DNA from: a virus
Taxonomy: Duplodnaviria; Heunggongvirae; Uroviricota; Caudoviricetes
Reading direction: 5' to 3' (one strand)
Length of the DNA: 39,503 nucleotides
Virus record (IMG/VR): IMGVR_UViG_2718218309_000001
This document shows, in pieces, positions 1 through 39,503 of this stretch. Both the position numbers and the translations under genes were made by a program. Below the pieces are notes generated by a model. It made no database searches, had not been told where the DNA came from, and saw only the letters and a list, made by a program, of their open reading frames with translations. Positions within the stretch are counted from its first letter, which is position 1, and the number at the start of each line of letters is the position of its first letter.

Positions 1-1749
1 ATGACAGTGGCAAATTATAATTCTCTTGTCCAGAAAACTTTCTGCGAAAATGCAATTCGTTCCGTTGTCATGATTGATGACGATTTTCTGACGTATTCTG
101 AATCAATCAGGGCGTTGAATAACGAAGTTGATTTAGACTACAACAAAATTGACTCATCTAAACGAGCCGCTACTCTTGAGAGCTTTTTTCAATCTAAAAA
201 TATGATTTGTGATGTTGACAATGGTTCTGTTAATTTCGATGTGGATCGGATTAGAAAATCAGATCTTATTATTGTAGATTATCATCTTGATAATAATGCA
301 CCTGATAAAACACTTAAACCATTACAAGATTTGAAAGACTCCGATCATTTAAATATGATTGTAATATATACTAGAGAGAATTTAGAAACGGTTTGGATGC
401 AGATATCATCGACTCTCAAAGGTGCTCTGGATATCAACAGCTTGATCATTGACTACGATAATGAAGATGTCCAAAGTTATTGGGAAGACGTTGTATTACC
501 GAACTTAAATGATAATGGTAATAAAGCTCTCACAAGAGATGAAACAATAGCCTATATTAAAGACAGTAAGCCTTGTAGAAGAATTAAAAGATTAATACAT
601 GATGATGCTGTGTTGGAGGATCAAAAGGATAAAAACTTCATTGCAAAAATGATTGCAGAATATGCTGTGTCTAGAAATGCAATTATTTCTAGCAACACAT
701 CTGGCAATGTCATTCGGGGTGATGAAAGCGGAGTAAAATGGATTCAATGTGGTAATATCTTTGTCTCCCTATTTCATAAGGTTCAAGATGATCATGAAAA
801 CGATGGAGATAGGATTTGGCAAACTCTCAATGATTCTCTCATTGAATGGAAACCATCTTATTATCAGTTAATAAAATCTGAAATTCAGAATGCAATCGAA
901 GCTGAGGCTTTATCTTTTGTAAATCATTTGGCTAACGATCATTACGGTCAAGCTGCGTGGTTAAATGAGATATTAAAATCAGACTCGCCTGATATTAGAT
1001 GTAGAAATATTGACTTTGTATTTGGTAATTTATCAGAAGAGCTTTATCAAAGACTTAAAAATAATAATACGCTGGATGAATTTATCAAAAGTGTTTTTGA
1101 TAGCTATTCAAATGAATACGCTAACAGCGGAGTTGCTGCATTGCTCCAATATTGCTCTTCAAAAATGGATCTGCCATCAAATAATGATACTTATCACGAA
1201 ATGTATCATGCTTTAAATATGAATTTGTCTTCAAAGAATTTTGAAGATGGTCATATTTCTACTGGCACTATTTTCTTTGATACAGAGTCGAACAAATGGT
1301 ATTTATGTGTATCTGCGGCATGTGATTTGGTTCCTACTCAGGGTAACGACCCTCACCATGTAAGATTAAGTCCGCACAGGCTCATTAAAGTTCTGGAGCT
1401 TTTTAACGCCAGTCAGAGTAAAGCATTGCCATTTGCTGAACATTCGAAATATATATATGTAATGCATAAAAATCAAAGAAAATATCTCTCTATTTTCGAA
1501 GGGGATAAAACGCTTCCTGTTGTTGATTATATGGTGGTGTTGAATCATGGAACAACAGTTGATGGCGAAGAAAAAAATATTATTTCTGCCGTGTTTTTAA
1601 GTAATATGGATGGCAACGTGCAAAATGTTCCTGTCCGACTCAAACTTAAATCTCAACTGAGAACTGGTTATGCAGAAAGATATCAGGCTATAGCGTCTCA
1701 GTATAGCTCAAGGATTGGTGTGGATTATGTATCAATGATGCTACCATAA
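1..1749 (+). CDS. Hypothetical 582-aa protein; N-terminal alpha/beta domain with acidic motifs (VVMIDDD, DLIIVDYHLD, MIVIYT, STLKG) reminiscent of receiver/PIN/Toprim-type folds; no P-loop seen
   Basis: Long uninterrupted ORF from ATG at position 1; AT-rich codon usage unlike the prophage core; alternating hydrophobic strands ending in Asp residues. Domain assignment is inference only. Confidence 0.6.
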   Translation: MTVANYNSLVQKTFCENAIRSVVMIDDDFLTYSESIRALNNEVDLDYNKIDSSKRAATLESFFQSKNMICDVDNGSVNFDVDRIRKSDLIIVDYHLDNNAPDKTLKPLQDLKDSDHLNMIVIYTRENLETVWMQISSTLKGALDINSLIIDYDNEDVQSYWEDVVLPNLNDNGNKALTRDETIAYIKDSKPCRRIKRLIHDDAVLEDQKDKNFIAKMIAEYAVSRNAIISSNTSGNVIRGDESGVKWIQCGNIFVSLFHKVQDDHENDGDRIWQTLNDSLIEWKPSYYQLIKSEIQNAIEAEALSFVNHLANDHYGQAAWLNEILKSDSPDIRCRNIDFVFGNLSEELYQRLKNNNTLDEFIKSVFDSYSNEYANSGVAALLQYCSSKMDLPSNNDTYHEMYHALNMNLSSKNFEDGHISTGTIFFDTESNKWYLCVSAACDLVPTQGNDPHHVRLSPHRLIKVLELFNASQSKALPFAEHSKYIYVMHKNQRKYLSIFEGDKTLPVVDYMVVLNHGTTVDGEEKNIISAVFLSNMDGNVQNVPVRLKLKSQLRTGYAERYQAIASQYSSRIGVDYVSMMLP

Positions 1750-1761
1750 TTATTATATTTT

Positions 1762-1789
1762 AGGCGTGGTGATTTTTTTCGCCATGCCT
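1762..1789. terminator. Hairpin (aggcgtgg / ccatgcct stem) followed by T-rich tract between convergent genes
   Basis: Inverted repeat 1762-1769 and 1782-1789 with about 12-nt loop, flanked by T runs; sits between the 3' ends of ORF 1-1749 (+) and ORF 1820-2236 (-). Confidence 0.3.
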
Positions 1790-1819
1790 ATTTTATATTT
1801 ATCATCACAATGATGTTGT

Positions 1820-2236
1820 TTATTTTTGTTTAAGTCTTCTAAGCTTCATGCATTCTAATGAGAATAATAATAGAGTTGTGCTGTATATAAAGCCAGAGTT
1901 AGTTAATAACTTTAAATTTAATGCTTCAGGATTTTCACTGAGAAAGTGAAAGGCATAAACTAAGTATACAGCTAAAGTAGCCGTTCCAATTGTTGGTCCA
2001 ATATCGCCTTGATCATGAGGTTCAAGGTTTACATTGAACTTGAAGATTAGCCATTCAAATCCCCAAGTAAAAAAAACAACTAATATCATGGCTGCGAATA
2101 ATTTCGCGATGTTATCTGCTGATGGATTCATCAGAACAGATTGTTTCTGAAAAAATTCACAAAGTGAGAGTCCGAAAAAAATAAAAAAAAGTGGTCTGGA
2201 ACTAAATTTTTCAAAAACTTTGAATAGGGTTTCCAT
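1820..2236 (-). CDS. Hypothetical small multi-pass membrane protein (138 aa, about 4 hydrophobic segments)
   Basis: ORF with several 18-22 aa hydrophobic stretches (FFIFFGLSL, AAMILVVFFTWGF, GTATLAVYLVYAF, IYSTTLLLFSL); immediately downstream of and co-directional with the P4-type integrase. Confidence 0.45.
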   Translation of the reverse strand: METLFKVFEKFSSRPLFFIFFGLSLCEFFQKQSVLMNPSADNIAKLFAAMILVVFFTWGFEWLIFKFNVNLEPHDQGDIGPTIGTATLAVYLVYAFHFLSENPEALNLKLLTNSGFIYSTTLLLFSLECMKLRRLKQK

Positions 2237-2274
2237 TTTCTTTACCTTCAGGATTATATTAGCTATTCTGATAC

Positions 2275-3546
2275 TTAGGCTACCAGAGCATTTGATCTTT
2301 GAGCTTGAACGTAATCACTCCACCATTGCATCAAACTCTGTCGCTCTATCAGATATTCTGCACGATTGTATGCTGCGATAATTTCATCTTTTTTCGAGTG
2401 GGCAAGCGCTGCCTCAAGAACTTCAGCTCTGAATTTACCAGACTCCTCTGCCGCTGTTCGTGCAATAGAACGCATACCGTGAGCTACAAGCTCGCCTCCG
2501 AACCCCATTCGGATGATAGCTGCGTTGGCTGTTTGTTCATGCATATGATTAAGAGGCGCTTTTATGCTGGGGAAAACCCATTCTCTATGCCCACTTATTG
2601 ATTTCATTAATTCAAGGATGCGCAAAGCTTCTTTACTCAAAGGAACTTTGTGAAGCTTTTTCATTTTCATGAAATCAGCAGGAATGTTCCAAATGCTGTT
2701 GGTTGTATCAATATCAGACCACCTTGCGCGAACGGCTTCACCCGGACGAACCCATGTCAACAATTGCCATTCAATTAGCATACGTGTTTCCAACCGGATT
2801 GACGCATTCGTCAAAGATTCCATAAACCTTGGCAATTCGCTTGGGGGAAGGGCAGGCATATTTTGCTTTTTTGGTTTACTGAATCTTTGACCAAGGTTGT
2901 CAGCCGGGTTGAACTCAATAAGTTCTTCAGTAGCTGCCCACCGGAAGATTTCATTCAGACGTGAAATGATACGGCGTAGAGTTTCCAATACGCCTCGTTG
3001 CTCAATAGGATCAAGGTGTTGTTTTAAGAGCTTAGGTCGGATCTCATTGATAGGGACATTACCCAGACCGGGAAAGACATTTCTCTCTAAGCTGCGCCAG
3101 ATGTCTGCTGCATGGTCTTGTGAGATACCTGATGTCTTTACCTTCTCATCTAACCATTTCCGCGCTACGGCTTGGAGAGTGTGCTCAGTAGCACTCTTTA
3201 ATGCCTTCGCCTTATCGTTGTTATGGATTTGGGGATCAACACCATTTGCCAGAAAGGAGAGATATTCATCACGTAAGGCTCTGGCTCTTGCAAGGGTAAG
3301 GTGAGGATATGTCCCAAGGCTCATTTTGGTTCTTTTCTTGCTCACTGGTACTGCATACCTGAAATACCAATTTTTCTTGCCTCCTTTCGCCAAAGGAGCG
3401 ATTCGTAGAATCAGACCATCACCGTCAAACAAGTTGATTTCTTTATCGGCTGGCTTGGTGCTTTTGATTTCAGTGTCAGTGAGCTTCTTAGCGATTTTTG
3501 CCATTTTGGGACCCTCGGTTTTTGGACCCTTCTTAGTGGGTCCCAT
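2275..3546 (-). CDS. int: P4-family tyrosine integrase (CP4-57 IntA-like); true start probably the internal Met (MAKIAKKLTDTEIK, near 3504)
   Basis: N-terminal TDTEIKSTKP...DGDGL...WYFRY motif block typical of P4-type integrases; C-terminal catalytic region with R...H..R..Y-type residues (HGMRS, AHS...YNRAEY); adjacent to att copy. Confidence 0.9.
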   Translation of the reverse strand: MGPTKKGPKTEGPKMAKIAKKLTDTEIKSTKPADKEINLFDGDGLILRIAPLAKGGKKNWYFRYAVPVSKKRTKMSLGTYPHLTLARARALRDEYLSFLANGVDPQIHNNDKAKALKSATEHTLQAVARKWLDEKVKTSGISQDHAADIWRSLERNVFPGLGNVPINEIRPKLLKQHLDPIEQRGVLETLRRIISRLNEIFRWAATEELIEFNPADNLGQRFSKPKKQNMPALPPSELPRFMESLTNASIRLETRMLIEWQLLTWVRPGEAVRARWSDIDTTNSIWNIPADFMKMKKLHKVPLSKEALRILELMKSISGHREWVFPSIKAPLNHMHEQTANAAIIRMGFGGELVAHGMRSIARTAAEESGKFRAEVLEAALAHSKKDEIIAAYNRAEYLIERQSLMQWWSDYVQAQRSNALVA

Positions 3547-3669
3547 TCAGGGTGCCATAACTCGTAGTTCTCAGCAATTCTCACTGGACGACAATAGACG
3601 TAAAAAAGCCCGCAGAGCTTGTGCTGTGTGGGCTTAGTAGACTTCATTGAACTTCAAACAACTAAAAAG

Positions 3670-3714
3670 TGGTGGAGCTGGCGGGAGTTGAACCCGCGTC
3701 CGAAATTCCTACAT
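3670..3714. repeat. 45-bp direct repeat of the ssrA 3' end (att core copy; junction between prophage and P4-like island)
   Basis: tggtggagctggcgggagttgaacccgcgtccgaaattcctacat is identical to 39102-39146 (the 3' end of ssrA); sequences diverge immediately outside. Confidence 0.9.
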
Positions 3715-3827
3715 ACCATTTTTATCATAGTAAAAACAGTAATTTACGTTTAAAAACAATGTATTAGTATTATTTTGTATTTGTCCGTTTTACGCATTTT
3801 TAATGCTCTGTCGCCAAATTGCCGCCA

Positions 3828-5021
3828 TCACTTCTTGTCTTCGATAGAACCGTATTCAAGAAGGTTGTCCATACACTTCTCTAACCTATAGAAATCTGTC
3901 AAAGGATAGAGATTGACAATGTTGTCATCAAAACTTTGCATACCTGATAAACGTTCTTTCCTTCTTAAGAATCTTGAGGCAGACCTAACACCATCATCCT
4001 CACTTGGTTCACAGGAATAATCTAGAGTTTTTAGTACCTGCCATGAAACGGGGGGAGTAAGCTTGAACATTTTTACTAGCTTAGGACAGAAATCTTTTGT
4101 TATGGTTTGCTGATATGTAACTTTAGGTGGAAGAACAACGTTAATAGATTTATCACCATGGTTTGTTTTAATCATTCTTGTCGATCTGTATGCAATTCCG
4201 ACAATGTTTGATTTATTTCTACGACTAATCCATTGCATTAATAAATTTGGGATTATATATTCCTGAGTGAAAGATGTGCTGCCGTTAATCTTTGCAAAAC
4301 TACAAGCGTAAATTAGTGGCATTAAACAAATGTAAGACATCTTTGTGATGTATGACATTTTGTCATTATCAATCTTACCATAGAAACGTGAGTAGAGGAT
4401 TTCCGAAGTGAAATCTAATATTTTGGAATTTTCTTCACTGGATATAAAAGAAGATATATATAACTTATCAAAATCAGGTTTATCCATTTCAAGCCAACAT
4501 ACATATAGGGATGAGCCTAAATATAAACAGGGTAGACCTGCAACCGAGTATCTTTGGGCATTTACCAAGTGCCTTTTAGAGAATGGTATATGAAAGATTT
4601 CATTTCTATTTTTTACTGCTGTATCAGATTTTCTAACCCTGAATAAAGGTCTTGAAGAATTGCAAATATTCTCTAAGGGGATTGATATTTTCTGGATGTA
4701 GTTAGCTGTGAATCGATCAGAAAATGTTCTGTCGAAAGTATCATATGAGGACTTGATATCACCTGATAAAAAATATTCCAAAGAGCTTACAACGCCAAAG
4801 TATATTCTTGTTATTCTATCAAGTTTAGAACTCAATCTACGAGATAATTCATTGTCATTATCTTCTATGTAGTCATTTAAAGTATTAAAGTAAATTTCAC
4901 ATTTATTTTTAAAATCATTAATAATGTCGGTCTTAACAGTGAAAGGGAGTTTTAAATCTCCCGTCTTTATAAGGCTTTCAAATAAAAAATTAAAATCATC
5001 ATGTATATTTTCGGTTTCCAT
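3828..5021 (-). CDS. RES-domain-like protein (397 aa), candidate NAD+-targeting toxin/effector
   Basis: Motif block PLFRVR...QRYSVAGLPCLYLGSSLYVCWLE (aa about 125-179) matches the RES signature (Arg ... G.P.LYL.SS ... E) known from RES-Xre toxins; very AT-rich; second gene of an operon downstream of int. Confidence 0.55.
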   Translation of the reverse strand: METENIHDDFNFLFESLIKTGDLKLPFTVKTDIINDFKNKCEIYFNTLNDYIEDNDNELSRRLSSKLDRITRIYFGVVSSLEYFLSGDIKSSYDTFDRTFSDRFTANYIQKISIPLENICNSSRPLFRVRKSDTAVKNRNEIFHIPFSKRHLVNAQRYSVAGLPCLYLGSSLYVCWLEMDKPDFDKLYISSFISSEENSKILDFTSEILYSRFYGKIDNDKMSYITKMSYICLMPLIYACSFAKINGSTSFTQEYIIPNLLMQWISRRNKSNIVGIAYRSTRMIKTNHGDKSINVVLPPKVTYQQTITKDFCPKLVKMFKLTPPVSWQVLKTLDYSCEPSEDDGVRSASRFLRRKERLSGMQSFDDNIVNLYPLTDFYRLEKCMDNLLEYGSIEDKK

Positions 5022-5075
5022 TGTTATTATCCTTTTGAGTAATTTAATGAATATAACGGGTTTTTCGTGACAGCA

Positions 5076-6203
5076 TCATTCCAAATGATCTGCCGCCGCT
5101 TTGCCGCCAAGGATTTTCATATAAGGAGGCTTAGCATAAACCTCCTTGGTCTGCTGGAAAGTGGTTTTGGAGAATCTTCTTTCTTCTGATTGTAAATATT
5201 TTAGCAGACGTTGATATTTGTTTTCTAATATTTGACTATTCCCAGCCAGATCGTAAATATCGCAGGTTATGTTATAAAGCCAATAAACTACGGCTTTGAT
5301 TTCAGGCTCTGAGAAATAGGTTGTGTTAAATACATATTCATTATTATGATTGTAAATGTAGGAGTGTTTCCTTTGTATAGTGTTAACCTTAAGTAGCTTC
5401 ATAAGGTTGATAATTTTAAGGTCAATAGAAATTAAAGAAATTATCTCTGACTTCAAATCACCCTTTTTGATACCAATAATTTCTTTATCAAGTTCATTCC
5501 AGGCATTTATGATTTTTTGCGTGAATTTTGGGGAAGGGCTATAAATTGCACCAGTATTTTGTGAAGATTGAAATAAATTATTATAAAGCTTATGAGGAAA
5601 TACAATTTTCACTTCGTAAGTATTTACTTTTTCACTTGATTCTATATAAGCATGGCTAGCCACTTCAGCAGCCACATGCCTTGTTCGATCAGTCTGCGTG
5701 GGGATATATTCAAGAACCAAAGTAGGGAATGAACTAATCGTTTCGATAAATAGTTTTAAATGAGAGTAATAAGCGTCTGCATTGTTTTTAACTTTAGCTG
5801 ATTGTATCTGTGATTCAGTTTGAATGGTTCTATGAATATTATTTACTATTGAAGCCAGTGGCACTGATGAAGCTAATAATAGCAACGGAAGTTTACTAAT
5901 ATTAAGAAAATTTGCAAACCCGTCGGTTGTCAGTTGTAAACTATGATCTCTCCAAACCCAGCAACCGAATAAAATAAAATAGTAAAATGGTAATAAGATA
6001 GAAGCTATAAACAAAGGTTGTTTGAATAAATTATTGTCATTTAACTCAAACCACCCGTAAAAATAAAACAGTCCTATTGTTATAAATAATGAGGTTATTG
6101 CCACCGTTAAGAACATTACCTCAAAACCATAATATATTGTAAAAGTATTTGCAACTATGGATAGTAAGAGCAAAAAAGTTAAAGTGATAATTTTATTTTT
6201 CAT
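5076..6203 (-). CDS. Hypothetical membrane protein (375 aa): about 4 N-terminal TM helices plus about 280-aa soluble C-terminal domain
   Basis: Hydrophobic segments in the first 90 aa; start ATG (6203-6201) overlaps the int stop codon (TGA 6202-6200), i.e. ATGA translational coupling with int; AT-rich. Confidence 0.6.
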   Translation of the reverse strand: MKNKIITLTFLLLLSIVANTFTIYYGFEVMFLTVAITSLFITIGLFYFYGWFELNDNNLFKQPLFIASILLPFYYFILFGCWVWRDHSLQLTTDGFANFLNISKLPLLLLASSVPLASIVNNIHRTIQTESQIQSAKVKNNADAYYSHLKLFIETISSFPTLVLEYIPTQTDRTRHVAAEVASHAYIESSEKVNTYEVKIVFPHKLYNNLFQSSQNTGAIYSPSPKFTQKIINAWNELDKEIIGIKKGDLKSEIISLISIDLKIINLMKLLKVNTIQRKHSYIYNHNNEYVFNTTYFSEPEIKAVVYWLYNITCDIYDLAGNSQILENKYQRLLKYLQSEERRFSKTTFQQTKEVYAKPPYMKILGGKAAADHLE

Positions 6204-7219
6204 AAGTTAATCATATTCAACGGGTTTTTGGTAACTGCATCTTCTAAATGATCTGGGGAGAAATGTGCATAGATCATTGTCATCTTAATATCGGCATGCC
6301 CAAGAATTTCTTTAAGAACAAGTATATTACCGCCATTCATCATGAAATAGCTTGCGAAGGTATGCCGCAGCACGTGGGTACATTGGCCCTCTGGCAAGTC
6401 GATACCAGCTCGTTTCACTGCGCGCTCAAAAGCTTTTCTGCATGGCGTGAATAGTTTCCCTCTGTTTTTGGGGAGTTCATCATACAGCTCCTGAGATATC
6501 GGTATGGTACGGTTTTTCTTGCCTTTAGTTTTGGTATAGGTGATCCGGTATTTAGTTAACTGATGGCCTTGAAGGTTTTCTGCTTCACTCCATCGCGCGC
6601 CGGTAGCCAGGCATATTTTTGCAATCATCAATAGGCTGGAGCTATGAGAATCTGCGCAAGCATCAAGCAGGCGTTTAATTTCTTCCGTGGTCAGGAACGC
6701 CAGCTCACCTTCTGCGATTTTAAATGTTGGCAAACCGGCGAGTGGATTGGGTGCTGACCAATGGCCCAACTTTTTCAGTGTGCCAAACACGGATGATAGG
6801 TTGCGTTGTTCAAGGTTTACCGTGCGAGGCTTAACTGGCGACATAAGCACGCCATCTTCATTTCGCACCTCACCTTTTAGCCGTGCTTCGCGGTATTTCG
6901 TAAAGTCGCCAGCGGTTAACTCTGAGGCAACAGGATCACCCAGGCCGTTACAAATAATGTTGAGTTTTGCCATCAGGCGTTTGGGGTCAGCAAGTGTCTG
7001 CCCGTAGAGTGAATGCCATTGCTCAATCACTTCTGACAAACGCCGCCGATCTTCTTTCTCACCCAACCACGGTTTTTTGTTTACTTCGTCCATGGTGTGA
7101 TTTTCGAATGCTATGGCCTCACCTTTCGTCGCAAATTGTTTGCGCACACGCTTGCCGTCGCGCCCGTTAGGGTAGCACTCACATAACCATTTACCGTTCG
7201 GCTGTTTTCTGATGGTCAT
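6200..7219 (-). CDS. int: P2/186-type tyrosine integrase
   Basis: 339-aa protein with N-terminal MTIRKQPNGKWLCE... and C-terminal catalytic residues (R...HVLRHTFAS...YAHF), as in P2 Int; located next to the repressor gene as in P2/186. Confidence 0.9.
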   Translation of the reverse strand: MTIRKQPNGKWLCECYPNGRDGKRVRKQFATKGEAIAFENHTMDEVNKKPWLGEKEDRRRLSEVIEQWHSLYGQTLADPKRLMAKLNIICNGLGDPVASELTAGDFTKYREARLKGEVRNEDGVLMSPVKPRTVNLEQRNLSSVFGTLKKLGHWSAPNPLAGLPTFKIAEGELAFLTTEEIKRLLDACADSHSSSLLMIAKICLATGARWSEAENLQGHQLTKYRITYTKTKGKKNRTIPISQELYDELPKNRGKLFTPCRKAFERAVKRAGIDLPEGQCTHVLRHTFASYFMMNGGNILVLKEILGHADIKMTMIYAHFSPDHLEDAVTKNPLNMINL

Positions 7220-7222
7220 AAG

Positions 7223-7873
7223 TTAGAGGCTCTTGATTACTTTGGCTGCTCGTCCTACAACTTCCACATCATCTACAGAGCATTCAAATGAAGTGTCATC
7301 TTGGTGAACTACTATTTTGTTTCCGGGTATACGTGCAATTTTGACGATGTTTTTCATACCGTCGATGTCTATGAGCCAAATTCCGTTACTAAGCTGTTTT
7401 GCTGATGTGTCAACGATGTAATTGCCATCGCTAGCTTTGACGTACAAACAGTATTCGGCTTTTCCGGGTATCAAACTCTGATCAAGGAAAACATCTTCCA
7501 GCTCTTCGAGCGTTCCGTTCTCAATGGTTGCCTGCCGTACTGATGGGATAACAATCTTTGAAAGGGGGCGAACTGTAGGTGAACTCTCGTTTTTGAACTT
7601 ATTTTTTTCTTCTGTTTGAGGATACATTTCCCCTTGGCCCGTTGTCAGCCAAAGCAGAGAAATACCTGTTTCAAGGGCACATTGAATAACCCAGTCAGCG
7701 GGAAAGCTATCACGTAACATCCTGTTTGCCATGGTACTTTTTGATGCTTCGAGATGTTCAACTAACGCTATTTGAGTGTTGAAACCATAGGCGGTCATCA
7801 GCCTTTTGATGGTCTCCCTTCCTCCCGTATTTGCACCTGTATTGATCTTCAAGATGAACTCTCCATTTGACAA
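7223..7873 (-). CDS. cI: Phage 186 CI-like immunity repressor
   Basis: Resembles 186 CI (AYGF..., CALETG..LWLTTGQGE, C-terminal VDDVEVVGR); divergent from apl across an operator-containing intergenic region. Start codon uncertain (track start is a non-ATG codon). Confidence 0.8.
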   Translation of the reverse strand: MSNGEFILKINTGANTGGRETIKRLMTAYGFNTQIALVEHLEASKSTMANRMLRDSFPADWVIQCALETGISLLWLTTGQGEMYPQTEEKNKFKNESSPTVRPLSKIVIPSVRQATIENGTLEELEDVFLDQSLIPGKAEYCLYVKASDGNYIVDTSAKQLSNGIWLIDIDGMKNIVKIARIPGNKIVVHQDDTSFECSVDDVEVVGRAAKVIKSL

Positions 7874-7902
7874 TCCAATAATGGGATCGTATTTTTGTGT
7901 TC

Positions 7903-7929
7903 AACTTCTAATGTGAGAGTTTAGAAGTT
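7903..7929. promoter_or_regulatory. Candidate repressor operator: perfect 9-bp inverted repeat AACTTCTAA-N9-TTAGAAGTT in the cI/apl divergent promoter region
   Basis: Palindrome seen directly in the 100-bp intergenic region between divergent cI and apl. Confidence 0.4.
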
Positions 7930-7975
7930 GGGGTTAAACATCATAAAACGCACTAAAGCCAAGAGATACTGCACT

Positions 7976-8218
7976 ATGAGCACAGATATTTCAATTCGTG
8001 TACCAAAAGAGATGGCTACGCCTGCAGAGTTCGCTGAATGGGAAGGTATCTCCCGTGGCTCTGTTTACCAGAAAATTCACCATGGTCAGCTTGCTAAGTA
8101 CATGGTCAAGAAAGAAAAAAACAAAGGTCGCGTAAGCCTGCGTTACCTGATGTACAAAACCGACCAGGTTCGTGAATCCCTCGGTCATTCCAACTTTCGC
8201 GTCATTGTTGGTCAGTAA
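7976..8218 (+). CDS. apl: Apl/Cox-like excisionase and transcriptional regulator (HTH)
   Basis: First gene of the early rightward operon; HTH-like segment ATPAEFAEWEGISRGSVYQKIHHGQL typical of Cox/Apl/AlpA-type proteins. ATG at 7976 preferred over the TTG at 7928 that lies inside the operator. Confidence 0.7.
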   Translation: MSTDISIRVPKEMATPAEFAEWEGISRGSVYQKIHHGQLAKYMVKKEKNKGRVSLRYLMYKTDQVRESLGHSNFRVIVGQ

Positions 8219-8250
8219 GTTCGATTATGAGAACTTTCTAAGGGGCTTGC

Positions 8251-8760
8251 ATGTTTGATTATCGCGTTTCCAAACATCCACACTTTGACGAAGCCTGCCG
8301 GGCTTTCGCACTGCGTCACAACATGGTGAAGCTGGCAGAACGCGCAGGAATGAATGTCCAGACGCTGCGCAATAAGCTGAACCCGGAGCAACCGCATCAA
8401 CTTACGCCGCCGGAGATCTGGCTGCTGACTGATATCACAGAAGACTCAACGCTGGTTGACGGTTTTCTGGCTCAAATCCATTGCCTGCCGTGCGTGCCAT
8501 TGAATGAAGTGGCAAAAGAGAACCTGCCGCATTACGTCATGAGTGCAACCGCAGAGATCGGGCGTGTTGCTGCAGGTGCGGTATCTGGCGATGTAAAAAC
8601 CAGTGCAGGTCGTCGTGATGCTATCAGCAGCATTAACTCTGTAACACGACTGATGGCGCTGGCTGCTGTTTCATTGCAGGCCCGTTTACAGGCTAACCCT
8701 GCGATGGTGAGTGCAGTTGATACCGTGACTGGCCTCGGTGCTTCATTCGGTTTGCTGTGA
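8251..8760 (+). CDS. cII: Phage 186 CII-like lysogeny establishment regulator (169 aa)
   Basis: Position after apl and size match 186 CII; HTH-like N-terminal region. Confidence 0.7.
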   Translation: MFDYRVSKHPHFDEACRAFALRHNMVKLAERAGMNVQTLRNKLNPEQPHQLTPPEIWLLTDITEDSTLVDGFLAQIHCLPCVPLNEVAKENLPHYVMSATAEIGRVAAGAVSGDVKTSAGRRDAISSINSVTRLMALAAVSLQARLQANPAMVSAVDTVTGLGASFGLL

Positions 8761-8767
8761 GGTGCTT

Positions 8768-9064
8768 ATGCTGAAGAAAGAACCATCATTTGCATCGCTG
8801 CTGGTAAAACAAAGTCCGGCAATGCACTACGGTCACGGCTGGATCATGGGTGAGGATGGTAAACGCTGGCATCCATGTCATTCACAAGATGAATTGCTGT
8901 CTGAATTGACCACGAGGAAACGGAGAAAGTCAAAATGTATGCAGCGGAAAGTGAAGTGGTTTATCAGTTTCGTTACAGAGGGGAGAGTTATTCAGTACCT
9001 GAAGATGATTTGCTGTGTTGTTATCCGTCGTTGTCGGGCGATGGCAGTTACTTTTTCACGCTAA
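8768..9064 (+). CDS. Hypothetical early protein (3' extent doubtful; C-terminal half looks like low-complexity read-through)
   Basis: GAGGTG RBS before ATG 8768; overlaps the next ORF by about 130 nt in another frame. Confidence 0.3.
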   Translation: MLKKEPSFASLLVKQSPAMHYGHGWIMGEDGKRWHPCHSQDELLSELTTRKRRKSKCMQRKVKWFISFVTEGRVIQYLKMICCVVIRRCRAMAVTFSR

Positions 9065-9159
9065 AAGATGGGACGTTTTTACGGGGAGAGCAGGTTAAAG
9101 AGACGATACGAAAAAATGTATCTCCTCTTGAACGTTACCGTAATAACAAACAACGATAG
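8935..9159 (+). CDS. Hypothetical early protein (74 aa)
   Basis: ORF with GGAG-type RBS upstream; position corresponds to small early genes (fil/dhr/orf78 region) of 186/P2. Confidence 0.4.
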   Translation: MYAAESEVVYQFRYRGESYSVPEDDLLCCYPSLSGDGSYFFTLKDGTFLRGEQVKETIRKNVSPLERYRNNKQR

Positions 9160-9181
9160 TTGCGTTTTGGGGATATGAATT

Positions 9182-9523
9182 ATGGCAATTAATGGCGCTG
9201 CGGCGACTGTTCCATTAAGCCCCGGTGAACGCCTGAATGGACTTAATCACATTGCGGAGCTAAGGGCGAAAGTTTTTGGCCTGAATATTGAGTCAGAGCT
9301 TGAGCGGTTTATTAAAGATATGCGTGATCCACGGGATATCAATAACGAACAAAATAAACGGGCACTGGCTGCTATATTCTTTATGGCAAAAATTCCAGCT
9401 GAACGTCATAGCATCAGCATTAATGAGCTGACCACTGACGAAAAGCGGGAGTTGATTAAAGCAATGAATCATTTTCGTGCAGTGGTGAGCTTATTTCCCA
9501 GACGGCTAACCATGCCGAATTAA
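9182..9523 (+). CDS. Hypothetical early protein (P2 orf80-region analogue)
   Basis: Co-directional ORF in the early operon; coding-like composition. Confidence 0.55.
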   Translation: MAINGAAATVPLSPGERLNGLNHIAELRAKVFGLNIESELERFIKDMRDPRDINNEQNKRALAAIFFMAKIPAERHSISINELTTDEKRELIKAMNHFRAVVSLFPRRLTMPN

Positions 9524-9584
9524 CCAACTAATGAAATTAATGGCGTAAACCCGCCGGGTATCCCTTTATCTAAATTCAGGAGAA

Positions 9585-9824
9585 TTGATTATGCGTAATA
9601 TTGAAACCCTCACGACTAAAACCGGACCGGATGATGCAGGGCTTAATATTTTACTGACAGAGGCTCGTCTGGAAGAACGCCGGGCAAGGGCTGAAGCAAT
9701 GGCAGCTCGCCTTGATAGCCTGGCGTGTCATATCACATCCCGCCAGCTAAACCACGTCGAAGCAGCAGAACTGCTGCGTGTAACTGCTGAAGCAATCCAG
9801 AACGAAGCGCAGGAGATCCACTAA
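9585..9824 (+). CDS. Hypothetical early protein (P2 orf81-region analogue)
   Basis: Co-directional ORF; stop overlaps the next gene start. Confidence 0.5.
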   Translation: MIMRNIETLTTKTGPDDAGLNILLTEARLEERRARAEAMAARLDSLACHITSRQLNHVEAAELLRVTAEAIQNEAQEIH

Positions 9825-10051
9825 TGGCTGATGCAATGGATCTCGTACAGCAGCGCGTTGAAGAAGAACGCCAGCGCCATATCCGTGCTGCCCGTGCCAA
9901 AACGCCGGGCGTGTCCCGCGTGCTTTGCATTGAGTGTGAAGCGCCAATTCCGCCAGCACGCCGCCGCGCCATTCCAGGTGTGCAGCTTTGCATTACCTGT
10001 CAGGAAATCGCAGAGCTGAAAGGCAAACATTACAACGGAGGTGCTGTATGA
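9824..10051 (+). CDS. TraR/DksA-family C4 zinc-finger protein
   Basis: CIECEAPIP...CITCQ (Cx2C-N17-Cx2C) in a 75-aa protein, as in P2 orf82/TraR-like proteins. Confidence 0.75.
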   Translation: MADAMDLVQQRVEEERQRHIRAARAKTPGVSRVLCIECEAPIPPARRRAIPGVQLCITCQEIAELKGKHYNGGAV

Positions 10052-10905
10052 GCACCATCCTGAAATGGGCGGGAAATAAAACCGCAATTATGTCCGAACT
10101 GAAAAAACACCTTCCTGCTGGCCCGCGACTGGTTGAACCTTTCGCGGGTTCCTGTGCTGTGATGATGGCGACGGATTATCCAAGCTATCTGGTTGCGGAT
10201 ATTAATCCTGATTTAATCAACCTCTATAAAAAGGTTGCCGCTGATTGTGAATCGTTTATATCTCGCGCCAGAGTTTTATTTAAGGAAGCAAACAGGGAGG
10301 TGGCTTATTACAACATAAGGCAGGAGTTTAATTACTCAACTGAAATTACTGATTTCATGAAAGCGGTATATTTCCTGTATCTCAATCGTCACGGTTACCG
10401 TGGTTTATGTCGCTATAACAAGAGCGGGCATTTCAACATTCCGTACGGTAATTATAAAAATCCGTATTTCCCTGAAAAAGAAATTCGCGCATTTGCAGAG
10501 AAAGCCCAGCGGGCAACGTTTATCTGCGCAAGCTTTGATGAAACGCTGGCGATGCTGCAGGTGGGGGATGTGGTGTATTGCGATCCGCCGTATGACGGTA
10601 CGTTTTCCGGCTATCACACTGATGGTTTCACTGAAGATGACCAGTATCACCTAGCATCCGTTCTTGAACATCGGTCATCAGAAGGACATCCGGTCATTGT
10701 TTCTAACAGTGACACATCCCTGATCCGTTCGCTATATCGCAATTTTACTCACCACTACATCAAGGCAAAACGCAGCATCGGTGTGGCAGCTGGTGAGAGT
10801 AAATCTGCAACAGAAATCATCGCTGTTTCCGGGCCGCGCTGCTGGGTGGGATTTGATCCTTCGCGTGGCGTGGATAGTTCTGCCGTGTACGGAGTGCGTG
10901 CATGA
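10048..10905 (+). CDS. dam: DNA adenine methyltransferase (Dam family, GATC-type)
   Basis: N-terminal SAM-binding block (KWAGNK...LVEPFAGS) and catalytic DPPY motif ([10 protein letters not shown]); ATG at 10048; stop overlaps the A start (ATGA). Confidence 0.9.
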
Positions 10906-13316
10906 GCCATGCTGATATGAACAACTGCAGCGGCTTTAACGAGGCCGCCGCAGCATTCTCATGGAACAGCCCGAAAAAGGCCATTAACCCTTATCTGGAC
11001 CCGGCGGAAGTTGCGCCGGTTTCTGCGCTTTCAAACCTGATCACTCTGTACGCTGCTGATAACGAGCAGGAACAGCTGCGCCGTGAGGCGCTGAGTGATC
11101 AGGTCTGGGAGCGTTATTTCTTTAATGAATCCCGTGATCCTGTCCAGCGCGAAATGGAACAGGATAAGCTCATTAGTCGGGCAAAGCTGGCGCATGAGCA
11201 GCAGCGTTTTAATCCGGATATGGTCATTCTGGCGGACGTCAACGCCCAGCCTTCCCATATCAGCAAGCCGCTGATGCAACGTATTGAATACTTCAGCAGC
11301 CTGGGCAGGCCAAAGGCTTATTCCCGCTATTTGCGTGAGACGATTAAGCCATGTCTGGAACGACTGGAGCATGTACGCGACAGTCAGCTATCCACTTCTT
11401 TTCGCTTTATGGCAAGCCATGAAGGGCTGGACAGTCTGCTGATCCTGCCTGAAATGAGTCAGGATCAGGTGAAACGCCTGTCCACCCTGGTAGCTGCGCA
11501 TATGAGCATGTGCCTTGATGCCGCTTGTGGCGATTTGTATGCCACCGATGACGTTAAGCCAGAAGAAATCCGCAAGACATGGGAAAAGGTGGCGGCGGAA
11601 ACCCTGCGACTGGATGTCATACCGCCTGCGTTTGAGCAACTCCGCCGGAAAAGAAACCGCCGTAAACCCGTGCCCTATGAACTCATTCCGGGGTCGCTGG
11701 CGCGTATGCTGTGCGCCGACTGGTGGTATCGGAAATTGTGGAAGATGCGTTGCGAATGGCGGGAAGAGCAGTTGCGTGCTGTTTGCCTGGTCAGCAAAAA
11801 AGCATCTCCCTATGTCAGCTATGAAGCCGTGATGCATAAACGTGAGCAGCGCCGTAAGTCGCTGGAGTTTTTCCGTTCTCATGAACTGGTGAACGAAGAC
11901 GGCGACACGCTGGACATGGAGGATGTGGTAAACGCCAGCAGCAGCAACCCTGCGCATCGCCGCAATGAGATGATGGCCTGTGTTAAAGGTCTGGAGCTTA
12001 TCGCGGAAATGCGCGGTGACTGCGCCGTTTTCTACACCATCACCTGTCCGTCACGTTTCCATTCCACGCTAAATAACGGCAGGCCCAACCCGACCTGGAC
12101 AAATGCGACGGTAAGACAAAGCAGTGATTATCTGGTCGGCATGTTTGCTGCATTTCGTAAGGCGATGCACAAAGCCGGATTGCGCTGGTATGGCGTGCGG
12201 GTGGCTGAGCCGCATCATGACGGTACAGTTCACTGGCATCTGTTGTGTTTTATGCGCAAAAAAGATCGCCGCACCATTACTGCTTTGTTGCGTAAGTTTG
12301 CCATTCGTGAAGACCGCGAGGAGCTGGGTAATAACACGGGACCACGCTTTAAGTCTGAGCTGATAAACCCGCGCAAAGGTACGCCAACAAGCTACATCGC
12401 GAAATACATCAGTAAGAACATTGACGGGCGTGGTCTGGCTGGCGAGATCAGCAAGGAAACGGGTAAATCCCTGCGTGATAACGCTGAATACGTTAATGCC
12501 TGGGCGTCTCTGCATCGTGTTCAGCAATTCCGCTTCTTTGGCATTCCGGGGCGTCAGGCTTACCGTGAACTGCGATTGCTGGCTGGTCAGGCGGCAAGGC
12601 AACAGGGGGACAAAAAAGCAGGTGCGCCGGTACTGGATAACCCGCGCCTTGATGCAATCCTGGCTGCTGCTGATGCTGGTTGTTTTGCCACCTACATCAT
12701 GAAGCAGGGCGGCGTACTGGTTCCCCGCAAATATCACCTCATCAGAACTGCTTATGAAATCAACGAAGAACCGACCGCATATGGCGATCACGGTATTCGT
12801 ATTTATGGCATCTGGTCACCCATTGCAGAGGGCAAGATCTGCACTCATGCGGTGAAGTGGAAAATGGTTCGTAAGGCCGTTGACGTTCAGGAGGCGGCAG
12901 CCGACCAGGGCGCTTGCGCCCCTTGGACTCGTGGCAATAACTGTCCCCTTGCTGAAAATTTGAACCAACAGGAGAAAGATAAATCAGCAGATGGGGATAC
13001 CAGAACTGATATTACCTGCATGGATGACAAGGAATTGCACGATTACCTGCACAATATGAGCAAAAAAGAGCGCCGGGAACTGGCAGCAAGATTACGCCTG
13101 GTTAAACCGAAACGGCGTAAAGACTACAAACAGCGAATTACAGAGCATCAGCGTCAGCAGCTCGTCTATGAACTGAAGTCCAGAGGATTTGATGGCAGCG
13201 AGAAAGAGGTCGATTTGCTCCTTCGCGGTGGCAGTATTCCGTCAGGAGCAGGCCTGCGTATCTTCTATCGGAACCAGCGTTTGCAGGAAGATGATAAGTG
13301 GCGGAACCTGTATTAA
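10902..13316 (+). CDS. A: Replication initiation protein A (rolling-circle nickase, P2 gpA / 186 RepA)
   Basis: 804-aa protein with the HxH...Y(I)AKYISK active-site region (TVHWHLLCF ... [11 protein letters not shown]) characteristic of P2 gpA. Confidence 0.9.
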
Positions 13317-13408
13317 TTACGCGGGTTAACAATTCGTGCTCTTAATAATACCAGGCATATCAGGCTGATGAACGTAAAAAAACGTTTTACATCAGTAAGA
13401 TTATTATA

Positions 13409-13428
13409 TACTGTAAATATAAACAGTG
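13409..13428. promoter_or_regulatory. LexA box (SOS operator) TACTGTAAATATAAACAGTG
   Basis: Matches CTGT-N8-ACAG with AT-rich spacer; lies about 45 bp upstream of ORF 13470 and the DinI-like gene. Confidence 0.55.
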
Positions 13429-13469
13429 TTTATGCATACAGTGTTGCTTGTGGTGTCATAGGAGGAAAG

Positions 13470-13658
13470 ATGCAGGACTATTTTTTGGAGTCTTTGAAGC
13501 TCCAGCGCATTGATTTTTTTCTTAAGCTTGTAGCGGCTAGTGAGTGTAGTGATGAAGAGAAGGGGCTGGCTCTGCAGTGGGTTTCTGAATTGACTGATGA
13601 ACTCATGGCAAAAATCAGAAGCCACGAATACAACCGCTCAATGGATGTCATCAGCTGA
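13470..13658 (+). CDS. Hypothetical small protein (62 aa), first gene of putative SOS-controlled operon
   Basis: GGAGGA RBS 4-9 nt upstream of ATG 13470; preceded by LexA box. Confidence 0.5.
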   Translation: MQDYFLESLKLQRIDFFLKLVAASECSDEEKGLALQWVSELTDELMAKIRSHEYNRSMDVIS

Positions 13659-13668
13659 GGTGACTTTT

Positions 13669-13902
13669 ATGCGCATTGAAATAATGATCGATAAAGAGCA
13701 GAAGATTAGCCAGTCTACCCTGGACGCTCTGGAGTCCGAGCTTTACCGCAACCTGCAACCCATCTATCCCAAGACAGCTATCCGCATCCGTAAAGGGTCG
13801 GCAAACGGCGTTGAGCTGAGTGGCTTAAAGCTTGATGAAGACAAAAAGCGGGTGATGGAAATTATGCAGCAGGTTTGGGAAGACGACAGCTGGCTGCACT
13901 AA
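13669..13902 (+). CDS. dinI: DinI-family protein (77 aa)
   Basis: MRIEIMIDKEQ...LDALESEL...IMQQVWEDDSWL follows the DinI pattern (MRIEV...ETWE..DW); GAGGTG RBS. Confidence 0.8.
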   Translation: MRIEIMIDKEQKISQSTLDALESELYRNLQPIYPKTAIRIRKGSANGVELSGLKLDEDKKRVMEIMQQVWEDDSWLH

Positions 13903-13975
13903 GGAACGTTCCTGATGTAAGAACTTGATTCTGACGTCAGCAAGGTTGAACAACGAGAGTAGCGAGGCGTTAGCC

Positions 13976-14236
13976 ATGGGTAAAAAAGACAGTAATCACC
14001 AGATTATTTATCGGGGCCAGGTGCTGGAACGGTTTACCCCTGGCGGCTGGGTCTTCTTTCAACGCCCAAAGGAGTGTGGCGGAGGTTTTTGGTTGGGCCG
14101 CACCTATGAAGACTGCTTCTGGCTTGAGCTGGAATTCCCCGTTTCGCTATATGACGGCCTGGAGTTTTTGATGGAAGTCACCAGGGTAGAGCAGAGAAGT
14201 GATGAGGTTGACGCGAATTATTCCCTGTTTGATTAA
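13976..14236 (+). CDS. Hypothetical protein (86 aa), possible Tum-like or other accessory protein
   Basis: ORF following the DinI-like gene; assignment is positional only. Confidence 0.45.
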   Translation: MGKKDSNHQIIYRGQVLERFTPGGWVFFQRPKECGGGFWLGRTYEDCFWLELEFPVSLYDGLEFLMEVTRVEQRSDEVDANYSLFD

Positions 14237-14284
14237 AAATGTATTAGCTTATAATGGAATACTATTTTTGCAGGTGGGGGCGCA

Positions 14285-14896
14285 ATGGATTTAGTCTTTA
14301 AAATTCTGGCTTCGTTGGGTGGGGTGTCTTTTGTTGCATCTGGCATATTTGTTTGGATCGGGAAAGTTTATTTAGAAAGATATAAGTCGCGGCTAAACAA
14401 AGATATTGCTGAATTTCAATCACAACTGAGTGCAACTAATGAAAGAATAAAGGCTAAGTTAGACAATTCTGTTTATGTAACGAAAGCGTATTTTGATAAG
14501 GAGTTATCAGCATATAGTCTCATTTGGAATTCGATGTTTGAAACCAGAGAAAGCGTGCTTAAGCTGAGGCCTGCGCTGGATCATTTTGACCCCAACGAAC
14601 CATTTGAAGAGAGAAAATTTAGAAGGTTGAAAGTTTTTTTCGATGCATTTAATACTTTTGTTACAAGTGTTGAGTCTAACAAACCGTTCATCTCACCAGA
14701 GGTTTATATAATCTTGGACCGTTTCCGGAAGGAATGCTTTTCAGAGTCAATATCGTTTCAGCATGGCGATCCAGAATTTGACTGGCAAAATTATTGGAAA
14801 GAGGCAGAGTTGAATCGTACAACCATCACCAAGCTTTTTGATGAGACGTGTGATGCAATTCGAGACAGGATGCACACATTAACTGTGGTTACGTAG
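14285..14896 (+). CDS. Hypothetical membrane-anchored protein (203 aa; N-terminal TM helix plus helical cytoplasmic domain); hotspot cargo at the tin/old position
   Basis: N-terminal hydrophobic segment ILASLGGVSFVASGIFVWIG; AT-rich; lies between gene A and cos where P2 carries the anti-phage genes tin and old. Confidence 0.6.
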   Translation: MDLVFKILASLGGVSFVASGIFVWIGKVYLERYKSRLNKDIAEFQSQLSATNERIKAKLDNSVYVTKAYFDKELSAYSLIWNSMFETRESVLKLRPALDHFDPNEPFEERKFRRLKVFFDAFNTFVTSVESNKPFISPEVYIILDRFRKECFSESISFQHGDPEFDWQNYWKEAELNRTTITKLFDETCDAIRDRMHTLTVVT

Positions 14897-14987
14897 TTTT
14901 CCAAAAAGTCTCGATGCCCGCTTTGGCGATTGTGCATGTCTATGCCGCATGAATCCGCATGATCGTTTGAGGATCGTTTTAGCTGAG

Positions 14988-15011
14988 GCCCGCTAGGAAT
15001 GGCGGGCTTTT
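14988..15011 (+). terminator. Rho-independent terminator (GCCCGC-loop-GCGGGC followed by TTTT)
   Basis: Perfect 6-bp GC stem with 8-nt loop and T tract downstream of ORF 14285-14896. Confidence 0.45.
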
Positions 15012-15056
15012 GCTTATGTCATGCAGACGCATGAAAACCACTACATAAAGCGGGCA

Positions 15057-15075
15057 GGCGTGGCGGGGATACGAG
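15057..15075. other. cos site (cohesive-end sequence) of the P2/186-type prophage
   Basis: GGCGTGGCGGGGATACGAG closely matches the 19-nt cohesive ends of 186 (GGCGTGGCGGGGAAAGCAT) and P2 (GGCGAGGCGGGGAAAGCAC), recalled from memory. Confidence 0.55.
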
Positions 15076-15185
15076 CGCGCGCTCATGGTTGAATTAATGA
15101 AATTATGGTGTTAAATAGGCTAGCTTTTTAAGTCGTGAATATTCAATTTTTCAACTCATTTTTTTCATAGGGAGGAGTAATTGAC

Positions 15186-15884
15186 ATGGTTATGTTAGTG
15201 GATGACTGTCCACGATGTGGATCACAAAAAATAGCGTTTGATGTTAATGGGCTGAATTGCACTAGGGTTTACAATGCATTGGGCGGGGGTAAAACATACG
15301 AGTACGAGGTCTATTGTGTTTGCCGAGAGTGTCATAAAACGACAATGTTTCTTTGCAGACCTTTAACGAAAAATAAAACTTTAGATGGCTATAATTGGGA
15401 AAGTGGAATATTCGGCTTAAAGGAAGTTGCAGAGGTTGTTAGGCCTATATCACCGGCAGACTTAGCAGTAGAGGAGCCACCAGAGTTCTTACCTGAGCAT
15501 ATCAATAGTACATATGAGGAAGGGGCGAAATGTTTGGCTATAGGTTGTTATAATGCAGCAGCAACCATGTTTAGGCTTTGCCTTGATTATGCCACAAAAG
15601 GACTTCTTCCTGATGGGGAGCAAGGGCCTGCGCAAAAAATAAGGAGAAGCCTAGGGTTAAGAATGGAGTGGTTATTTGATAATCATCTACTGCCTGAAGC
15701 TTTAAGGGAACTAGCTGAATGCGTTAAAGATGACGGAAATGATGGAGCGCATGAAGGTATTTTGGATAAAGCTGCTGCTGAGGATCTTGAAGATTTTACC
15801 TATCTTTTTTTAGAACGGCTTTACACTGAACCTCAACGCCTTATCGAAGCCAAGACAAGGCGTGAACAAAGAAGAAACAAATAA
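15186..15884 (+). CDS. Hypothetical Zn-ribbon protein (232 aa): N-terminal CPRCG...CRECH plus C-terminal helical domain; cargo between cos and Q
   Basis: Cx2C-N30-Cx2C at the N-terminus; GGAGGAG RBS; AT-rich; stop is only 8 bp from the Q stop. Confidence 0.65.
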   Translation: MVMLVDDCPRCGSQKIAFDVNGLNCTRVYNALGGGKTYEYEVYCVCRECHKTTMFLCRPLTKNKTLDGYNWESGIFGLKEVAEVVRPISPADLAVEEPPEFLPEHINSTYEEGAKCLAIGCYNAAATMFRLCLDYATKGLLPDGEQGPAQKIRRSLGLRMEWLFDNHLLPEALRELAECVKDDGNDGAHEGILDKAAAEDLEDFTYLFLERLYTEPQRLIEAKTRREQRRNK

Positions 15885-15892
15885 GTTCGGAA

Positions 15893-16930
15893 TTATTCTT
15901 CTGAAAGAATATAGGGCGTAAATTTAATCACTTCTTCGCCCAGCCAGTCGTTCAGCTCTTGTAGCCTTTTTTGCAAGGGCGTTAATTCATTACGTACAAA
16001 TACGCGACTGGCCTTCTCCACATCCCCAAACCCCCCGACATTATTAGGCATTATCCCCATCATTTGTGGCGGCACACGATGCGCCGCCATCATGTCGTCC
16101 CGGCTCACGTTCTTGATATTCAGGAACTCATCCTTCGCCGCCACTTCTGACAACGGGATAATCTGAAGCCCGTCCTTTTTACCGTTAGGCGAGTACATAA
16201 ACAGGTTACGGAAGTTACCAGGACCTTTGGCGCTTTTCATCGCATTGCGGAGGTTGTTCACATCCTCCTGGTTCTGTGCTGCATCGGTCATGTACATGAT
16301 GAAGCCTGCATGACTGCCGTTAATGTAATACTTGCGGCGGAACAGCGTGGCGGACTCGTTGAGCAGAGCTGACGGAATGGCAGAAAGATAACCAGGCAGG
16401 CCGTAGATCTCCTGGTTGATGTCCGGTTCCATCAGATGAAAAATGTTGCCTTTCGTGAACTGATACGGCTGCGTAGTCATGCCGTATTGCACAAACCAGT
16501 AGGTATCAAGGTCTAACCCGCGTCGGGTGTATTTTGCCAGTGCAGGCTCAAGGGCGATAACTTCACCGAAGCGGTTCGTGCGTTTCTCCAGGTAGGCGTT
16601 ACCAAAAACCAGATAGTCCTGTACAAAACGCGAAAAAGCCTGCTGGCTGAGCAGCGGGTGAGGGATGTAGGTGCTGGTCAGAATGTTGCACTTCACTGCA
16701 ATCGGTGAGCTGTGATGCACGGCGGCGCGGAAGGTTCGCGCCAGTCCGTCGAAACTCACAGGCGGCTCGTACCAACGATCCATCTGTACGCATTCCACAT
16801 AGTCCAGCAGTTCGCGGCGGTCCAGAACAGGAACGGGATCACCGAAGCTGAATGCTTCGGCTGAAGTCTGGCTTTTATGCTGGATCTGTTTCGTCGACGC
16901 AGCGCGGTTCTTCTTACTCTTTCCCATCAA
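15893..16930 (-). CDS. Q: Portal protein (P2 gpQ)
   Basis: 345-aa protein, size and position (leftward, next to cos, before P) match P2 Q. Confidence 0.95.
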   Translation of the reverse strand: MMGKSKKNRAASTKQIQHKSQTSAEAFSFGDPVPVLDRRELLDYVECVQMDRWYEPPVSFDGLARTFRAAVHHSSPIAVKCNILTSTYIPHPLLSQQAFSRFVQDYLVFGNAYLEKRTNRFGEVIALEPALAKYTRRGLDLDTYWFVQYGMTTQPYQFTKGNIFHLMEPDINQEIYGLPGYLSAIPSALLNESATLFRRKYYINGSHAGFIMYMTDAAQNQEDVNNLRNAMKSAKGPGNFRNLFMYSPNGKKDGLQIIPLSEVAAKDEFLNIKNVSRDDMMAAHRVPPQMMGIMPNNVGGFGDVEKASRVFVRNELTPLQKRLQELNDWLGEEVIKFTPYILSEE

Positions 16931-18693
16931 AAAATCTCCACAATATTGCTGGTATTGGCGGACTCGCCCTGCAGCGGTTCGTTAAACAGTGCGTGCATTG
17001 TTGCCCAGGCCAGATCGGCATGGCTGGCTTCTTCGCTGCGGCTGGCTTCATAGGTCGGGCGGTTGCCACTGGCAGTGGTAGCGCGACGGATTGCCATAAA
17101 TGACTGCGCAATGTCGGTGTGCCCGGCGTCAAACTCCAGACGGCGGTGGCTGATAATGTCGTAGGCCTTGAGTACCAGGGCGTTTTTAACGTTGGGGTTA
17201 TAGACAAACTCCCTGACGGCAGGAAAAAACGCTTTCACGTTCTCGTAAACCCCGTGACCGACGCCGGTCGAGTCGATACCGATATAGGTCACGTTATACT
17301 GTTCGGTCAGTTTTTTGATGGCGTCAGCCTGGGCGCGGAAGTCCATCCCGCGCCACTGGTGACGCTCAAGAATGCGGAACTTACCACCCGGCACGGCTGG
17401 CGGAGCCACCACCACGCATCCGGCACTGTCGCCGTTCTGCGTACCTTTTGCCGGGTCATAACCGATCCACACTTCGCGCCAGCCAAACGGGCGCAGGGCC
17501 AGTGCATGAAAGTCGGTCCAGACTTCCCAGCTGTCCACCATGCACGCCTGCAGTTCGCTGAGCGGGAACACGGACGCGAGATCGTCCACGAACTCGCACA
17601 TCAGCAGGTTCTGGTATTCGTCCGGGCTGTACTCCATGCGCAGCTGGTCGAGGTCGAACAGGTTACAGCCGCCGCGCACCGCATCTTCCACGGTGACTAT
17701 CTGGCGGTATTGCCCGTCTGCGCACAGTAGGCCGGGGGCCAGATTGCTGTGGGACAGGTCGATGTCCACCTTGTCAGCTTTGTTGCGTCCACGGTTGAAC
17801 AGCGCACCGGACCAGAACGGATAAGCACTGTGGGTCAGGCTGGATGGCGTGGAAAAATAGGTTTGTCGCCATTTCTTGTGAATAGCCATACCGGAAGCCA
17901 CTTTGCGCAACTCCTGGAATTTCGGTATCCAGAAATATTCATCCAGATACAGGTTGCCGTGGTAACTCTGCGCCGTGCGGGCATTGGTGCCGAGGAAGTA
18001 AAGCGTGGCCCCGTTAGGAAGCACCATCGGATCGCCTTTCAGCTCCACCTCGACTTCTTTGGCGAAGTCGATGATGTACTGCTTGAAGACGTGGGCCTGT
18101 GCCTTACTGGCAGAAAGGAAAATCTGGTTACGTCCGGTAAGCAGAGCGTCAATCAGGGCTTCACGGGCAAAGTAAAAGGTCGCGCCGATCTGGCGTGACT
18201 TCAGCAGGTTGCGGATGCGGTTGGTTTTTCCGGCTTCCCACCAGTGGCGCTGGTAGTTGAACATGGAGGAATGGAAGATTTCTTCCAGTTTCTCTATCTG
18301 TTCATCGGTGAAAACATTCTTTTCCGGCTGACGGCGCGGGCCTTTGTTGCGGTTGGCGACGTTAGGGTTTAAGTCGGCTTCGTTGCCGCCATTGTTAAAC
18401 TTGCCGATCCGCGCGTGGCGCTCCGACTGGCGCGCCAGCAGGTCAATTTCTTTGAAATCTTTCCCTTCTTTGTGCTCCTTCATAATGAGCTGGCAGTAAC
18501 GTGCGGCGGTGGTGAGCTGCATCTGATCCAGCGGCCCATAGTCACCCCACTTGTCGCGTTTCTTCCAGCTGTGAACGGTTGCAACTTTCTCGCCCAGCAT
18601 TTCAGCAATGCGGGCTACGCGGTATCCCTGAAAGTACAGCAGCATGGCCTGCCGACGGGGATCGAGATCTGCGGGTGTCAGTGTGGTGTTCAT
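16927..18693 (-). CDS. P: Terminase large (ATPase) subunit (P2 gpP)
   Basis: 588-aa protein in the P2 P position, overlapping Q by 4 nt; Walker-type ATPase region (SRQIGATFYFAREA). Confidence 0.95.
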   Translation of the reverse strand: MNTTLTPADLDPRRQAMLLYFQGYRVARIAEMLGEKVATVHSWKKRDKWGDYGPLDQMQLTTAARYCQLIMKEHKEGKDFKEIDLLARQSERHARIGKFNNGGNEADLNPNVANRNKGPRRQPEKNVFTDEQIEKLEEIFHSSMFNYQRHWWEAGKTNRIRNLLKSRQIGATFYFAREALIDALLTGRNQIFLSASKAQAHVFKQYIIDFAKEVEVELKGDPMVLPNGATLYFLGTNARTAQSYHGNLYLDEYFWIPKFQELRKVASGMAIHKKWRQTYFSTPSSLTHSAYPFWSGALFNRGRNKADKVDIDLSHSNLAPGLLCADGQYRQIVTVEDAVRGGCNLFDLDQLRMEYSPDEYQNLLMCEFVDDLASVFPLSELQACMVDSWEVWTDFHALALRPFGWREVWIGYDPAKGTQNGDSAGCVVVAPPAVPGGKFRILERHQWRGMDFRAQADAIKKLTEQYNVTYIGIDSTGVGHGVYENVKAFFPAVREFVYNPNVKNALVLKAYDIISHRRLEFDAGHTDIAQSFMAIRRATTASGNRPTYEASRSEEASHADLAWATMHALFNEPLQGESANTSNIVEIF

Positions 18694-18739
18694 GGCACAA
18701 ACCTACAGCCTTGAATGAAGGCTTTCCCCGCCTGCGGTT

Positions 18740-18757
18740 TGTGTGGTTGTCGGTACA
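18740..18757. promoter_or_regulatory. Ogr-type late promoter element TGT-N12-ACA (P/O divergent late promoter region)
   Basis: TGTGTGGTTGTCGGTACA in the P-O intergenic region, centred about 55 bp upstream of the expected O transcription start. Confidence 0.5.
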
Positions 18758-18835
18758 AATACCGCGCATTGTTTCACTGCCCCCATCACCGCAACCATAA
18801 GGCTCCAGTAAGTTATTTCTAACGGAGCACGGCTC

Positions 18836-19669
18836 ATGACAGTGAAAGCAAAGCGTTTTCGCATCGGGGTGGAAGGTGCCACCACCGACGGACGCGAAAT
18901 CCAGCGTGAATGGCTGGAACAGATGGCAGCCAGCTACAACCCGGCGGTGTATACCGCGCTGATTAACCTTGAGCACATCAAGTCTTATCTCCCGGACAGC
19001 ACCTTTAACCGTTACGGCAAGGTGACGGCGCTGTTTGCTGAAGAAATCACGGAAGGCCCGCTGGCAGGCAAGATGGCGCTGTATGCCGACGTTGAGCCAA
19101 CGGAGTCCCTGGTGGAATTGGTGAAAAAAGGCCAGAAATTATTCACCTCTATGGAAGTCAGCCCGAAGTTCGCTGATACGGGCAAAGCCTACCTGGTCGG
19201 CCTGGCTGCCACTGATGACCCTGCCAGTTTGGGTACGGAAATGCTGACATTCAGCGCCAGTGCAGCCCATAACCCGCTGGCAAACCGCAAGCAGAATCCC
19301 GCCAATCTCTTTACCGCCGCAGAGGAAACGGTGATCGAACTGGAAGAAATCCAGGAGGACAAACCGTCCCTGTTTGCCCGTGTCACGGCGCTGTTTACCA
19401 AAAAAGAGCAGTCCGACGATGCCCGGTTCTCTGATGTGCATAAGGCCGTGGAGCTGGTCGCCACTGAGCAGCAAAACCTGAGCGCACGCACCGAAAAATC
19501 CCTGTCTGAGCAGGAAGAACGTCTGTTTGAGCTGGAGACTGCCCTGCAGGCACAGCAGACCGCCTTTAACGAACTGGTGAATAAGCTGAGTCATGAAGAC
19601 AGCCGCCAGGACTACCGCCAGCGTGCAACAGGCGGTAACGCCCCCGCTGACACTCTGACCAATTGCTGA
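18836..19669 (+). CDS. O: Capsid scaffolding protein (P2 gpO)
   Basis: 277-aa acidic coiled-coil-rich protein immediately before the major capsid gene. Confidence 0.9.
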   Translation: MTVKAKRFRIGVEGATTDGREIQREWLEQMAASYNPAVYTALINLEHIKSYLPDSTFNRYGKVTALFAEEITEGPLAGKMALYADVEPTESLVELVKKGQKLFTSMEVSPKFADTGKAYLVGLAATDDPASLGTEMLTFSASAAHNPLANRKQNPANLFTAAEETVIELEEIQEDKPSLFARVTALFTKKEQSDDARFSDVHKAVELVATEQQNLSARTEKSLSEQEERLFELETALQAQQTAFNELVNKLSHEDSRQDYRQRATGGNAPADTLTNC

Positions 19670-19685
19670 TGGAGCACAAAACCCG

Positions 19686-20744
19686 ATGAAGAAGAATACC
19701 CGCTTTGCTTTTAACGCTTACCTGCAGCAGCTGGCGCGTCTGAACGGTGTGGCAGTTGAAGAACTGTCCAGCAAGTTCACCGTAGAGCCGTCCGTGCAGC
19801 AGACGCTGGAAGACCAGATCCAGCAGTCCGCCTCTTTCCTGACGCTGATTAACGTCACGCCAGTGACTGAGCAGTCTGGTCAGTTGCTGGGGCTGGGTGT
19901 TGGCAGCACCATTGCCGGAACCACTGATACCACCGCGAAAGAGCGAGAACCTGTCGATCCGACGCTGATGGTCGATGTGGAATACAAATGCGAACAGACC
20001 AACTTTGACACGGTGCTGACCTACGCGAAGCTGGACCTGTGGGCGAAGTTTCAGGATTTCCAGGTGCGTATCCGTAACGCCATCGTGAAACGTCAGGCAC
20101 TGGACCGCATCATGATCGGCTTTAACGGCGTGAAGCGTGCGAAAACCTCCAACCGTAGCGAAAACCCGCTGCTGCAGGATGTGAACAAAGGCTGGCTGCA
20201 GAAAATCCGTGAGGATGCACCGGATCACGTCATGGGCAGCACCACCACGGGCGGTGAAACCACACCGGGCGCGGTGAAAGTCGGGAAAGGTGGCGAATAT
20301 GCCAACCTGGACGCCGTAGTGATGGATGCCGTCAATGAGCTTATCGATGTGGTCTACCAGGACGATGACGATCTGGTGGTGATTTGCGGTCGTGAACTGC
20401 TGTCTGACAAGTATTTCCCGCTGGTCAACAAAGAGCAGGAAAACAGTGAAAAACTGGCTGCCGATATGATCATCAGTCAGAAACGCATGGGTGGCCTGCA
20501 GGCGGTGCGTGCGCCGTTCTTCCCGCCGAATGCGCTGCTGATCACCCGTCTGGATAACCTGTCCATCTACTGGCAGGAAGATACCCGCCGCCGTTCAGTT
20601 ATCGACAACCCGAAACGTGACCGGATTGAAAATTTTGAATCCGTTAACGAAGCCTATGTGGTTGAGGACTATCGCTGCGCTGCACTGGTGGAAAACATCC
20701 AGATTGGTGACTTCAGCGCCGCCGCAGCAGAAACCGGAGCGTAA
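19686..20744 (+). CDS. N: Major capsid protein (P2 gpN)
   Basis: 352-aa protein in the P2 N position; size and order match. Confidence 0.95.
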   Translation: MKKNTRFAFNAYLQQLARLNGVAVEELSSKFTVEPSVQQTLEDQIQQSASFLTLINVTPVTEQSGQLLGLGVGSTIAGTTDTTAKEREPVDPTLMVDVEYKCEQTNFDTVLTYAKLDLWAKFQDFQVRIRNAIVKRQALDRIMIGFNGVKRAKTSNRSENPLLQDVNKGWLQKIREDAPDHVMGSTTTGGETTPGAVKVGKGGEYANLDAVVMDAVNELIDVVYQDDDDLVVICGRELLSDKYFPLVNKEQENSEKLAADMIISQKRMGGLQAVRAPFFPPNALLITRLDNLSIYWQEDTRRRSVIDNPKRDRIENFESVNEAYVVEDYRCAALVENIQIGDFSAAAAETGA

Positions 20745-20747
20745 TTC

Positions 20748-21398
20748 ATGAGCCTGAGTCCCGCACGGCAGCATCGCCTGCGCGTTCAGGCTGAACAGGC
20801 CGCTCGCGAGGGTGGCAGTGTTCGCCACGCGTCGGGCTATGACCTGATGCTGCTGCAACTGGCGGAAGACCGCCGCCGTCTCAAGGGCGTTCAGTCCACG
20901 GTCAAAAAAGCGGAAATCAAGGTGGAGCTGCTGCCGAAATATGCCGCCTGGGCGGAGGGCGTTCTGGCTGCCGGAGGCGCTCAACAGGATGACGTGCTGA
21001 TGTACGTGATGCTGTGGCGCATTGATGCCGGAGATTATGCAGGGGCGCTGGAGATCGGGCGTCATGCCCTGCGTCATGGCTGGGTGATGCCGCTGGGTAA
21101 CCGCAACGTGCAGACCGTGCTGGCAGAGGAAATGGCAGACGCGGCGCAGAGCGCAATGCTTGCCGCCACCGGCTTTGATGCCGATCTGTTGCTGCAGACG
21201 CTGGAGCTGACAGACGGTCTGGATATGCCGGACCAGTCACGGGCGCGTCTGCATAAAGCGATTGGCGCTGTCCTGAGTGAAAGCAACCCGGCTTCCGCCC
21301 TTAATCATCTCAACCATGCGTTACAGCTCGATCCTCGCTGTGGCGTGAAAAAAGACAAACAGCAGCTGGAGCGCAGACTGCGCAATGACAGCCGCTGA
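20748..21398 (+). CDS. M: Terminase small (endonuclease) subunit (P2 gpM)
   Basis: 216-aa protein following N, as in P2. Confidence 0.85.
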   Translation: MSLSPARQHRLRVQAEQAAREGGSVRHASGYDLMLLQLAEDRRRLKGVQSTVKKAEIKVELLPKYAAWAEGVLAAGGAQQDDVLMYVMLWRIDAGDYAGALEIGRHALRHGWVMPLGNRNVQTVLAEEMADAAQSAMLAATGFDADLLLQTLELTDGLDMPDQSRARLHKAIGAVLSESNPASALNHLNHALQLDPRCGVKKDKQQLERRLRNDSR

Positions 21399-21493
21399 CA
21401 GAACGTGCCCCCGCGCACGGGCGGCACGGGGTGGCGAAAGGCACTGCCACATCAAAACCCCGTCCACCGCCCTCTATTTCAGGAGAAAGCAGC

Positions 21494-21958
21494 ATGAAGT
21501 TTGTTGCGCCAGAACAGGCACCGGAACAGGCGGAAATCATCAGGAATACACCGTTCTGGCCTGATGTGGACCTGTCGGAGTTTCGCAGCGTGATGCGCAC
21601 TGACGGCACGGTGACGCAGCCGCGTTTAAAGCAGGTTGCGCTGTCGGCAATTTCGGAGGTCAACGCAGAGCTGTATGAGTTTCGCAGACGCCAGCAGATG
21701 CTGGGGTATGCCTCGCTGGCAGAAGTTCCGGCGGAACAGCTGGACGGCAAAAGTGAGCGCATTCAGCACTATTTCAACGCGGTTTACTGCTGGGCACGCG
21801 CCATGCTCAACGAACGATACCAGGACTATGACGCCACGGCGTCCGGTGTGAAGCGGGGCGAGGAACTGGCGGAAGCAAGCGGTGATTTGTGGCGTGACGC
21901 CCGCTGGGCCATCAGCCGGGTGCAGGATGCGCCGCACTGCACAGTGGAGCTTATCTGA
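21494..21958 (+). CDS. L: Head completion/stabilisation protein (P2 gpL)
   Basis: ATG at 21494 preceded by AGGAGAAAG RBS; position after M. Confidence 0.85.
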   Translation: MKFVAPEQAPEQAEIIRNTPFWPDVDLSEFRSVMRTDGTVTQPRLKQVALSAISEVNAELYEFRRRQQMLGYASLAEVPAEQLDGKSERIQHYFNAVYCWARAMLNERYQDYDATASGVKRGEELAEASGDLWRDARWAISRVQDAPHCTVELI

Positions 21959-22161
21959 TGAAAGTGCGTGCGCATCAGTATGACACGGTGGACGCGCTTT
22001 GCTGGCGTCATTACGGGCGCACGCAGGGGGTCACGGAGCAGGTACTGAAGGCAAATCCGGGGCTTGCCGAATACGGCCCCTTTTTACCTCACGGGCTGCA
22101 GGTGGAGCTGCCGGACATTCCGACCACCACCACCGTGCAGACCGTCCAGCTATGGGACTGA
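21958..22161 (+). CDS. X: Tail protein X (P2 gpX)
   Basis: 67-aa ORF whose start overlaps the L stop (TGATG); position as in P2. Confidence 0.8.
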   Translation: MKVRAHQYDTVDALCWRHYGRTQGVTEQVLKANPGLAEYGPFLPHGLQVELPDIPTTTTVQTVQLWD

Positions 22162-22164
22162 ATT

Positions 22165-22380
22165 ATGACGCTTGAGCGAATCAGCGCCTTTATCACGTAT
22201 TGCATCGCCGTCGTGCTGGCCTGGCTGGGCGATTTGTCCATCAAGGATGCCTCAACGCTGGGCGGCCTGATGATTGGTGTACTGATGCTGGCTATCAACT
22301 GGTACTACAAACACAAATCCTACCAGCTTCTGCGCGACGGGCAGATCTCGCGGGAGGACTATGAATCCATCAATCGTTAA
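22165..22380 (+). CDS. Putative holin (71 aa, two TM segments)
   Basis: Two hydrophobic helices and a charged C-terminus; immediately upstream of the endolysin. Confidence 0.65.
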   Translation: MTLERISAFITYCIAVVLAWLGDLSIKDASTLGGLMIGVLMLAINWYYKHKSYQLLRDGQISREDYESINR

Positions 22381-22873
22381 ACGCTGCCTTGTCGGGGCCG
22401 TGCTGGCTATTGCTGCCACGCTGCCGGGTTTTCAGCAGCTTCACACCTCCGTGGAGGGGCTGAAACTGATTGCTGATTACGAAGGCTGTCGTCTGCAGCC
22501 GTATCAGTGCAGCGCGGGTGTCTGGACCGACGGCATTGGTAATACATCGGGCGTCATTCCCGGCAAAACAATCACGGAACGACAGGCAGCAGAAGGGCTG
22601 ATCTCCAACGTGCTGCGTGTGGAGCGGGTACTGGAAAGGTGTGTGAAGCAACTGCCACCACAGAAGGTGTATGACGCTACGGTGTCGTTTGCCTTCAACG
22701 TGGGGACGGGCAATGCCTGCAGCTCCACGCTGGTGAAATTGCTCAATCAGCGGCGCTGGGCGGATGCGTGCCGACAGTTGCCGCGCTGGGTTTATGTAAA
22801 AGGTGTGTTTAATCAGGGGCTGGATAACCGCCGTGCGCGGGAGATGGCCTGGTGTTTACAGGGAGCAAACTGA
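22361..22873 (+). CDS. K: Phage lysozyme/endolysin (P2 gpK-like) with N-terminal hydrophobic signal-anchor (SAR-like) segment
   Basis: Hydrophobic N-terminus KRCLVGAVLAIAATLPGF followed by a lysozyme-like core (EGLKLIADYEGCRLQPY...GVWTDGIGNT). Confidence 0.85.
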   Translation: MNPSIVKRCLVGAVLAIAATLPGFQQLHTSVEGLKLIADYEGCRLQPYQCSAGVWTDGIGNTSGVIPGKTITERQAAEGLISNVLRVERVLERCVKQLPPQKVYDATVSFAFNVGTGNACSSTLVKLLNQRRWADACRQLPRWVYVKGVFNQGLDNRRAREMAWCLQGAN

Positions 22874-22874
22874 A

Positions 22875-23252
22875 ATGAAAAAGAAATTAATCAGCGGACT
22901 GTTTCTGATGTTATGGATGGCGCTGTTAATCGCAGCAATGGTGTATCCGCAGGGGATTTTTCCGGTACTGGCAGCGTCCGGCGTTTGGGTAGCCTGTTTG
23001 CTGACATGGGCGGTAATTCCGGTAGCACTGGCTGCGTTAATTAAGAATGGCCCGCTCTGGCAGGAGTTAAGGGCATCTTTACTGAAGACAATTACCCGAA
23101 AAGAAAACGTATTTATCAGTTGGGTGATGCGATTGCTGATTGTTGTAAGTCTCGCCTGGACGGGGTGGGCTATTACCCTGGTCTTTTATCTACTGACCGT
23201 TATTGCCTTCTGGATCACCCGTAATCAGATGGCGCAACAGGTAGCAGCATGA
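22875..23252 (+). CDS. lysA: Lysis accessory membrane protein (LysA-like, 125 aa, about 4 TM)
   Basis: Highly hydrophobic ORF between endolysin and LysB; ATG at 22875. Confidence 0.55.
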   Translation: MKKKLISGLFLMLWMALLIAAMVYPQGIFPVLAASGVWVACLLTWAVIPVALAALIKNGPLWQELRASLLKTITRKENVFISWVMRLLIVVSLAWTGWAITLVFYLLTVIAFWITRNQMAQQVAA

Positions 23253-23677
23253 ACCGGTTGCTGCTGGTTGTGCTGGCGTTATTACTGGCGGCGCTGGGCT
23301 GGCAGACGTGGCGGCTGGCTGATGCCAGCCAGACCATTAGCACGCAGGCAGACGAGCTGCAGAGCAAAAGCCAGGCACTGGCAAAGAGCAACAGCCAGCT
23401 TATCAGCCTGTCCATTCTGACTGAAACCAATAACCGGGAGCAGGCGCGGCTCTATGCCGAAGCAGAACAGACCAGCGCGCTGCTGAGACAACGACAACAC
23501 CGGATCGAGGAACTGAAACGTGAGAACGAGGATTTACGCCGCTGGGCTGATACTCCTTTGCCTGCTGACATTATCCGGCTGCGGGAACGTCCGACGCTCA
23601 CCGGAGGTGCAGCTTATCGTCAGTGGTTGTCCGCGAGTGACACCGTGTCGGCTGGATCAGGCAGCGCCGCGCACTAA
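23249..23677 (+). CDS. lysB: Rz-like inner-membrane spanin (P2 LysB)
   Basis: N-terminal TM anchor plus coiled-coil periplasmic domain; contains an overlapping out-of-frame lipoprotein ORF. Confidence 0.8.
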   Translation: MNRLLLVVLALLLAALGWQTWRLADASQTISTQADELQSKSQALAKSNSQLISLSILTETNNREQARLYAEAEQTSALLRQRQHRIEELKRENEDLRRWADTPLPADIIRLRERPTLTGGAAYRQWLSASDTVSAGSGSAAH

Positions 23678-23810
23678 CGGTGATCTGAACGCGTTGTTGG
23701 ATGAAACGGAGGCCGCCTGGGCGGTCTGTGCAGACAAAGTGGACATGATTATTGCGTGTCAGGAGCAAAACAGTGAACAAACCACAATCCCTGCGCCACG
23801 CCCTCAATAA
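23520..23810 (+). CDS. lysC: Rz1-like outer-membrane lipoprotein spanin (P2 LysC), overlapping lysB in the +1 frame
   Basis: GTG start; signal peptide with lipobox LTLSGC; Pro-rich mature part. Confidence 0.75.
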   Translation: MRTRIYAAGLILLCLLTLSGCGNVRRSPEVQLIVSGCPRVTPCRLDQAAPRTNGDLNALLDETEAAWAVCADKVDMIIACQEQNSEQTTIPAPRPQ

Positions 23811-24204
23811 AGCTGTGCCTTATGTCCGCAATAACCCGGACAAACTGCATCTGTTTGTGGATAACGGTTCGCTGGTTGCCACGGGGGCCAGCTCCATGTC
23901 GTGGGAGTACCGTTACACCCTGAACGCGGTGATTGAGGATTTCAGCGGCGACCAGAATCTGCTGATGGCCCCGGTTTTGCTGTGGCTGAGGGATAACCAG
24001 CCCGATGCCATCAATAACCCGGCGTTACGGGAAAAACTATTCACCTTTGAGGTGGATATTCTGCGCAACGATGTCTGTGATATCAGCCTGAACCTGCAAC
24101 TGACGGAGCGTGTGCTGGTCAGCACTGACGGTAGTGTGTCGAGTGTTGAAGCTATAGCGGAACCTGATGAACCTGAAGAAATGTGGACGGTGAAACGTGG
24201 CTGA
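23773..24204 (+). CDS. R: Tail completion protein (P2 gpR)
   Basis: Probable GTG start at 23773 with AGGAG RBS 7 nt upstream; position as in P2. Confidence 0.8.
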   Translation: MNKPQSLRHALNKAVPYVRNNPDKLHLFVDNGSLVATGASSMSWEYRYTLNAVIEDFSGDQNLLMAPVLLWLRDNQPDAINNPALREKLFTFEVDILRNDVCDISLNLQLTERVLVSTDGSVSSVEAIAEPDEPEEMWTVKRG

Positions 24205-24643
24205 ACTGCAGAAGGTGGACGACTGGCTGAGTGCCTTGCTGGCGAATCTGGAACCAGCCACGAGAAGCCGCATGATGCGCCAGCTGGCGCAGGAACTGCG
24301 CCGGACACAGCAGCAGAATATCAGGATGCAGCGCAATCCAGATGGCAGCAGTTATGAACCGCGCAGGGTAACAGCACGCAGCAAGAAGGGGCGCATCAAA
24401 CGTCAGATGTTTGCAAAGCTGCGCACCACAAAATACCTGAAAACTGCCGCCAGCACCGACTCTGCCAGCGTGCAGTTTGAAGGCAAGGTGCAGCGCATTG
24501 CCCGCGTTCACCATTACGGCCTGCGAGATCGCGTCAGTCGTAAGGGACCGGAGGTGCGTTACGCAGAGCGTCGCCTTCTGGGTGTAAATGATGATGTTGA
24601 GGCAATGACCCGCGACATGATTCTGCAATGGCTGGCGGGGTGA
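24197..24643 (+). CDS. S: Tail completion / virion morphogenesis protein (P2 gpS)
   Basis: GTG start overlapping R stop; size and position match P2 S. Confidence 0.85.
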   Translation: MAELQKVDDWLSALLANLEPATRSRMMRQLAQELRRTQQQNIRMQRNPDGSSYEPRRVTARSKKGRIKRQMFAKLRTTKYLKTAASTDSASVQFEGKVQRIARVHHYGLRDRVSRKGPEVRYAERRLLGVNDDVEAMTRDMILQWLAG

Positions 24644-24647
24644 TCTT

Positions 24648-24665
24648 TGTATCAGCACTGATACA
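24648..24665. promoter_or_regulatory. Ogr-type late promoter element TGT-N12-ACA (PV)
   Basis: TGTATCAGCACTGATACA (itself palindromic) centred about 55 bp upstream of the V start. Confidence 0.5.
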
Positions 24666-24711
24666 AGTTGCAGCACTGCCGCCTTTCTTCCCCTGATGGC
24701 AACCTTTCCCT

Positions 24712-25290
24712 ATGAACGCACAATTAACCGAAATCATGCGCCTTATCACCAACCTGATCCGCACAGGGGTAGTCACCGAAGTGGACAGGGAAAACTGGCT
24801 TTGCCGGGTGAAAACGGGCGAGCTTGAAACCAACTGGATCAGCTGGCTGACGCTGCGTGCCGGGAATGCCCGTACATGGTGGCGACCATCGGAAGGTGAG
24901 CAGGTGGTGCTGCTGAGTCTGGGCGGCAATCTGGAAACCGCCTTTGCGCTGCCCGCTGTCTATTCGAATCAGTTCGCACCACCGTCGACGTCGGCGGACG
25001 CCTGCGTGACAGAACATCCTGACGGTGGCTGGTTTGAATACGAACCCGCCACCGGGCGCTGGTATGTCAGGGGCATCAAATCAATGGTCATTGAGGCTGC
25101 TGACAACATCACCATGAAAACCAGTGAGTTTGTACTGGAGGCTGACCGCACGCGCATTAACAGCGAAGTGGTGATCAATGGTGGCGTTACCCAGGGCGGC
25201 GGAGCGATGAGTTCTAACGGGATCGTGGTTGATGCGCATCAGCATACTGGCGTCCTGAAAGGCGGCGATACAACCGGAGGCCCGGTATGA
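24712..25290 (+). CDS. V: Baseplate spike/assembly protein (P2 gpV)
   Basis: 192-aa protein in the P2 V position after S and the PV element. Confidence 0.9.
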   Translation: MNAQLTEIMRLITNLIRTGVVTEVDRENWLCRVKTGELETNWISWLTLRAGNARTWWRPSEGEQVVLLSLGGNLETAFALPAVYSNQFAPPSTSADACVTEHPDGGWFEYEPATGRWYVRGIKSMVIEAADNITMKTSEFVLEADRTRINSEVVINGGVTQGGGAMSSNGIVVDAHQHTGVLKGGDTTGGPV

Positions 25291-25646
25291 CGCTTTATAG
25301 CGGGATGAACAATACCAGCGGCAAAGTCATTACTGATATTGATCATCTGCGCCAGTCGGTGCGGGACATTCTGCTGACACCGCAGGGTAGTCGTATTGCC
25401 CGCCGGGAATATGGTTCCCTGCTGTCGGCACTGATAGATCAGCCACAAAATCCGGCATTACGCCTGCAGGTCATGTCGGCAGTGTATGTGGCGCTGAGTC
25501 GCTGGGAGCCACGGTTGACGCTGGATTCCATCACCATCAACAGCAATTTTGACGGTTCAATGGTGGTGGAGCTGACCGGGCGGCGGAATAACGGTGTGCC
25601 TGTGTCCCTTTCCGTATCAACAGGAGCAGAGAATGGCAGTGATTGA
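25287..25646 (+). CDS. W: Baseplate wedge protein (P2 gpW, gp25-like)
   Basis: 119-aa protein, start overlaps V stop; position between V and J as in P2. Confidence 0.9.
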   Translation: MTLYSGMNNTSGKVITDIDHLRQSVRDILLTPQGSRIARREYGSLLSALIDQPQNPALRLQVMSAVYVALSRWEPRLTLDSITINSNFDGSMVVELTGRRNNGVPVSLSVSTGAENGSD

Positions 25647-26541
25647 CCTTTCGCAGTTGCCTGCACCGCAGATTGTGGATGTGCCGGACTTTGAGACGCT
25701 GCTTGCCGAACGCAAGGCAGAATTTGTGGCGCTTCATCCGAAAGATGAGCAGGAAGCAGTGATCCGCACGCTGGAACTGGAATCTGAACCCGCCACTAAA
25801 TTGTTGCAGGAGAACGCTTACCGTGAGTTGCTTCTGCGCCAGCGCATTAACGAAGCCGCGCAGGCGGTGATGGTGGCTTACGCGATGGGCGGCGATCTTG
25901 ACCAGCTCGCTGCCAACTACAACGTGACACGCCTGACGGTGACGCCTGCTGATAATGATGCTGTGCCGCCCGTTGCAGCTGTGATGGAAAGCGATGAAGC
26001 GTTGCGCCTGCGTGTGCCTGCGGCCTTTGAAGGGCTTTCTGTTGCGGGGCCAACTGCAGCTTATGAATTTCATGCCCGAAGCGCCGACGGTCGGGTGGCG
26101 GATGCCAGTGCAACCAGCCCGGCACCTGCAGAGGTGGTGCTGACTGTCCTTAGCCGCGAAGGCGATGGAACTGCAGAAAAAGACCTGCTGGACGTGGTGG
26201 AAAAAGCTCTGAACAGTGAGAACGTCCGCCCGGTGGCTGACCGTCTTACGGTTCGCAGCGCAGAAATCATCCCGTACCGCGTGGAAGCCACCATTTTTCT
26301 CTATCCTGGACCGGAAGCAGAGCCGGTAATGGCAGCGGCAAAAGCCAGCCTGCAGAAGTACATCGCCAGTCAGACGCGTCTTGGTCGGGATATTCGCCGT
26401 AGCGCCATTTTTGCCGCCCTGCATGTTGAGGGGGTGCAGCGTGTGGAGCTGGCTTCTCCTCTGGCGGATGTGGTCCTGAACAAAACACAGGCGGCATCAT
26501 GTACGCAGTGGAGCGTAACCAACGGAGGAACGGATGAATAG
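25633..26541 (+). CDS. J: Baseplate assembly protein (P2 gpJ)
   Basis: 302 aa from ATG 25633 (same length as P2 J); overlaps W and I. Confidence 0.9.
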   Translation: MAVIDLSQLPAPQIVDVPDFETLLAERKAEFVALHPKDEQEAVIRTLELESEPATKLLQENAYRELLLRQRINEAAQAVMVAYAMGGDLDQLAANYNVTRLTVTPADNDAVPPVAAVMESDEALRLRVPAAFEGLSVAGPTAAYEFHARSADGRVADASATSPAPAEVVLTVLSREGDGTAEKDLLDVVEKALNSENVRPVADRLTVRSAEIIPYRVEATIFLYPGPEAEPVMAAAKASLQKYIASQTRLGRDIRRSAIFAALHVEGVQRVELASPLADVVLNKTQAASCTQWSVTNGGTDE

Positions 26542-27139
26542 TCTGCTGCCACCGGGTTCAACACCACTGGAGCGCCGACTGGCGCAAACCTGCAGCGGGA
26601 TTTCTGATCTGCAGGTGCCGCTTCGTGACTTGTGGAATCCGGCAACCTGTCCGGTCAGTTTCCTGCCTTATCTCGCCTGGGCGTTCTCTGTGGATCGCTG
26701 GGACGAGGGCTGGACAGAAAGCGTCAAGCGCCAGGTGGTGAAGGATGCTTTTTATATTCATCAGCATAAAGGGACCACCAGTGCCGTGCGGCGGGTGGTG
26801 GAGCCGTTCGGATTCCTGATCCGCATTATTGAGTGGTGGCAGACCGGAGAAACACCGGGCACGTTTCGCCTGGATATCGGCGTGCAGGACCAGGGCATCA
26901 CTGAAGATACCTATCTGGAACTTGAGCGACTGATAAGCGATGCCAAACCATGTAGCCGCCACATGATCGGCATGTCCATCAATCTGCAGACCAGCGGCCC
27001 GCATTGGGTGGGAGCCGCCAGCTATCTTGGCGAAGAAATCACGATCTATCCGTATATCAACGAAACGATTATTTCCGGTGGCACCGCGCATGAAGGCGGG
27101 GCGGTCCATGTTATTGACACAATGAGAGTGAATCCATGA
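26534..27139 (+). CDS. I: Baseplate/tail formation protein (P2 gpI)
   Basis: Position between J and tail fibre H; overlapping starts and stops. Confidence 0.85.
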   Translation: MNSLLPPGSTPLERRLAQTCSGISDLQVPLRDLWNPATCPVSFLPYLAWAFSVDRWDEGWTESVKRQVVKDAFYIHQHKGTTSAVRRVVEPFGFLIRIIEWWQTGETPGTFRLDIGVQDQGITEDTYLELERLISDAKPCSRHMIGMSINLQTSGPHWVGAASYLGEEITIYPYINETIISGGTAHEGGAVHVIDTMRVNP

Positions 27140-28638
27140 GCACAAAATTTTATACCCTGCTGACGGATATTGGCGCGGCGAAACTTGCCAGCGCCGCCGC
27201 GCTCGGTGTGCCGCTAAAAATTACCCATATGGCGGTGGGCGATGGCGGTGGAGTATTGCCAACGCCGGACGCAAAGCAGACGGCACTGGTAAATGAGAAA
27301 CGCCGGGCTGCGCTGAATATGCTTTATATCGACCCGCAGAACAGCAGCCAGATTATTGCCGAACAGGTGATCCCTGAAAACGAGGGCGGTTGGTGGATAC
27401 GTGAAGTGGGCTTGTTTGATGAGTCCGGGGCATTGATTGCCGTGGGCAACTGCCCGGAAAGCTATAAGCCGCAACTGGCTGAAGGTAGCGGGCGCACTCA
27501 GACCGTGCGCATGGTGCTGATTACCAGCAGCACGGACAATATCACCCTGAAAATCGACCCTGCTGTAGTGCTGGCAACCCGCAAGTATGTGGATGACAAG
27601 GCACTGGAGCTGAAGGTTTACGCGGATGATCAGATGGCAAAACATCTTGCCGCACCGGACCCGCATTCACAGTACGCGCCAAAAGCCAGCCCGACATTTA
27701 CCGGAACCCCCAAAGCGCCAACGCCAGCGGCGGGGAATAATACCACGCAGGTTGCGACCACTGCGTTTGTACAGGCGGCACTGACGGCCCTTATTAATGG
27801 TGCGCCAGCCACGCTGGACACGCTGAAAGAAATAGCCGCAGCCATTAACAATGATCCGAATTTCAGTACCACCATTAACAATGCGCTGGCACTAAAAGCA
27901 CCGTTGTCGAGTCCGGCACTCACCGGAACGCCAACAGCCCCCACGGCGGCGCAGTCGGTCAACAATACACAGATTGCCACTACGGCTTTTGTGAAATCGG
28001 CGATTGCAGGAATGGTGGGTTCTGCACCTGCTGCACTGGATACACTGAACGAACTGGCGGCGGCACTGGGGAATGATCCGAACTTTGCCACGACAATGCT
28101 TAATGCGCTGGCAGGTAAACAACCGCTGGACAATACGCTTACCAATTTGAGTGGAAAGGATGTAGCTGGTCTTCTCACATACCTTGGAATAGGAGAAACG
28201 GGAAAATACGACATTCTGCCAGCATCAAGAGGAGGCACTGGAGCGTCAACTATAGCCGGAGCATTGATAAACTTTGGTCTGAGTGATTTAGTGACTGCCG
28301 GATTAGTACAGGTGGAATCTGGTACAGACTTTATTACTGCTAAGATTCCATTTCTGTCAGGTGGTAGCAAGCGATTCCTGATGATACATGCCATCAAGGC
28401 GACAATGCCTGCAAATAATAACGGGTATAACCTTACTGTTACATTCCCGACTGCCTATGATAATGCACCGATACCAATTCTTGGCTCGACCGTAGGGTCG
28501 ACTTCAACAACGGGTGGTACCACAGAGTCAATGAATATTTCATCAGTCACAAAATCGGGTTGCATCATTTCTTCAGCATGGCAAACATGGTCTGAGGGAC
28601 CGGTATATCTTTTAACGATTGGAGGAGTTGCAGCATGA
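27136..28638 (+). CDS. H: Tail fibre protein (P2 gpH); C-terminal part lies inside an invertible segment
   Basis: 500-aa protein with conserved N-terminal MSTKFYTLLTDIGAAKLA; two tandem internal repeats of about 74 aa; AT-richer variable C-terminus after the crossover site at about 28184-28206. Confidence 0.9.
   Translation: MSTKFYTLLTDIGAAKLASAAALGVPLKITHMAVGDGGGVLPTPDAKQTALVNEKRRAALNMLYIDPQNSSQIIAEQVIPENEGGWWIREVGLFDESGALIAVGNCPESYKPQLAEGSGRTQTVRMVLITSSTDNITLKIDPAVVLATRKYVDDKALELKVYADDQMAKHLAAPDPHSQYAPKASPTFTGTPKAPTPAAGNNTTQVATTAFVQAALTALINGAPATLDTLKEIAAAINNDPNFSTTINNALALKAPLSSPALTGTPTAPTAAQSVNNTQIATTAFVKSAIAGMVGSAPAALDTLNELAAALGNDPNFATTMLNALAGKQPLDNTLTNLSGKDVAGLLTYLGIGETGKYDILPASRGGTGASTIAGALINFGLSDLVTAGLVQVESGTDFITAKIPFLSGGSKRFLMIHAIKATMPANNNGYNLTVTFPTAYDNAPIPILGSTVGSTSTTGGTTESMNISSVTKSGCIISSAWQTWSEGPVYLLTIGGVAA
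27685..28128 (+). repeat. Tandem in-frame duplication (2 x about 222 bp) within tail fibre gene H
   Basis: Peptide repeats (P..TGTP.APT.A...NNTQ.ATTAFV...G.APA.LDTL.E.AAA..NDPNF.TT..NALA.K.PL) at aa 184-257 and 258-331. Confidence 0.6.
28184..28206. repeat. Left crossover site of the tail-fibre invertible segment (inverted repeat partner of 29871-29893)
   Basis: TTGGAATAGGAGAAACGGGAAAA versus TTGGTTTGGGAGAAGCGGCAAAA on the opposite strand (18/23 identical); both encode a G.GE.GK-like junction inside tail fibre reading frames. Confidence 0.55.
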
Positions 28639-29021
28639 AATATTATTCACCTTCAATTAATGGATTTCCCGAACAAAAGACTGATGACAGTATTGAGATC
28701 AGTGAAGAGGTCTGGAGAATACTTCTTAGTGAAATTTACTCAGGCCGGGAGTTATTTAACGATGGCGGCGTACCCGCTACCCGTGTGCCGCAACCTACGC
28801 AAGAACAAGTAATTGCAGCCGCAGAAAATGAGCGCCAACGATTGCTGAATTATGCTGATACCGTAATGCTCGACTGGCGTACAGAATTGATGCTGGGTGA
28901 AATCAGCGACGCCAACAGGGCTAAATTGTCGGCGTGGCTGGCTTATAAAAATCAAGTTAAGTCGGTTGATGTGACAACTGACCCTGAGCATGTTAACTGG
29001 CCTGTTCCCCCGGAGGCGTAG
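28635..29021 (+). CDS. G: Tail fibre assembly protein (P2 gpG-like)
   Basis: 128-aa protein after H; conserved Tfa C-terminal motif (...NWPVPPEA). Confidence 0.8.
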   Translation: MKYYSPSINGFPEQKTDDSIEISEEVWRILLSEIYSGRELFNDGGVPATRVPQPTQEQVIAAAENERQRLLNYADTVMLDWRTELMLGEISDANRAKLSAWLAYKNQVKSVDVTTDPEHVNWPVPPEA

Positions 29022-29436
29022 GCCATTCAATATCTGGCGCACTGGAGGTATCAACCAGTTCCAGTGCGTCCAGATAATCCAGCCATAAATTATATTGTTC
29101 CAGCTCGTCACCTTTCAGACGACCAATAGCAGCTTTGCCAGGCCACTGATGGGTATTGATGTAGGTATTGACTTCTGAAACCAAAGATATTTTTTTCATT
29201 TCAGCCGTCAACACCTCATCCTCTTTTGAAGGGGGTGGGGAATTAATCCATACTGGCCGTCCTGAACTGTCAGCGCCAATTTCTTTCCCTTCTGGATGCA
29301 GCCCAAGAAATTGCTCATATGTTTCTCGGTTAATTTCAATAACATCATCTGGAAGCGTTCCCGCATCCTCATATTCTGGAAACAATTCTTGTAGATAAAA
29401 ACTTTTACTTCCGGGTGAAAAGAATACTGAGTTCAT
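28993..29436 (-). CDS. Alternative tail fibre assembly protein (tfa') in inverted orientation
   Basis: 147-aa protein with the same C-terminal motif family (...EWPTPPGEQAS); convergent with G, 3' ends overlap. Confidence 0.75.
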   Translation of the reverse strand: MNSVFFSPGSKSFYLQELFPEYEDAGTLPDDVIEINRETYEQFLGLHPEGKEIGADSSGRPVWINSPPPSKEDEVLTAEMKKISLVSEVNTYINTHQWPGKAAIGRLKGDELEQYNLWLDYLDALELVDTSSAPDIEWPTPPGEQAS

Positions 29437-29438
29437 TA

Positions 29439-29933
29439 TTACCGTCCAATGATTAACGCTGAGACGCTGGTATCTGAAGGAAAGGCTGCATTCAGTGGTT
29501 TGTCGACTTTGAATACAATCGTATTATTCCCCCGGACAGCGGCAAAAGAACAAACCGCCGTCGCGTATGAACCTGTAATATTACTGGATACACCACCATA
29601 GGTTGTTGTTGATACCAGAGGGATAACGCCCAGCACCTTATTAGGAAATACAAAGGGCAATGTGGCTGTGGCAATATAAGACTTATTAGAACCTGTGATG
29701 GCATAAGCATTATCAGTCATTCCATTCATCGCCACTGGGCCGCTTATACTTACAGTAACCATCTGAATGATTAGCCCGTCAGGTTGACGAATCACAAAAT
29801 TTCCATTGCCACCAGTAACCGTCCAGAAAGACATATCAGGGATTTGGTTTTCCCCGTTGCCCACATTCCGTTTTGCCGCTTCTCCCAAACCAACGTTTAA
29901 GAAAATGCAGAGGTAACAGCTAACTGGCATCAT
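29439..29933 (-). CDS. Alternative tail fibre C-terminal segment (H'), expressed as a fusion to the H N-terminus after inversion
   Basis: Frame stays open upstream of the listed Met through the right crossover site (…LGEAAKRNV…); Gly/Thr/Ser-rich beta-type composition typical of fibre tips. Confidence 0.7.
   Translation of the reverse strand: MMPVSCYLCIFLNVGLGEAAKRNVGNGENQIPDMSFWTVTGGNGNFVIRQPDGLIIQMVTVSISGPVAMNGMTDNAYAITGSNKSYIATATLPFVFPNKVLGVIPLVSTTTYGGVSSNITGSYATAVCSFAAVRGNNTIVFKVDKPLNAAFPSDTSVSALIIGR
29871..29893. repeat. Right crossover site of the invertible segment (inverted copy of 28184-28206)
   Basis: See left site; about 1.7 kb apart, invertase gene immediately outside. Confidence 0.55.
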
Positions 29934-29960
29934 CTCCGGTTTTTATTCAGGGGGATGATC

Positions 29961-30527
29961 ATGCTTATTGGCTATGTACGCGTGTCAACAAATGACCAGA
30001 ACACCGATTTGCAACGTAATGCACTGAACTGCGCGGGATGTGAGCAGATTTTTGAGGACAAAATCAGTGGCACTAAGTCCGACAGACCGGGGCTGAAAAA
30101 ACTACTCAGGACACTATCGGCAGGAGACACGCTGGTTGTCTGGAAGCTGGACAGGTTGGGGCGCAGTATGCGGCATCTTGTTACGCTGATAGAAGAGTTG
30201 CGCCAGCGTGGTGTGAATTTCAGAAGCCTGACTGACAGTATTGATACCAGTACCCCAATGGGCCGTTTCTTTTTTCATGTCATGGGTGCCCTGGCTGAAA
30301 TGGAACGCGAACTGATAGTTGAACGTACCAGGGCAGGGCTGGCTGCAGCTCGTGCCAAAGGCAGAGTAGGTGGACGCCGTCCTAAGTTGACCACCGAACA
30401 GTGGGCACAGATTGGGCGTTTACTCGAGGCCGGAGAATCAAGACAGCGTATTGCACTGATTTTTGATGTAGGCGTTTCTACCATTTATAGAAAATTTCCG
30501 GCAAATAAGATCAATGAATCCCCCTGA
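29961..30527 (+). CDS. Serine-recombinase DNA invertase (Hin/Gin/Pin/Cin family)
   Basis: MLIGYVRVSTNDQNTDLQ (catalytic Ser motif), ...DTLVVWKLDRLGRS..., C-terminal HTH (GVSTIYRKF); about 188 aa; adjacent to the inverted repeats. Confidence 0.9.
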   Translation: MLIGYVRVSTNDQNTDLQRNALNCAGCEQIFEDKISGTKSDRPGLKKLLRTLSAGDTLVVWKLDRLGRSMRHLVTLIEELRQRGVNFRSLTDSIDTSTPMGRFFFHVMGALAEMERELIVERTRAGLAAARAKGRVGGRRPKLTTEQWAQIGRLLEAGESRQRIALIFDVGVSTIYRKFPANKINESP

Positions 30528-30575
30528 ATCAGCATTATGTTGATTATCCCTGCAAGCAGACAAATACCGTTGTTT

Positions 30576-30593
30576 TGTGTGAATAACGACACA
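30576..30593. promoter_or_regulatory. Ogr-type late promoter element TGT-N12-ACA (PF)
   Basis: TGTGTGAATAACGACACA centred about 55 bp upstream of the expected FI transcription start. Confidence 0.5.
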
Positions 30594-30669
30594 ACTGCGC
30601 TTAGCTGTTTGTCAGGCACAATCACTTCAACATAGGGCGAAGCCTAATCCAATCAGGAGGTTCGCCACT

Positions 30670-31842
30670 ATGGCTCAGGATTACCACCACGGGGTGCGCG
30701 TTGTTGAAGTCAACGAAGGCACCCGATCTATTACCACGGTGAGCACCGCCATCGTGGGTATGGTCTGCACGGGCGATGATGCCGATGCAAAAATGTTTCC
30801 TCTTAATAAACCCGTGCTGATCACTGATGTGCTGACTGCCAGCGGTAAAGCGGGTGAGTCAGGTACTCTGGCCCGTTCGCTGGATGCCATCGCTGACCAG
30901 GCAAAACCCGTGACCATTGTTGTGCGTGTGCCGCAGGGTGAAACGGAAGACGAAACCACGACCAATATCATCGGCGCAGTGACTGCTGAAGGTAAAAAAA
31001 CAGGTATGAAAGCCCTGTTATCTGCCCAGTCACAGCTCGGCGTTAAACCGCGCATTCTCGGCGTGCCAGGCCACGACACCAAGGCGGTAGCTACTGAGTT
31101 GCTGAGCGTGGCGCAAAGCCTGCGTGGATTTGCTTACCTGTCAGCGTATGGCTGCAAGACAGTGCAGGAGGCGATCACTTACCGCGAAAACTTCAGCCAG
31201 CGCGAAGGGATGCTGATCTGGCCTGACTTTACTGGCTGGGACACGGTGCTGAATGCCGAAGCAACGGCATATGCCACCGCCCGTGCGCTTGGTCTGCGCG
31301 CCAAAATTGACGAGCAGACCGGATGGCACAAAAGCCTGTCCAACGTGGGCGTGAACGGTGTCACCGGAATTTCTGCAGATGTGTTCTGGGATCTGCAGGA
31401 CCCGGCAACCGATGCAGGTCTGCTGAACCAGAACGACGTCACCACGCTTGTGCGTAAAGACGGTTTCCGCTTCTGGGGTTCCCGCTGCCTGAGTGATGAC
31501 CCGCTCTTTGCCTTCGAAAACTACACCCGCACGGCGCAGGTGCTGATGGACACGATGGCAGAAGCACACATGTGGGCGGTGGATAAACCGCTTAACCCGT
31601 CGCTGGCCCGCGACATTATCGAAGGTATCCGCGCCAAAATGCGCAGCCTGGTCAGTCAGGGCTATCTCATTGGTGGTGATTGCTGGCTGGATGAGTCGGT
31701 GAACGACAAAGACACGCTGAAAGCCGGAAAACTCACCATCGACTACGACTACACGCCAGTGCCGCCACTTGAAAACCTGATGCTGCGTCAGCGCATCACC
31801 GATCAGTACCTGGTGAATTTCGCCAGCCAGGTCAGCGCGTAA
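30670..31842 (+). CDS. FI: Contractile tail sheath protein (P2 gpFI)
   Basis: 390-aa protein (P2 FI about 396 aa) in the conserved position before the tube gene. Confidence 0.95.
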
Positions 31843-31851
31843 GGGGACAAC

Positions 31852-32367
31852 ATGGCATTACCACGCAAATTAAAACACCTGAACCTGTTTAACGACGGGA
31901 ACAACTGGCAGGGGATCGTTGAGTCGCTGACGCTGCCGAAATTTACCCGCAAATATGAGAAGTATCGCGGCGGCGGAATGCCGGGTGCGGTGGATGTGGA
32001 TCTGGGGCTTGATGACAGTGCGCTGGACACAGAATTTTCCATTGGTGGTACTGAATTGCTGCTGTTTAAACAGATGGGTAAAGCCACGGTGGATGGCATC
32101 CAGCTGCGCTTTACCGGCTCTATTCAGCGTGACGATACCGGGGAAGTGCAGGCCGTGGAGCTTGTCGTGCGTGGACGTCACAAAGAAGTGGATTCCGGCG
32201 AGTGGAAGACGGGCGAAAGCAACACCACCAAAGTGACCAGTACCAACAGCTACGCGAAGCTGACCATCAATGGTGAGGTGCTCTATGAAGTGGACCTTAT
32301 CAACATGGTGGAAATTGTGGACGGTGTGGACCTGATGGAAGCGCACCGCAACGCCCTCGGCCTCTGA
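31852..32367 (+). CDS. FII: Tail tube protein (P2 gpFII)
   Basis: 171-aa protein following FI. Confidence 0.95.
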   Translation: MALPRKLKHLNLFNDGNNWQGIVESLTLPKFTRKYEKYRGGGMPGAVDVDLGLDDSALDTEFSIGGTELLLFKQMGKATVDGIQLRFTGSIQRDDTGEVQAVELVVRGRHKEVDSGEWKTGESNTTKVTSTNSYAKLTINGEVLYEVDLINMVEIVDGVDLMEAHRNALGL

Positions 32368-32421
32368 TATATCTGAACGGCGCGGGATACCGCGCCAGAA
32401 CCCAATTGACAGGACAGCAAA

Positions 32422-32724
32422 ATGAGCGATAAGCAGACTGAAAAGACCATTCAACTGGATACCCCCATCAAGCGCGGTAAAACAGAAATCACCGAAATTG
32501 TGCTGCGTAAACCGCAGTCCGGTGCGCTGCGCGGTACACGCCTGCAGGCCATTATGGATATGGATGTAAACGCGATGATGACCGTGATCCCCCGCATCTC
32601 CAGTCCGGCACTGACTGCACAGGAAATTGCAGAGATGGACCCGGCAGATCTCACTGCCATGTCGGTTGAGGTTGTCACTTTTTTGTTGAAGAAGTCGGTG
32701 CTTGCCGGTTTACCGACAGCCTGA
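32422..32724 (+). CDS. E: Tail assembly chaperone E (P2 gpE)
   Basis: 100-aa ORF before tape measure; contains slippery heptamer TTTTTTG at 32679-32685 near its 3' end. Confidence 0.85.
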   Translation: MSDKQTEKTIQLDTPIKRGKTEITEIVLRKPQSGALRGTRLQAIMDMDVNAMMTVIPRISSPALTAQEIAEMDPADLTAMSVEVVTFLLKKSVLAGLPTA

Positions 32725-32858
32725 CGGTTGACGATCTGGTGGCAGATATCGCCACCATTTTTCACTGGCCGCCATCCGTTACTGACGTTATGCCGCTGAC
32801 CGAAGTGCTGGAATGGCGGTATAAAGCGATTCAGAGAAGCGGGGCCAACGATGAGTGA
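32422..32858 (+). CDS. E+E': E+E' fusion chaperone produced by programmed -1 ribosomal frameshift at TTTTTTG (32679-32685)
   Basis: The -1 frame is open from the slippery site to TGA 32856-32858 (codons checked by hand, no stop); it overlaps the T start at 32851, matching the P2 E/E' arrangement. Confidence 0.75.
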
Positions 32859-35800
32859 TAACAACCTGCGTCTGCAGGTCATTCTTAATGCGGTTGACAA
32901 GCTCACCCGCCCATTTCGATCTGCGCAGGCCAGTTCAAGAGAACTGGCTGCTGCTGTCAAAAAATCCCGCGATGCAATAAAGCAGCTTGATCAGGCCGGG
33001 AGCAGTCTGGACAGCTTCCGAAAGCTGCAGGCAGAAAATCAGAAATTAGGCGACAGGCTGAACTATGCCCGCCAGCGTGCAAATTTGCTCAGTCAGGAAC
33101 TGGGAGCGATGGGGCCGCCTTCGCAACGTCAGGTTGTTGCTCTGGGCCGTCAACGGCTGGCTGTTCAGCGCCTGGAAGAACGCCAGAAAAAGCTGCAGCA
33201 GCAGACGGCGCTTGTGCGTGCTGAACTGTACCGGGCGGGAATTTCTGCGAAAGACGATGCGGGAGCAACTGCCCGTTTAGCCCGTGAAACATCACGTTAT
33301 AACCAGGAACTTTCGAAACAGGAGGCGCGGCTGAAGCGACTGGGGGAAGCTCAGCGCAGGATGAATGCAGCGCGTGCCAGTTATGCCCGTTCGCTGGAGG
33401 TGCGTGATCGTATTGCAGGTGCCGGAGCCACCACCACGGCTGCAGGGCTGGCAATGGGTGCGCCAGTGATGGCGGCAGTAAAAAGCTATACCAGCATGGA
33501 AGATGCCATGAAAGGTGTGGCAAAGCAGGTCAATGGTCTGCGTGACGATAATGGCAACCGCACTGCACGTTTTTATGAAATGCAGGATGCCATCAAGGCT
33601 GCCAGCGAACAGTTGCCGATGGAAAACGGTGCGGTGGACTTCGCTGCACTGGTTGAAGGTGGTGCGCGCATGAACGTCGCAAACCCTGACGACAGCTGGG
33701 AAGATCAGAAACGTGACCTGCTGGCCTTCGCCAGTACGGCAGCAAAGGCGGCAACAGCCTTTGAGCTGCCAGCGGATGAACTGTCAGAAAGTCTGGGGAA
33801 AATCGCCCAGCTCTACAAAATCCCCACCCGCAATATTGAACAGCTCGGTGATGCGCTGAACTATCTGGATGATAACGCCATGTCGAAAGGGGCAGACATC
33901 ATTGATGTGATGCAACGTCTGGGCGGTGTGGCTGACCGTCTGGATTATCGTAAAGCGGCGGCGCTGGGTTCCACCTTCCTGACACTGGGCGCTGCGCCAG
34001 AGGTTGCAGCCAGTGCAGCAAACGCGATGGTGCGTGAATTGTCCATTGCCACCATGCAAAGCAAGAGTTTCTTTGAAGGGATGAATCTGCTGAAACTCAA
34101 TCCTGAAGTGATTGAAAAGCAGATGACGAAGGATGCGATGGGAACCATCCAGCGCGTGCTGGAGAAGGTAAACGCGCTGCCGCAGGACAAGCGCCTGTCT
34201 GCCATGACTATGTTGTTTGGTAAAGAGTTTGGCGATGACGCGGCGAAACTGGCAAACAACCTGCCGGAACTGCAGCGTCAGTTAAAACTGACAGCGGGCA
34301 ATGATGCGCTTGGCTCCATGCAGAAAGAATCCGACATTAACAAGGATTCACTTTCTGCGCAGTGGTTGCTGGTCAAAACCGGAGCGCAGAACACCTTCAG
34401 CAGCCTGGGCGAAACGCTGCGCCAGCCGCTGATGGATATTCTGTACACGGTGAAAAGCGTCACGGGGGCGTTGCGTCGCTGGGTGGAAGCTAACCCGGAA
34501 CTGACAGGCACACTGATGAAAGCATCGGCTGTTGTGGCTGCGGTTACCGTCGGCCTCGGCACCTTAGCGGTGGCGCTGGCTGCAGTGCTGGGGCCGCTGG
34601 CAGTGATCCGTCTGGGATTCTCTGTGTTGGGTATCAAAACGTTATCTTCCGTTACGGCAGCAGTAACTCGAACCAGCAGCGCGTTGTCCTGGCTGGCTGG
34701 CGCACCACTGGCACTGCTGCGACGCGGGCTTGCTTCATCGGGCAACGCCGCAGGTTTACTTACTGCGCCGTTGTCGTCTTTGCGCCGCACGGCATCACTG
34801 ACGGGAAATGTCCTGAAAACTGTAGCAGGTGCGCCGGTTGCACTTTTGCGGTCTGGATTATCCGGTTTACGTGCGGTTGCTGTGATGTTTATGAATCCAC
34901 TGGCAGCACTACGCGGCGGGCTGGCTGCCGCAGGCACGGTGCTGCGAGTACTGGCATCTGGTCCACTGGCGATGTTGCGCGTTGCCCTGTATGCCGTATC
35001 TGGTCTGTTAGGTGCTCTGCTCAGTCCGATAGGTCTTGTGGTTACTGCACTGGCGGGTGTGGCACTGGTTGTCTGGAAATACTGGCAACCCATCACCGCA
35101 TTTCTCGGTGGCGTGGTGGAAGGATTCAAAGCGGCGGCAGGTCCCATCAGTGCAGCGTTCGAACCGCTTAAGCCTGTGTTCCAGTGGATTGGTGACAAAG
35201 TGCAGGCGCTGTGGGGCTGGTTTACTGATCTGCTGACGCCCGTTAAGTCGACTTCTGCCGAACTGCAGAGCGCAGCGGCAATGGGGCGACGATTCGGGGA
35301 GGCACTGGCGGAAGGGCTGAATATGGTTATGCATCCGCTGGACTCCCTGAAATCTGGCGTTTCCTGGTTGCTGGATAAACTCGGCATTGTCAGTAAAGAG
35401 GCTGCAAAGGCGAAACTGCCGGAAAGCGTGACGCGTCAGCAACCTGCGACGGTGAATGCAGACGGTAAAGTGATGATGCCATCGGGTGGTTTTCCGTCAT
35501 GGGGATATGGCTTTGCGGGGATGTATGACAGCGGCGGCTATATCCCGCGCGGGCAGTTTGGCATCGTCGGTGAAAACGGGCCGGAAATTGTTAACGGCCC
35601 GGCAAATGTGACCAGCCGGAGAAATACAGCTGCACTGGCTGCCGTTGTTGCCGGAATGATGGGCGTTGCTGCCGCGCCTGCAGAGCTTCCACCGTTGCAC
35701 CCTTTGGCACTTCCCGCGAAAGGCGGCGAAGCGATGGTGAGTCGTGCAGCCACTGTGCCGCCCGTTCAACGGATTGAGGCACCGATGCAGATCATCATTC

Positions 35801-35928
35801 AGACGCAGCCAGGACAAAGTGCGCAGGATATTGCGCGGGAGGTGGCCCGCCAGCTTGATGAACGTGAACGCAGGCTGAAGGCAAAAGCCAGGAGTAACTA
35901 CAGCGATCAGGGGGGATACGACGCATGA
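32851..35928 (+). CDS. T: Tail tape measure protein (P2 gpT)
   Basis: 1025-aa Ala/Leu-rich protein with coiled-coil N-terminus and hydrophobic central repeats; position after E/E'. Confidence 0.9.
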   Translation: MSDNNLRLQVILNAVDKLTRPFRSAQASSRELAAAVKKSRDAIKQLDQAGSSLDSFRKLQAENQKLGDRLNYARQRANLLSQELGAMGPPSQRQVVALGRQRLAVQRLEERQKKLQQQTALVRAELYRAGISAKDDAGATARLARETSRYNQELSKQEARLKRLGEAQRRMNAARASYARSLEVRDRIAGAGATTTAAGLAMGAPVMAAVKSYTSMEDAMKGVAKQVNGLRDDNGNRTARFYEMQDAIKAASEQLPMENGAVDFAALVEGGARMNVANPDDSWEDQKRDLLAFASTAAKAATAFELPADELSESLGKIAQLYKIPTRNIEQLGDALNYLDDNAMSKGADIIDVMQRLGGVADRLDYRKAAALGSTFLTLGAAPEVAASAANAMVRELSIATMQSKSFFEGMNLLKLNPEVIEKQMTKDAMGTIQRVLEKVNALPQDKRLSAMTMLFGKEFGDDAAKLANNLPELQRQLKLTAGNDALGSMQKESDINKDSLSAQWLLVKTGAQNTFSSLGETLRQPLMDILYTVKSVTGALRRWVEANPELTGTLMKASAVVAAVTVGLGTLAVALAAVLGPLAVIRLGFSVLGIKTLSSVTAAVTRTSSALSWLAGAPLALLRRGLASSGNAAGLLTAPLSSLRRTASLTGNVLKTVAGAPVALLRSGLSGLRAVAVMFMNPLAALRGGLAAAGTVLRVLASGPLAMLRVALYAVSGLLGALLSPIGLVVTALAGVALVVWKYWQPITAFLGGVVEGFKAAAGPISAAFEPLKPVFQWIGDKVQALWGWFTDLLTPVKSTSAELQSAAAMGRRFGEALAEGLNMVMHPLDSLKSGVSWLLDKLGIVSKEAAKAKLPESVTRQQPATVNADGKVMMPSGGFPSWGYGFAGMYDSGGYIPRGQFGIVGENGPEIVNGPANVTSRRNTAALAAVVAGMMGVAAAPAELPPLHPLALPAKGGEAMVSRAATVPPVQRIEAPMQIIIQTQPGQSAQDIAREVARQLDERERRLKAKARSNYSDQGGYDA

Positions 35929-36410
35929 TGATGGTGCTGGGATTGTACGTGTTTATGCTGCGCACCGTGCCGTATCAGGAGCTGCAGTATCAACGCAGCT
36001 GGCGACATGCGGCAAACAGCCGGGTAAACCGACGTCCGTCCACGCAGTTTCTGGGACCGGACAACGACATGCTGACGCTTTCCGGTGTTCTTATGCCGGA
36101 GATAACAGGTGGCAGGCTGTCGTTGCTGGCACTGGAGCAGATGGCAGAACAGGGGAAAGCATGGCCCCTGATTGAAGGCAGCGGCACGATTTATGGCATG
36201 TATGTGATTGAGGGACTGAATCAGACTAAAACGGAGTTTTTCCGCGACGGTATGCCGCGCCGGATTGAGTTCACCCTGTCGCTCAAACGGGTGGATGAAT
36301 CCCTGTCCGATATGTTCGGTGATCTCAGTGCGCAACTGAATAATCTGCAGGAAACGGCAACGTCTGCCTTAAGCGATATCAGTAAAACGGTGGGAGGGCT
36401 GCTGTCGTGA
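35925..36410 (+). CDS. U: Tail protein U (P2 gpU)
   Basis: 161-aa protein, start overlaps T stop. Confidence 0.9.
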   Translation: MMMVLGLYVFMLRTVPYQELQYQRSWRHAANSRVNRRPSTQFLGPDNDMLTLSGVLMPEITGGRLSLLALEQMAEQGKAWPLIEGSGTIYGMYVIEGLNQTKTEFFRDGMPRRIEFTLSLKRVDESLSDMFGDLSAQLNNLQETATSALSDISKTVGGLLS

Positions 36411-37507
36411 ATTTCAGCTCTGAACTGCTTAACAAAAGCAACAAAACTCCGGCATTCAGCATCAGTATTGAGGGCAGGGATATCACCACTGTGCTGGATA
36501 ACCGCCTGATGAGTCTGACTCTGACGGACAATCGGGGCTTTGAAGCAGACCAGCTTGATCTGGAGCTGGACGATGCCGACGGGAAAATCGTGCTGCCGCG
36601 CCGTGGTGCGGTCATTACGCTGGCGCTGGGCTGGAAGGGGCAGCCGCTTTTCCCGAAAGGGGCATTCACGGTGGACGAGATTGAACACACTGGCGCACCG
36701 GGCCGCCTGACTATCCGGGCGCGAAGTGCTGATTTTCGGGAAACGCTGAATACCCGCCGTGAAAAATCGTGGCACAAGACCACCATTGGGGAAGTGGTGA
36801 AGGAGATAGCCGCGCGGCACAAGCTGAAGATGGTACTGGGTAAAGACCTGTCGGATAAGCTCGTGGAGCATATAGACCAGACTAATGAGAGTGACGGTAG
36901 TTTTCTGATGCGGCTGGCGCGCCAGTACGGTGCTATTGCGTCGGTGAAAAATGGCAATCTGTTATTCATCCGGCAGGGACAGGGCAAAAGTGCCAGCGGT
37001 AAACCACTGCCGGTGATCACTATCACACGTAAGGACGGCGACAGTCACCGCTTTACCCTGGCAGATCGCGGAGCCTATACGGGCATAATTGCCAGCTGGT
37101 TGCATACCCGCGAACCCGCGAAGAAAGAAAGCACCACGGTGAAGCGTAAGCGCAGGACTAAGAAGCAGAAGAAAGAGCTGGAAGCGAAGCAGGGCGATTA
37201 CCTGGTGGGTACGGATGAAAACGTGCTGGTACTTAATCGCACTTATGCCAACCGGAGCAACGCTGAACGGGCAGCGAAAATGCAGTGGGAACGCCTGCAA
37301 CGCGGCGTTGCGTCATTCTCGCTACAACTGGCGGAAGGGCGGGCAGATCTCTACACGGAAATGCCAGTGAAAGTCAGTGGCTTTAAACAGCCGATAGATG
37401 ATGCGGAATGGACCATTACGACTCTGACACATACCGTCAGCCCGGATAATGGTTTTACGACCAGTCTTGAGCTTGAAGTGAAGGTTGATGATCTCGAAAT
37501 GGAATGA
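36407..37507 (+). CDS. D: Tail protein D (P2 gpD)
   Basis: 366-aa protein (GTG start overlapping U stop), last structural gene before ogr as in P2. Confidence 0.9.
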   Translation: MNFSSELLNKSNKTPAFSISIEGRDITTVLDNRLMSLTLTDNRGFEADQLDLELDDADGKIVLPRRGAVITLALGWKGQPLFPKGAFTVDEIEHTGAPGRLTIRARSADFRETLNTRREKSWHKTTIGEVVKEIAARHKLKMVLGKDLSDKLVEHIDQTNESDGSFLMRLARQYGAIASVKNGNLLFIRQGQGKSASGKPLPVITITRKDGDSHRFTLADRGAYTGIIASWLHTREPAKKESTTVKRKRRTKKQKKELEAKQGDYLVGTDENVLVLNRTYANRSNAERAAKMQWERLQRGVASFSLQLAEGRADLYTEMPVKVSGFKQPIDDAEWTITTLTHTVSPDNGFTTSLELEVKVDDLEME

Positions 37508-37597
37508 TTCTTCACAATGGAGAACTTTTAAGTTTGAAAAATGGAATAATGCGATATCATTATTGTGAATTTAGCAAAAATGGGGAGAACTCGAAAA

Positions 37598-37816
37598 ATG
37601 ATGATTTGCCCACTGTGTGGAAGTGCCGCCCATACTCGCAGCAGTTTTCAGGTATCTTCATTGACCAAAGAGCGTTACAACCAGTGCCAGAACATTAACT
37701 GCAGCCATACTTTTGTTACCCATGAAACTTTTGTTCGTTCGATTGCAACGCCAAAAGAGTCAAATCCGGTTCAGCCGCATCCTCATAAATTTAAACAGGT
37801 GGGTTTGCCGATTTAA
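37598..37816 (+). CDS. ogr: Late gene transcriptional activator Ogr (zinc-finger)
   Basis: MMICPLCGSAAHTRSS...KERYNQCQNINCSHTF parallels P2 Ogr (CPLC...KERYHQCQNVNCSATF); 72 aa from ATG 37598. Confidence 0.9.
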   Translation: MMICPLCGSAAHTRSSFQVSSLTKERYNQCQNINCSHTFVTHETFVRSIATPKESNPVQPHPHKFKQVGLPI

Positions 37817-37880
37817 ATGGCGACATAACTACATGATTTAAAACTATACTTTTCTATAAGTTGAGGTTAAATTAACAATG

Positions 37881-38057
37881 CCTGACGTTAGCGGGGATTT
37901 ATCCCCACTCCGTAGATATGTAGTTTGTCGCTTTGCGACTGCGGACCGATTACCTGATTGCCATGTAATCGGACGCCGACTTGTTAAGCTTTCTGGGCTA
38001 ACTGGTTGTTATTTTTTATTTAGTTAGGGCCATGCGCTTGCGCTAAGAGACGTCAGG
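37881..38057 (+). ncRNA. Candidate structured non-coding RNA (possible RT template, retron msr/msd-like) bounded by inverted repeats CCTGACGT / ACGTCAGG
   Basis: 8-bp inverted repeat at 37881-37888 and 38050-38057 encloses about 160 nt with several stable hairpins (GGGGAT-TT-ATCCCC at 37893-37906; GTCGC-TTT-GCGAC at 37927-37939; CCGATTAC-N11-GTAATCGG at 37946-37972); no ORF; directly upstream of the RT operon. Strand and ends not established. Confidence 0.3.
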
Positions 38058-38077
38058 TATCTATGGAGGAACAAGTT

Positions 38078-38251
38078 ATGGATACAAACGAACTTGGCTT
38101 AGTTAAGGCGCGTGTTGAACTGATCACCGCTATGCTCAAATGCGCAACCGCGTTTGTTGGCTTAGTTGGTGCGGTTTACGCCGTTCTTAACATGGCCTTC
38201 AACTACAACAATTTAACTCATGACAATAGAAGTTCAAAGGTGGGAAGATAA
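38078..38251 (+). CDS. Small single-TM protein (57 aa from ATG 38078; 62 aa from ATG 38063)
   Basis: Strong RBS GGAGGA (38065-38070) 7 nt before ATG 38078; hydrophobic helix CATAFVGLVGAVYAVLNMAF; 3' end overlaps the RT start by about 30 nt. Confidence 0.45.
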   Translation: MDTNELGLVKARVELITAMLKCATAFVGLVGAVYAVLNMAFNYNNLTHDNRSSKVGR

Positions 38252-38993
38252 ATTTGAGATTAAGCCCGGGGTTTGGGTTTATGTCCCAAGCGTTGAGGCA
38301 CGTAAAGTCGGAGGGAAGATACTTCAGGCTGTCAGAAACAAGTGGATTCCGCCACTCTATTTTTACCATCTAAGAACTGGTGGGCATCTTAAAGCTGCCA
38401 GATTACACTTAAAAAGTGATTTTTTTGCCGTTGTTGATATTAAACAATTTTTTCAGTCAACGAGCCGTAGTCGTATCACCCGTGATCTAAAGAGCTACTT
38501 CACCTATTCTCAAGCGCGGGAAATCTCAACATTTTCAACTGTAAGAAACTTGTCCCATAGTCCACATAAGCATGTCCTCCCTTTTGGTTTTGTTCAATCT
38601 CCAATACTTGCAACCCTCTGCTTAGATAAAAGTTATTTTGGTAGCTTACTACGCCGATTGAACAAACATCATGATCTCAAGCTAAGTGTGTTTATGGATG
38701 ATGTGATCATCTCGTCAAACGATTTGGCCCAATTACAAGCGGCTTACGACGAAGCACTAGTGGCAATGCGTAAATCTGGTTATCAAGCCAACATGAGTAA
38801 AACTCAGGCACCATCGTCAAAGATTAGCGTGTTTAATTTAACTTTGAGTAAGGGAGTTATGAAAGTCACATCTCAGAAAATGAGTGACTTCCTGATTGAT
38901 TTCTATTCAAGCAATTATGAGCCGCACAGAATAGGGGTCAAAAACTACGTCGAAGCTGTTAATCCAGGGCAAGCGAAACTCTTTAAGTTGTAA
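38220..38993 (+). CDS. Compact reverse transcriptase (257 aa; fingers/palm only), defence-associated RT candidate
   Basis: RT motifs in order: motif 2 FFAVVDIKQFF (catalytic Asp), motif 4 LPFGFVQSPILATL, motif 5 VFMDDVII (FMDD at 38691-38702), motif 6 YQANMSKT; no obvious thumb, maturase or retron VTG region; AT-rich; between ogr and attR. Confidence 0.8.
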   Translation: MTIEVQRWEDKFEIKPGVWVYVPSVEARKVGGKILQAVRNKWIPPLYFYHLRTGGHLKAARLHLKSDFFAVVDIKQFFQSTSRSRITRDLKSYFTYSQAREISTFSTVRNLSHSPHKHVLPFGFVQSPILATLCLDKSYFGSLLRRLNKHHDLKLSVFMDDVIISSNDLAQLQAAYDEALVAMRKSGYQANMSKTQAPSSKISVFNLTLSKGVMKVTSQKMSDFLIDFYSSNYEPHRIGVKNYVEAVNPGQAKLFKL

Positions 38994-39062
38994 TTGCGAT
39001 CGCATGTAGTAGCAACTGGGCTTGACTGAATGTCTGCCGCCATTTTGCCGCCACTACTAAAG

Positions 39063-39090
39063 AAAAAAGGGCTACGCTTTCACGTAACCC
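39063..39090 (-). terminator. ssrA rho-independent terminator
   Basis: On the minus strand GGGGUUACG-loop-CGUAGCCC followed by U6, just downstream of the ssrA 3' end. Confidence 0.5.
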
Positions 39091-39101
39091 CTTGATTTAT
39101 T

Positions 39102-39146
39102 TGGTGGAGCTGGCGGGAGTTGAACCCGCGTCCGAAATTCCTACAT
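39102..39146. repeat. 45-bp att core within the ssrA 3' end (direct repeat partner of 3670-3714)
   Basis: Identical 45-mer; this copy is part of the intact tmRNA gene. Confidence 0.9.
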
Positions 39147-39464
39147 CCTCGGTACTACATGCTTAGTCAGTCTTTACATTCGCTTGCCAGCTGCGGACGG
39201 ACACGCCACTAACAAACTAGCCTGATTAAGTTTTAACGCTTCAACCCCAGGCAGGGCTTCCACGCGATCTCTTTTGGGTTTGACCTCTCTTGATCCCCGT
39301 CCTAAGAGCGGAGGCTAGGGAGAGAGGGCTCTAAGCAGGTTATTAAGCTGCTAAAGCGTAGTTTTCGTCGTTTGCGACTATTTTTTGCGGCTTTTTACGA
39401 GGCCAACCGCCCCTCGGCATGCACCTTGGGTTTCGCAAATCCCGTCGAATCCAGAATCAGCCCC
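39102..39464 (-). ncRNA. ssrA: tmRNA (transfer-messenger RNA, SsrA), 363 nt
   Basis: Reverse complement reads GGGGCTGATTCTGGATTCGACGGG...GCAAACGACGAAAACTACGCTTTAGCAGCTTAA (tag peptide ANDENYALAA)...GGTTCAACTCCCGCCAGCTCCACCA, matching the E. coli tmRNA sequence. Confidence 0.97.
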
Positions 39465-39503
39465 AATGTGTAAAGGTAAGTATACCAGATTTATGAGCGC
39501 CAT

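Follow-up and report, generated by a model that had tools for sequence, protein, structure and literature searches.

Which sequences would switch on the late genes of the prophage in our window, the 39,503-nucleotide stretch analysed here, and how many promoters would they serve? The window is an ssrA-integrated Escherichia coli prophage of P2/186-like type, and its open reading frame map and Pfam matches give a P2-like gene order, with Q and P on the minus strand, then O to S, V to H/G and FI to D, and then an Ogr_Delta zinc-finger gene. In P2, four Ogr-dependent late promoters share the consensus TGT-N12-ACA (PMC3931495), and similar motifs lie 50–90 bp from the initiation codons in P2-like phages of Ralstonia (PMC5694545). 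A first-pass annotation had placed three such elements in this prophage, upstream of O/P, V and FI. Evaluating their position, conservation and surroundings, we arrived at a reading that we hold with a probability of roughly 0.88: the elements, seen as longer TTGT-N12-ACAA dyads, are the predicted sites of the prophage's own Ogr/B-family activator, which would drive four sigma-70 late promoters from them.

Three perfect dyads in the intergenic gaps of the late region

Scanning the window for TGT-N12-ACA returned matches at exactly 18740–18757, 24648–24665 and 30576–30593, the very coordinates of the first-pass annotation. All three extend to TTGT-N12-ACAA, a dyad found exactly three times in the 39.5-kb window, at these sites only, and they lie in the late region's few intergenic gaps (Table 1), with the P-Q, O to S, V to G and FI to D operons placed downstream of them in synteny with the annotated phages 500465-1, P2 and 186. 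The distance from dyad centre to ATG is 55.5 bp for V and, on the other strand, for P, 87.5 bp for O and 85.5 bp for FI. Because the window contains no excess of the bare motif, with 7 occurrences where 10.0 ± 2.95 would be expected, and because the extended dyad, observed 3 times against 0.96 expected, reaches at least three in 10 of 100 shuffles, the case for the dyads rests on position and conservation.

The remaining four bare matches are intragenic (18299, 31886, 33881) or span the P start codon (18682). This last one, at 18682–18699, was weighed as a candidate second site for an activator or operator and rejected: it is present in 12 of 51 relatives, neither its TGT nor its ACA is conserved in the consensus, and we regard it as fortuitous since the CA-rich first codons of P account for it. 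One-mismatch matches near the FI promoter (30544 and 30570) were also rejected, being unconserved in relatives.

Table 1. Predicted late-promoter elements and associated genes in the window.
Feature	Coordinates	Strand	Details
Gene P, terminase large subunit	16927–18693	-	Pfam Terminase_5/6N/6C
P_P predicted -10, TAGGTT	18700–18705	-	-12 to -7 from A of P ATG
Shared P/O activator dyad TTGTGTGGTTGTCGGTACAA	18739–18758		Centre 18748.5; positional homologue of P2 pO/pP site and 186 pV/p12 B-protein site
P_O core	18769–18798	+	Weak -35-like TTGTTT 18769–18774; -10-like AACCAT 18793–18798; from P2 geometry and alignment consensus
P_O leader		+	Predicted +1 ~18804–18807; SD GGAG 18824–18827; O ATG 18836
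P_V activator dyad TTGTATCAGCACTGATACAA	24647–24666		Centre 24656.5; perfect 8+8 palindrome; begins 4 bp past S stop codon
P_V -10-like CAACCT and V start	24700–24714	+	Hexamer 24700–24705; V ATG 24712–24714; predicted +1 A24712
P_F activator dyad TTGTGTGAATAACGACACAA	30575–30594		Centre 30584.5; 48 bp 3' of invertase stop codon
P_F core and leader	30605–30669	+	-35-like CTGTTT 30605–30610; -10-like CAACAT 30628–30633
P_F start and ribosome-binding site		+	Predicted +1 A30640 (up to 30643); SD AGGAGG 30655–30660; FI ATG 30670
ogr/B-like late activator gene, 72 aa	37598–37816	+	CX2CX22CX4C zinc finger from translation; Pfam Ogr_Delta, E 5e-22

The dyads are kept in position while their surroundings diverge

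A viral-contig scan with the O protein returned only relatives that were 98–100% identical and thus unfit for footprinting, and we utilized annotated phage genomes together with a genome-contig scan with V alignment instead, giving a comparison set of 80 prophages of different Enterobacterales species with 51 distinct P-O, 85 V and 57 FI upstream regions. Across these 80 loci, 165 of 440 perfect dyads fell within ~2.3 kb of promoter windows, against a background of 0.19 per kb in 1.46 Mb, an approximately 370-fold enrichment, and the dyad is kept at the promoter positions while the flanking sequence has diverged. Perfect dyads lie 55.5 bp from the V ATG in 63 of 85 distinct upstream regions and 56.5 bp in a further 9, and 55.5 bp from the P ATG in 45 of 51 P-O regions and 56.5 bp in 3, the P-O dyad itself being conserved in 48 of the 51. 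The corresponding distances are 81.5–100.5 bp to the O ATG and, in 54 of 57 regions, 78.5–85.5 bp to the FI ATG, such that spacing varies by 7–19 bp at O and FI and is fixed at 55.5/56.5 at P (48/51) and V (72/85). Eight other P2-like phages (P2, 186 and six more) also carry the dyad at matching distance within otherwise different intergenic sequence.

In dyad-anchored alignments the information is confined to TTGT/ACAA, a -10-like hexamer at -12 to -7 and, weakly, a TG near -34, which gives a clean late-promoter footprint over some 80 species; in the V region it is near zero outside the two half-sites of the dyad and the -10. These patterns bear on the reading that the three dyads are functionless chance matches of a short degenerate motif, to which the unenriched bare count and the four other, evidently meaningless matches lend some colour. 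That reading is effectively refuted, and we give it practically no weight, by the positional conservation over 80 species-level prophages, by the enrichment at promoter positions, by the restriction of V-region conservation to half-sites and -10, and by the coincidence of the positions with annotated P2 and 186 sites. The first-pass claim of Ogr-type elements before O/P, V and FI is thus upheld.

A further reading takes the dyads as RNA or DNA hairpins, for example as terminators of the S or invertase operon, and the palindromic V site just past the S stop codon invites it. Predicted RNA at the dyads, however, folds no better than shuffles (z -0.8 to -1.4) and no T-run is present. No terminator was called on the dyads themselves, the sole call touching one (18751–18764) being a weak stem of 5 pairs that no T-run follows. 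Moreover, the N12 is not self-complementary at the other two sites or in relatives, and conservation of the outer TTGT/ACAA alone is the signature of a dimeric protein site rather than of a stem, which leaves the hairpin reading very improbable.

Promoter anatomy and predicted start points

No sigma-70 consensus promoter was called at the three gaps on the relevant strand. In our proposal the four late promoters would combine a usable -10 with a poor -35: the -35-like hexamers at O and FI are conserved in their TG alone, and the -10-like hexamers of O and V are poor matches to TATAAT. Setting +1 at 55.5 bp from the dyad centre brings a -10-like nAnnnT hexamer to -12 to -7 in P_P, P_V and P_F, whereas the best P_O hexamer lies one base further out and implies a +1 near 18805. 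The same setting falls on the A of both the V and P ATGs, a geometry conserved in relatives. Consensus sequences in the relatives agree with these placements: at P_V it is CAttcT-N6-ATG, with an nAnnnT-type hexamer; at P_F it is cAacAT, with a conserved A at 55.5 bp from the centre; and at P_P the same place is occupied by TAGGTT, TATGTT or TAGCCT (consensus TAtgtT, whose initial TA and closing T are highly informative). Mapped or annotated starts in P2 and 186 lie 55.5–58.5 bp from the dyad centre (56.5–58.5 for 186 pJ and P2 pF). For P2 P_P, whose record marks the start point and not the hexamer, we infer a -10 of TAGCCT, 7 bp upstream of the annotated start, and the dyad-to--10 distance of 46 bp is then equal in P2 and the window.

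The first-pass annotation had put the elements about 55 bp upstream of the operon starts. That figure fits the predicted transcription starts; read as a distance to the start codon it holds for V and P only and fails for O and FI, where we predict variable leaders with ribosome-binding sites, ~30 nt long here. The P-O dyad is equidistant from divergent predicted starts ~111 bp apart (18693 leftward, ~18804 rightward) and would therefore serve P_P as well as P_O, in line with the annotation of P2 and 186. The dyad after S would drive V-W-J-I-H and onward, and the one after the invertase gene FI-FII-E-T-U-D. The prediction is thus of three sites, as first claimed, but of four promoters and one activator gene, the O/P element being single and serving two divergent promoters.

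A predicted leaderless start for the terminase gene

The transcription start of V would be the A of its ATG, as annotated in P2, and in this clade P would start likewise; both mRNAs would then be leaderless. Shine-Dalgarno (SD)-like sequences are common before O (50/51) and FI (56/57) in the relatives and rare before P (5/51) and V (7/85); they are absent in 46 of 51 P and 78 of 85 V regions, and both genes have AUG starts and fixed promoter-to-ATG spacing. Natural exceptions at V agree with this rule of spacing and SD, as two loci with the dyad at 68.5 bp have acquired an SD and in three Xenorhabdus loci an in-frame ATG lies further upstream, at exactly 55.5 bp from the dyad. In the P2 record the V-operon start point is on the first base of the V coding sequence. 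A 1985 study by Christie and Calendar reportedly supports leaderless P2 V; our literature search turned up no usable published description of a leaderless mRNA for V or P of P2.

The N-terminus of the P product, MNTTLTPADLDPRRQA, can be aligned to P2 and 186 P and is preceded by a stop codon 3 codons upstream, and in the V protein M1 and N2 are invariant among relatives. A shorter P start at M17, annotated in 4LV2017 and RE-2010, was rejected because that position lies within a conserved DPRRQA(M/A)LLY block, and the comparative data suggest that many database records give gene P a wrong start codon.

An alternative would place the P start point further upstream, with AAGCCT at 18724–18719 as the -10, the dyad near -36, an ~18-nt leader and TAGGTT as a weak SD. 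AAGCCTT does resemble the TAGCCTT of P2 and 186 (25 versus 29 nt from the ATG), the AGGT within the window's TAGGTT, 7 nt from the ATG, could pass for a weak SD, and P2 and 186 carry a leader on P. Yet among relatives the CCT of that hexamer is unconserved, its information being near 0, whereas the T, the A and the last T of the hexamer at -12 to -7 are conserved; RE-2010 and ST13-OXA48phi12.1 carry TATGTT there, which is not SD-like, and YenM201.16 carries TAGCCT itself. The lack of an SD in 46 of 51 relatives also argues against it, as does a dyad-to-ATG distance fixed at 55.5–56.5 in 48 of 51, which a leadered mRNA would not require, and placing the activator at -36 would be at odds with the arrangement of the three remaining promoters. 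We consider this upstream start unlikely.

Returning to the start on the ATG, we think it probable, at somewhat better than even odds, that in a large Enterobacterales clade of P2-like prophages, of the Fels-2/Wadgaonvirus/Elveevirus type and including the window, two of the four late operons, P-Q and V, begin leaderless. Both starts, for P-Q (terminase/portal) and for the V operon (baseplate), would be set by a rigid spacing scheme (dyad, 46 bp, -10, 6 bp, AUG), and transcripts fired from the single P-O dyad would be leaderless towards P and leadered towards O. If true, this P_P variant is undescribed, since the experimental models P2 and 186 carry a leader on P. That the terminase gene, like V, seems to be made from a leaderless mRNA is a modest new detail.

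The resident activator

The product of the ogr/B-like gene is 54.8% identical to P2 Ogr and 56.5% identical to 186 B. Binding and activation are what we infer from the geometry: an Ogr/B-family activator bound at about -55 would recruit RNA polymerase, and its specificity is assumed here because identity to P2 Ogr and 186 B is only ~55%. Late activation in P2 operates via the C-terminal domain of the RNA polymerase alpha subunit. Cross-activation of promoters between helpers and satellites is known for the Ogr family, as in P2/P4, and this, together with the ~55% identity, could favor the dyads being read mainly by another regulator, such as a P4-like satellite delta or a host factor. Against that stand the prophage's own Ogr_Delta gene in its canonical position after gene D, with no second family member noticed in the window, and the consideration that any cross-activation would supplement the resident activator's effect rather than supplant it. 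We see only a slim chance that another regulator is the main reader; the resident activator is the preferred one.

Operon boundaries and the FI promoter

The suggestion that the elements mark operon boundaries holds only in part. No convincing terminator was called in the window between S and V or between the invertase gene and FI, and read-through is therefore likely. Similarly, the insertion carrying the invertase gene had been said to have left the FI promoter intact. A complete consensus promoter does follow the invertase gene and precede FI, and it lies outside the invertible segment, but of the whole intergenic region only the dyad and the -10 are shared with relatives that lack the invertase. 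The sequence thus partly supports the claim, with P_F a putative functionally equivalent promoter, not demonstrably the untouched ancestral one. The best candidate for the left partner of the hix/gix-like site matched at only 18 of 26 positions.

Comparison with known systems

These elements are of a kind already described for P2 and 186, and calling them late promoters is an ordinary, correct annotation that leaves the current understanding of P2-type regulation unchanged. Its use is that P2 and 186 can serve as homologous guides for annotating the late transcription units of the E. coli ssrA prophage, which helps predict inducibility, cross-talk with P4-like satellites and the expression of cargo within late operons; the comparative data further suggest leaderless translation of terminase, as of gpV, in this clade.

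P2 (NC_001895) has the same four operons in the same order, a poor -35 throughout and its ogr homologue after gene D, and its record annotates an 'activator binding site' for pO+pP, pV and pF at positions homologous to the three window dyads. The shared pO/pP site (3057–3087) has start points at 3016 and 3127, both 55.5 bp from its centre; the pre-V site has its start on the V ATG, and the pre-FI site lies ~56–58 bp from its start. The P2 sites are imperfect (TGT-N12-CCA at pO/pP and pF, TTGT-N11-ACAA at pV), whereas the three in the window are perfect. P2 also differs in a 22–23 nt leader with a GAGG SD on P, which the window lacks (P-O gap 173 bp in P2, 142 bp here), in orf30 and a terminator between S and V, neither of which is found in the window, and in Z/fun and a terminator before pF, where the window has the invertase cassette instead.

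In 186, B-protein sites are annotated at homologous places for pV+p12 (one site, divergent pair) and pJ, and the B-dependent late promoters are p12, pV, p32 and pJ. The switch region of the window is of 186 type, with a CI bearing a Phage_CI_repr domain and, at the cII position, a 169-aa open reading frame equal in length to 186 cII. The left half-site of the P-O dyad is nearly identical (GTTGTGTGG in 186, TTTGTGTGG in the window) and the ATG of the O homologue is 87.5 bp from the dyad centre in both. The 186 sites are TGT-N12-CCA, with a poor match (TGT-N12-CGG) before the V homologue, and 186 retains a 23-nt leader on its P homologue.

Phages of the Fels-2/SopEPhi/RE-2010/Klebsiella 4LV2017 type have a near-identical 142-bp P-O region and the same 55.5-bp P and V geometry, while the N12 and flanks of their V and FI sites differ from the window. 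The public records examined for them hold no promoter annotation, and two start P 16 codons late. An additional gene separates S from V in RE-2010; 4LV2017 lacks the invertase cassette, and a terminator precedes its FI dyad; and Fels-2 and SopEPhi integrate, as the window does, at ssrA (PMC3448106).

Two leaderless mRNAs known from temperate phages, that of lambda cI made from P_RM and that of P2 gene V, resemble the window in a start on the A of the AUG (predicted here), no SD and fixed spacing, and the CA-rich first codons (ATGAACACCACACTGACACC for P) add to the likeness; compared with those two, the case made for the window draws on geometry and conservation only.

Prophage identity and late-gene map

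Megablast matched region 15000-35000 to P2-like phages (Peduoviridae), with identities of 97% to Escherichia phage 500465-1 (Wadgaonvirus) and 96% to a set of Klebsiella prophages, and our ORF map, Pfam matches and synteny with annotated records revealed a late region canonical in gene order. The prophage is integrated in ssrA, whose 3' end forms an exact 45-bp direct repeat (3670-3714 and 39102-39146) that bounds the prophage and marks attL and attR, and positions 1-3700, to its left, are 100% E. coli chromosomal sequence that in other strains is directly adjacent to ssrA. This gene is also the integration target of the related Fels-2 and SopEPhi (PMC3448106).

The resident Ogr-like protein shares 54.8% identity with P2 Ogr and 56.5% with 186 B. 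It is 100% identical to the version in Klebsiella prophages (Kp48xx-2) but only 69% identical to its 500465-1 homologue (29211-29429), versus 97% for the structural genes, a contrast that shows the late region to be mosaic at its right end.

Late-region features, predicted late promoters (P_P, P_O, P_V and P_F, of genes P, O, V and FI) and their counterparts in the curated P2 record
Feature	Coordinates	Strand	-35-like	-10-like	Start (predicted +1 or TSS)
Q	15893-16930	-
P	16927-18693	-
P_P		-	none	TAGGTT 18705-18700	18693
Dyad, P/O	18740-18757 (centre 18748.5)
P_O			TTGTTT 18769-18774	AACCAT 18793-18798	~18804-18807
O	18836-19669	+
S	24197-24643	+
Dyad, V	24648-24665 (centre 24656.5)
P_V			none	CAACCT 24700-24705	24712
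V	24712-25290	+
H	27136-28638	+
Serine invertase	29955-30527	+
Dyad, FI	30576-30593 (centre 30584.5)
P_F			CTGTTT 30605-30610	CAACAT 30628-30633	30640-30643
FI	30670-31842	+
D	36407-37507	+
Ogr/Delta-type zinc-finger gene (72 aa, CX2CX22CX4C; Pfam Ogr_Delta E 5e-22)	37598-37816	+
tmRNA (ssrA)	39102-39464	-
P2 pO + pP, one shared activator binding site	3057-3087				3016 (P, leftward), 3127 (O)
P2 pV activator binding site	10239-10266				10308 (V CDS first base)
P2 pF activator binding site	17555-17583				17626-17628

Cargo and neighbouring elements

Within the prophage, the stretch from ogr to attR (37840-38993) contains a retron-type reverse transcriptase (38220-38993; Pfam RVT_1 2e-21, PADLOC RT_VI 6.6e-18), upstream of which lie a 62-aa ORF (38063-38251) and a non-coding stretch of ~220 bp that could encode an msr/msd RNA. 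Rfam gave no match across 37840-38993, and the locus is likely defence cargo. A cargo gene (15186-15884, +) flanked by replication gene A and portal gene Q sits where P2 has its old/tin hotspot and encodes a DUF4145 protein with a weak PADLOC PD-T7-4 match (1e-6); its neighbour, ORF 14285-14896, had no matches. Two large minus-strand ORFs, 3828-5021 (397 aa) and 5076-6203 (375 aa), separate attL from the prophage integrase (6200-7219); they matched nothing in Pfam or PADLOC and are putative cargo at a prophage end. Just outside attL, a second integrase of P4 type (Arm-DNA-bind_3 plus Phage_integrase; 2275-3546, -) adjoins a Response_reg_2-domain gene (1-1749), and the two belong to an older island associated with ssrA, to which the prophage lies in tandem.

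Three dyads are predicted activator sites for four late promoters

The first-pass annotation had placed TGT-N12-ACA dyads upstream of O/P, V and FI, and their coordinates proved exact. Bare TGT-N12-ACA occurs 7 times in the window against 10 expected, a count that alone says little, while the extended TTGT-N12-ACAA occurs three times, always at these sites (0.96 expected; at least three in 10 of 100 shuffles), and all three fall within the late region's few non-coding gaps. Dyad centres lie 87.5, 55.5 and 85.5 bp from the ATG of O, V and FI, respectively, and the first is also 55.5 bp from the P ATG on the opposite strand. A reading of the dyads as terminators was rejected because as RNA they fold no better than shuffled sequence. 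Another TGT-N12-ACA (18682-18699) spans the P start codon, recurs in only 12 of 51 relatives, and is probably fortuitous, explained by the CA-rich first P codons ATGAACACCACA.

Across six further P2-like phages (4LV2017, RE-2010, YenM201.16, ST13-OXA48phi12.1, an Arsenophonus plasmid-prophage and 500465-1), the dyad was kept at a nearly constant distance while the N12 and the remaining intergenic sequence differed. Searching a V-protein alignment against one genome per species gave 80 prophage loci from different Enterobacterales, in which we counted distances of perfect TGT-N12-ACA dyads over distinct upstream regions only. The centre lay 55.5 bp from the V ATG in 63/85 regions (56.5 bp in 9/85) and from the P ATG in 45/51 (56.5 bp in 3/51), with ranges of 81.5-100.5 bp (mode 87.5) for O and 78.5-85.5 bp for FI. 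Promoter windows totalling ~2.3 kb held 165 of the 440 perfect dyads in the 1.46 Mb of these 80 loci, a ~370-fold enrichment over a background of 0.19 per kb.

Dyad-anchored alignments carried high information at TTGT/ACAA, at a weak TG near -34 and at positions -12..-7 counted from centre+55.5, where the hexamer reads TAtgtT in P, CAttcT in V and cAacAT in FI. The rest of the spacer carried essentially zero information for V, and the P and O alignments, whose sequences are closer relatives, retained further blocks. This pattern is the footprint expected for a putative dimeric activator site plus a -10 element. In the interval that separates the dyad from the P_P -10, about 30-36 bp away from the P start, a block of consensus GggGAAA (18723-18729; TTTCCCC, or GGGGAAA as read on the minus strand) is kept in relatives and does not resemble a -35.

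No consensus sigma-70 promoter was called at the dyad positions in the window, which fits activator dependence. P2-type activators contact the RNA polymerase alpha subunit, and the resident Ogr-family protein would bind each dyad at about -55 and recruit polymerase to late promoters without a -35, such that three sites would serve four promoters. This model is built on what is established for P2, 186 and P4. The late-promoter consensus and Ogr dependence are described for P2-type phages (PMC3931495, PMC5694545), and the dyads are supported as predicted activator sites of this well-known kind, a routine annotation.

The FI promoter beside the invertase cassette

The invertible segment does not include the P_F dyad, which lies 48 bp past the stop codon of the invertase gene, so the predicted promoter is complete. 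The FI upstream region nonetheless differs throughout from invertase-less 4LV2017 and RE-2010, save for the dyad and -10, and P_F seems either to move together with the variable module or to have diverged in step with it. The earlier proposal that the insertion left this promoter intact is therefore a statement about function and not about history. Seeing no terminator between the invertase gene and P_F, and none convincing between S and P_V, we interpret the dyads as marking promoters and not, as first annotated, operon boundaries in a strict sense. The inverted alternative tail-fibre segment has at its start a well-formed hix/gix-like crossover site TTCTCCCAAACCAACGTTTAAGAAAA (29880-29905); its sole candidate partner, inside H (28172-28197), is degenerate (18/26 match), and the inversion switch may be degenerate or frozen.

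Candidate leaderless V and P transcripts

The spacing from dyad to ATG is rigid in the case of V and P, and it varies in the case of O and FI. An SD-like sequence is present before O (50/51) and FI (56/57) and absent before V (78/85) and P (46/51). The P2 record puts the V start on the ATG itself; taken with this, the rigid spacing and missing SD indicate, at the level of sequence, a leaderless V mRNA in the window. They also point to a leaderless P mRNA in the clade of this prophage, for which we place the probability at roughly 0.6-0.7. The exceptions behave as a leaderless model predicts: two loci whose V dyad lies at 68.5 bp have gained an SD (GAGG or GAAGG), and three Xenorhabdus loci possess an in-frame ATG exactly 55.5 bp from the dyad. 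The CA-rich beginning of P is itself a common trait of leaderless mRNAs that are translated efficiently.

The main rival is a P mRNA with a short leader and the activator near -36, as an alternative hexamer, AAGCCT (18724-18719), would allow, but this hexamer is not conserved in relatives. Before P, YenM201.16 has TAGCCT, which we infer to be the P2/186 P_P -10 hexamer, then 6 nt and the ATG, and RE-2010 and ST13-OXA48phi12.1 have TATGTT, which cannot serve as an SD. The N-terminus of P, MNTTLTPADLDPRRQA, can be aligned to that of P2/186 P and a stop lies three codons upstream, so the P start at 18693 is right. Two RefSeq records, those of Klebsiella phage 4LV2017 (NC_047818, 819-2537) and Salmonella phage RE-2010 (NC_019488), wrongly give the terminase gene P a shorter start, 16 codons past the conserved one and within the DPRRQAMLLY block; the lack of an SD at the true start is the probable cause. 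The sole mildly new point here is that, in this clade, the shared P/O site would drive leaderless expression of the terminase operon.

Comparison with P2 and 186

The dyads match the positions annotated in the P2 and 186 records, which, with their conservation among relatives, supports the P2 late promoter architecture first ascribed to them. In P2, both pP and pO starts lie 55.5 bp from the dyad centre, and in the 186 record a single B-protein site is shared by the divergent promoters p12 and pV, with another annotated for pJ. Distance to the O ATG is identical in the window and 186 (87.5 bp), and that to FI is 85.5 bp here, 82.5 in P2 and 81.5 in 186. Unlike the prediction for this clade, P mRNA is not leaderless in P2 and 186, and whereas their sites are imperfect (mostly TGT-N12-CCA, with TTGT-N11-ACAA at P2 pV), all three sites in the window are perfect consensus.

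Follow-up and report, generated by a model that had tools for sequence, protein, structure and literature searches.

The lysis module described here very probably works by a pinholin/SAR-endolysin/two-component-spanin pathway. It consists of five genes at positions 22165-23810 on the plus strand of the window (the whole stretch of 39,503 nucleotides that was analysed), flanked by the tail genes X and R and arranged in the order X-holin-endolysin-lysA-lysB-lysC-R, which is also that of P2. The proposal builds on the gene structure, the family memberships, the conserved motifs and the overlapped arrangement of lysB and lysC, all of which are documented in the following sections. All parts of the cassette fall into already described families, RefSeq names exist for most of its genes, and the pathway itself is textbook phage biology. 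The cassette is thus a standard P2/Fels-2-type bursting module, genuine yet ordinary.

Genomic context and prevalence of the cassette

The cassette is carried by a 35-kb P2-family prophage with ssrA as its insertion site, and its features mark the region as the lysis cassette of a late operon, in a phage of the P2 family (Peduoviridae) that resembles Fels-2 and Elveevirus. Both flanks are well defined. On the left lies the non-lysis tail gene X (21958..22161, plus strand), which matches PF05489 Phage_tail_X at E 2e-34 and whose product is 61% identical to P2 gpX. On the right lies the tail completion gene R (23773..24204, plus strand; PF06891 P2_Phage_GpR, E 6e-47), for which the PGAP coordinates match and whose first 38 nt are shared with the 3′ end of lysC. 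The five open reading frames of the cassette occupy the interval given in the earlier note. They are, judging from their sequences, not chance frames, because curated or remote-homology models give each of them a good score and because LysC can be aligned from end to end with its counterparts in nine other phages.

The module is widespread. Versions at least 95% identical occur in 964 records from E. coli, and roughly one complete genome in five of that species carries the module. No promoter or terminator was found within the cassette in a scan of positions 21400-25000, and an Rfam scan of the whole window gave no RNA match inside it, the sole RNA match being the tmRNA. Neither the promoter/terminator scan nor the Rfam scan found a counterpart of the attenuator annotated within P2 lysC.

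Exchange of the holin-endolysin pair among P2-like phages

The closest relatives reproduce the cassette almost in full. Klebsiella phage 4LV2017 (Elveevirus) is 97.5% identical in DNA to the window over positions 21900-24300, and E. coli A28 is 99.8% identical, with gene calls alike. Salmonella phage Fels-2 (Felsduovirus) is more distant, with 82% identity to the window in the holin, 91% in the endolysin, 79% in LysB and 77% in LysC. The gene order and families of the window are shared by the Peduoviridae phages Fels-2 and 4LV2017 and by the matching E. coli prophages, although Fels-2 differs in the lysA slot and the database start codons of the Fels-2/4LV2017 group differ from those called here. 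The Fels-2 record already describes ‘2 transmembrane domains... putative holin’ and states the likeness of the endolysin to P1 Lyz.

Comparison with P2 itself divides the cassette into two parts of different affinity. The P2 module Y-K-lysA-lysB-lysC occupies the same place between X and R in the same order, and LysC, LysB and LysA are 42%, 31% and 26% identical to their window counterparts, LysA also sharing its PHROG. By contrast, the window holin and endolysin have no relationship to the proteins in the corresponding places of P2, namely the phrog_175 protein Y with its three membrane segments and the soluble, lambda R-like K, and pairwise comparison found no counterpart of either window protein in P2, 186 or PSP3. 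Phages 186 and PSP3, considered as the closest model for the cassette, were rejected since both carry the P2 Y/K type. Relative to P2, the holin-endolysin pair has evidently been swapped as a unit for one of HP1 type, whereas the spanins and LysA are of P2 type.

The pair has its experimental model in Haemophilus phage HP1, where a pinholin and a SAR endolysin have been demonstrated (PMC7312051). HP1 Lys is 33% identical to the window endolysin, and both have a hydrophobic, cysteine-bearing N-terminus and an EGC...C...T motif. The remainder of the HP1 module is arranged differently: the HP1 record lists neither a LysA-like gene nor lysC, and an Rz-like spanin gene, orf25, directly follows lys. 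A second reference point is P1 Lyz (1XJT, 1XJU), the prototype of SAR endolysins regulated by disulfide isomerisation, although its genomic context and partner holins differ from those of the window.

The LysA-like protein

The gene located between the endolysin gene and lysB (22875..23252, plus strand, ATG start) encodes a LysA-like polytopic membrane protein of 125 aa with perhaps four membrane segments. Its designation in the earlier note as LysA-like was apt, as phrog_162 is common to the window protein (E 8e-44) and P2 LysA (E 2e-67); NF038378 (DNZ54_00345 family) also matches, at 123.6 bits against a cut-off of 40. Pairwise similarity to P2 LysA is weak, with 26% identity and E 2e-6 without composition correction. 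Two uncharged stretches at residues 5-56 and 87-115 (52 and 29 aa) could each fit a helical hairpin. Four 19-mers are favourable for membrane insertion, the third marginally so at -1.8 kcal/mol, and P2 LysA has that same pattern. OCTOPUS gives four membrane segments for P2 LysA, which has been described as an antiholin (PMC3091744), and the P2 record annotates lysA as ‘nonessential; affects timing of lysis’. We infer that the LysA-like protein acts as an accessory lysis-timing factor.

How such a factor might act is less straightforward. The holins that accompany the LysA family are of unrelated families in P2 (phrog_175) and in the window (phrog_20), which fits poorly with a holin-specific antiholin. 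Hence the protein might be no antiholin at all, being either a generic, exchangeable membrane modulator that affects membrane energetics or spanins, or a passenger gene without a part in lysis. Several features agree with this beside the unrelated holin partners. The GC content of the gene is 48% against 57-61% in its neighbours, and the gene is missing from 17 of the 80 close, near-identical relatives as well as from Kp ST13phi12.1, Yersinia, ENT90, 186 and PSP3, while the corresponding slot of Fels-2 holds a split gene of the unrelated family phrog_7356. The endolysin-based scan of viral contigs gave only relatives of 95-100% identity, a set suited to scoring the presence or absence of lysA and not to measuring conservation. 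On the other side, the gene has a conserved place after the endolysin gene and before lysB, its stop codon overlaps the lysB start in ATGA, and the family is shared with P2 lysA, mutants of which alter lysis timing (P2 record; PMC3091744). We regard the non-antiholin interpretation as rather unlikely, and keep to an accessory timing factor as the preferred reading.

It is tempting, if rather speculative, to hypothesize that the place between the endolysin gene and lysB is an exchangeable site for non-homologous small polytopic membrane proteins, and that LysA would influence timing independently of the particular holin and not as a classical antiholin. The contents of the slot range from the phrog_162 protein here to the split phrog_7356 gene in Fels-2 and to nothing in the 17 near-identical relatives mentioned above. 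If this were true, LysA might set timing via membrane energetics, release of the SAR endolysin or the spanins.

The holin

The first gene of the cassette (22165..22380, plus strand, ATG start) encodes a class II holin of 71 aa, probably a pinholin. Hydropathy places two uncharged stretches, taken as membrane segments, at residues 6-22 and 29-48, and the C-terminal tail (KHKSYQLLRDGQISREDYESINR) is highly charged. Together with a match to PF16080, the HP1 holin family, at 37.1 bits against a cut-off of 28.8, this bears out the previous description of a small holin-like protein with two transmembrane segments. The Pfam match to the P21 holin S family is sub-threshold, none of the NCBIfam models matched the holin, and the PGAP product name is ‘HP1 family phage holin’. 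The protein matches phrog_20 at E 1e-26, and HP1 Hol matches the same phrog_20 at E 9e-10 and belongs to the same PF16080. HP1 differs in that pairwise BLAST of the window holin against HP1 Hol gave no match, so the link between the two holins is at the profile level only. The last 20 nt of the holin gene are shared with the start of the endolysin gene; HP1 also has an overlap at this junction, and the dual-start motif is absent from both holins.

HP1 Hol is the founding member of the holin family and has been characterised as a pinholin that kills cells without beta-galactosidase leakage and has a SAR endolysin as its partner (PMC7312051). Among the homologues inspected, a SAR-type lysozyme always adjoins the holin, and the distribution by taxon of holin homologues (83 phage records) is nearly the same as that of close endolysin homologues (86 records). 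The first transmembrane segment of the window holin (ISAFITYCIAVVLAWLG) is fairly hydrophobic, with a mean Kyte-Doolittle value of 2.1 and 35% small residues. The phage 21 pinholin has a more SAR-like segment in this place, and pinhole formation by the window holin is for that reason not assured.

The holin could accordingly be of the canonical, large-hole type, in which case depolarisation would still activate the SAR endolysin, with lesions that are large and non-specific. A first segment not notably rich in Gly, Ala or Ser is in line with such a holin, as is the lack of pairwise similarity to HP1 Hol, and P1 Lyz functions both with a canonical holin and with a pinholin (PMC9025707). Yet the protein has just two membrane segments within 71 aa, exceeds the PF16080 cut-off with an additional sub-threshold match to the P21 pinholin family, shares phrog_20 with an experimentally characterised pinholin (PMC7312051) and has a SAR-type lysozyme as its constant neighbour in the inspected homologues. 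A canonical holin thus appears unlikely, and a pinholin is the assignment that we retain.

The SAR-type endolysin

The second gene (22361..22873, plus strand, ATG start) encodes a GH24 endolysin of 170 aa, which matches PF00959 at 133.7 bits against a cut-off of 22.3 and is related to P1 Lyz. Its best solved relatives are the P1 Lyz structures 1XJT/1XJU (E 5e-26, 40% identity). The motif E41-G-C43-x6-C50-x5-T56 (22481..22528, plus strand) contains the predicted catalytic and regulatory residues: E41, C43, C50 and T56 align residue for residue with E42, C44, C51 and T57 of P1 Lyz, so that the triad and the caging cysteine two residues past the Glu are shared. The Glu-8X-Asp/Cys-5X-Thr triad and the role of its Cys have been defined previously, the catalytic Cys of P1 Lyz being kept in a disulfide until activation (PMC3556154).

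The N-terminus has the weakly hydrophobic character and the many small residues of a SAR domain. The putative SAR segment C9-F24 (CLVGAVLAIAATLPGF; 22385..22432, plus strand) has 44% Gly/Ala/Ser/Thr and belongs to an uncharged stretch of residues 9-31 directly preceded by the basic K7 and R8. The best 19-mer of the endolysin (residues 9-27) scores -2.5 kcal/mol on the Wimley-White scale, compared with -9.6 for the LysB anchor and -12.9 for the first transmembrane segment of LysA. The earlier note had pointed to a hydrophobic N-terminal segment and a possible SAR domain. The weakly hydrophobic segment, the GH24 fold and P1 Lyz as the closest solved relative agree with that suggestion, which was in fact understated, as the endolysin possesses the three switch cysteines of P1 Lyz and the founder of the neighbouring holin's family is a pinholin.

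Conservation was assessed on seven divergent phage records instead of near-identical contigs. The K7-R8-C9 triplet is invariant in these seven homologues, down to 62% identity, and so is the complete motif, including C43 and C50, in the same set, some members of which are only 62-65% identical. The three cysteines for a P1-type disulfide switch (C9, C43 and C50) are all present. In both P1 Lyz and the window endolysin a Cys lies in the N-terminal hydrophobic segment, but its placement differs: P1 C13 aligns with window L15, whereas window C9 borders the segment on its cytoplasmic side, at the membrane boundary. The geometry of isomerisation may therefore differ as well. P1 Lyz and R21 remain uncleaved and membrane-tethered until depolarisation releases them (PMC6116005), and the window endolysin would, by its resemblance to P1 Lyz, be a SAR endolysin with the same course of export, tethering and release.

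An ordinary Sec signal peptide, removed by cleavage so that the enzyme would be free in the periplasm and restrained in some other way, is a very improbable explanation of the same N-terminus. The n-region/h-region layout is compatible with it, and SignalP called the equivalent segment of HP1 Lys a signal peptide (PMC7312051). However, no small-x-small motif follows the hydrophobic core, after which the sequence runs on as P22-G-F-Q-Q-L-H-T-S, and Cys9, which cleavage would remove, is invariant along with C43 and C50. Moreover, signal peptidase leaves the homologous segment of P1 Lyz in place (PMC6116005), and the N-terminal segment is present in the 1XJT chain, where the alignment begins at chain residue 11.

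The LysB/LysC spanin pair

The last two genes encode a two-component spanin. LysB (23249..23677, plus strand), an i-spanin of 142 aa whose start forms the ATGA overlap with the lysA stop, has one N-terminal membrane anchor at residues 3-21 followed by a periplasmic helical domain. It matches the TIGR03495 phage_LysB equivalog at 174.2 bits (cut-off 92.75) and phrog_89 at E 2e-45, in keeping with its identity to P2 LysB. LysC (23520..23810, plus strand) is an o-spanin lipoprotein precursor of 96 aa that starts with GTG and matches the NF038368 P2_Rz1 equivalog at 124.4 bits over residues 5-88 (cut-off 27) and PF23793 at E 9e-16. Its signal peptide MRTRIYAAGLILLCLLTLSGC comes with the lipobox L18-S19-G20-C21, read directly from the sequence at 23571..23582 on the plus strand.

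The likeness of LysC to P2 LysC extends over residues 1-92, and full-length identity to LysC of the nine other phages is 37-77%. The lipobox, five Cys and the start position are kept in all 10 aligned LysC sequences, five of which start with GTG and five with ATG; the window GTG is aligned with the ATG that begins LysC in P2, 186, PSP3, Yersinia and ENT90. None of the 10 has Asp at position +2 of the lipobox; in the window C21 is followed by Gly-Asn, and Gly at +2 predicts an outer-membrane destination. The GTG has a GAGG 9 nt upstream, and the frame opens just one codon before this GTG.

Since (23520-23249) mod 3 = 1, lysC lies in the +1 frame of lysB. The two genes overlap by 158 nt and lysC extends a further 133 nt after lysB has ended, so that under the published definitions of spanin architecture (PMC6139136) the pair is overlapped and not embedded or nested. 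The earlier note was accurate on the LSGC lipobox, the GTG start and the +1 frame overlapping the 3′ part of lysB, but mistaken in calling the spanin genes nested, as lysC ends 38 nt inside R. P2 lysC likewise opens within lysB, in its +1 frame, and terminates within R (also PMC3091744), and Fels-2, the closest named phage relative, has been placed in the ‘P2’ overlapped o-spanin family of Kongari et al. (PMC6139136).

That the lysC frame is an untranslated chance ORF has a practically negligible probability: the lack of an ATG start, the choice by PGAP of a CTG lying 14 codons further downstream and the faint three-base periodicity of the lysC-only stretch (among 56 distinct related sequences, the first, second and third codon positions have 8, 5 and 12 variable sites, a signal right in direction and too weak as stand-alone evidence) are set against the equivalog score, the full-length conservation with its invariant lipobox, five cysteines and co-located start, and the GAGG upstream.

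Proposed lysis pathway

The membrane dynamics and disulfide chemistry of the cassette, which we infer from its homologues, may be outlined as follows. The host Sec system would export the endolysin, whose weakly hydrophobic N-terminus would tether it to the inner membrane. In this tethered state, by homology to P1 Lyz, the enzyme would be inactive, with the catalytic Cys50 locked by a disulfide to Cys43. Meanwhile the HP1-family holin would build up in the inner membrane until, as suggested by the HP1 holin, its timed triggering opens small lesions and collapses the membrane potential.

Depolarisation would then allow the N-terminal segment of the endolysin to exit the bilayer. Cys9 could exchange with the Cys43-Cys50 disulfide, freeing Cys50, and the cell wall would be degraded. 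LysB in the inner membrane and LysC, an outer-membrane lipoprotein, would form a periplasm-spanning complex that disrupts or fuses the outer membrane after loss of the wall. The LysA-like membrane protein would, like its P2 counterpart, modulate the timing of lysis without being essential.

Annotation and significance

The discovery value of the cassette is low; its practical value lies in annotation, with corrections limited to some database starts. The true start of lysC is likely the GTG at 23520 and not the CTG chosen by PGAP, and that of the endolysin is likely the ATG at 22361 and not the truncated starts of the 4LV2017 and Fels-2 records. In addition, the PHROG label ‘endolysin’ on the LysA family is wrong. 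For the P2-like phages, the cassette offers a clean example of module exchange, in which an HP1-type holin/SAR-endolysin pair is combined with P2-type spanins.

Organization of the lysis cassette

Five plus-strand genes occupy positions 22165-23810 of the window, between the tail gene X (21958-22161) on the left and the tail-completion gene R (23773-24204) on the right: a holin gene (22165-22380, ATG, 71 aa), an endolysin gene (22361-22873, ATG, 170 aa), a lysA-like gene (22875-23252, ATG, 125 aa), lysB (23249-23677, ATG, 142 aa) and lysC (23520-23810, GTG, 96 aa). The span matches exactly the one given in the earlier note, made from the sequence alone. There are 20 nt of overlap between the holin and endolysin genes, an ATGA combines the stop codon of lysA with the start codon of lysB, and the last 38 nt of lysC lie inside gene R; such junctions are characteristic of phage operons with translational coupling. 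A scan for promoters and terminators revealed no plus-strand promoter-like site and no convincing terminator within the cassette. All five genes can be considered real, since their products score well with curated or remote-homology models: the holin with PF16080 (HP1 holin family, 37.1 bits, cut-off 28.8) and phrog_20 (E 1e-26), the endolysin with PF00959 (133.7 bits), the LysA-like protein with phrog_162 (E 8e-44) and NCBIfam NF038378 (123.6 bits, cut-off 40), LysB with the equivalog TIGR03495 (174.2 bits, cut-off 92.75), and LysC with the equivalog NF038368 (124.4 bits, cut-off 27) and PF23793 (E 9e-16).

Endolysin and holin

[quoted passage not shown] Each residue of the motif E41-G-C43-x6-C50-x5-T56 has its aligned counterpart in E42/C44/C51/T57 of P1 Lyz. 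The protein carries the P1-type cysteine set, which goes beyond what had been claimed for it. Its N-terminus, MNPSIVKR followed by CLVGAVLAIAATLPGF, is weakly hydrophobic, the best 19-mer scoring -2.5 kcal/mol on the Wimley-White octanol scale, compared with -9.6 for the LysB anchor and -12.9 for the first LysA transmembrane segment; Gly, Ala, Ser and Thr make up 44% of the segment. K7-R8-C9, C43 and C50 are invariant across seven phage homologues, including the endolysins of Yersinia vB_YenM_06.16-2 and Erwinia ENT90, whose overall identity is just 62-65%. C9 is conserved although signal-peptide cleavage would discard it, and a small-x-small cleavage motif is missing after the hydrophobic core; the SAR-type segment suspected in the earlier note was therefore accepted. 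The two proteins differ in one respect: C9 lies where the segment meets the cytoplasm, while C13 of P1 Lyz aligns with L15 here. By homology to P1 Lyz, export, tethering, release and disulfide exchange are predicted for the protein. In RefSeq, the endolysins of Klebsiella phage 4LV2017 (L002) and Salmonella phage Fels-2 (L087) start 13 and 11 codons, respectively, past the conserved ATG (window 22361-22400), so that K7-R8-C9 and a portion of the hydrophobic segment are lost and the SAR feature cannot be seen in these database proteins.

Residues 6-22 and 29-48 of the holin form uncharged stretches and its tail is highly charged; together with the PF16080 match, this agrees with its description as a small holin-like protein with two membrane segments. 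The holin lacks a second upstream Met and hence a dual-start antiholin. Hol of Haemophilus phage HP1 shares both its Pfam family and its PHROG; HP1 Hol kills E. coli without lysis or beta-galactosidase leakage, its deletion blocks phage release, its partner is a Sec-dependent SAR endolysin, and the authors of that study call it a pinholin (PMC7312051). As read from the genome, HP1 Lys has the design of the window endolysin (MSKKFGAMILCSAAAVAAAFFA...NLEGCVRNPYKCPADVWTNGVGNT) and is 33% identical to it. In the phage collection, the holin occurs in 83 records and close endolysin homologues in 86, and the two are spread over nearly the same taxa. Given this family membership, the HP1 Lys-like partner and the matching distribution, our best guess is that the holin is a pinholin. 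Two observations count against this: the first transmembrane segment is rather hydrophobic, and no pairwise similarity to HP1 Hol can be detected. A canonical holin is nevertheless rather improbable, as the two proteins share a Pfam family and a PHROG, and HP1 Hol is an experimentally studied pinholin.

LysA-like protein and spanins

P2 LysA belongs to the same PHROG as the LysA-like protein (phrog_162, E 2e-67) and has the same hydropathy pattern, with two long uncharged stretches, each of hairpin length. Four membrane segments, as predicted for P2 LysA by OCTOPUS (PMC3091744), are plausible for the window protein, the third being marginal. The gene is accessory: of 80 near-identical viral contigs, 17 lack it and have lysB directly after the endolysin gene. 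It is also missing from Kp ST13phi12.1, Yersinia, ENT90, 186 and PSP3, while in Fels-2 its slot is taken by a split gene of the unrelated family phrog_7356. Two short ORFs in that slot (L087 2515-2890) match the N- and C-terminal parts of the 124-position phrog_7356. The pair resembles a single gene broken by a frameshift, with no relation to LysA but likewise encoding hydrophobic segments. The GC content of lysA is 48%, versus 57-61% in adjoining genes, and the P2 record describes lysA as "nonessential; affects timing of lysis". PHROGs labels phrog_162, including P2 LysA, "endolysin", and the label has spread to RefSeq phage records, even to P2's own lysA; it looks wrong for a small polytopic membrane protein with no Pfam family match.

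The lysC gene lies in the +1 frame relative to lysB ((23520-23249) mod 3 = 1), shares 158 nt with it and runs 133 nt beyond its stop codon. The architecture is thus overlapped, the class for which P2 serves as the textbook case, and not embedded as in lambda Rz/Rz1 (PMC6139136, PMC3091744). The earlier note correctly placed lysC over the 3' part of lysB, but its term "nested" is the one point requiring correction. Its GTG start, LSGC lipobox and +1 frame hold: the frame opens one codon before the GTG, preceded by an in-frame TGA, a GAGG lies 9 nt upstream, and the start codon falls in one column in all ten aligned phages, being GTG in five Fels-2-clade phages and ATG in P2, 186, PSP3, Yersinia and ENT90. 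All ten sequences retain the lipobox, the acylated Cys21 and cysteines 37, 43, 70 and 80, and none has Asp at +2. Over residues 1-92, LysC shares 42% identity with its P2 counterpart; Kongari et al. assigned Fels-2, RE-2010 and ENT90 to the "P2" family of overlapped o-spanins and the "KS14" family of i-spanins (PMC6139136). LysB, unlike P2 LysB, lacks cysteine, and LysC has four conserved periplasmic cysteines, so that covalent spanin linkage, if any, would be on the LysC side.

RefSeq/PGAP starts lysC of the E. coli A28 prophage at a CTG equivalent to window 23562, which yields 82 aa (window 23520-23562; L001 3121-3165). The lipoprotein signal peptide thereby loses its n-region and the greater part of its h-region. 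The GTG at 23520, by contrast, corresponds to where P2 LysC starts, and the alignment to the NCBIfam model itself begins at residue 5. In many phage records, e.g., 4LV2017 and Klebsiella ST-phi phages, lysC is unannotated.

Prophage context

The prophage is bounded by a perfect 45-bp direct repeat (3670-3714 and 39102-39146) identical to the 3' end of ssrA, the tmRNA gene (39102-39464, minus strand); the element thus spans ~35.4 kb and has ssrA as its integration site. Tandem islands at this site are suggested by another integrase gene (2275-3546, minus strand) immediately beyond the left repeat. The interval from the left attachment site to the prophage integrase gene, a position in which P2-like phages often carry defense genes, holds minus-strand cargo ORFs of 397 aa (3828-5021) and 375 aa (5076-6203), neither with a Pfam or PADLOC match, the second overlapping the integrase stop by 4 nt. 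Plus-strand cargo at 14285-15884, flanked by the replication region and the portal gene, comprises a 203-aa ORF with no family match and a DUF4145 protein with a weak PADLOC match to PD-T7-4 (E 1e-6). Between ogr and the right attachment site, a 257-aa reverse-transcriptase-domain protein (38220-38993, plus strand; PF00078; best PADLOC match retron RT type VI, E 7e-18) is short for a retron RT and has no Rfam RNA beside its gene, which may be defense cargo or a remnant. The tail-fiber region (27136-30527) looks like an invertible host-range switch, with fiber gene H, two opposed tail-fiber-assembly genes (28635-29021, plus; 28993-29436, minus), an inverted alternative fiber C-terminus (29439-29933, minus) and a serine invertase of the Hin/Cin type (29955-30527). 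Across 28198-29877 the window differs from E. coli A28, and left of ~14930 the two are wholly divergent.

Distribution and relation to P2

The 2.4-kb cassette stretch has matches in 1,057 of 5,426 complete E. coli genomes, and 964 records show at least 95% identity. The cassette is 97.5% identical in 4LV2017 and 99.8% in A28, where PGAP names its products "HP1 family phage holin", "lysozyme", "DNZ54_00345 family protein", "LysB" and "LysC"; the Fels-2 record already mentions a two-segment putative holin and the likeness of the endolysin to P1 Lyz. The cassette represents no departure from known systems and is thus already known. Both the observation made in the earlier note, which is confirmed, and its interpretation, which is supported, can be refined. 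LysA, LysB and LysC are P2-type, whereas P2 Y (phrog_175) and the lambda R-like P2 K bear no similarity to the holin and endolysin, and compared with P2 this pair has been swapped as a unit for one of HP1/P1 type. One LysA family is thus paired with two unrelated holin families, a poor fit to a holin-specific antiholin. Together with the module swap, the putative P1-type cysteine switch, a holin of the HP1-type pinholin family and an accessory lysA refine the earlier reading of this cassette.

Follow-up and report, generated by a model that had tools for sequence, protein, structure and literature searches.

Gene organization of the tail-fibre locus

The stretch of DNA analysed here (39,503 nt, referred to as the window) is a P2-like (Peduoviridae) prophage integrated beside the ssrA gene of Escherichia coli. 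Its late genes stand in the P2 order, and it encodes proteins with Tail_P2_I, Phage_tail_fib, sheath and GPD domains, as well as a P2-type integrase adjoining a CI repressor. Where they match, the region and Escherichia phage 500465-1 (Peduoviridae, Wadgaonvirus) share 98.7% identity. The whole open reading frame of the tail-fibre gene H spans positions 27136-28638 of the plus strand, and its product shows the Pfam Phage_tail_fib domain at the N-terminus (E = 6e-65). The constant part of the gene, Hc (27136-28184, plus strand; Phage_tail_fib, 1-150), ends at the core of a crossover site; its identity to the corresponding part in phage 500465-1 and in many IMG/VR prophages with other variable modules is 99.7-100%.

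Beyond Hc lies a putatively invertible segment of 1708 bp, measured core to core (28185-29892). It begins with Hv (28186-28638, plus strand), the variable C-terminus of H that is now expressed (about 150 aa, in frame with Hc), followed by tfa (28635-29021, plus strand; Pfam Caudo_TAP, E = 3e-19), the tail-fibre assembly chaperone gene paired with Hv, whose start and the stop codon of H overlap in an ATGA. On the minus strand, the segment carries tfa' (28993-29436; Caudo_TAP, E = 1e-27), the alternative chaperone gene, which overlaps tfa tail to tail by 29 nt, and its partner Hv' (29439-29891), a silent alternative C-terminus of H that lacks a 5' part and gives a weak Gp53-like_C match. The open reading frame of Hv' as called (29439-29933, minus strand) runs past the crossover site; the 'hypothetical protein' annotated at those positions is thus a silent fibre tip, not a free-standing gene. 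A specific NCBIfam model for the proteins of the cassette was not found. An earlier note, made from the sequence without database searches, had proposed a variable H 3' part, a tfa gene, an opposed tfa' and an alternative H' C-terminus within about 1.7 kb, and both the open reading frames and the Pfam matches agree with that description.

When the segment was inverted in silico, an in-frame H of 500 aa was obtained in which the Hc-Hv' junction reads ...CTCACATACCTTGGTTTGGGAGAAGCGG...; 24 E. coli genomes carry an actual gene with this junction. The locus therefore combines a constant 5' part outside the segment with two opposed 3' parts, each accompanied by a separate chaperone gene, and both fusions are in frame.

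A serine invertase gene and the sheath gene FI (30670-31842) follow. The order G-like tfa, tfa', Hv', invertase, FI replaces the G, fun(Z), FI order of canonical P2, which bears out the placement of the cassette at the Z/fun position. The assertion that such a design is foreign to canonical P2 holds for P2 itself; among P2-like phages, however, the arrangement is common and has been described before.

Crossover sites at the ends of the segment

The whole 39.5-kb window was scanned for the palindromic crossover consensus of the Din family, TTNTCNNAAACCNNGGTTTNNGANAA, allowing up to three mismatches. Only two matches were found, both at the segment ends; the number expected by chance, estimated from shuffles, was 0.02, and two matches were reached in none of 100 shuffles. 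A third site was absent from the window even at up to four mismatches. The matches (28172-28197 and 29880-29905) are 26-bp sites of the Hin/Gin/Cin/Pin type, each with two imperfect inverted 12-bp half-sites flanking a 2-bp core. They are inverted relative to each other and share the TT core, as in other two-site Din-family systems, although the left inner half-site is atypical. The left site (TTCTCACATACC TT GGAATAGGAGAA, plus strand; core TT at 28184-28185) has three mismatches to the consensus, and the right site (TTCTCCCAAACC AA CGTTTAAGAAAA, plus strand; core AA at 29892-29893) has one. The right site is identical to pixR of e14 at 25 of 26 bases and begins 81 bp before the ATG of the invertase gene. 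At the left site, about 56 related loci have TTCTC[A/G]CATACC TT GGTTTGGGAGAA, while the inner half-site of the window, GGAATAGGAGAA, is an unusual variant in which TT has changed to AA, and G to A, beside the core. Known sites of the family are tabulated in PMC3241671 (Table 3).

The inverted repeats reported earlier, TTGGAATAGGAGAAACGGGAAAA (28184-28206) and TTGGTTTGGGAGAAGCGGCAAAA (29871-29893, reverse complement), are real and form part of these crossover sites, but their limits were incomplete: they begin exactly at the 2-bp core and run inward, so the true sites extend 12 bp further outward. The two repeats match at 18 of 23 positions, the longest exact run being 6 nt, and the pair was not among the 25 longest inverted pairs in a generic repeat search over 6 kb. 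The statistical case for the sites thus rests on the family consensus.

The invertase and a predicted enhancer

The gene directly outside the segment, proposed earlier to code for a serine invertase, indeed codes for a Din-family serine DNA invertase of the Pin type (29961-30527, plus strand; 188 aa), with a Resolvase domain (E = 2e-53) and an HTH_7 domain (E = 1.5e-15). Its open reading frame as called covers 29955-30527; the ATG at 29961 is most likely the start, since Gin, Cin and PinE all begin with MLIGY and a GGGGGA motif lies upstream. At the amino acid level, the invertase is 85% identical to PinE of e14, 77% to Cin and 75% to Gin of Mu. The family label given to it before, Hin/Gin, was right; the nearest relative, however, is Pin of e14 rather than Hin or Gin. 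The protein aligns to the Gin structures 3UJ3 and 4M6F with no gaps over 184 aa (E = 3e-93) and keeps the catalytic Ser9 within MLIGYVRVSTNDQ; it has therefore both the resolvase domain with a nucleophilic serine and the C-terminal helix-turn-helix of small serine recombinases. Further, K46, K47 and R50, together with Q150, R153 and L154, correspond to Hin K47, R48 and K51 and Q151, R154 and L155, the offset of -1 being that of Gin. Those Hin residues (K47, K/R48, K/R51; Q151, R154, L155) are conserved only in Fis/enhancer-dependent invertases (PMC3798978), and the enzyme of the window has this specific set.

A Fis-dependent recombinational enhancer is predicted at 29979-30050 (plus strand; nt 19-90 of the invertase gene) by homology to the annotated cin enhancer: this stretch of the gene lies at the same position as the one annotated in the P1 record (cin nt 19-90) and is 78% identical to it. 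Synonymous-site conservation in the invertase gene shows two peaks (0.77-0.82), at nt 1-48 and 73-96, with a value of 0.57 between them and of 0.59 outside codons 7-30. From the residues and the predicted enhancer, inversion would be expected to depend on Fis. No consensus sigma-70 promoter was found for the invertase, and a promoter and terminator scan of 28100-30700 gave nothing above the shuffled expectation.

Orientation of the segment in related genomes

Comparison of two sister E. coli isolates (loci L001 and L002; records NZ_CP149565 and NZ_CP149553) showed the homologous segment to be inverted exactly at these sites. The two records are equal in length and identical in their flanks, and their sole difference is a 1905-bp inversion between the sites. 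The same site pair was present at the same positions in about 56 of 80 related IMG/VR loci, and in most full-length related loci the right site likewise began 81 bp before the invertase gene (gene start 4001, site start 3920).

The Hv'/tfa' module is silent in L001, L064 and L072. It is expressed, contiguous with Hc, in L002, L037, L065 and L082 and in 24 E. coli genomes, with up to 99.4% identity, and at least 26 genomes among the matches listed have it in the silent orientation of the window (76-78% coverage). Both orientations thus occur in close relatives. The Hv module is rare: it was found in one of 5426 E. coli genomes, three IMG/VR contigs and two metagenome contigs, and the sole match in the phage collection covered 168 nt of tfa (Salmonella phage SEN34). 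It is expressed in all seven occurrences (the window, L003, L018/L087, L038/L088, L086, L089 and L090), fused to a constant part of a fibre gene, and in none was it found silent beside an invertase; a search of the 5426 E. coli genomes for the flipped right junction, which would place a silent Hv there, gave no record spanning both halves. Exact-pattern scans for the variant half-site detected three viral contigs, no species-representative genomes and two metagenome contigs, all in the expressed orientation. The exact combination of Hv and Hv' was present in no searched record, in either orientation. The earlier note had named a single observed orientation together with an inactivated invertase as the outcome that would refute it; no inactivating change is present in the enzyme, and public data hold the exact segment in one orientation only.

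One contig, L087, ends at the crossover core. This end was considered as a sign of mixed orientations and rejected, because the contig passes unbroken through the right site; the break is for that reason better explained by an Hc repeat in another prophage. Short-read assemblies may break or be mis-polished at the segment.

A proposed switch of tail-fibre specificity

The crossover sites, the reading frames, the intact enzyme, the homology to a mapped enhancer and the inversion in near-identical relatives make it very likely that the locus is a Din-family site-specific inversion switch for tail-fibre specificity in a P2-like prophage. The late operon would read through Hc into whichever cassette faces it, yielding Hc-Hv with the chaperone Tfa in the present orientation and Hc-Hv' with the chaperone Tfa' in the inverted one. 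For inversion, invertase dimers would bind the two 26-bp sites, helped by Fis bound to the enhancer in the early part of the invertase reading frame; Ser9 would make cuts staggered by 2 bp at the TT cores, and a 180-degree rotation of one half of the tetramer, followed by religation, would flip the 1708 bp. A population of lysogens would then release a mixture of phages with two receptor specificities. The switch may thus affect host range. The particular copy in the window probably still flips.

The one-sided distribution of Hv bears on this last point. The variant left inner half-site might block productive synapsis or cleavage, leaving the switch locked or strongly impaired. In that case, expression of the rare Hv tip would be permanent, with Hv' and tfa' as dead cargo in an inherited architecture. 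An active switch should sit near 50:50, because both orientations carry the same four half-sites, yet Hv is expressed in every occurrence, across three different constant-region contexts, with no silent copy in the E. coli genomes, while Hv' is known in both states. There are few occurrences, however, and some of them belong to the same lineage of prophages. A:T pairs are retained at the positions where the variant differs, and functional Din sites tolerate such permutations, as in hixR (TTTTCCTTTTGG), cixR (GGTATTGGATAA) and mixQ''R' (GGTAATCAAGAA; PMC3241671, Table 3). Moreover, the TT cores are identical and both the invertase and the right site are intact. We therefore regard a locked switch as unlikely, and are more hesitant still about the narrower proposal that the degenerate half-site GGAATAGGAGAA of the rare Hv tip froze a Pin-type switch, intact in all other respects, in the ON state. 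If that proposal were true, the locus would be a snapshot of an invertible host-range cassette becoming fixed, and the polarity of the A/T tract beside the core would matter for Pin-type enzymes.

It has also been reported that PinQ-driven inversion of the e14 P segment yields a fibre-derived protein, StfE2, acting against T2 (PMC12529663), and the closeness of the invertase to PinE and of the right site to pixR would allow a similar role here, with the switch serving mainly the host in the lysogen by blocking adsorption of other phages. The fibre gene, however, belongs to a P2-like late operon that looks complete, in a prophage that appears to be intact and no cryptic remnant; in a lysogen the late genes are silent, and the sequence gives no pointer to independent expression. 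Such a role is quite improbable. Finally, the imperfect match between the repeats, missed by a generic repeat finder, and the clear shuffling of modules among phages at this junction could suggest that the repeats are a chance likeness, or scars of homologous module swapping, with the invertase acting elsewhere in the genome. This is hardly credible: the consensus matches nowhere else in the window, the right site keeps its fixed offset, and sister isolates are inverted exactly at the homologous sites, observations that effectively refute it.

Comparison with known systems

The design of the switch is well documented and very common. Inversion has been reported for EPEC, where P2-like prophages in culture showed the two forms side by side (PMC4272514), and between Salmonella LT2 and LT7 for the Fels-2 fibre (PMC7953296), while a 2024 survey described invertases at the P2 Z/fun hotspot (bioRxiv 10.1101/2024.10.15.618418); phage 500465-1 is a further example. 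The mechanism, familiar from Mu, P1 and e14, has also been catalogued before for P2-like phages, and the window contributes a further instance of it with one receptor-binding module that is uncommon.

Fels-2 (S. Typhimurium LT2; invertase STM2702/Fin) and 500465-1 have the identical order I, H, tfa, tfa', H', invertase, FI. Phage 500465-1 shares with the window Hc (99.7% identity), the invertase gene (100%) and FI (99.9%), but its variable modules are different and its left half-site is the standard GGTTTGGGAGAA. Fels-2 differs in its TC/GA core, similar to that of gix, and in an invertase gene with only 73% nucleotide identity.

The closest invertase belongs to the P segment of e14 in E. coli K-12 (stfP-tfaP / tfaE-stfE' / pinE). 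There, the order fibre, tfa, tfa', fibre', invertase is the same, the tfa genes likewise overlap tail to tail by 29 nt, and the segment is of similar size (1797 bp; PMC12529663). However, e14 is a defective lambdoid remnant, while the prophage of the window is P2-like and appears complete; here, the constant part of the fibre and the outer half of the left site are of P2 type, and the variable modules differ from those of e14 except for a 139-nt stretch of tfa'.

The likeness to the Mu G and P1 C segments, noticed before, extends to the crossover-site sequence and to the in-frame junction. These systems (Gin and Cin) follow the same Sc-Sv-U / U'-Sv' logic with the invertase outside, and share the junction motif LG[L/I]xE encoded across the site and the location of the enhancer at the 5' end of the invertase gene, which is predicted in the window. 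They differ in segment size (about 3 kb and 4.2 kb), phage family, gix core (GA) and fibre domains. The Hin/H segment of Salmonella uses the same recombinase family and Fis/enhancer mechanism, and the Fis/enhancer-contacting residues are conserved, but it inverts a flagellin-gene promoter instead of tail-fibre coding cassettes. Multi-site, shufflon-like versions, such as Min of p15B and a three-repeat EPEC P2-like prophage (PMC4272514), have the same enzyme family and purpose and give at least four states, whereas the window, with two sites only, would give two, and the prophage probably releases two adsorption types.

Organization of the fibre cassette and its crossover sites

ORF and Pfam analysis placed the cassette region within the late tail operon of the P2-like prophage. 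Gene I (26534-27139, + strand; Tail_P2_I) is followed by the tail-fibre gene H (27136-28638, +; 500 aa, N-terminal Phage_tail_fib match, E=6e-65), the tail-fibre assembly gene tfa (28635-29021, +; Caudo_TAP), a second assembly gene, tfa′ (28993-29436, −; Caudo_TAP), the Hv′ ORF (29439-29933, −; weak Gp53-like_C match), a resolvase-family gene (29955-30527, +; Resolvase, E=2e-53, and HTH_7) and the sheath gene FI (30670-31842, +). Since the corresponding interval of canonical P2 reads G - fun(Z) - FI, the earlier note was accurate in assigning the invertase to the Z/fun position. Each fibre tip has its own chaperone gene close behind it (Hv-tfa and Hv′-tfa′); H and tfa overlap by ATGA, and a gap of 2 nt separates Hv′ from tfa′. 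The tail-to-tail overlap of tfa and tfa′ is exactly 29 nt (28993-29021); an identical overlap was found in the e14 P segment (L091 3518-3546), a sister-isolate prophage (L001 3583-3611) and phage 500465-1 (L093 2883-2911), constant although the tfa modules differ between those elements. The constant part of H (Hc) contains a direct repeat (27815-27831 and 28037-28053, spacing 222 nt) encoding a recurring ...P..LDTL.E.A.A..NDPNF.TT... motif.

The two imperfect inverted repeats first proposed are present, with 18 of 23 positions matching. As a bare pair they would attract little notice: exact identity extends over 6 nt at most, and a generic repeat search of 6 kb left them outside the longest 25 of 55 inverted pairs. 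Their weight comes from their match to the crossover sites of the Din family (Hin/Gin/Cin/Pin serine invertases). A search of the whole 39.5-kb window with the palindromic consensus TTNTCNNAAACCNNGGTTTNNGANAA, allowing up to three mismatches, gave exactly two matches (0.02 in shuffles): the left site at 28172-28197 (TTCTCACATACC TT GGAATAGGAGAA) and the right site at 29880-29905 (TTCTCCCAAACC AA CGTTTAAGAAAA). The repeats as originally delimited begin at the core and run inward, while the full sites reach 12 bp further outward. The 2-bp cores are one dinucleotide in inverted orientation, as required for religation after inversion, and the segment, put earlier at about 1.7 kb, measures 1708 bp core to core. 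Set against the hix, gix, cix, pix and mix sites tabulated in PMC3241671, the right site shares 25 of 26 bases with e14 pixR (TTCTCCCAAACC AA CGTTTATGAAAA). No third site was found in the window at up to four mismatches; the cassette is therefore a two-state switch, not a shufflon. Three related IMG/VR loci (L032, L035 and L050) have three or four Din-type sites in 4-6 kb, which points to tandem cassettes or to multi-segment versions resembling shufflons.

In silico inversion of 28185-29892 fused Hv′ in frame and yielded an uninterrupted H of 500 aa, bearing out the alternative, oppositely oriented H′ C-terminus. The junction reads ...LLTYLGLGEAAKRNVG... after inversion and ...LLTYLGIGETGKYD... 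at present; Mu has a similar LGLxE-type junction encoded across gix. The − strand ORF at 29439-29933 is thus a 5′-truncated fibre tip, and its apparent first 14 codons lie outside the crossover site and are a product of ORF calling.

Invertase and predicted enhancer

Read from the ATG at 29961, the invertase has 188 aa, starts with MLIGY as do Gin, Cin and PinE, and is 85% identical to PinE, 77% to Cin and 75% to Gin. Its ungapped alignment to crystallised Gin (3UJ3/4M6F) over 184 residues (E=3e-93), the retention of the catalytic Ser9 and the identity to PinE agree with the proposal of a Hin/Gin-family enzyme encoded outside the segment. Like wild-type Gin, the protein has Met at position 114; M114V is a Fis-independent Gin mutant used in crystallography. 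The residues conserved only in Fis/enhancer-dependent invertases (Hin K47, K/R48, K/R51, Q151, R154 and L155; PMC3798978) correspond to K46, K47, R50, Q150, R153 and L154, with the one-residue offset seen in Gin. Neither the alignment nor Ser9, the Fis/enhancer-linked residues or position 114 gave any sign of an inactivating change.

The 5′ end of the gene had been suggested as the place to look for an enhancer. In the P1 record, the enhancer of Cin-mediated inversion is annotated at cin nt 19-90; the matching stretch of the window (29979-30050) is 78% identical, and nt 91-400 are 72% identical. Codon use was compared across gin, cin, pinE and 22 related invertase genes left after dereplication at 97% identity, and was measured as the proportion of synonymous pairs in which the codons are identical. 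This proportion was 0.77-0.82 for nt 1-48, 0.57 for nt 49-72 and 0.78 for nt 73-96; over codons 7-30 (nt 19-90) it was 0.71, compared with 0.59 for the rest of the gene. Two conserved blocks with a freer spacer are the pattern expected from two Fis sites, which lie at the ends of ~65 bp in known enhancers (PMC3798978). Because the compared sequences are related by descent, this conservation is supportive of a predicted enhancer, not decisive.

Inversion in related prophages

The invertase protein retrieved 80 IMG/VR loci (86-100% identity), and about 56 of them, those extending far enough, have the site pair at matching positions. The left site, at the end of Hc, is usually TTCTC[A/G]CATACC TT GGTTTGGGAGAA, and the right site typically TTCTCCCAAACC AA CGTTTA[A/T]GAAAA, starting 81 bp before the invertase ATG in most full-length loci. 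Identity to the window is often 96-100% in Hc, the invertase and FI and the modules between the sites differ, a pattern of cassette-swapping already described at this hotspot. The Hv′/tfa′ module of the window is silent in L001, L064 and L072 and expressed in L002, L037, L065 and L082; 24 complete E. coli genomes contain a single continuous gene spanning the artificial Hc-Hv′ junction (identity up to 99.4%).

The most direct evidence for inversion is a pair of isolates taken from pigs at one site (NZ_CP149565 and NZ_CP149553), each record being 5,198,112 bp. Across the 6.8-kb locus, the 1905 bp between the two sites are inverted and the rest is identical. All 16 mismatches fall inside the inverted segment (L001 versus L002, locus 2564-4468) and may be a polishing artefact from mixed-orientation reads. 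Several contigs derived from isolates stop at a crossover site or no more than ~50 nt from one (positions 1-3 of L087, 5-7 of L039 and L053, and 50 of L031, L045 and L050), which fits assembly breaks at the constant/variable boundary of the fibre gene, through co-resident prophage repeats or mixed orientation.

By enzyme and site, the closest system is the e14 P segment with Pin; by genome context, it is the P2-like phages carrying the cassette. Fels-2 has the order I - H - G-like - G-like - H-like - invertase (STM2702) - FI, and LT2 and LT7 carry its fibre segment in opposite orientations (PMC7953296). An identical invertase gene, annotated 'DNA invertase', is present in phage 500465-1 (Peduoviridae, Wadgaonvirus), and in EPEC E2348/69 whole-genome sequencing found the two orientations side by side in two P2-like prophages (PMC4272514). 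Some part of the 3.6-kb region is matched in half of the complete E. coli genomes (2770 of 5426). The observation of an invertible cassette is thus confirmed and its interpretation supported; the arrangement is already known.

State of the window's copy

The Hc-Hv junction of the window occurs in one of 5426 E. coli genomes, and the Hv module was not found in the phage collection searched. Three positions separate the left inner half-site, GGAATAGGAGAA, from the usual GGTTTGGGAGAA; scans for the exact variant located it in three viral and two metagenome contigs and in none of the species-representative genomes. In every occurrence located (the window, L003, L018/L087, L038/L088, L086, L089 and L090), Hv is fused to a fibre constant part, never silent beside an invertase. 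It is joined at one crossover dinucleotide to three constant regions: the window type, a 75%-identical type and an unrelated type ending ...ALENLG (L086 3493-3527, L090 324-358, L089 701-735). These junctions show movement of modules between phage lineages at the crossover site.

The window's copy probably still inverts. The two orientations share all four half-sites, so that active switching should tend to produce a mixture of them, and the 7:0 ratio of expressed to silent Hv is therefore a mild warning that inversion may be impaired in this copy. Several points weigh against this: the count is small, its occurrences are not independent, the changed positions are still A:T pairs, and functional Din sites show comparable permutations (hixR TTTTCCTTTTGG, cixR GGTATT..., mixQ′′R′ GGTAAT...). 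We consider a locked copy unlikely. As to function, inversion of the e14 P segment by PinQ is reported to yield a protein that blocks T2 adsorption (PMC12529663), and inversion in the lysogen might by analogy have a side-role in defence. Such a role is very improbable here, with the fibre genes in the late operon of an apparently complete prophage and no indication of their expression in the lysogen.

Prophage context and other cargo

The host is E. coli, and the prophage is flanked by ssrA (tmRNA, 39102-39464, −) on one side and a P4-type integrase island on the other; its right junction (ogr - RT gene - ssrA) recurs with 100% identity in 27 E. coli genomes. Between the ogr/D end and ssrA, an ORF of 257 aa (38220-38993, +) encodes a reverse transcriptase (Pfam RVT_1; best PADLOC match retron-type RT_VI, 63 bits), with no Rfam RNA nearby besides the tmRNA. 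Directly after the P2-type integrase, with a 4-nt overlap, lie two ORFs (3828-5021 and 5076-6203, −; 397 and 375 aa) that had no Pfam or PADLOC match and lay outside the best E. coli matches to window 1-6300; they may belong to the cargo of the third P2 hotspot, which is near int/CI. The ORF at 15186-15884 (+), which lies in the old/tin hotspot with replication gene A and portal gene Q on either side, gave a weak PADLOC match to PD-T7-4 (E=1e-6).

Follow-up and report, generated by a model that had tools for sequence, protein, structure and literature searches.

The tail operon of a P2-like (Peduoviridae) prophage very probably carries a programmed −1 ribosomal frameshift, the predicted product of which is a gpE+E′ fusion. 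The operon lies within a 39,503-nt stretch of DNA (IMG/VR virus record IMGVR_UViG_2718218309_000001), which was analysed at its full length and is hereafter called the window. Gene E (32422–32724, plus strand) starts with ATG, ends with TGA at 32722–32724 and encodes the zero-frame tail assembly chaperone of 100 aa. Near its 3′ end lies the slippery heptamer T TTT TTG (32679–32685, plus strand), which is read in X XXY YYZ phase with the zero-frame codons ACT TTT TTG and, as read from the sequence, precedes the E stop by 14 codons. An earlier note, made from the letters of this DNA, had pointed to this heptamer near the end of E and had held that the −1 frame stays open from there to a stop overlapping the start of the tape measure gene; both statements are confirmed. 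At the 3′ end of E the −1 frame contains a TGA at 32667–32669 and then no stop from 32670 until the TGA at 32856–32858, an open stretch of 62 codons of which 57 lie past the slip point. The E′ extension read in the −1 frame after the slip (32685–32858, plus strand) accordingly comprises 57 codons and the TGA, and this TGA shares 8 nt with the ATG at 32851, within ATGAGTGA, that opens the tape measure gene T (32851–35928, plus strand; a 1025-aa ORF matching Pfam PF10145).

Homology of E/E′ and its genomic setting

The E product matches Pfam PF10109 (Phage_TAC_7; E=1e-18, bit score 67.5 with the cut-off at 25) over residues 9–88, a family described as "tail assembly chaperone proteins E, 41 or 14". 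Conceptual translation through the −1 shift gives a fusion of 145 aa that retains the PF10109 match and gains a match to PF06528 (Phage_P2_GpE) over fusion residues 107–143 (E=2.6e-18, bit score 65.6 with the cut-off at 23), arguing that the −1 ORF is a real coding sequence of the E′ family. A sequence search against solved structures returned nothing at E≤1 for this locus, and an Rfam search of the window returned no family at the slippery site, a tmRNA being the sole match. The Pfam matches further place E/E′ between FII and T in a tail operon with the order FI–FII–E/E′–T–U–D, which is the order of P2. All of these genes lie on the plus strand: FI, the tail sheath gene (30670–31842; PF04984/PF17482), FII, the tail tube gene (31852–32367; PF04985), and, downstream of T, the genes U (35925–36410; PF06995) and D (36407–37507; PF05954). 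At the T–U boundary another heptamer with X XXY YYZ phasing, G GGG GGA (35910–35916), precedes the T stop by 5 codons, and the −1 frame from it enters U (ATG at 35925) and is open for 164 codons, making a T–U fusion formally possible. Since the T stop and the U start simply overlap in ATGA, this heptamer is probably there by chance.

The programmed −1 frameshift that yields E and E+E′ in P2 was reportedly described by Christie et al. in 2002 in J Bacteriol 184:6522. Alignment with P2 E′, a check that the earlier note had proposed, bears out the relationship: in BLASTP the window fusion is 49% identical to P2 E+E′ over 139 residues, gap-free through the junction (E=4e-51), with the two heptamers in one column. 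The TTTTTTG of P2 is identical to the window heptamer in sequence, phase and alignment column; in both phages the E′ part comprises 57 codons, and in both the E′ stop and the T start overlap by 8 nt. As summarized in passages of later papers that cite Christie 2002, frameshifting at TTTTTTG gives P2 a 91-aa E and a 142-aa E+E′ (PMC3091744), the fusion is produced at a level several percent that of E, and tail assembly requires E′ (PMC3091744, PMC3931495, PMC5009743); in a passage of the last of these, the shift efficiency of P2 is put 2–3 fold higher than the ~1:30 of lambda. The window phage nevertheless differs from P2 in that it belongs to a different genus and that its E extends 12 codons past the heptamer (100 aa), as compared with 6 in P2 (91 aa). 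The two also differ in annotation. In the P2 record (NC_001895), the 91-aa E is accompanied by an E+E′ CDS entered as a join, and a "site of -1 translational frameshift" is marked next to TTTTTTG; the L-413C record likewise gives a joined E+E′ CDS with the −1 frameshift noted, whereas the E and E′ ORFs are unjoined in the public annotation of the window lineage.

The frameshift of lambda G/GT, to which the earlier note also likened the site, was reportedly worked out by Levin, Hendrix and Casjens in 1993 and by Xu, Hendrix and Duda in 2004, 2013 and 2014. Like E/E′, G/GT is located between the tail tube (major tail) gene and the tape measure gene, and, owing to a −1 shift shortly before its first ORF ends, its short and long chaperones are made in a fixed ratio (PMC5009743), the same arrangement as in E/E′. 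However, the heptamers differ (G GGA AAG in lambda, T TTT TTG in the window), the tail is contractile in the window phage type and that of a siphovirus in lambda, and no lambda-type gpG/gpGT family is found among the Pfam matches. The literature, too, reports no sequence similarity between the chaperone proteins of P2 and lambda. The heptamer of lambda, G GGA AAG, is carried by Mannheimia phage 587AP1, a relative of the window phage. The claim that the site reproduces the conserved chaperone frameshift is therefore supported for P2 E/E′, by homology, heptamer and synteny, but for lambda G/GT only in arrangement and mechanism and not by sequence family.

At the nucleotide level, a 1.6-kb stretch around E–E′ shares 99.9% identity with Escherichia phage 500465-1 (Wadgaonvirus, Peduoviridae) and ~93% with many Klebsiella prophages, and the wider structural and tail region is 97.5–98.7% identical to phage 500465-1; the E–E′ region is also close to that of SopEPhi (Felsduovirus). 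Other parts of the window depart from phage 500465-1. The region 37505–39029 has no counterpart there; it follows D and contains an ORF at 37565–37816 that was recognized by eye as Ogr-like zinc-finger from its Cys pattern, and a 257-aa reverse transcriptase at 38220–38993 (E=2e-21 for Pfam RVT_1; in PADLOC it matches retron RT type VI best, with E=6.6e-18). Beyond it lies the host tmRNA gene (39102–39464, minus strand; tag ANDENYALAA). Rfam at its gathering threshold gave no retron ncRNA in the window, and the reverse transcriptase region looks like retron-type defence cargo in a variable region beside the ssrA attachment site. Just upstream of the sheath gene, a Hin/Gin-type DNA invertase (29955–30527; Pfam Resolvase and HTH_7) stands beside oppositely oriented ORFs (28993–29933, minus strand), at a place where phage 500465-1 has tail-fibre assembly and virion structural genes; the region 28635–30527 matches that phage in short stretches only, which suggests an invertible host-range segment. 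Two tyrosine integrases are encoded on the minus strand, at 2275–3546 and 6200–7219, the latter adjoining a CI-type repressor (7223–7873), and the two large ORFs between them (3828–5021 and 5076–6203) have no Pfam or PADLOC match; the segment 2275–7219 could represent either the tandem integration of a second island or a pair of cargo genes of unknown kind. A 232-aa ORF at 15186–15884, in a further region that differs from phage 500465-1, has a weak PADLOC match to PD-T7-4 (E=1e-6).

Conservation of the slippery site and its flanking elements

A tblastn search with the fusion returned 424 phage records, and nearly all of the matches listed fall in two pieces, i.e., in two frames. A genome-contig profile search with a 6-sequence alignment returned Enterobacterales only. 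In total, 97 relatives were examined, comprising 17 phage loci and 80 prophage loci from 79 bacterial genomes, with one Citrobacter assembly supplying two of the latter. An in-phase slippery heptamer is present at the homologous place in 96 of the 97 (17/17 phages and 79/80 prophages, the latter from different species), and in each of these 96 it is followed by a −1 ORF of 52–71 codons that runs up to or into the T start. With the window included, the heptamer is TTTTTTG in 84 cases, TTTTTTA in 7 and TTTTTTC in 2, whereas TTTTTTT, GGGAAAG, CCCTTTC and AAATTTT occur once each; G GGA AAG, C CCT TTC and A AAT TTT all fit tandem tRNA slippage without a long homopolymer. The sole relative without an in-phase heptamer is a Candidatus Symbiopectobacterium contig (NZ_PEHF01000066.1, ~900–1000; L064), in which E and E′ have become a single frame (...MIAIARFFDAEITAGDLPRSLTVDELMADIAVIFHW...) through a short deletion directly before the T-run, a state compatible with prophage decay in the genome of a symbiont.

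The −1 ORF is conserved from Enterobacterales to Burkholderia, Ralstonia, Pseudomonas, Vibrio and Mannheimia phages, and the conservation of heptamer and open −1 frame goes beyond what protein coding needs. In the 46 representatives (<93% identical) used for codon counts, codon 0 is TTT in all and TTC in none. In 94/94 T-run sequences, codon −1 has T at its third position even though at least eight amino acids are encoded by this codon (T, N, G, S, L, I, Y and F), arguing that selection acts on the nucleotides and not on the protein. Over the 18 codons past the heptamer the −1 frame is free of stops in 49/49 representatives and the +1 frame contains stops in 45/49; over the 60 codons upstream of the heptamer, the −1 frame averages 2 stops. 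In either frame, the 12 codons over which E and E′ overlap encode a variable linker, which has insertions in several relatives; pairwise identity there is 0.585 in one frame and 0.59 in the other, such that the overlap yields no frame-specific selection signal.

Upstream of the heptamer, the Shine-Dalgarno (SD)-like element GAGG(T/G) (32668–32672, plus strand), separated from it by 8 nt, is a candidate frameshift stimulator. In the window its duplex with the anti-SD sequence reaches −6.3 kcal/mol, a value equalled by 1.7% of tail-operon 8-mers. Across 48 representatives, the mean anti-SD profile has a background level of −0.55 ± 1.6 kcal/mol and dips sharply once, at offset −12, to −6.25 kcal/mol, and an SD-like motif occurs 6–17 nt upstream of the heptamer in 42 of 46 representatives, as compared with 7.7% of control windows in E. 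In line with this, the Glu codon at position −4 is used as GAG:GAA in the ratio 37:3, against 42:118 at the other Glu codons of E (Fisher p=7e-15, a value that ignores the shared ancestry of the sequences), and the Val following that Glu is encoded by GTG in 29/38 cases against 50% elsewhere (p=0.003). These codon biases point to maintenance of GAGG(T/G) by selection on synonymous sites. P2 has AGGTG 6 nt upstream of its heptamer, and the element is absent in Burkholderia KS14 and Stenotrophomonas Smp131.

In passages of Sharma et al. (PMC4066793), a spacing of 6–17 nt and a list of motifs are treated as experimentally stimulatory, and the window element falls inside this spacing and on this list. 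The supplement of the same paper gives, for UUUUUUG in E. coli reporters, 0.118%, 0.247% and 0.765% shifting in three contexts, which we take to be one free of stimulators, one with the IS911 stem-loop and one with the IS3 pseudoknot. UUUUUUG is thus weak in reporters while P2-type shifting is reported to be higher, and so the native context should help; given how low shifting is on UUUUUUG alone, it must contribute much. A resemblance to E. coli dnaX and IS911 is evident, for which an upstream SD-like stimulator is documented (Larsen et al. 1994; Prere et al. 2011; both as used in passages of PMC4066793): there, as in the window, an anti-SD element stands a few nt upstream of an X XXY YYZ heptamer. 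However, that heptamer is A AAA AAG and not U UUU UUG, the window has no strong downstream structure like the dnaX hairpin or the IS911 three-way junction, and, unlike for dnaX and IS911, we infer the stimulator role in the window purely from conservation. On these grounds the SD-like element is a plausible frameshift stimulator. The literature searched, to which the original P2 paper did not belong, describes no SD-like stimulator for P2-type phages. That an internal SD-like element functions in P2-like phages, lifts a poor heptamer to several percent and has so far gone undescribed is a tentative proposal, to which we would give somewhat less than an even chance.

Downstream of the heptamer, a possible imperfect hairpin (32694–32725, plus strand) begins after 8 nt and is weakly supported. 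The local 40-nt hairpin folds at −12.3 kcal/mol (z=−1.7; 10 of 200 shuffles were equally good) and the 90-nt downstream fold at −31 kcal/mol (z=−2.05). In this modest hairpin the window differs from P2, for whose equivalent region none is predicted (z=+0.37); passages in the work of earlier authors likewise give no downstream hairpin for P2 or Burkholderia phages. The consensus fold of 15 relatives is negligible (−3.5 kcal/mol, with a covariation term of −0.2). In pair counts over 63 sequences, covariation of a 6-bp stem was not above that of shuffles, and a 12-bp stem exceeded shuffles, but slides of ±3 covaried similarly and the structure had been derived from the window itself. A downstream stimulatory hairpin is therefore possible in the window, and in the window clade it might perhaps assist the SD-like element.

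Alternative explanations for E′

The window contains 20 copies of TTTTTTG where 13.8 ± 3.2 would be expected, and 72 heptamers in X XXY YYZ phase fall within its ORFs of at least 100 aa. The presence of TTTTTTG by itself is thus within chance expectation, and because the heptamer is frequent its significance must come from context. This abundance is what an accidental origin of both heptamer and open −1 frame, with E′ left untranslated, could draw on; but the family match of the −1 ORF, its conservation across phages of so many hosts and the conservation of the heptamer at synonymous positions all speak against it. It is the combination of position, open −1 frame, −1 ORF homology and conservation in relatives that lies beyond chance, and on the compared sequences a coincidence appears refuted for practical purposes, with a negligible probability. 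A more substantial alternative grants that E′ is translated but takes it to be an independent 39-aa protein initiated at GTG 32739, for which a frameshift would be unnecessary. The ORF in question (32739–32858, plus strand), named "GpE family phage tail protein", corresponds to the C-terminal part of E′ and is annotated separately by RefSeq/PGAP in NC_049342, CP019275 and ~1000 contigs. The PF06528 model also starts exactly at the GTG position, which probably reflects the use of annotations like these in constructing the family. GTG or ATG is found at the E′ start column in 39 of 49 representatives, so some internal initiation may take place; however, the remaining 10 have a non-start codon there (GTA, GTC, GTT, ATT, GCC or TGG), and eight representatives have no start codon at all from the heptamer to the conserved ADIA motif. 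Moreover, the best anti-SD duplex before GTG 32739 is −2.5 kcal/mol as compared with −4 to −10 kcal/mol for the starts of E, T, FII and U, making it the weakest SD signal among the operon starts, and 44/49 representatives have no SD-like motif before the E′ start column. The initiation signals of E′ itself hence amount to a weak SD and an unconserved start codon, in an ORF that ends over the T start. Separate initiation would also leave unexplained why the −1 frame is open in 49/49 representatives back to the heptamer, upstream of the GTG, and why the heptamer is conserved at the nucleotide level. For P2, passages citing Christie 2002 report that E′ has no ribosome-binding site (PMC3931495) and that it is produced by extending E (PMC3091744). 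We consider it very unlikely that E′ is a separate gene.

The fusion could also arise mainly in transcription, with RNA polymerase adding or dropping a U on the T6 run and a subset of the mRNA encoding E+E′ in-frame. The slippery site is indeed a homopolymer of six T, and about ten public assemblies (L100–L104, Logan) carry T7, which fuses the frames into a 145-aa protein with ...VVTFFVEEVG.... These assemblies indicate a tendency of the run to gain or lose bases, if only during sequencing or replication, and they are either homopolymer sequencing errors or rare fusion-only mutants; the T6 form stands on ~1000 contigs. Assays that detect a fusion protein, such as those reported for P2, may be unable to tell the ribosomal route from the transcriptional one. 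E. coli RNA polymerase, however, slips appreciably only on runs of ~8–9 or longer, unless a nascent-RNA hairpin abuts the run, and here the nearest upstream hairpin-like repeat, GGCAG...CTGCC (32643–32658, found by eye), ends 20 nt before it. The heptamers G GGA AAG, C CCT TTC and A AAT TTT of relatives keep the zero-frame X XXY YYZ pattern with runs of three, which are unfit for polymerase slippage, and the conserved anti-SD-complementary element at stimulatory spacing favours a ribosomal mechanism. A mainly transcriptional origin of the fusion is thus improbable to a high degree, and programmed −1 ribosomal frameshifting is the explanation that we prefer.

Predicted products and their annotation

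From the anatomy, homology and conservation of the locus we infer the existence of the fusion protein, its ratio to gpE, the part played by the SD-like element and the chaperone function, as follows. Under programmed −1 frameshifting, the majority of ribosomes would finish E (32422–32724) to give the 100-aa chaperone gpE, whereas a minority would slip one base back on T TTT TTG and read the −1 frame to the TGA at 32856–32858. The slip product, gpE+E′, would contain 145 aa, i.e., 88 N-terminal residues in common with gpE and an E′ tail of 57 residues. If both tRNAs slip on the heptamer, the predicted junction is ...VVTFLVEEVG..., and a slip one codon earlier on U UUU would instead give ...VVTFFVEEVG...; the predicted junction peptides, VVTFLVEEVGACR or VVTFFVEEVGACR, would thereby tell tandem from single-tRNA slippage. 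The GAGG(T/G) element 8 nt upstream probably pairs with the 16S rRNA of the elongating ribosome and raises the shift rate, to which the weak hairpin 8 nt downstream may add. The ratio of gpE to gpE+E′ would be fixed by the efficiency of the shift, and by analogy with lambda G/GT the pair would chaperone T and recruit tail-tube subunits, with gpE and the E part of the fusion binding the tape measure and the E′ part expected to engage the tail tube. Judging from P2 experiments and from lambda G/GT (PMC5009743), neither gpE nor gpE+E′ is expected in the finished virion.

The frameshift mechanism and its conservation among P2-like phages are already known and are textbook matter (Christie 2002; Xu 2004; PMC3091744; PMC3931495); what the current annotation of this lineage is missing is the joined E+E′ CDS. 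The exact 100-aa E protein is found on at least 1000 public contigs, where it is named 'phage tail assembly protein'. E and the 39-aa ORF stand under separate names, and the fused product is called only where the extra T is present. The SopEPhi record labels the orthologue "similar to gpE+E' of P2". The RefSeq record of phage 500465-1 (NC_049342.1) has the FII tail tube labelled 'head closure' and E′ split off as 'tail protein'; it also counts ~9 kb of host genes (smpB, ratA, bamE, recN, nadK, grpE and ffh) as phage, which suggests a prophage prediction with host flank.

For a widespread prophage lineage of E. coli, Klebsiella and Salmonella, a likely essential 145-aa E+E′ protein is therefore missing from protein databases, save for the ten or so extra-T assemblies. 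A correctly joined CDS would benefit proteomics searches, the engineering of phages and tailocins, and the training of frameshift predictors. The SD-like element, if functional, could explain how a weak heptamer supports a useful rate of frameshifting in these phages.

Follow-up and report, generated by a model that had tools for sequence, protein, structure and literature searches.

A compact retron-like module of a P2-like prophage with a conserved small-peptide gene that overlaps the reverse transcriptase gene

Type VI retrons are encoded in the order non-coding RNA (ncRNA), small protein (SP), HTH protein and reverse transcriptase (RT), and their small protein is a toxin (10.1101/2025.10.22.683967; 10.64898/2026.04.27.721009). 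In Retron-Vpa2 the SP toxin is embedded in a 'hybrid RNA' and is translationally repressed, the repression being relieved when msDNA accumulates (10.1101/2025.10.22.683967). Retron-Sen3 produces its SP constitutively and relies on the HTH protein to neutralise it; the basal stem sequesters the ribosome-binding site of the SP, whose coding sequence is subject to selection for RNA structure (10.64898/2026.04.27.721009). Of Type VI retrons, 78% have HTH, which was essential for viability in both systems studied. A hallmark of retron RTs is the VTG triplet (Mestre 2020). The Type VI group used for comparison comprised Retron-Vpa2, Retron-Eco12 and Retron-Sen3 and belongs to clade 3 of Mestre et al. 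2020.

The locus investigated here lies in a P2/186-like prophage, which makes up the window (the whole stretch of 39,503 nucleotides that was analysed) and codes for a CI repressor, CII, Dam methylase, gpA, tail genes, gpD and ogr. The prophage is integrated at the 3′ end of ssrA, and the RT module is its last cargo before attR (features are collected in the table). In the matching E. coli genome, ssrA is followed by smpB and ratA. When the stretch 37800-39100 was searched, other P2-like phages matched only 39029-39100, indicating that the stretch from ogr to the attachment site is cargo. It consists of a structured non-coding region, a small ORF and an RT of 257 aa; the small ORF had been predicted at 38063-38251, between a structured leader and the RT, and is indeed present there.

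Among 5,426 complete E. coli genomes, 27 carry the whole module (37800-39100) at 99.5-100% identity, as do 13 Klebsiella phage records (Kp4845-2 and others); this indicates a recent spread of one prophage lineage between genera. It follows ogr in several P2-like prophages (the window, L002, L008 and L098), stands beside a primase and a RelB/ParE pair in an island (L097) and occupies a plain chromosomal site without phage genes in another locus (L096). These varied genomic contexts indicate that the module is a self-contained mobile unit of about 1.15 kb. A role as holin or in lysis was rejected, since the module is also found outside prophages. The AT-rich stretch that precedes the ncRNA has been conserved in enterobacterial copies from unrelated contexts and probably marks the 5′ boundary of the module. 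It might also hold a promoter, as a -10-like TAAATT was seen at 37868-37873 in the alignment of seven loci; a scan for consensus promoters upstream of a2 gave no match on the plus strand, and the assignment is therefore tentative.

Two other parts of the prophage were noted. Two adjoining ORFs of 397 and 375 aa (3828-5021 and 5076-6203, both on the minus strand), without Pfam or PADLOC match, are flanked by the prophage integrase (6200-7219) on one side and by a second integrase (2275-3546) on the other; they might represent additional cargo or a second, tandem island. A 232-aa ORF (15186-15884, plus strand) showed a weak PADLOC match to PD-T7-4 (1.1e-6) and adjoins the portal gene (15893-16930, minus strand), which is the position of the published P2 anti-phage hotspot; given this position and match, the prophage may carry two defence cargos.

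Table. Coordinates of the features of the module and of its neighbours in the window
Feature	Position	Strand	Evidence or remark
gpD	36407-37507		
ogr	37565-37816		
AT-rich region upstream of ncRNA	37850-37877	+	alignment of 7 loci
a2, 5′ arm of closing stem, ATGCCTGACGT	37878-37888	+	pairs with 38050-38060
P1 hairpin, msr-type stem-loop, GGGGAUUUAUCCCC	37893-37906	+	fold prediction; compensatory changes in relatives
Anti-Shine-Dalgarno element, pyrimidine-rich, CUCCGUAGAUA	37908-37918	+	11 bp, including one G-U, with 38058-38068
Small conserved hairpin GUCGC-UUU-GCGAC	37927-37939	+	corresponds to family GUCAC-NNN-GUGAY hairpin
Variable multi-hairpin central region	37940-38033	+	presumed msd template; longer here than in most relatives
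Nearly invariant GCGC-UU-GCGC hairpin, then UAAGAG	38034-38049	+	100% paired; directly 5′ of a1
a1, 3′ arm of closing stem, ACGUCAGGUAU	38050-38060	+	pairs with a2
Peptide ribosome-binding region	38058-38069	+	UAUCUAUGGAG (38058-38068) pairs with anti-Shine-Dalgarno element; GGAGG at 38065-38069
Hairpin CAAGUU/AACUUG enclosing start codon 38078-38080	38072-38096	+	predicted fold
Small-peptide gene, 57 aa, WP_000380485.1	38078-38251	+	ORF call, RefSeq/PGAP, homologue alignment, dN/dS
Compact retron-like RT, 257 aa, WP_000151541.1	38220-38993	+	Pfam RVT_1, 2e-21
Catalytic FMDD	38691-38702	+	within RT
ssrA/tmRNA, complete gene	39102-39464	-	295.8 bits, Rfam scan

In the RT, residues D73, D160 and D161 are invariant in the family alignment. 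A PDB sequence search with the single RT yielded nothing useful, but a search with a profile of 21 family members succeeded, its top 13 matches all being retron RTs; Ec86 ranked first (6e-12), followed by Eco8, Kva2, Ec78, Ec83 and Ec67, and group II and other RTs came later. The profile covered residues 61-295 of the 320 residues of the Ec86 RT, the family RT being about 60 residues shorter. Retron models also ranked first in PADLOC and NCBIfam, but far below family level: the window RT scored 63 bits on RT_VI and 49.5 bits on St85, for which the cut-off is 235. Five further family RTs reached 43-78 bits on RT_VI, about equal to their scores on RT_I-B, RT_II-A or RT_IX. As control, a genuine Vpa2-type Type VI locus with small protein, HTH and RT was recovered via the published Vpa2 small-protein sequence. 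The RT of this locus reached 353 bits on RT_VI and exceeded 100 bits with many of the other retron models, and the HTH matched HTH_VI. Family RTs thus scored lower on retron models than the control RT did on the models of other retron types. A direct profile comparison of the family RT with the Vpa2-type RT gave a probability of 94.8%, with 25% identity over the core.

The retron VTG triplet is absent from the family and aligns to V204-F205-N206, of which F205 and N206 are invariant. The NAXXH region reads GGH-x2-AAxxH, with A59 and H63 invariant, so that the H is kept and the N lost in an alignment that is ambiguous there. Seven family accessions, including the old RefSeq entry WP_000151541, are missing from the published Type IV/V/VI RT tree. 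A HMMER scan of 1.84 billion representative proteins yielded 158 clusters (50% identity) at E<=1e-30 and 519 at E<=1e-3, nearly all of 245-270 aa. Scan and scores together indicate a compact and coherent RT family that stands far from the classified retron RTs, although retron RTs are closer to it than any other class of RT. The DRT and UG classes were rejected for this RT, as they gave weak matches only (UG33 33 bits, Drt3a 17.6 bits). A Vpa2-type Type VI locus of V. parahaemolyticus (Vibrio; L083, 3490-3745) showed stop codons near the 5′ end of the RT, with small protein and HTH intact; the interrupted RT may be a pseudogene or the result of a sequencing error.

Conservation of the small ORF was investigated in 80 loci coding for RT relatives of 33-81% identity, which came from Gamma-, Beta- and Alphaproteobacteria, with a few from other lineages; via IMG/VR and peptide matches, more closely related copies from enterobacteria and viruses were added. 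The original prediction had proposed such a check on homologous RT loci. A small ORF with the peptide signature, directly upstream of the RT and overlapping its start, was detected by profile search in about 64 of 81 loci, a count that is partly circular because the profile was built from the same loci. The signature is a hydrophobic helix of about 30 residues that ends in (L)LNMAFNY or KVVNY; in the peptide alignment M1 and Y43 are invariant and N42 is nearly so. In seven enterobacterial loci, compared over 47 codons outside the RT overlap, the annotated frame had a dN/dS of 0.2-0.45, while the two other frames gave values of about 1. Since purifying selection was confined to the annotated frame and the peptide was conserved in the same position before the RT, a chance ORF, which had been left open at first, is excluded. 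The small ORF is a genuine conserved gene that is exclusively linked to the RT. When a database was searched with the peptide profile, 76 clusters were returned, all of them unnamed or labelled 'hypothetical' and none with a Pfam domain, and the peptide itself had no match in Pfam, PADLOC or NCBIfam.

Of the predicted length of 57-62 aa, only the shorter form stood. The longer form (38063-38251, plus strand, 62 aa) starts at an upstream ATG (38063) that is missing in close relatives, which have CTACGG instead of CTATGG, indicating that 38078 is the real start; the RefSeq/PGAP entry, labelled hypothetical protein, likewise has 57 aa. The Shine-Dalgarno sequence GGAGG, located 8 nt before this ATG, agrees with the near-consensus ribosome-binding site that had been proposed, and a strong Shine-Dalgarno sequence (-6 kcal/mol or better) precedes the peptide in 34 of 50 loci. 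The overlap with the RT ORF, put at about 30 nt before, is 32 nt.

To survey the gene neighbourhood of the 81 loci, all ORFs that measured 60 aa or more and lay no further than 2.2 kb from the RT were clustered. No conserved third gene was found besides peptide and RT among the clustered neighbours, the remaining clusters being antisense shadows of these two. An HTH gene is likewise absent; the peptide ORF directly overlaps the RT start. The alphaproteobacterial branch (L056-L079) keeps both the RT and the peptide, the latter with a KVVNY/KVVSY motif. Six Rhizobium loci have in common a 239-aa ORF on the minus strand just downstream of the RT.

Peptide and RT differed strongly in their translation signals. 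In 50 loci the Shine-Dalgarno duplex energy had a median of -6.4 kcal/mol at the peptide start and of 0.1 at the RT start, the latter being no better than at random internal positions. The peptide stop codon lies 4-166 nt (median 35) beyond the first RT start codon, and the two genes overlap in every locus. As the RT start has no Shine-Dalgarno sequence of its own and lies within this overlap, the RT is most likely translated by ribosomes coming from the peptide, in line with the coupling that had been suggested. These features would also be expected of a mere leader, an ORF translated only to unfold the RNA and bring ribosomes to the start of the RT, with an irrelevant product. Such a leader should not show an amino acid sequence conserved across bacterial classes, an invariant Y43 and a dN/dS below 0.5 in one frame only, and we regard this explanation, which the original prediction had also considered, as very improbable.

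The leader followed a common plan in about 55 loci: a 5′ arm of 7-12 nt, (A)UAGG(C), a hairpin, a pyrimidine-rich element and a GUCAC-NNN-GUGAY hairpin are followed by a variable middle, an almost invariant GCGC-N3-GCGC hairpin, UAGG and the 3′ arm, and 5-25 nt further on by a strong Shine-Dalgarno sequence and the peptide AUG. In the window, the fold of 37878-38060 is closed by a stem of 12 bp and has a minimum free energy of -67.7 kcal/mol (z = -3.3). The UAGC that follows a2 (37889-37892; UUAGC at 37888-37892) corresponds to the conserved UAG(G/C) motif. In Ec86, a2 is followed by UUAGC with the priming G, and the priming G of the present leader is expected at this motif. The motif also served as the anchor by which the a2:a1 stem was told from the helix between the anti-Shine-Dalgarno (anti-SD) element and the Shine-Dalgarno (SD) region. 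The equivalent of P1 in relatives is an AUAGGC...GCCUAU hairpin with compensatory changes. The central region would act as msd template, and under the retron model reverse transcription would start at the GCGC-UU-GCGC hairpin and the UAAGAG next to it.

A covariance model with a seed of 37 leader sequences found the ncRNA in 56 of 79 sources, 19 of them outside the seed, always on the coding strand and just upstream of the peptide. It gave no match at Vpa2-type loci or at most alphaproteobacterial loci. In an alignment of 56 loci fitted to the model, the a2:a1 stem showed changes on both sides in six of seven pairs and 96.9% paired cells, against about 30-40% when the partners were slid by 1-3 columns; a sequence-only MAFFT alignment gave the same arm pairs. 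An Rfam scan of 37400-39503 detected the tmRNA only and assigned the leader to no known family. To judge from its a2:a1 stem and the conserved G after a2, the leader is a retron msr-msd-type RNA.

This architecture bears on a type I toxin-antitoxin explanation, which the original prediction had offered as an alternative and in which a hydrophobic toxin would be repressed by an antisense or trans RNA from the structured region. The peptide does resemble type I toxins in size and hydrophobicity, but the structured RNA is on the same strand as the ORF and contiguous with it, has the a2:a1 architecture of a retron and always occurs with an RT. There was no sign of a convergent transcript, promoter-like matches on the minus strand being no commoner than in shuffled sequence. 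A type I system is thus barely conceivable.

The anti-SD helix covers four of the five Shine-Dalgarno bases as well as the non-conserved upstream AUG. Across loci its two partners change in step, as seen in the pairs CUCAUCAA/UUGAUGAG, CUUAUCAA/UUGAUAAG, CUUUACUC/GAGUAAAG, CUCCAUUC/GAAUGGAG and UCUCCUUCU/AGAAGGAGA. With windows set by position only, the pairing energy was -16.2 kcal/mol for a locus's own anti-SD:SD pair and -13.1 kcal/mol for cross-locus pairs (0 of 5000 permutations). Of the anti-SD:SD cells in the model alignment 67.6% were paired; shuffles reached 54.6% and slid controls 41-54%. The covariation score was 0.409 against 0.24 in shuffled alignments (0 of 500), and all eight pairs changed on both sides; the covariance model used for this test did not include the anti-SD:SD helix. 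RNAalifold also picked this helix unaided from six enterobacterial copies. No anti-SD element was found at the equivalent position in the alphaproteobacterial branch (L056-L079).

The anti-SD:SD helix topologically crosses a2:a1. Since the ribosome-binding region shares 3 nt with a1, the two helices compete in the window copy, where enforcing either of them gave -73.4 kcal/mol. Across loci the a2:a1 conformer was usually favoured (median ddG +4.8 kcal/mol, with 17 of 50 loci within 3 kcal/mol, in a constrained-fold calculation that is noisy). This thermodynamic preference for a2:a1 makes an RNA switch between the two helices no more than tentative; they may alternate or form a strained pseudoknot. 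The hairpin predicted around the start codon is invariant among close relatives, so that covariation neither supports nor refutes it.

Selection at the RNA level was also apparent within the peptide gene. When 38078-38219 (peptide) and 38280-38990 (RT) were compared in the same genome pairs, synonymous divergence was 0.14-0.54 in the peptide codons and 0.5 to more than 2 in the RT, i.e. 3-4 times lower in the peptide. This indicates an added RNA-level constraint on the peptide coding sequence and suggests that RNA structure is present there. Together with the covarying anti-SD:SD helix, the low divergence points to strong control at the level of translation or RNA, which speaks against an explanation by retron toxin-antitoxin logic. 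According to the latter, peptide and RT would be made together constitutively, RT-msDNA would neutralise the peptide, phage damage to or modification of the msDNA would free it, and the anti-SD element would only tune the level. Such a scheme would benefit from the fixed co-production that coupling provides and would account for the absence of a separate antitoxin gene; the small protein of Retron-Sen3 is constitutive and controlled after translation, and most characterised retrons operate in this way. The neutraliser of Sen3 is, however, the HTH protein, which is absent here. All in all, neutralisation by RT-msDNA appears unlikely, while retaining some plausibility.

AlphaFold2, run with 42 homologues, predicted one continuous helix for residues 3-52 of the peptide, with a pLDDT of 90-96 over residues 11-40. 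The window peptide contains an uncharged 20-mer, CATAFVGLVGAVYAVLNMAF, with charged residues on both sides, and this segment is compatible with one membrane span. The proposal of a single hydrophobic transmembrane helix with charged flanks is therefore borne out for the window copy but does not extend to the whole family. Among 50 family peptides, which measure about 45-60 aa, 39 reached a Kyte-Doolittle value of at least 1.6 over 19 residues, and 38 of these 39 segments hold 1-3 charged residues, a single one having none. What the family has in common is thus a long helix of hydrophobic or amphipathic character, which need not be a classical transmembrane anchor. A PDB sequence search with the peptide gave nothing useful. 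With hhalign, the peptide family showed no similarity to the Vpa2 and Sen3 small proteins (probability about 0.1%), in a test that is weak because these two are themselves unrelated in sequence.

The composition of the helix also has to be weighed against a further explanation, in which the peptide is non-toxic and acts as a structural partner of the short RT (for instance by anchoring it in the membrane, by serving as a dimerisation helix or by replacing the N- and C-terminal RT regions that are missing), the output of the module being cDNA. The RT, shorter by about 60 residues than that of Ec86, the strict co-occurrence and coupling of both genes and the invariant N-Y motif, which could be a protein-protein contact, would all fit such a partner. 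On the other hand, a hydrophobic single helix resembles known small toxins, and every characterised retron type has an effector, for which nothing else in the locus could serve. A purely structural role therefore seems distinctly unlikely.

The best explanation appears to be a minimal HTH-less retron-like module with the peptide as its effector, in which the ncRNA gates translation of the peptide and the coupled translation of the RT; we consider the chances for and against this reading to be about equal. The Type VI precedent, in which a small protein in the same position is toxic, speaks by analogy for an effector, an idea that the original prediction had raised. The reading is further favoured by the conservation of the peptide and its N-Y motif, the lack of any other conserved neighbour, the occurrence of the module in different contexts, the ranking of retron RTs as best matches, the invariant catalytic aspartates, the covarying a2:a1 and anti-SD:SD helices and the low synonymous divergence of the peptide codons. 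Several points count against it. Coupling implies that the RT is made only when the peptide is translated, which is a poor fit with a potent toxin that is kept fully silent, and the antitoxin-like HTH, essential in both Type VI systems studied, is absent. The missing sequence homology to the Vpa2 and Sen3 small proteins, the preference for the a2:a1 conformer, the failure to find an anti-SD element in the alphaproteobacterial branch and the lack of a confidently identified promoter likewise weigh against it. The module is probably a compact, unclassified phage-defence module of a P2-like prophage, defence being a role that we infer, as we do cDNA synthesis, toxicity of the peptide, its membrane target and the trigger.

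If the peptide is the effector, the module might work as follows. A single transcript would comprise the msr-msd-like RNA and the cistrons of peptide and RT. The anti-SD element, just 3′ of the first msr hairpin, could sequester the Shine-Dalgarno sequence of the peptide. For priming a retron RT requires the a2:a1 stem, which would either have to compete with this pairing or be joined to it in a strained pseudoknot. With the RT lacking a ribosome-binding site of its own and being coupled to the peptide, the RNA fold would gate both proteins. When phage infection altered the RNA fold, or the synthesis or stability of the cDNA, more peptide would be made, one possible route being reverse transcription into the anti-SD region or a hybrid over it, as proposed for Retron-Vpa2. 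The hydrophobic helix would then enter the membrane or oligomerise, resulting in cell arrest (abortive infection). It is possible, but on present evidence doubtful, that the module represents an unclassified minimal retron lineage in which a bistable choice between a2:a1 and anti-SD:SD links competence for reverse transcription to translation of toxin and RT, so that the cDNA or its synthesis would be the sole abortive-infection switch and no protein antitoxin would be involved.

Should the peptide prove to be an effector, this would be the smallest retron-type defence module so far, with two overlapping genes in about 1.15 kb, and a Type VI-style toxin cistron within a retron RNA could then work without HTH. 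The module is overlooked by current annotation, as it stays below the cut-offs of PADLOC and NCBIfam and its genes are named only 'RT domain-containing protein' and 'hypothetical protein'. A retron-like RT of about 255 aa with a defined ncRNA is of interest for compact genome-editing tools, and the covarying pair of anti-SD helix and priming stem offers a testable model of how reverse transcription may be wired to translation.

Among the known systems, Type VI retrons share with the locus the order of ncRNA, small helical hydrophobic protein and RT on one transcript, the sequestration of the ribosome-binding site of the small protein by the ncRNA (here through the covarying anti-SD:SD helix) and an extra RNA-level constraint on the small-protein coding sequence. 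The small proteins are also alike in length (about 45-60 aa here, 55 aa in Vpa2), in their C-terminal hydrophobic core and in being predicted helices. The locus differs from Type VI in that no Cro/C1-type HTH gene (cluster 2_1) is located between small protein and RT, the RT has about 255 instead of about 315 aa and scores 43-78 instead of 353 bits on RT_VI, and VTG is replaced by an invariant VFN. Furthermore, the ncRNA covariance model has no match at Vpa2-type loci, and the peptides have no detectable sequence homology to the Vpa2 or Sen3 small proteins. Judged by the RT_VI score, the absence from the published tree, the absence of HTH and the peptide comparison, the locus is, as far as its sequence tells, not a member of Type VI.

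With Retron-Eco1 (Ec86) the locus shares an a2:a1 inverted repeat that closes an msr-msd-like RNA, UAG(C/G) after a2 and a prophage-borne module, and retron RTs are the nearest homologues of its RT. Unlike in Ec86, the presumed msd consists of several short hairpins instead of one long hairpin, the cistron after a1 is the peptide and not the RT, and the RT has no VTG and is far shorter. Type IV Retron-Eco6/Ec48 resembles the locus in combining a membrane-type effector, putative here, with a retron RT of the same broad clade as Type VI. The Ec48 effector is, however, a separate and much larger protein with two transmembrane segments, encoded downstream of the RT, whereas the peptide of about 50 aa described here is encoded upstream of the RT and overlaps it. 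Finally, type I toxins and phage holin-like peptides are similar to the present peptide in size, in their single hydrophobic helix and in their charged flanks, but the peptide described here comes without antisense RNA or lysis cassette and is an obligate companion of an RT and a retron-like RNA.
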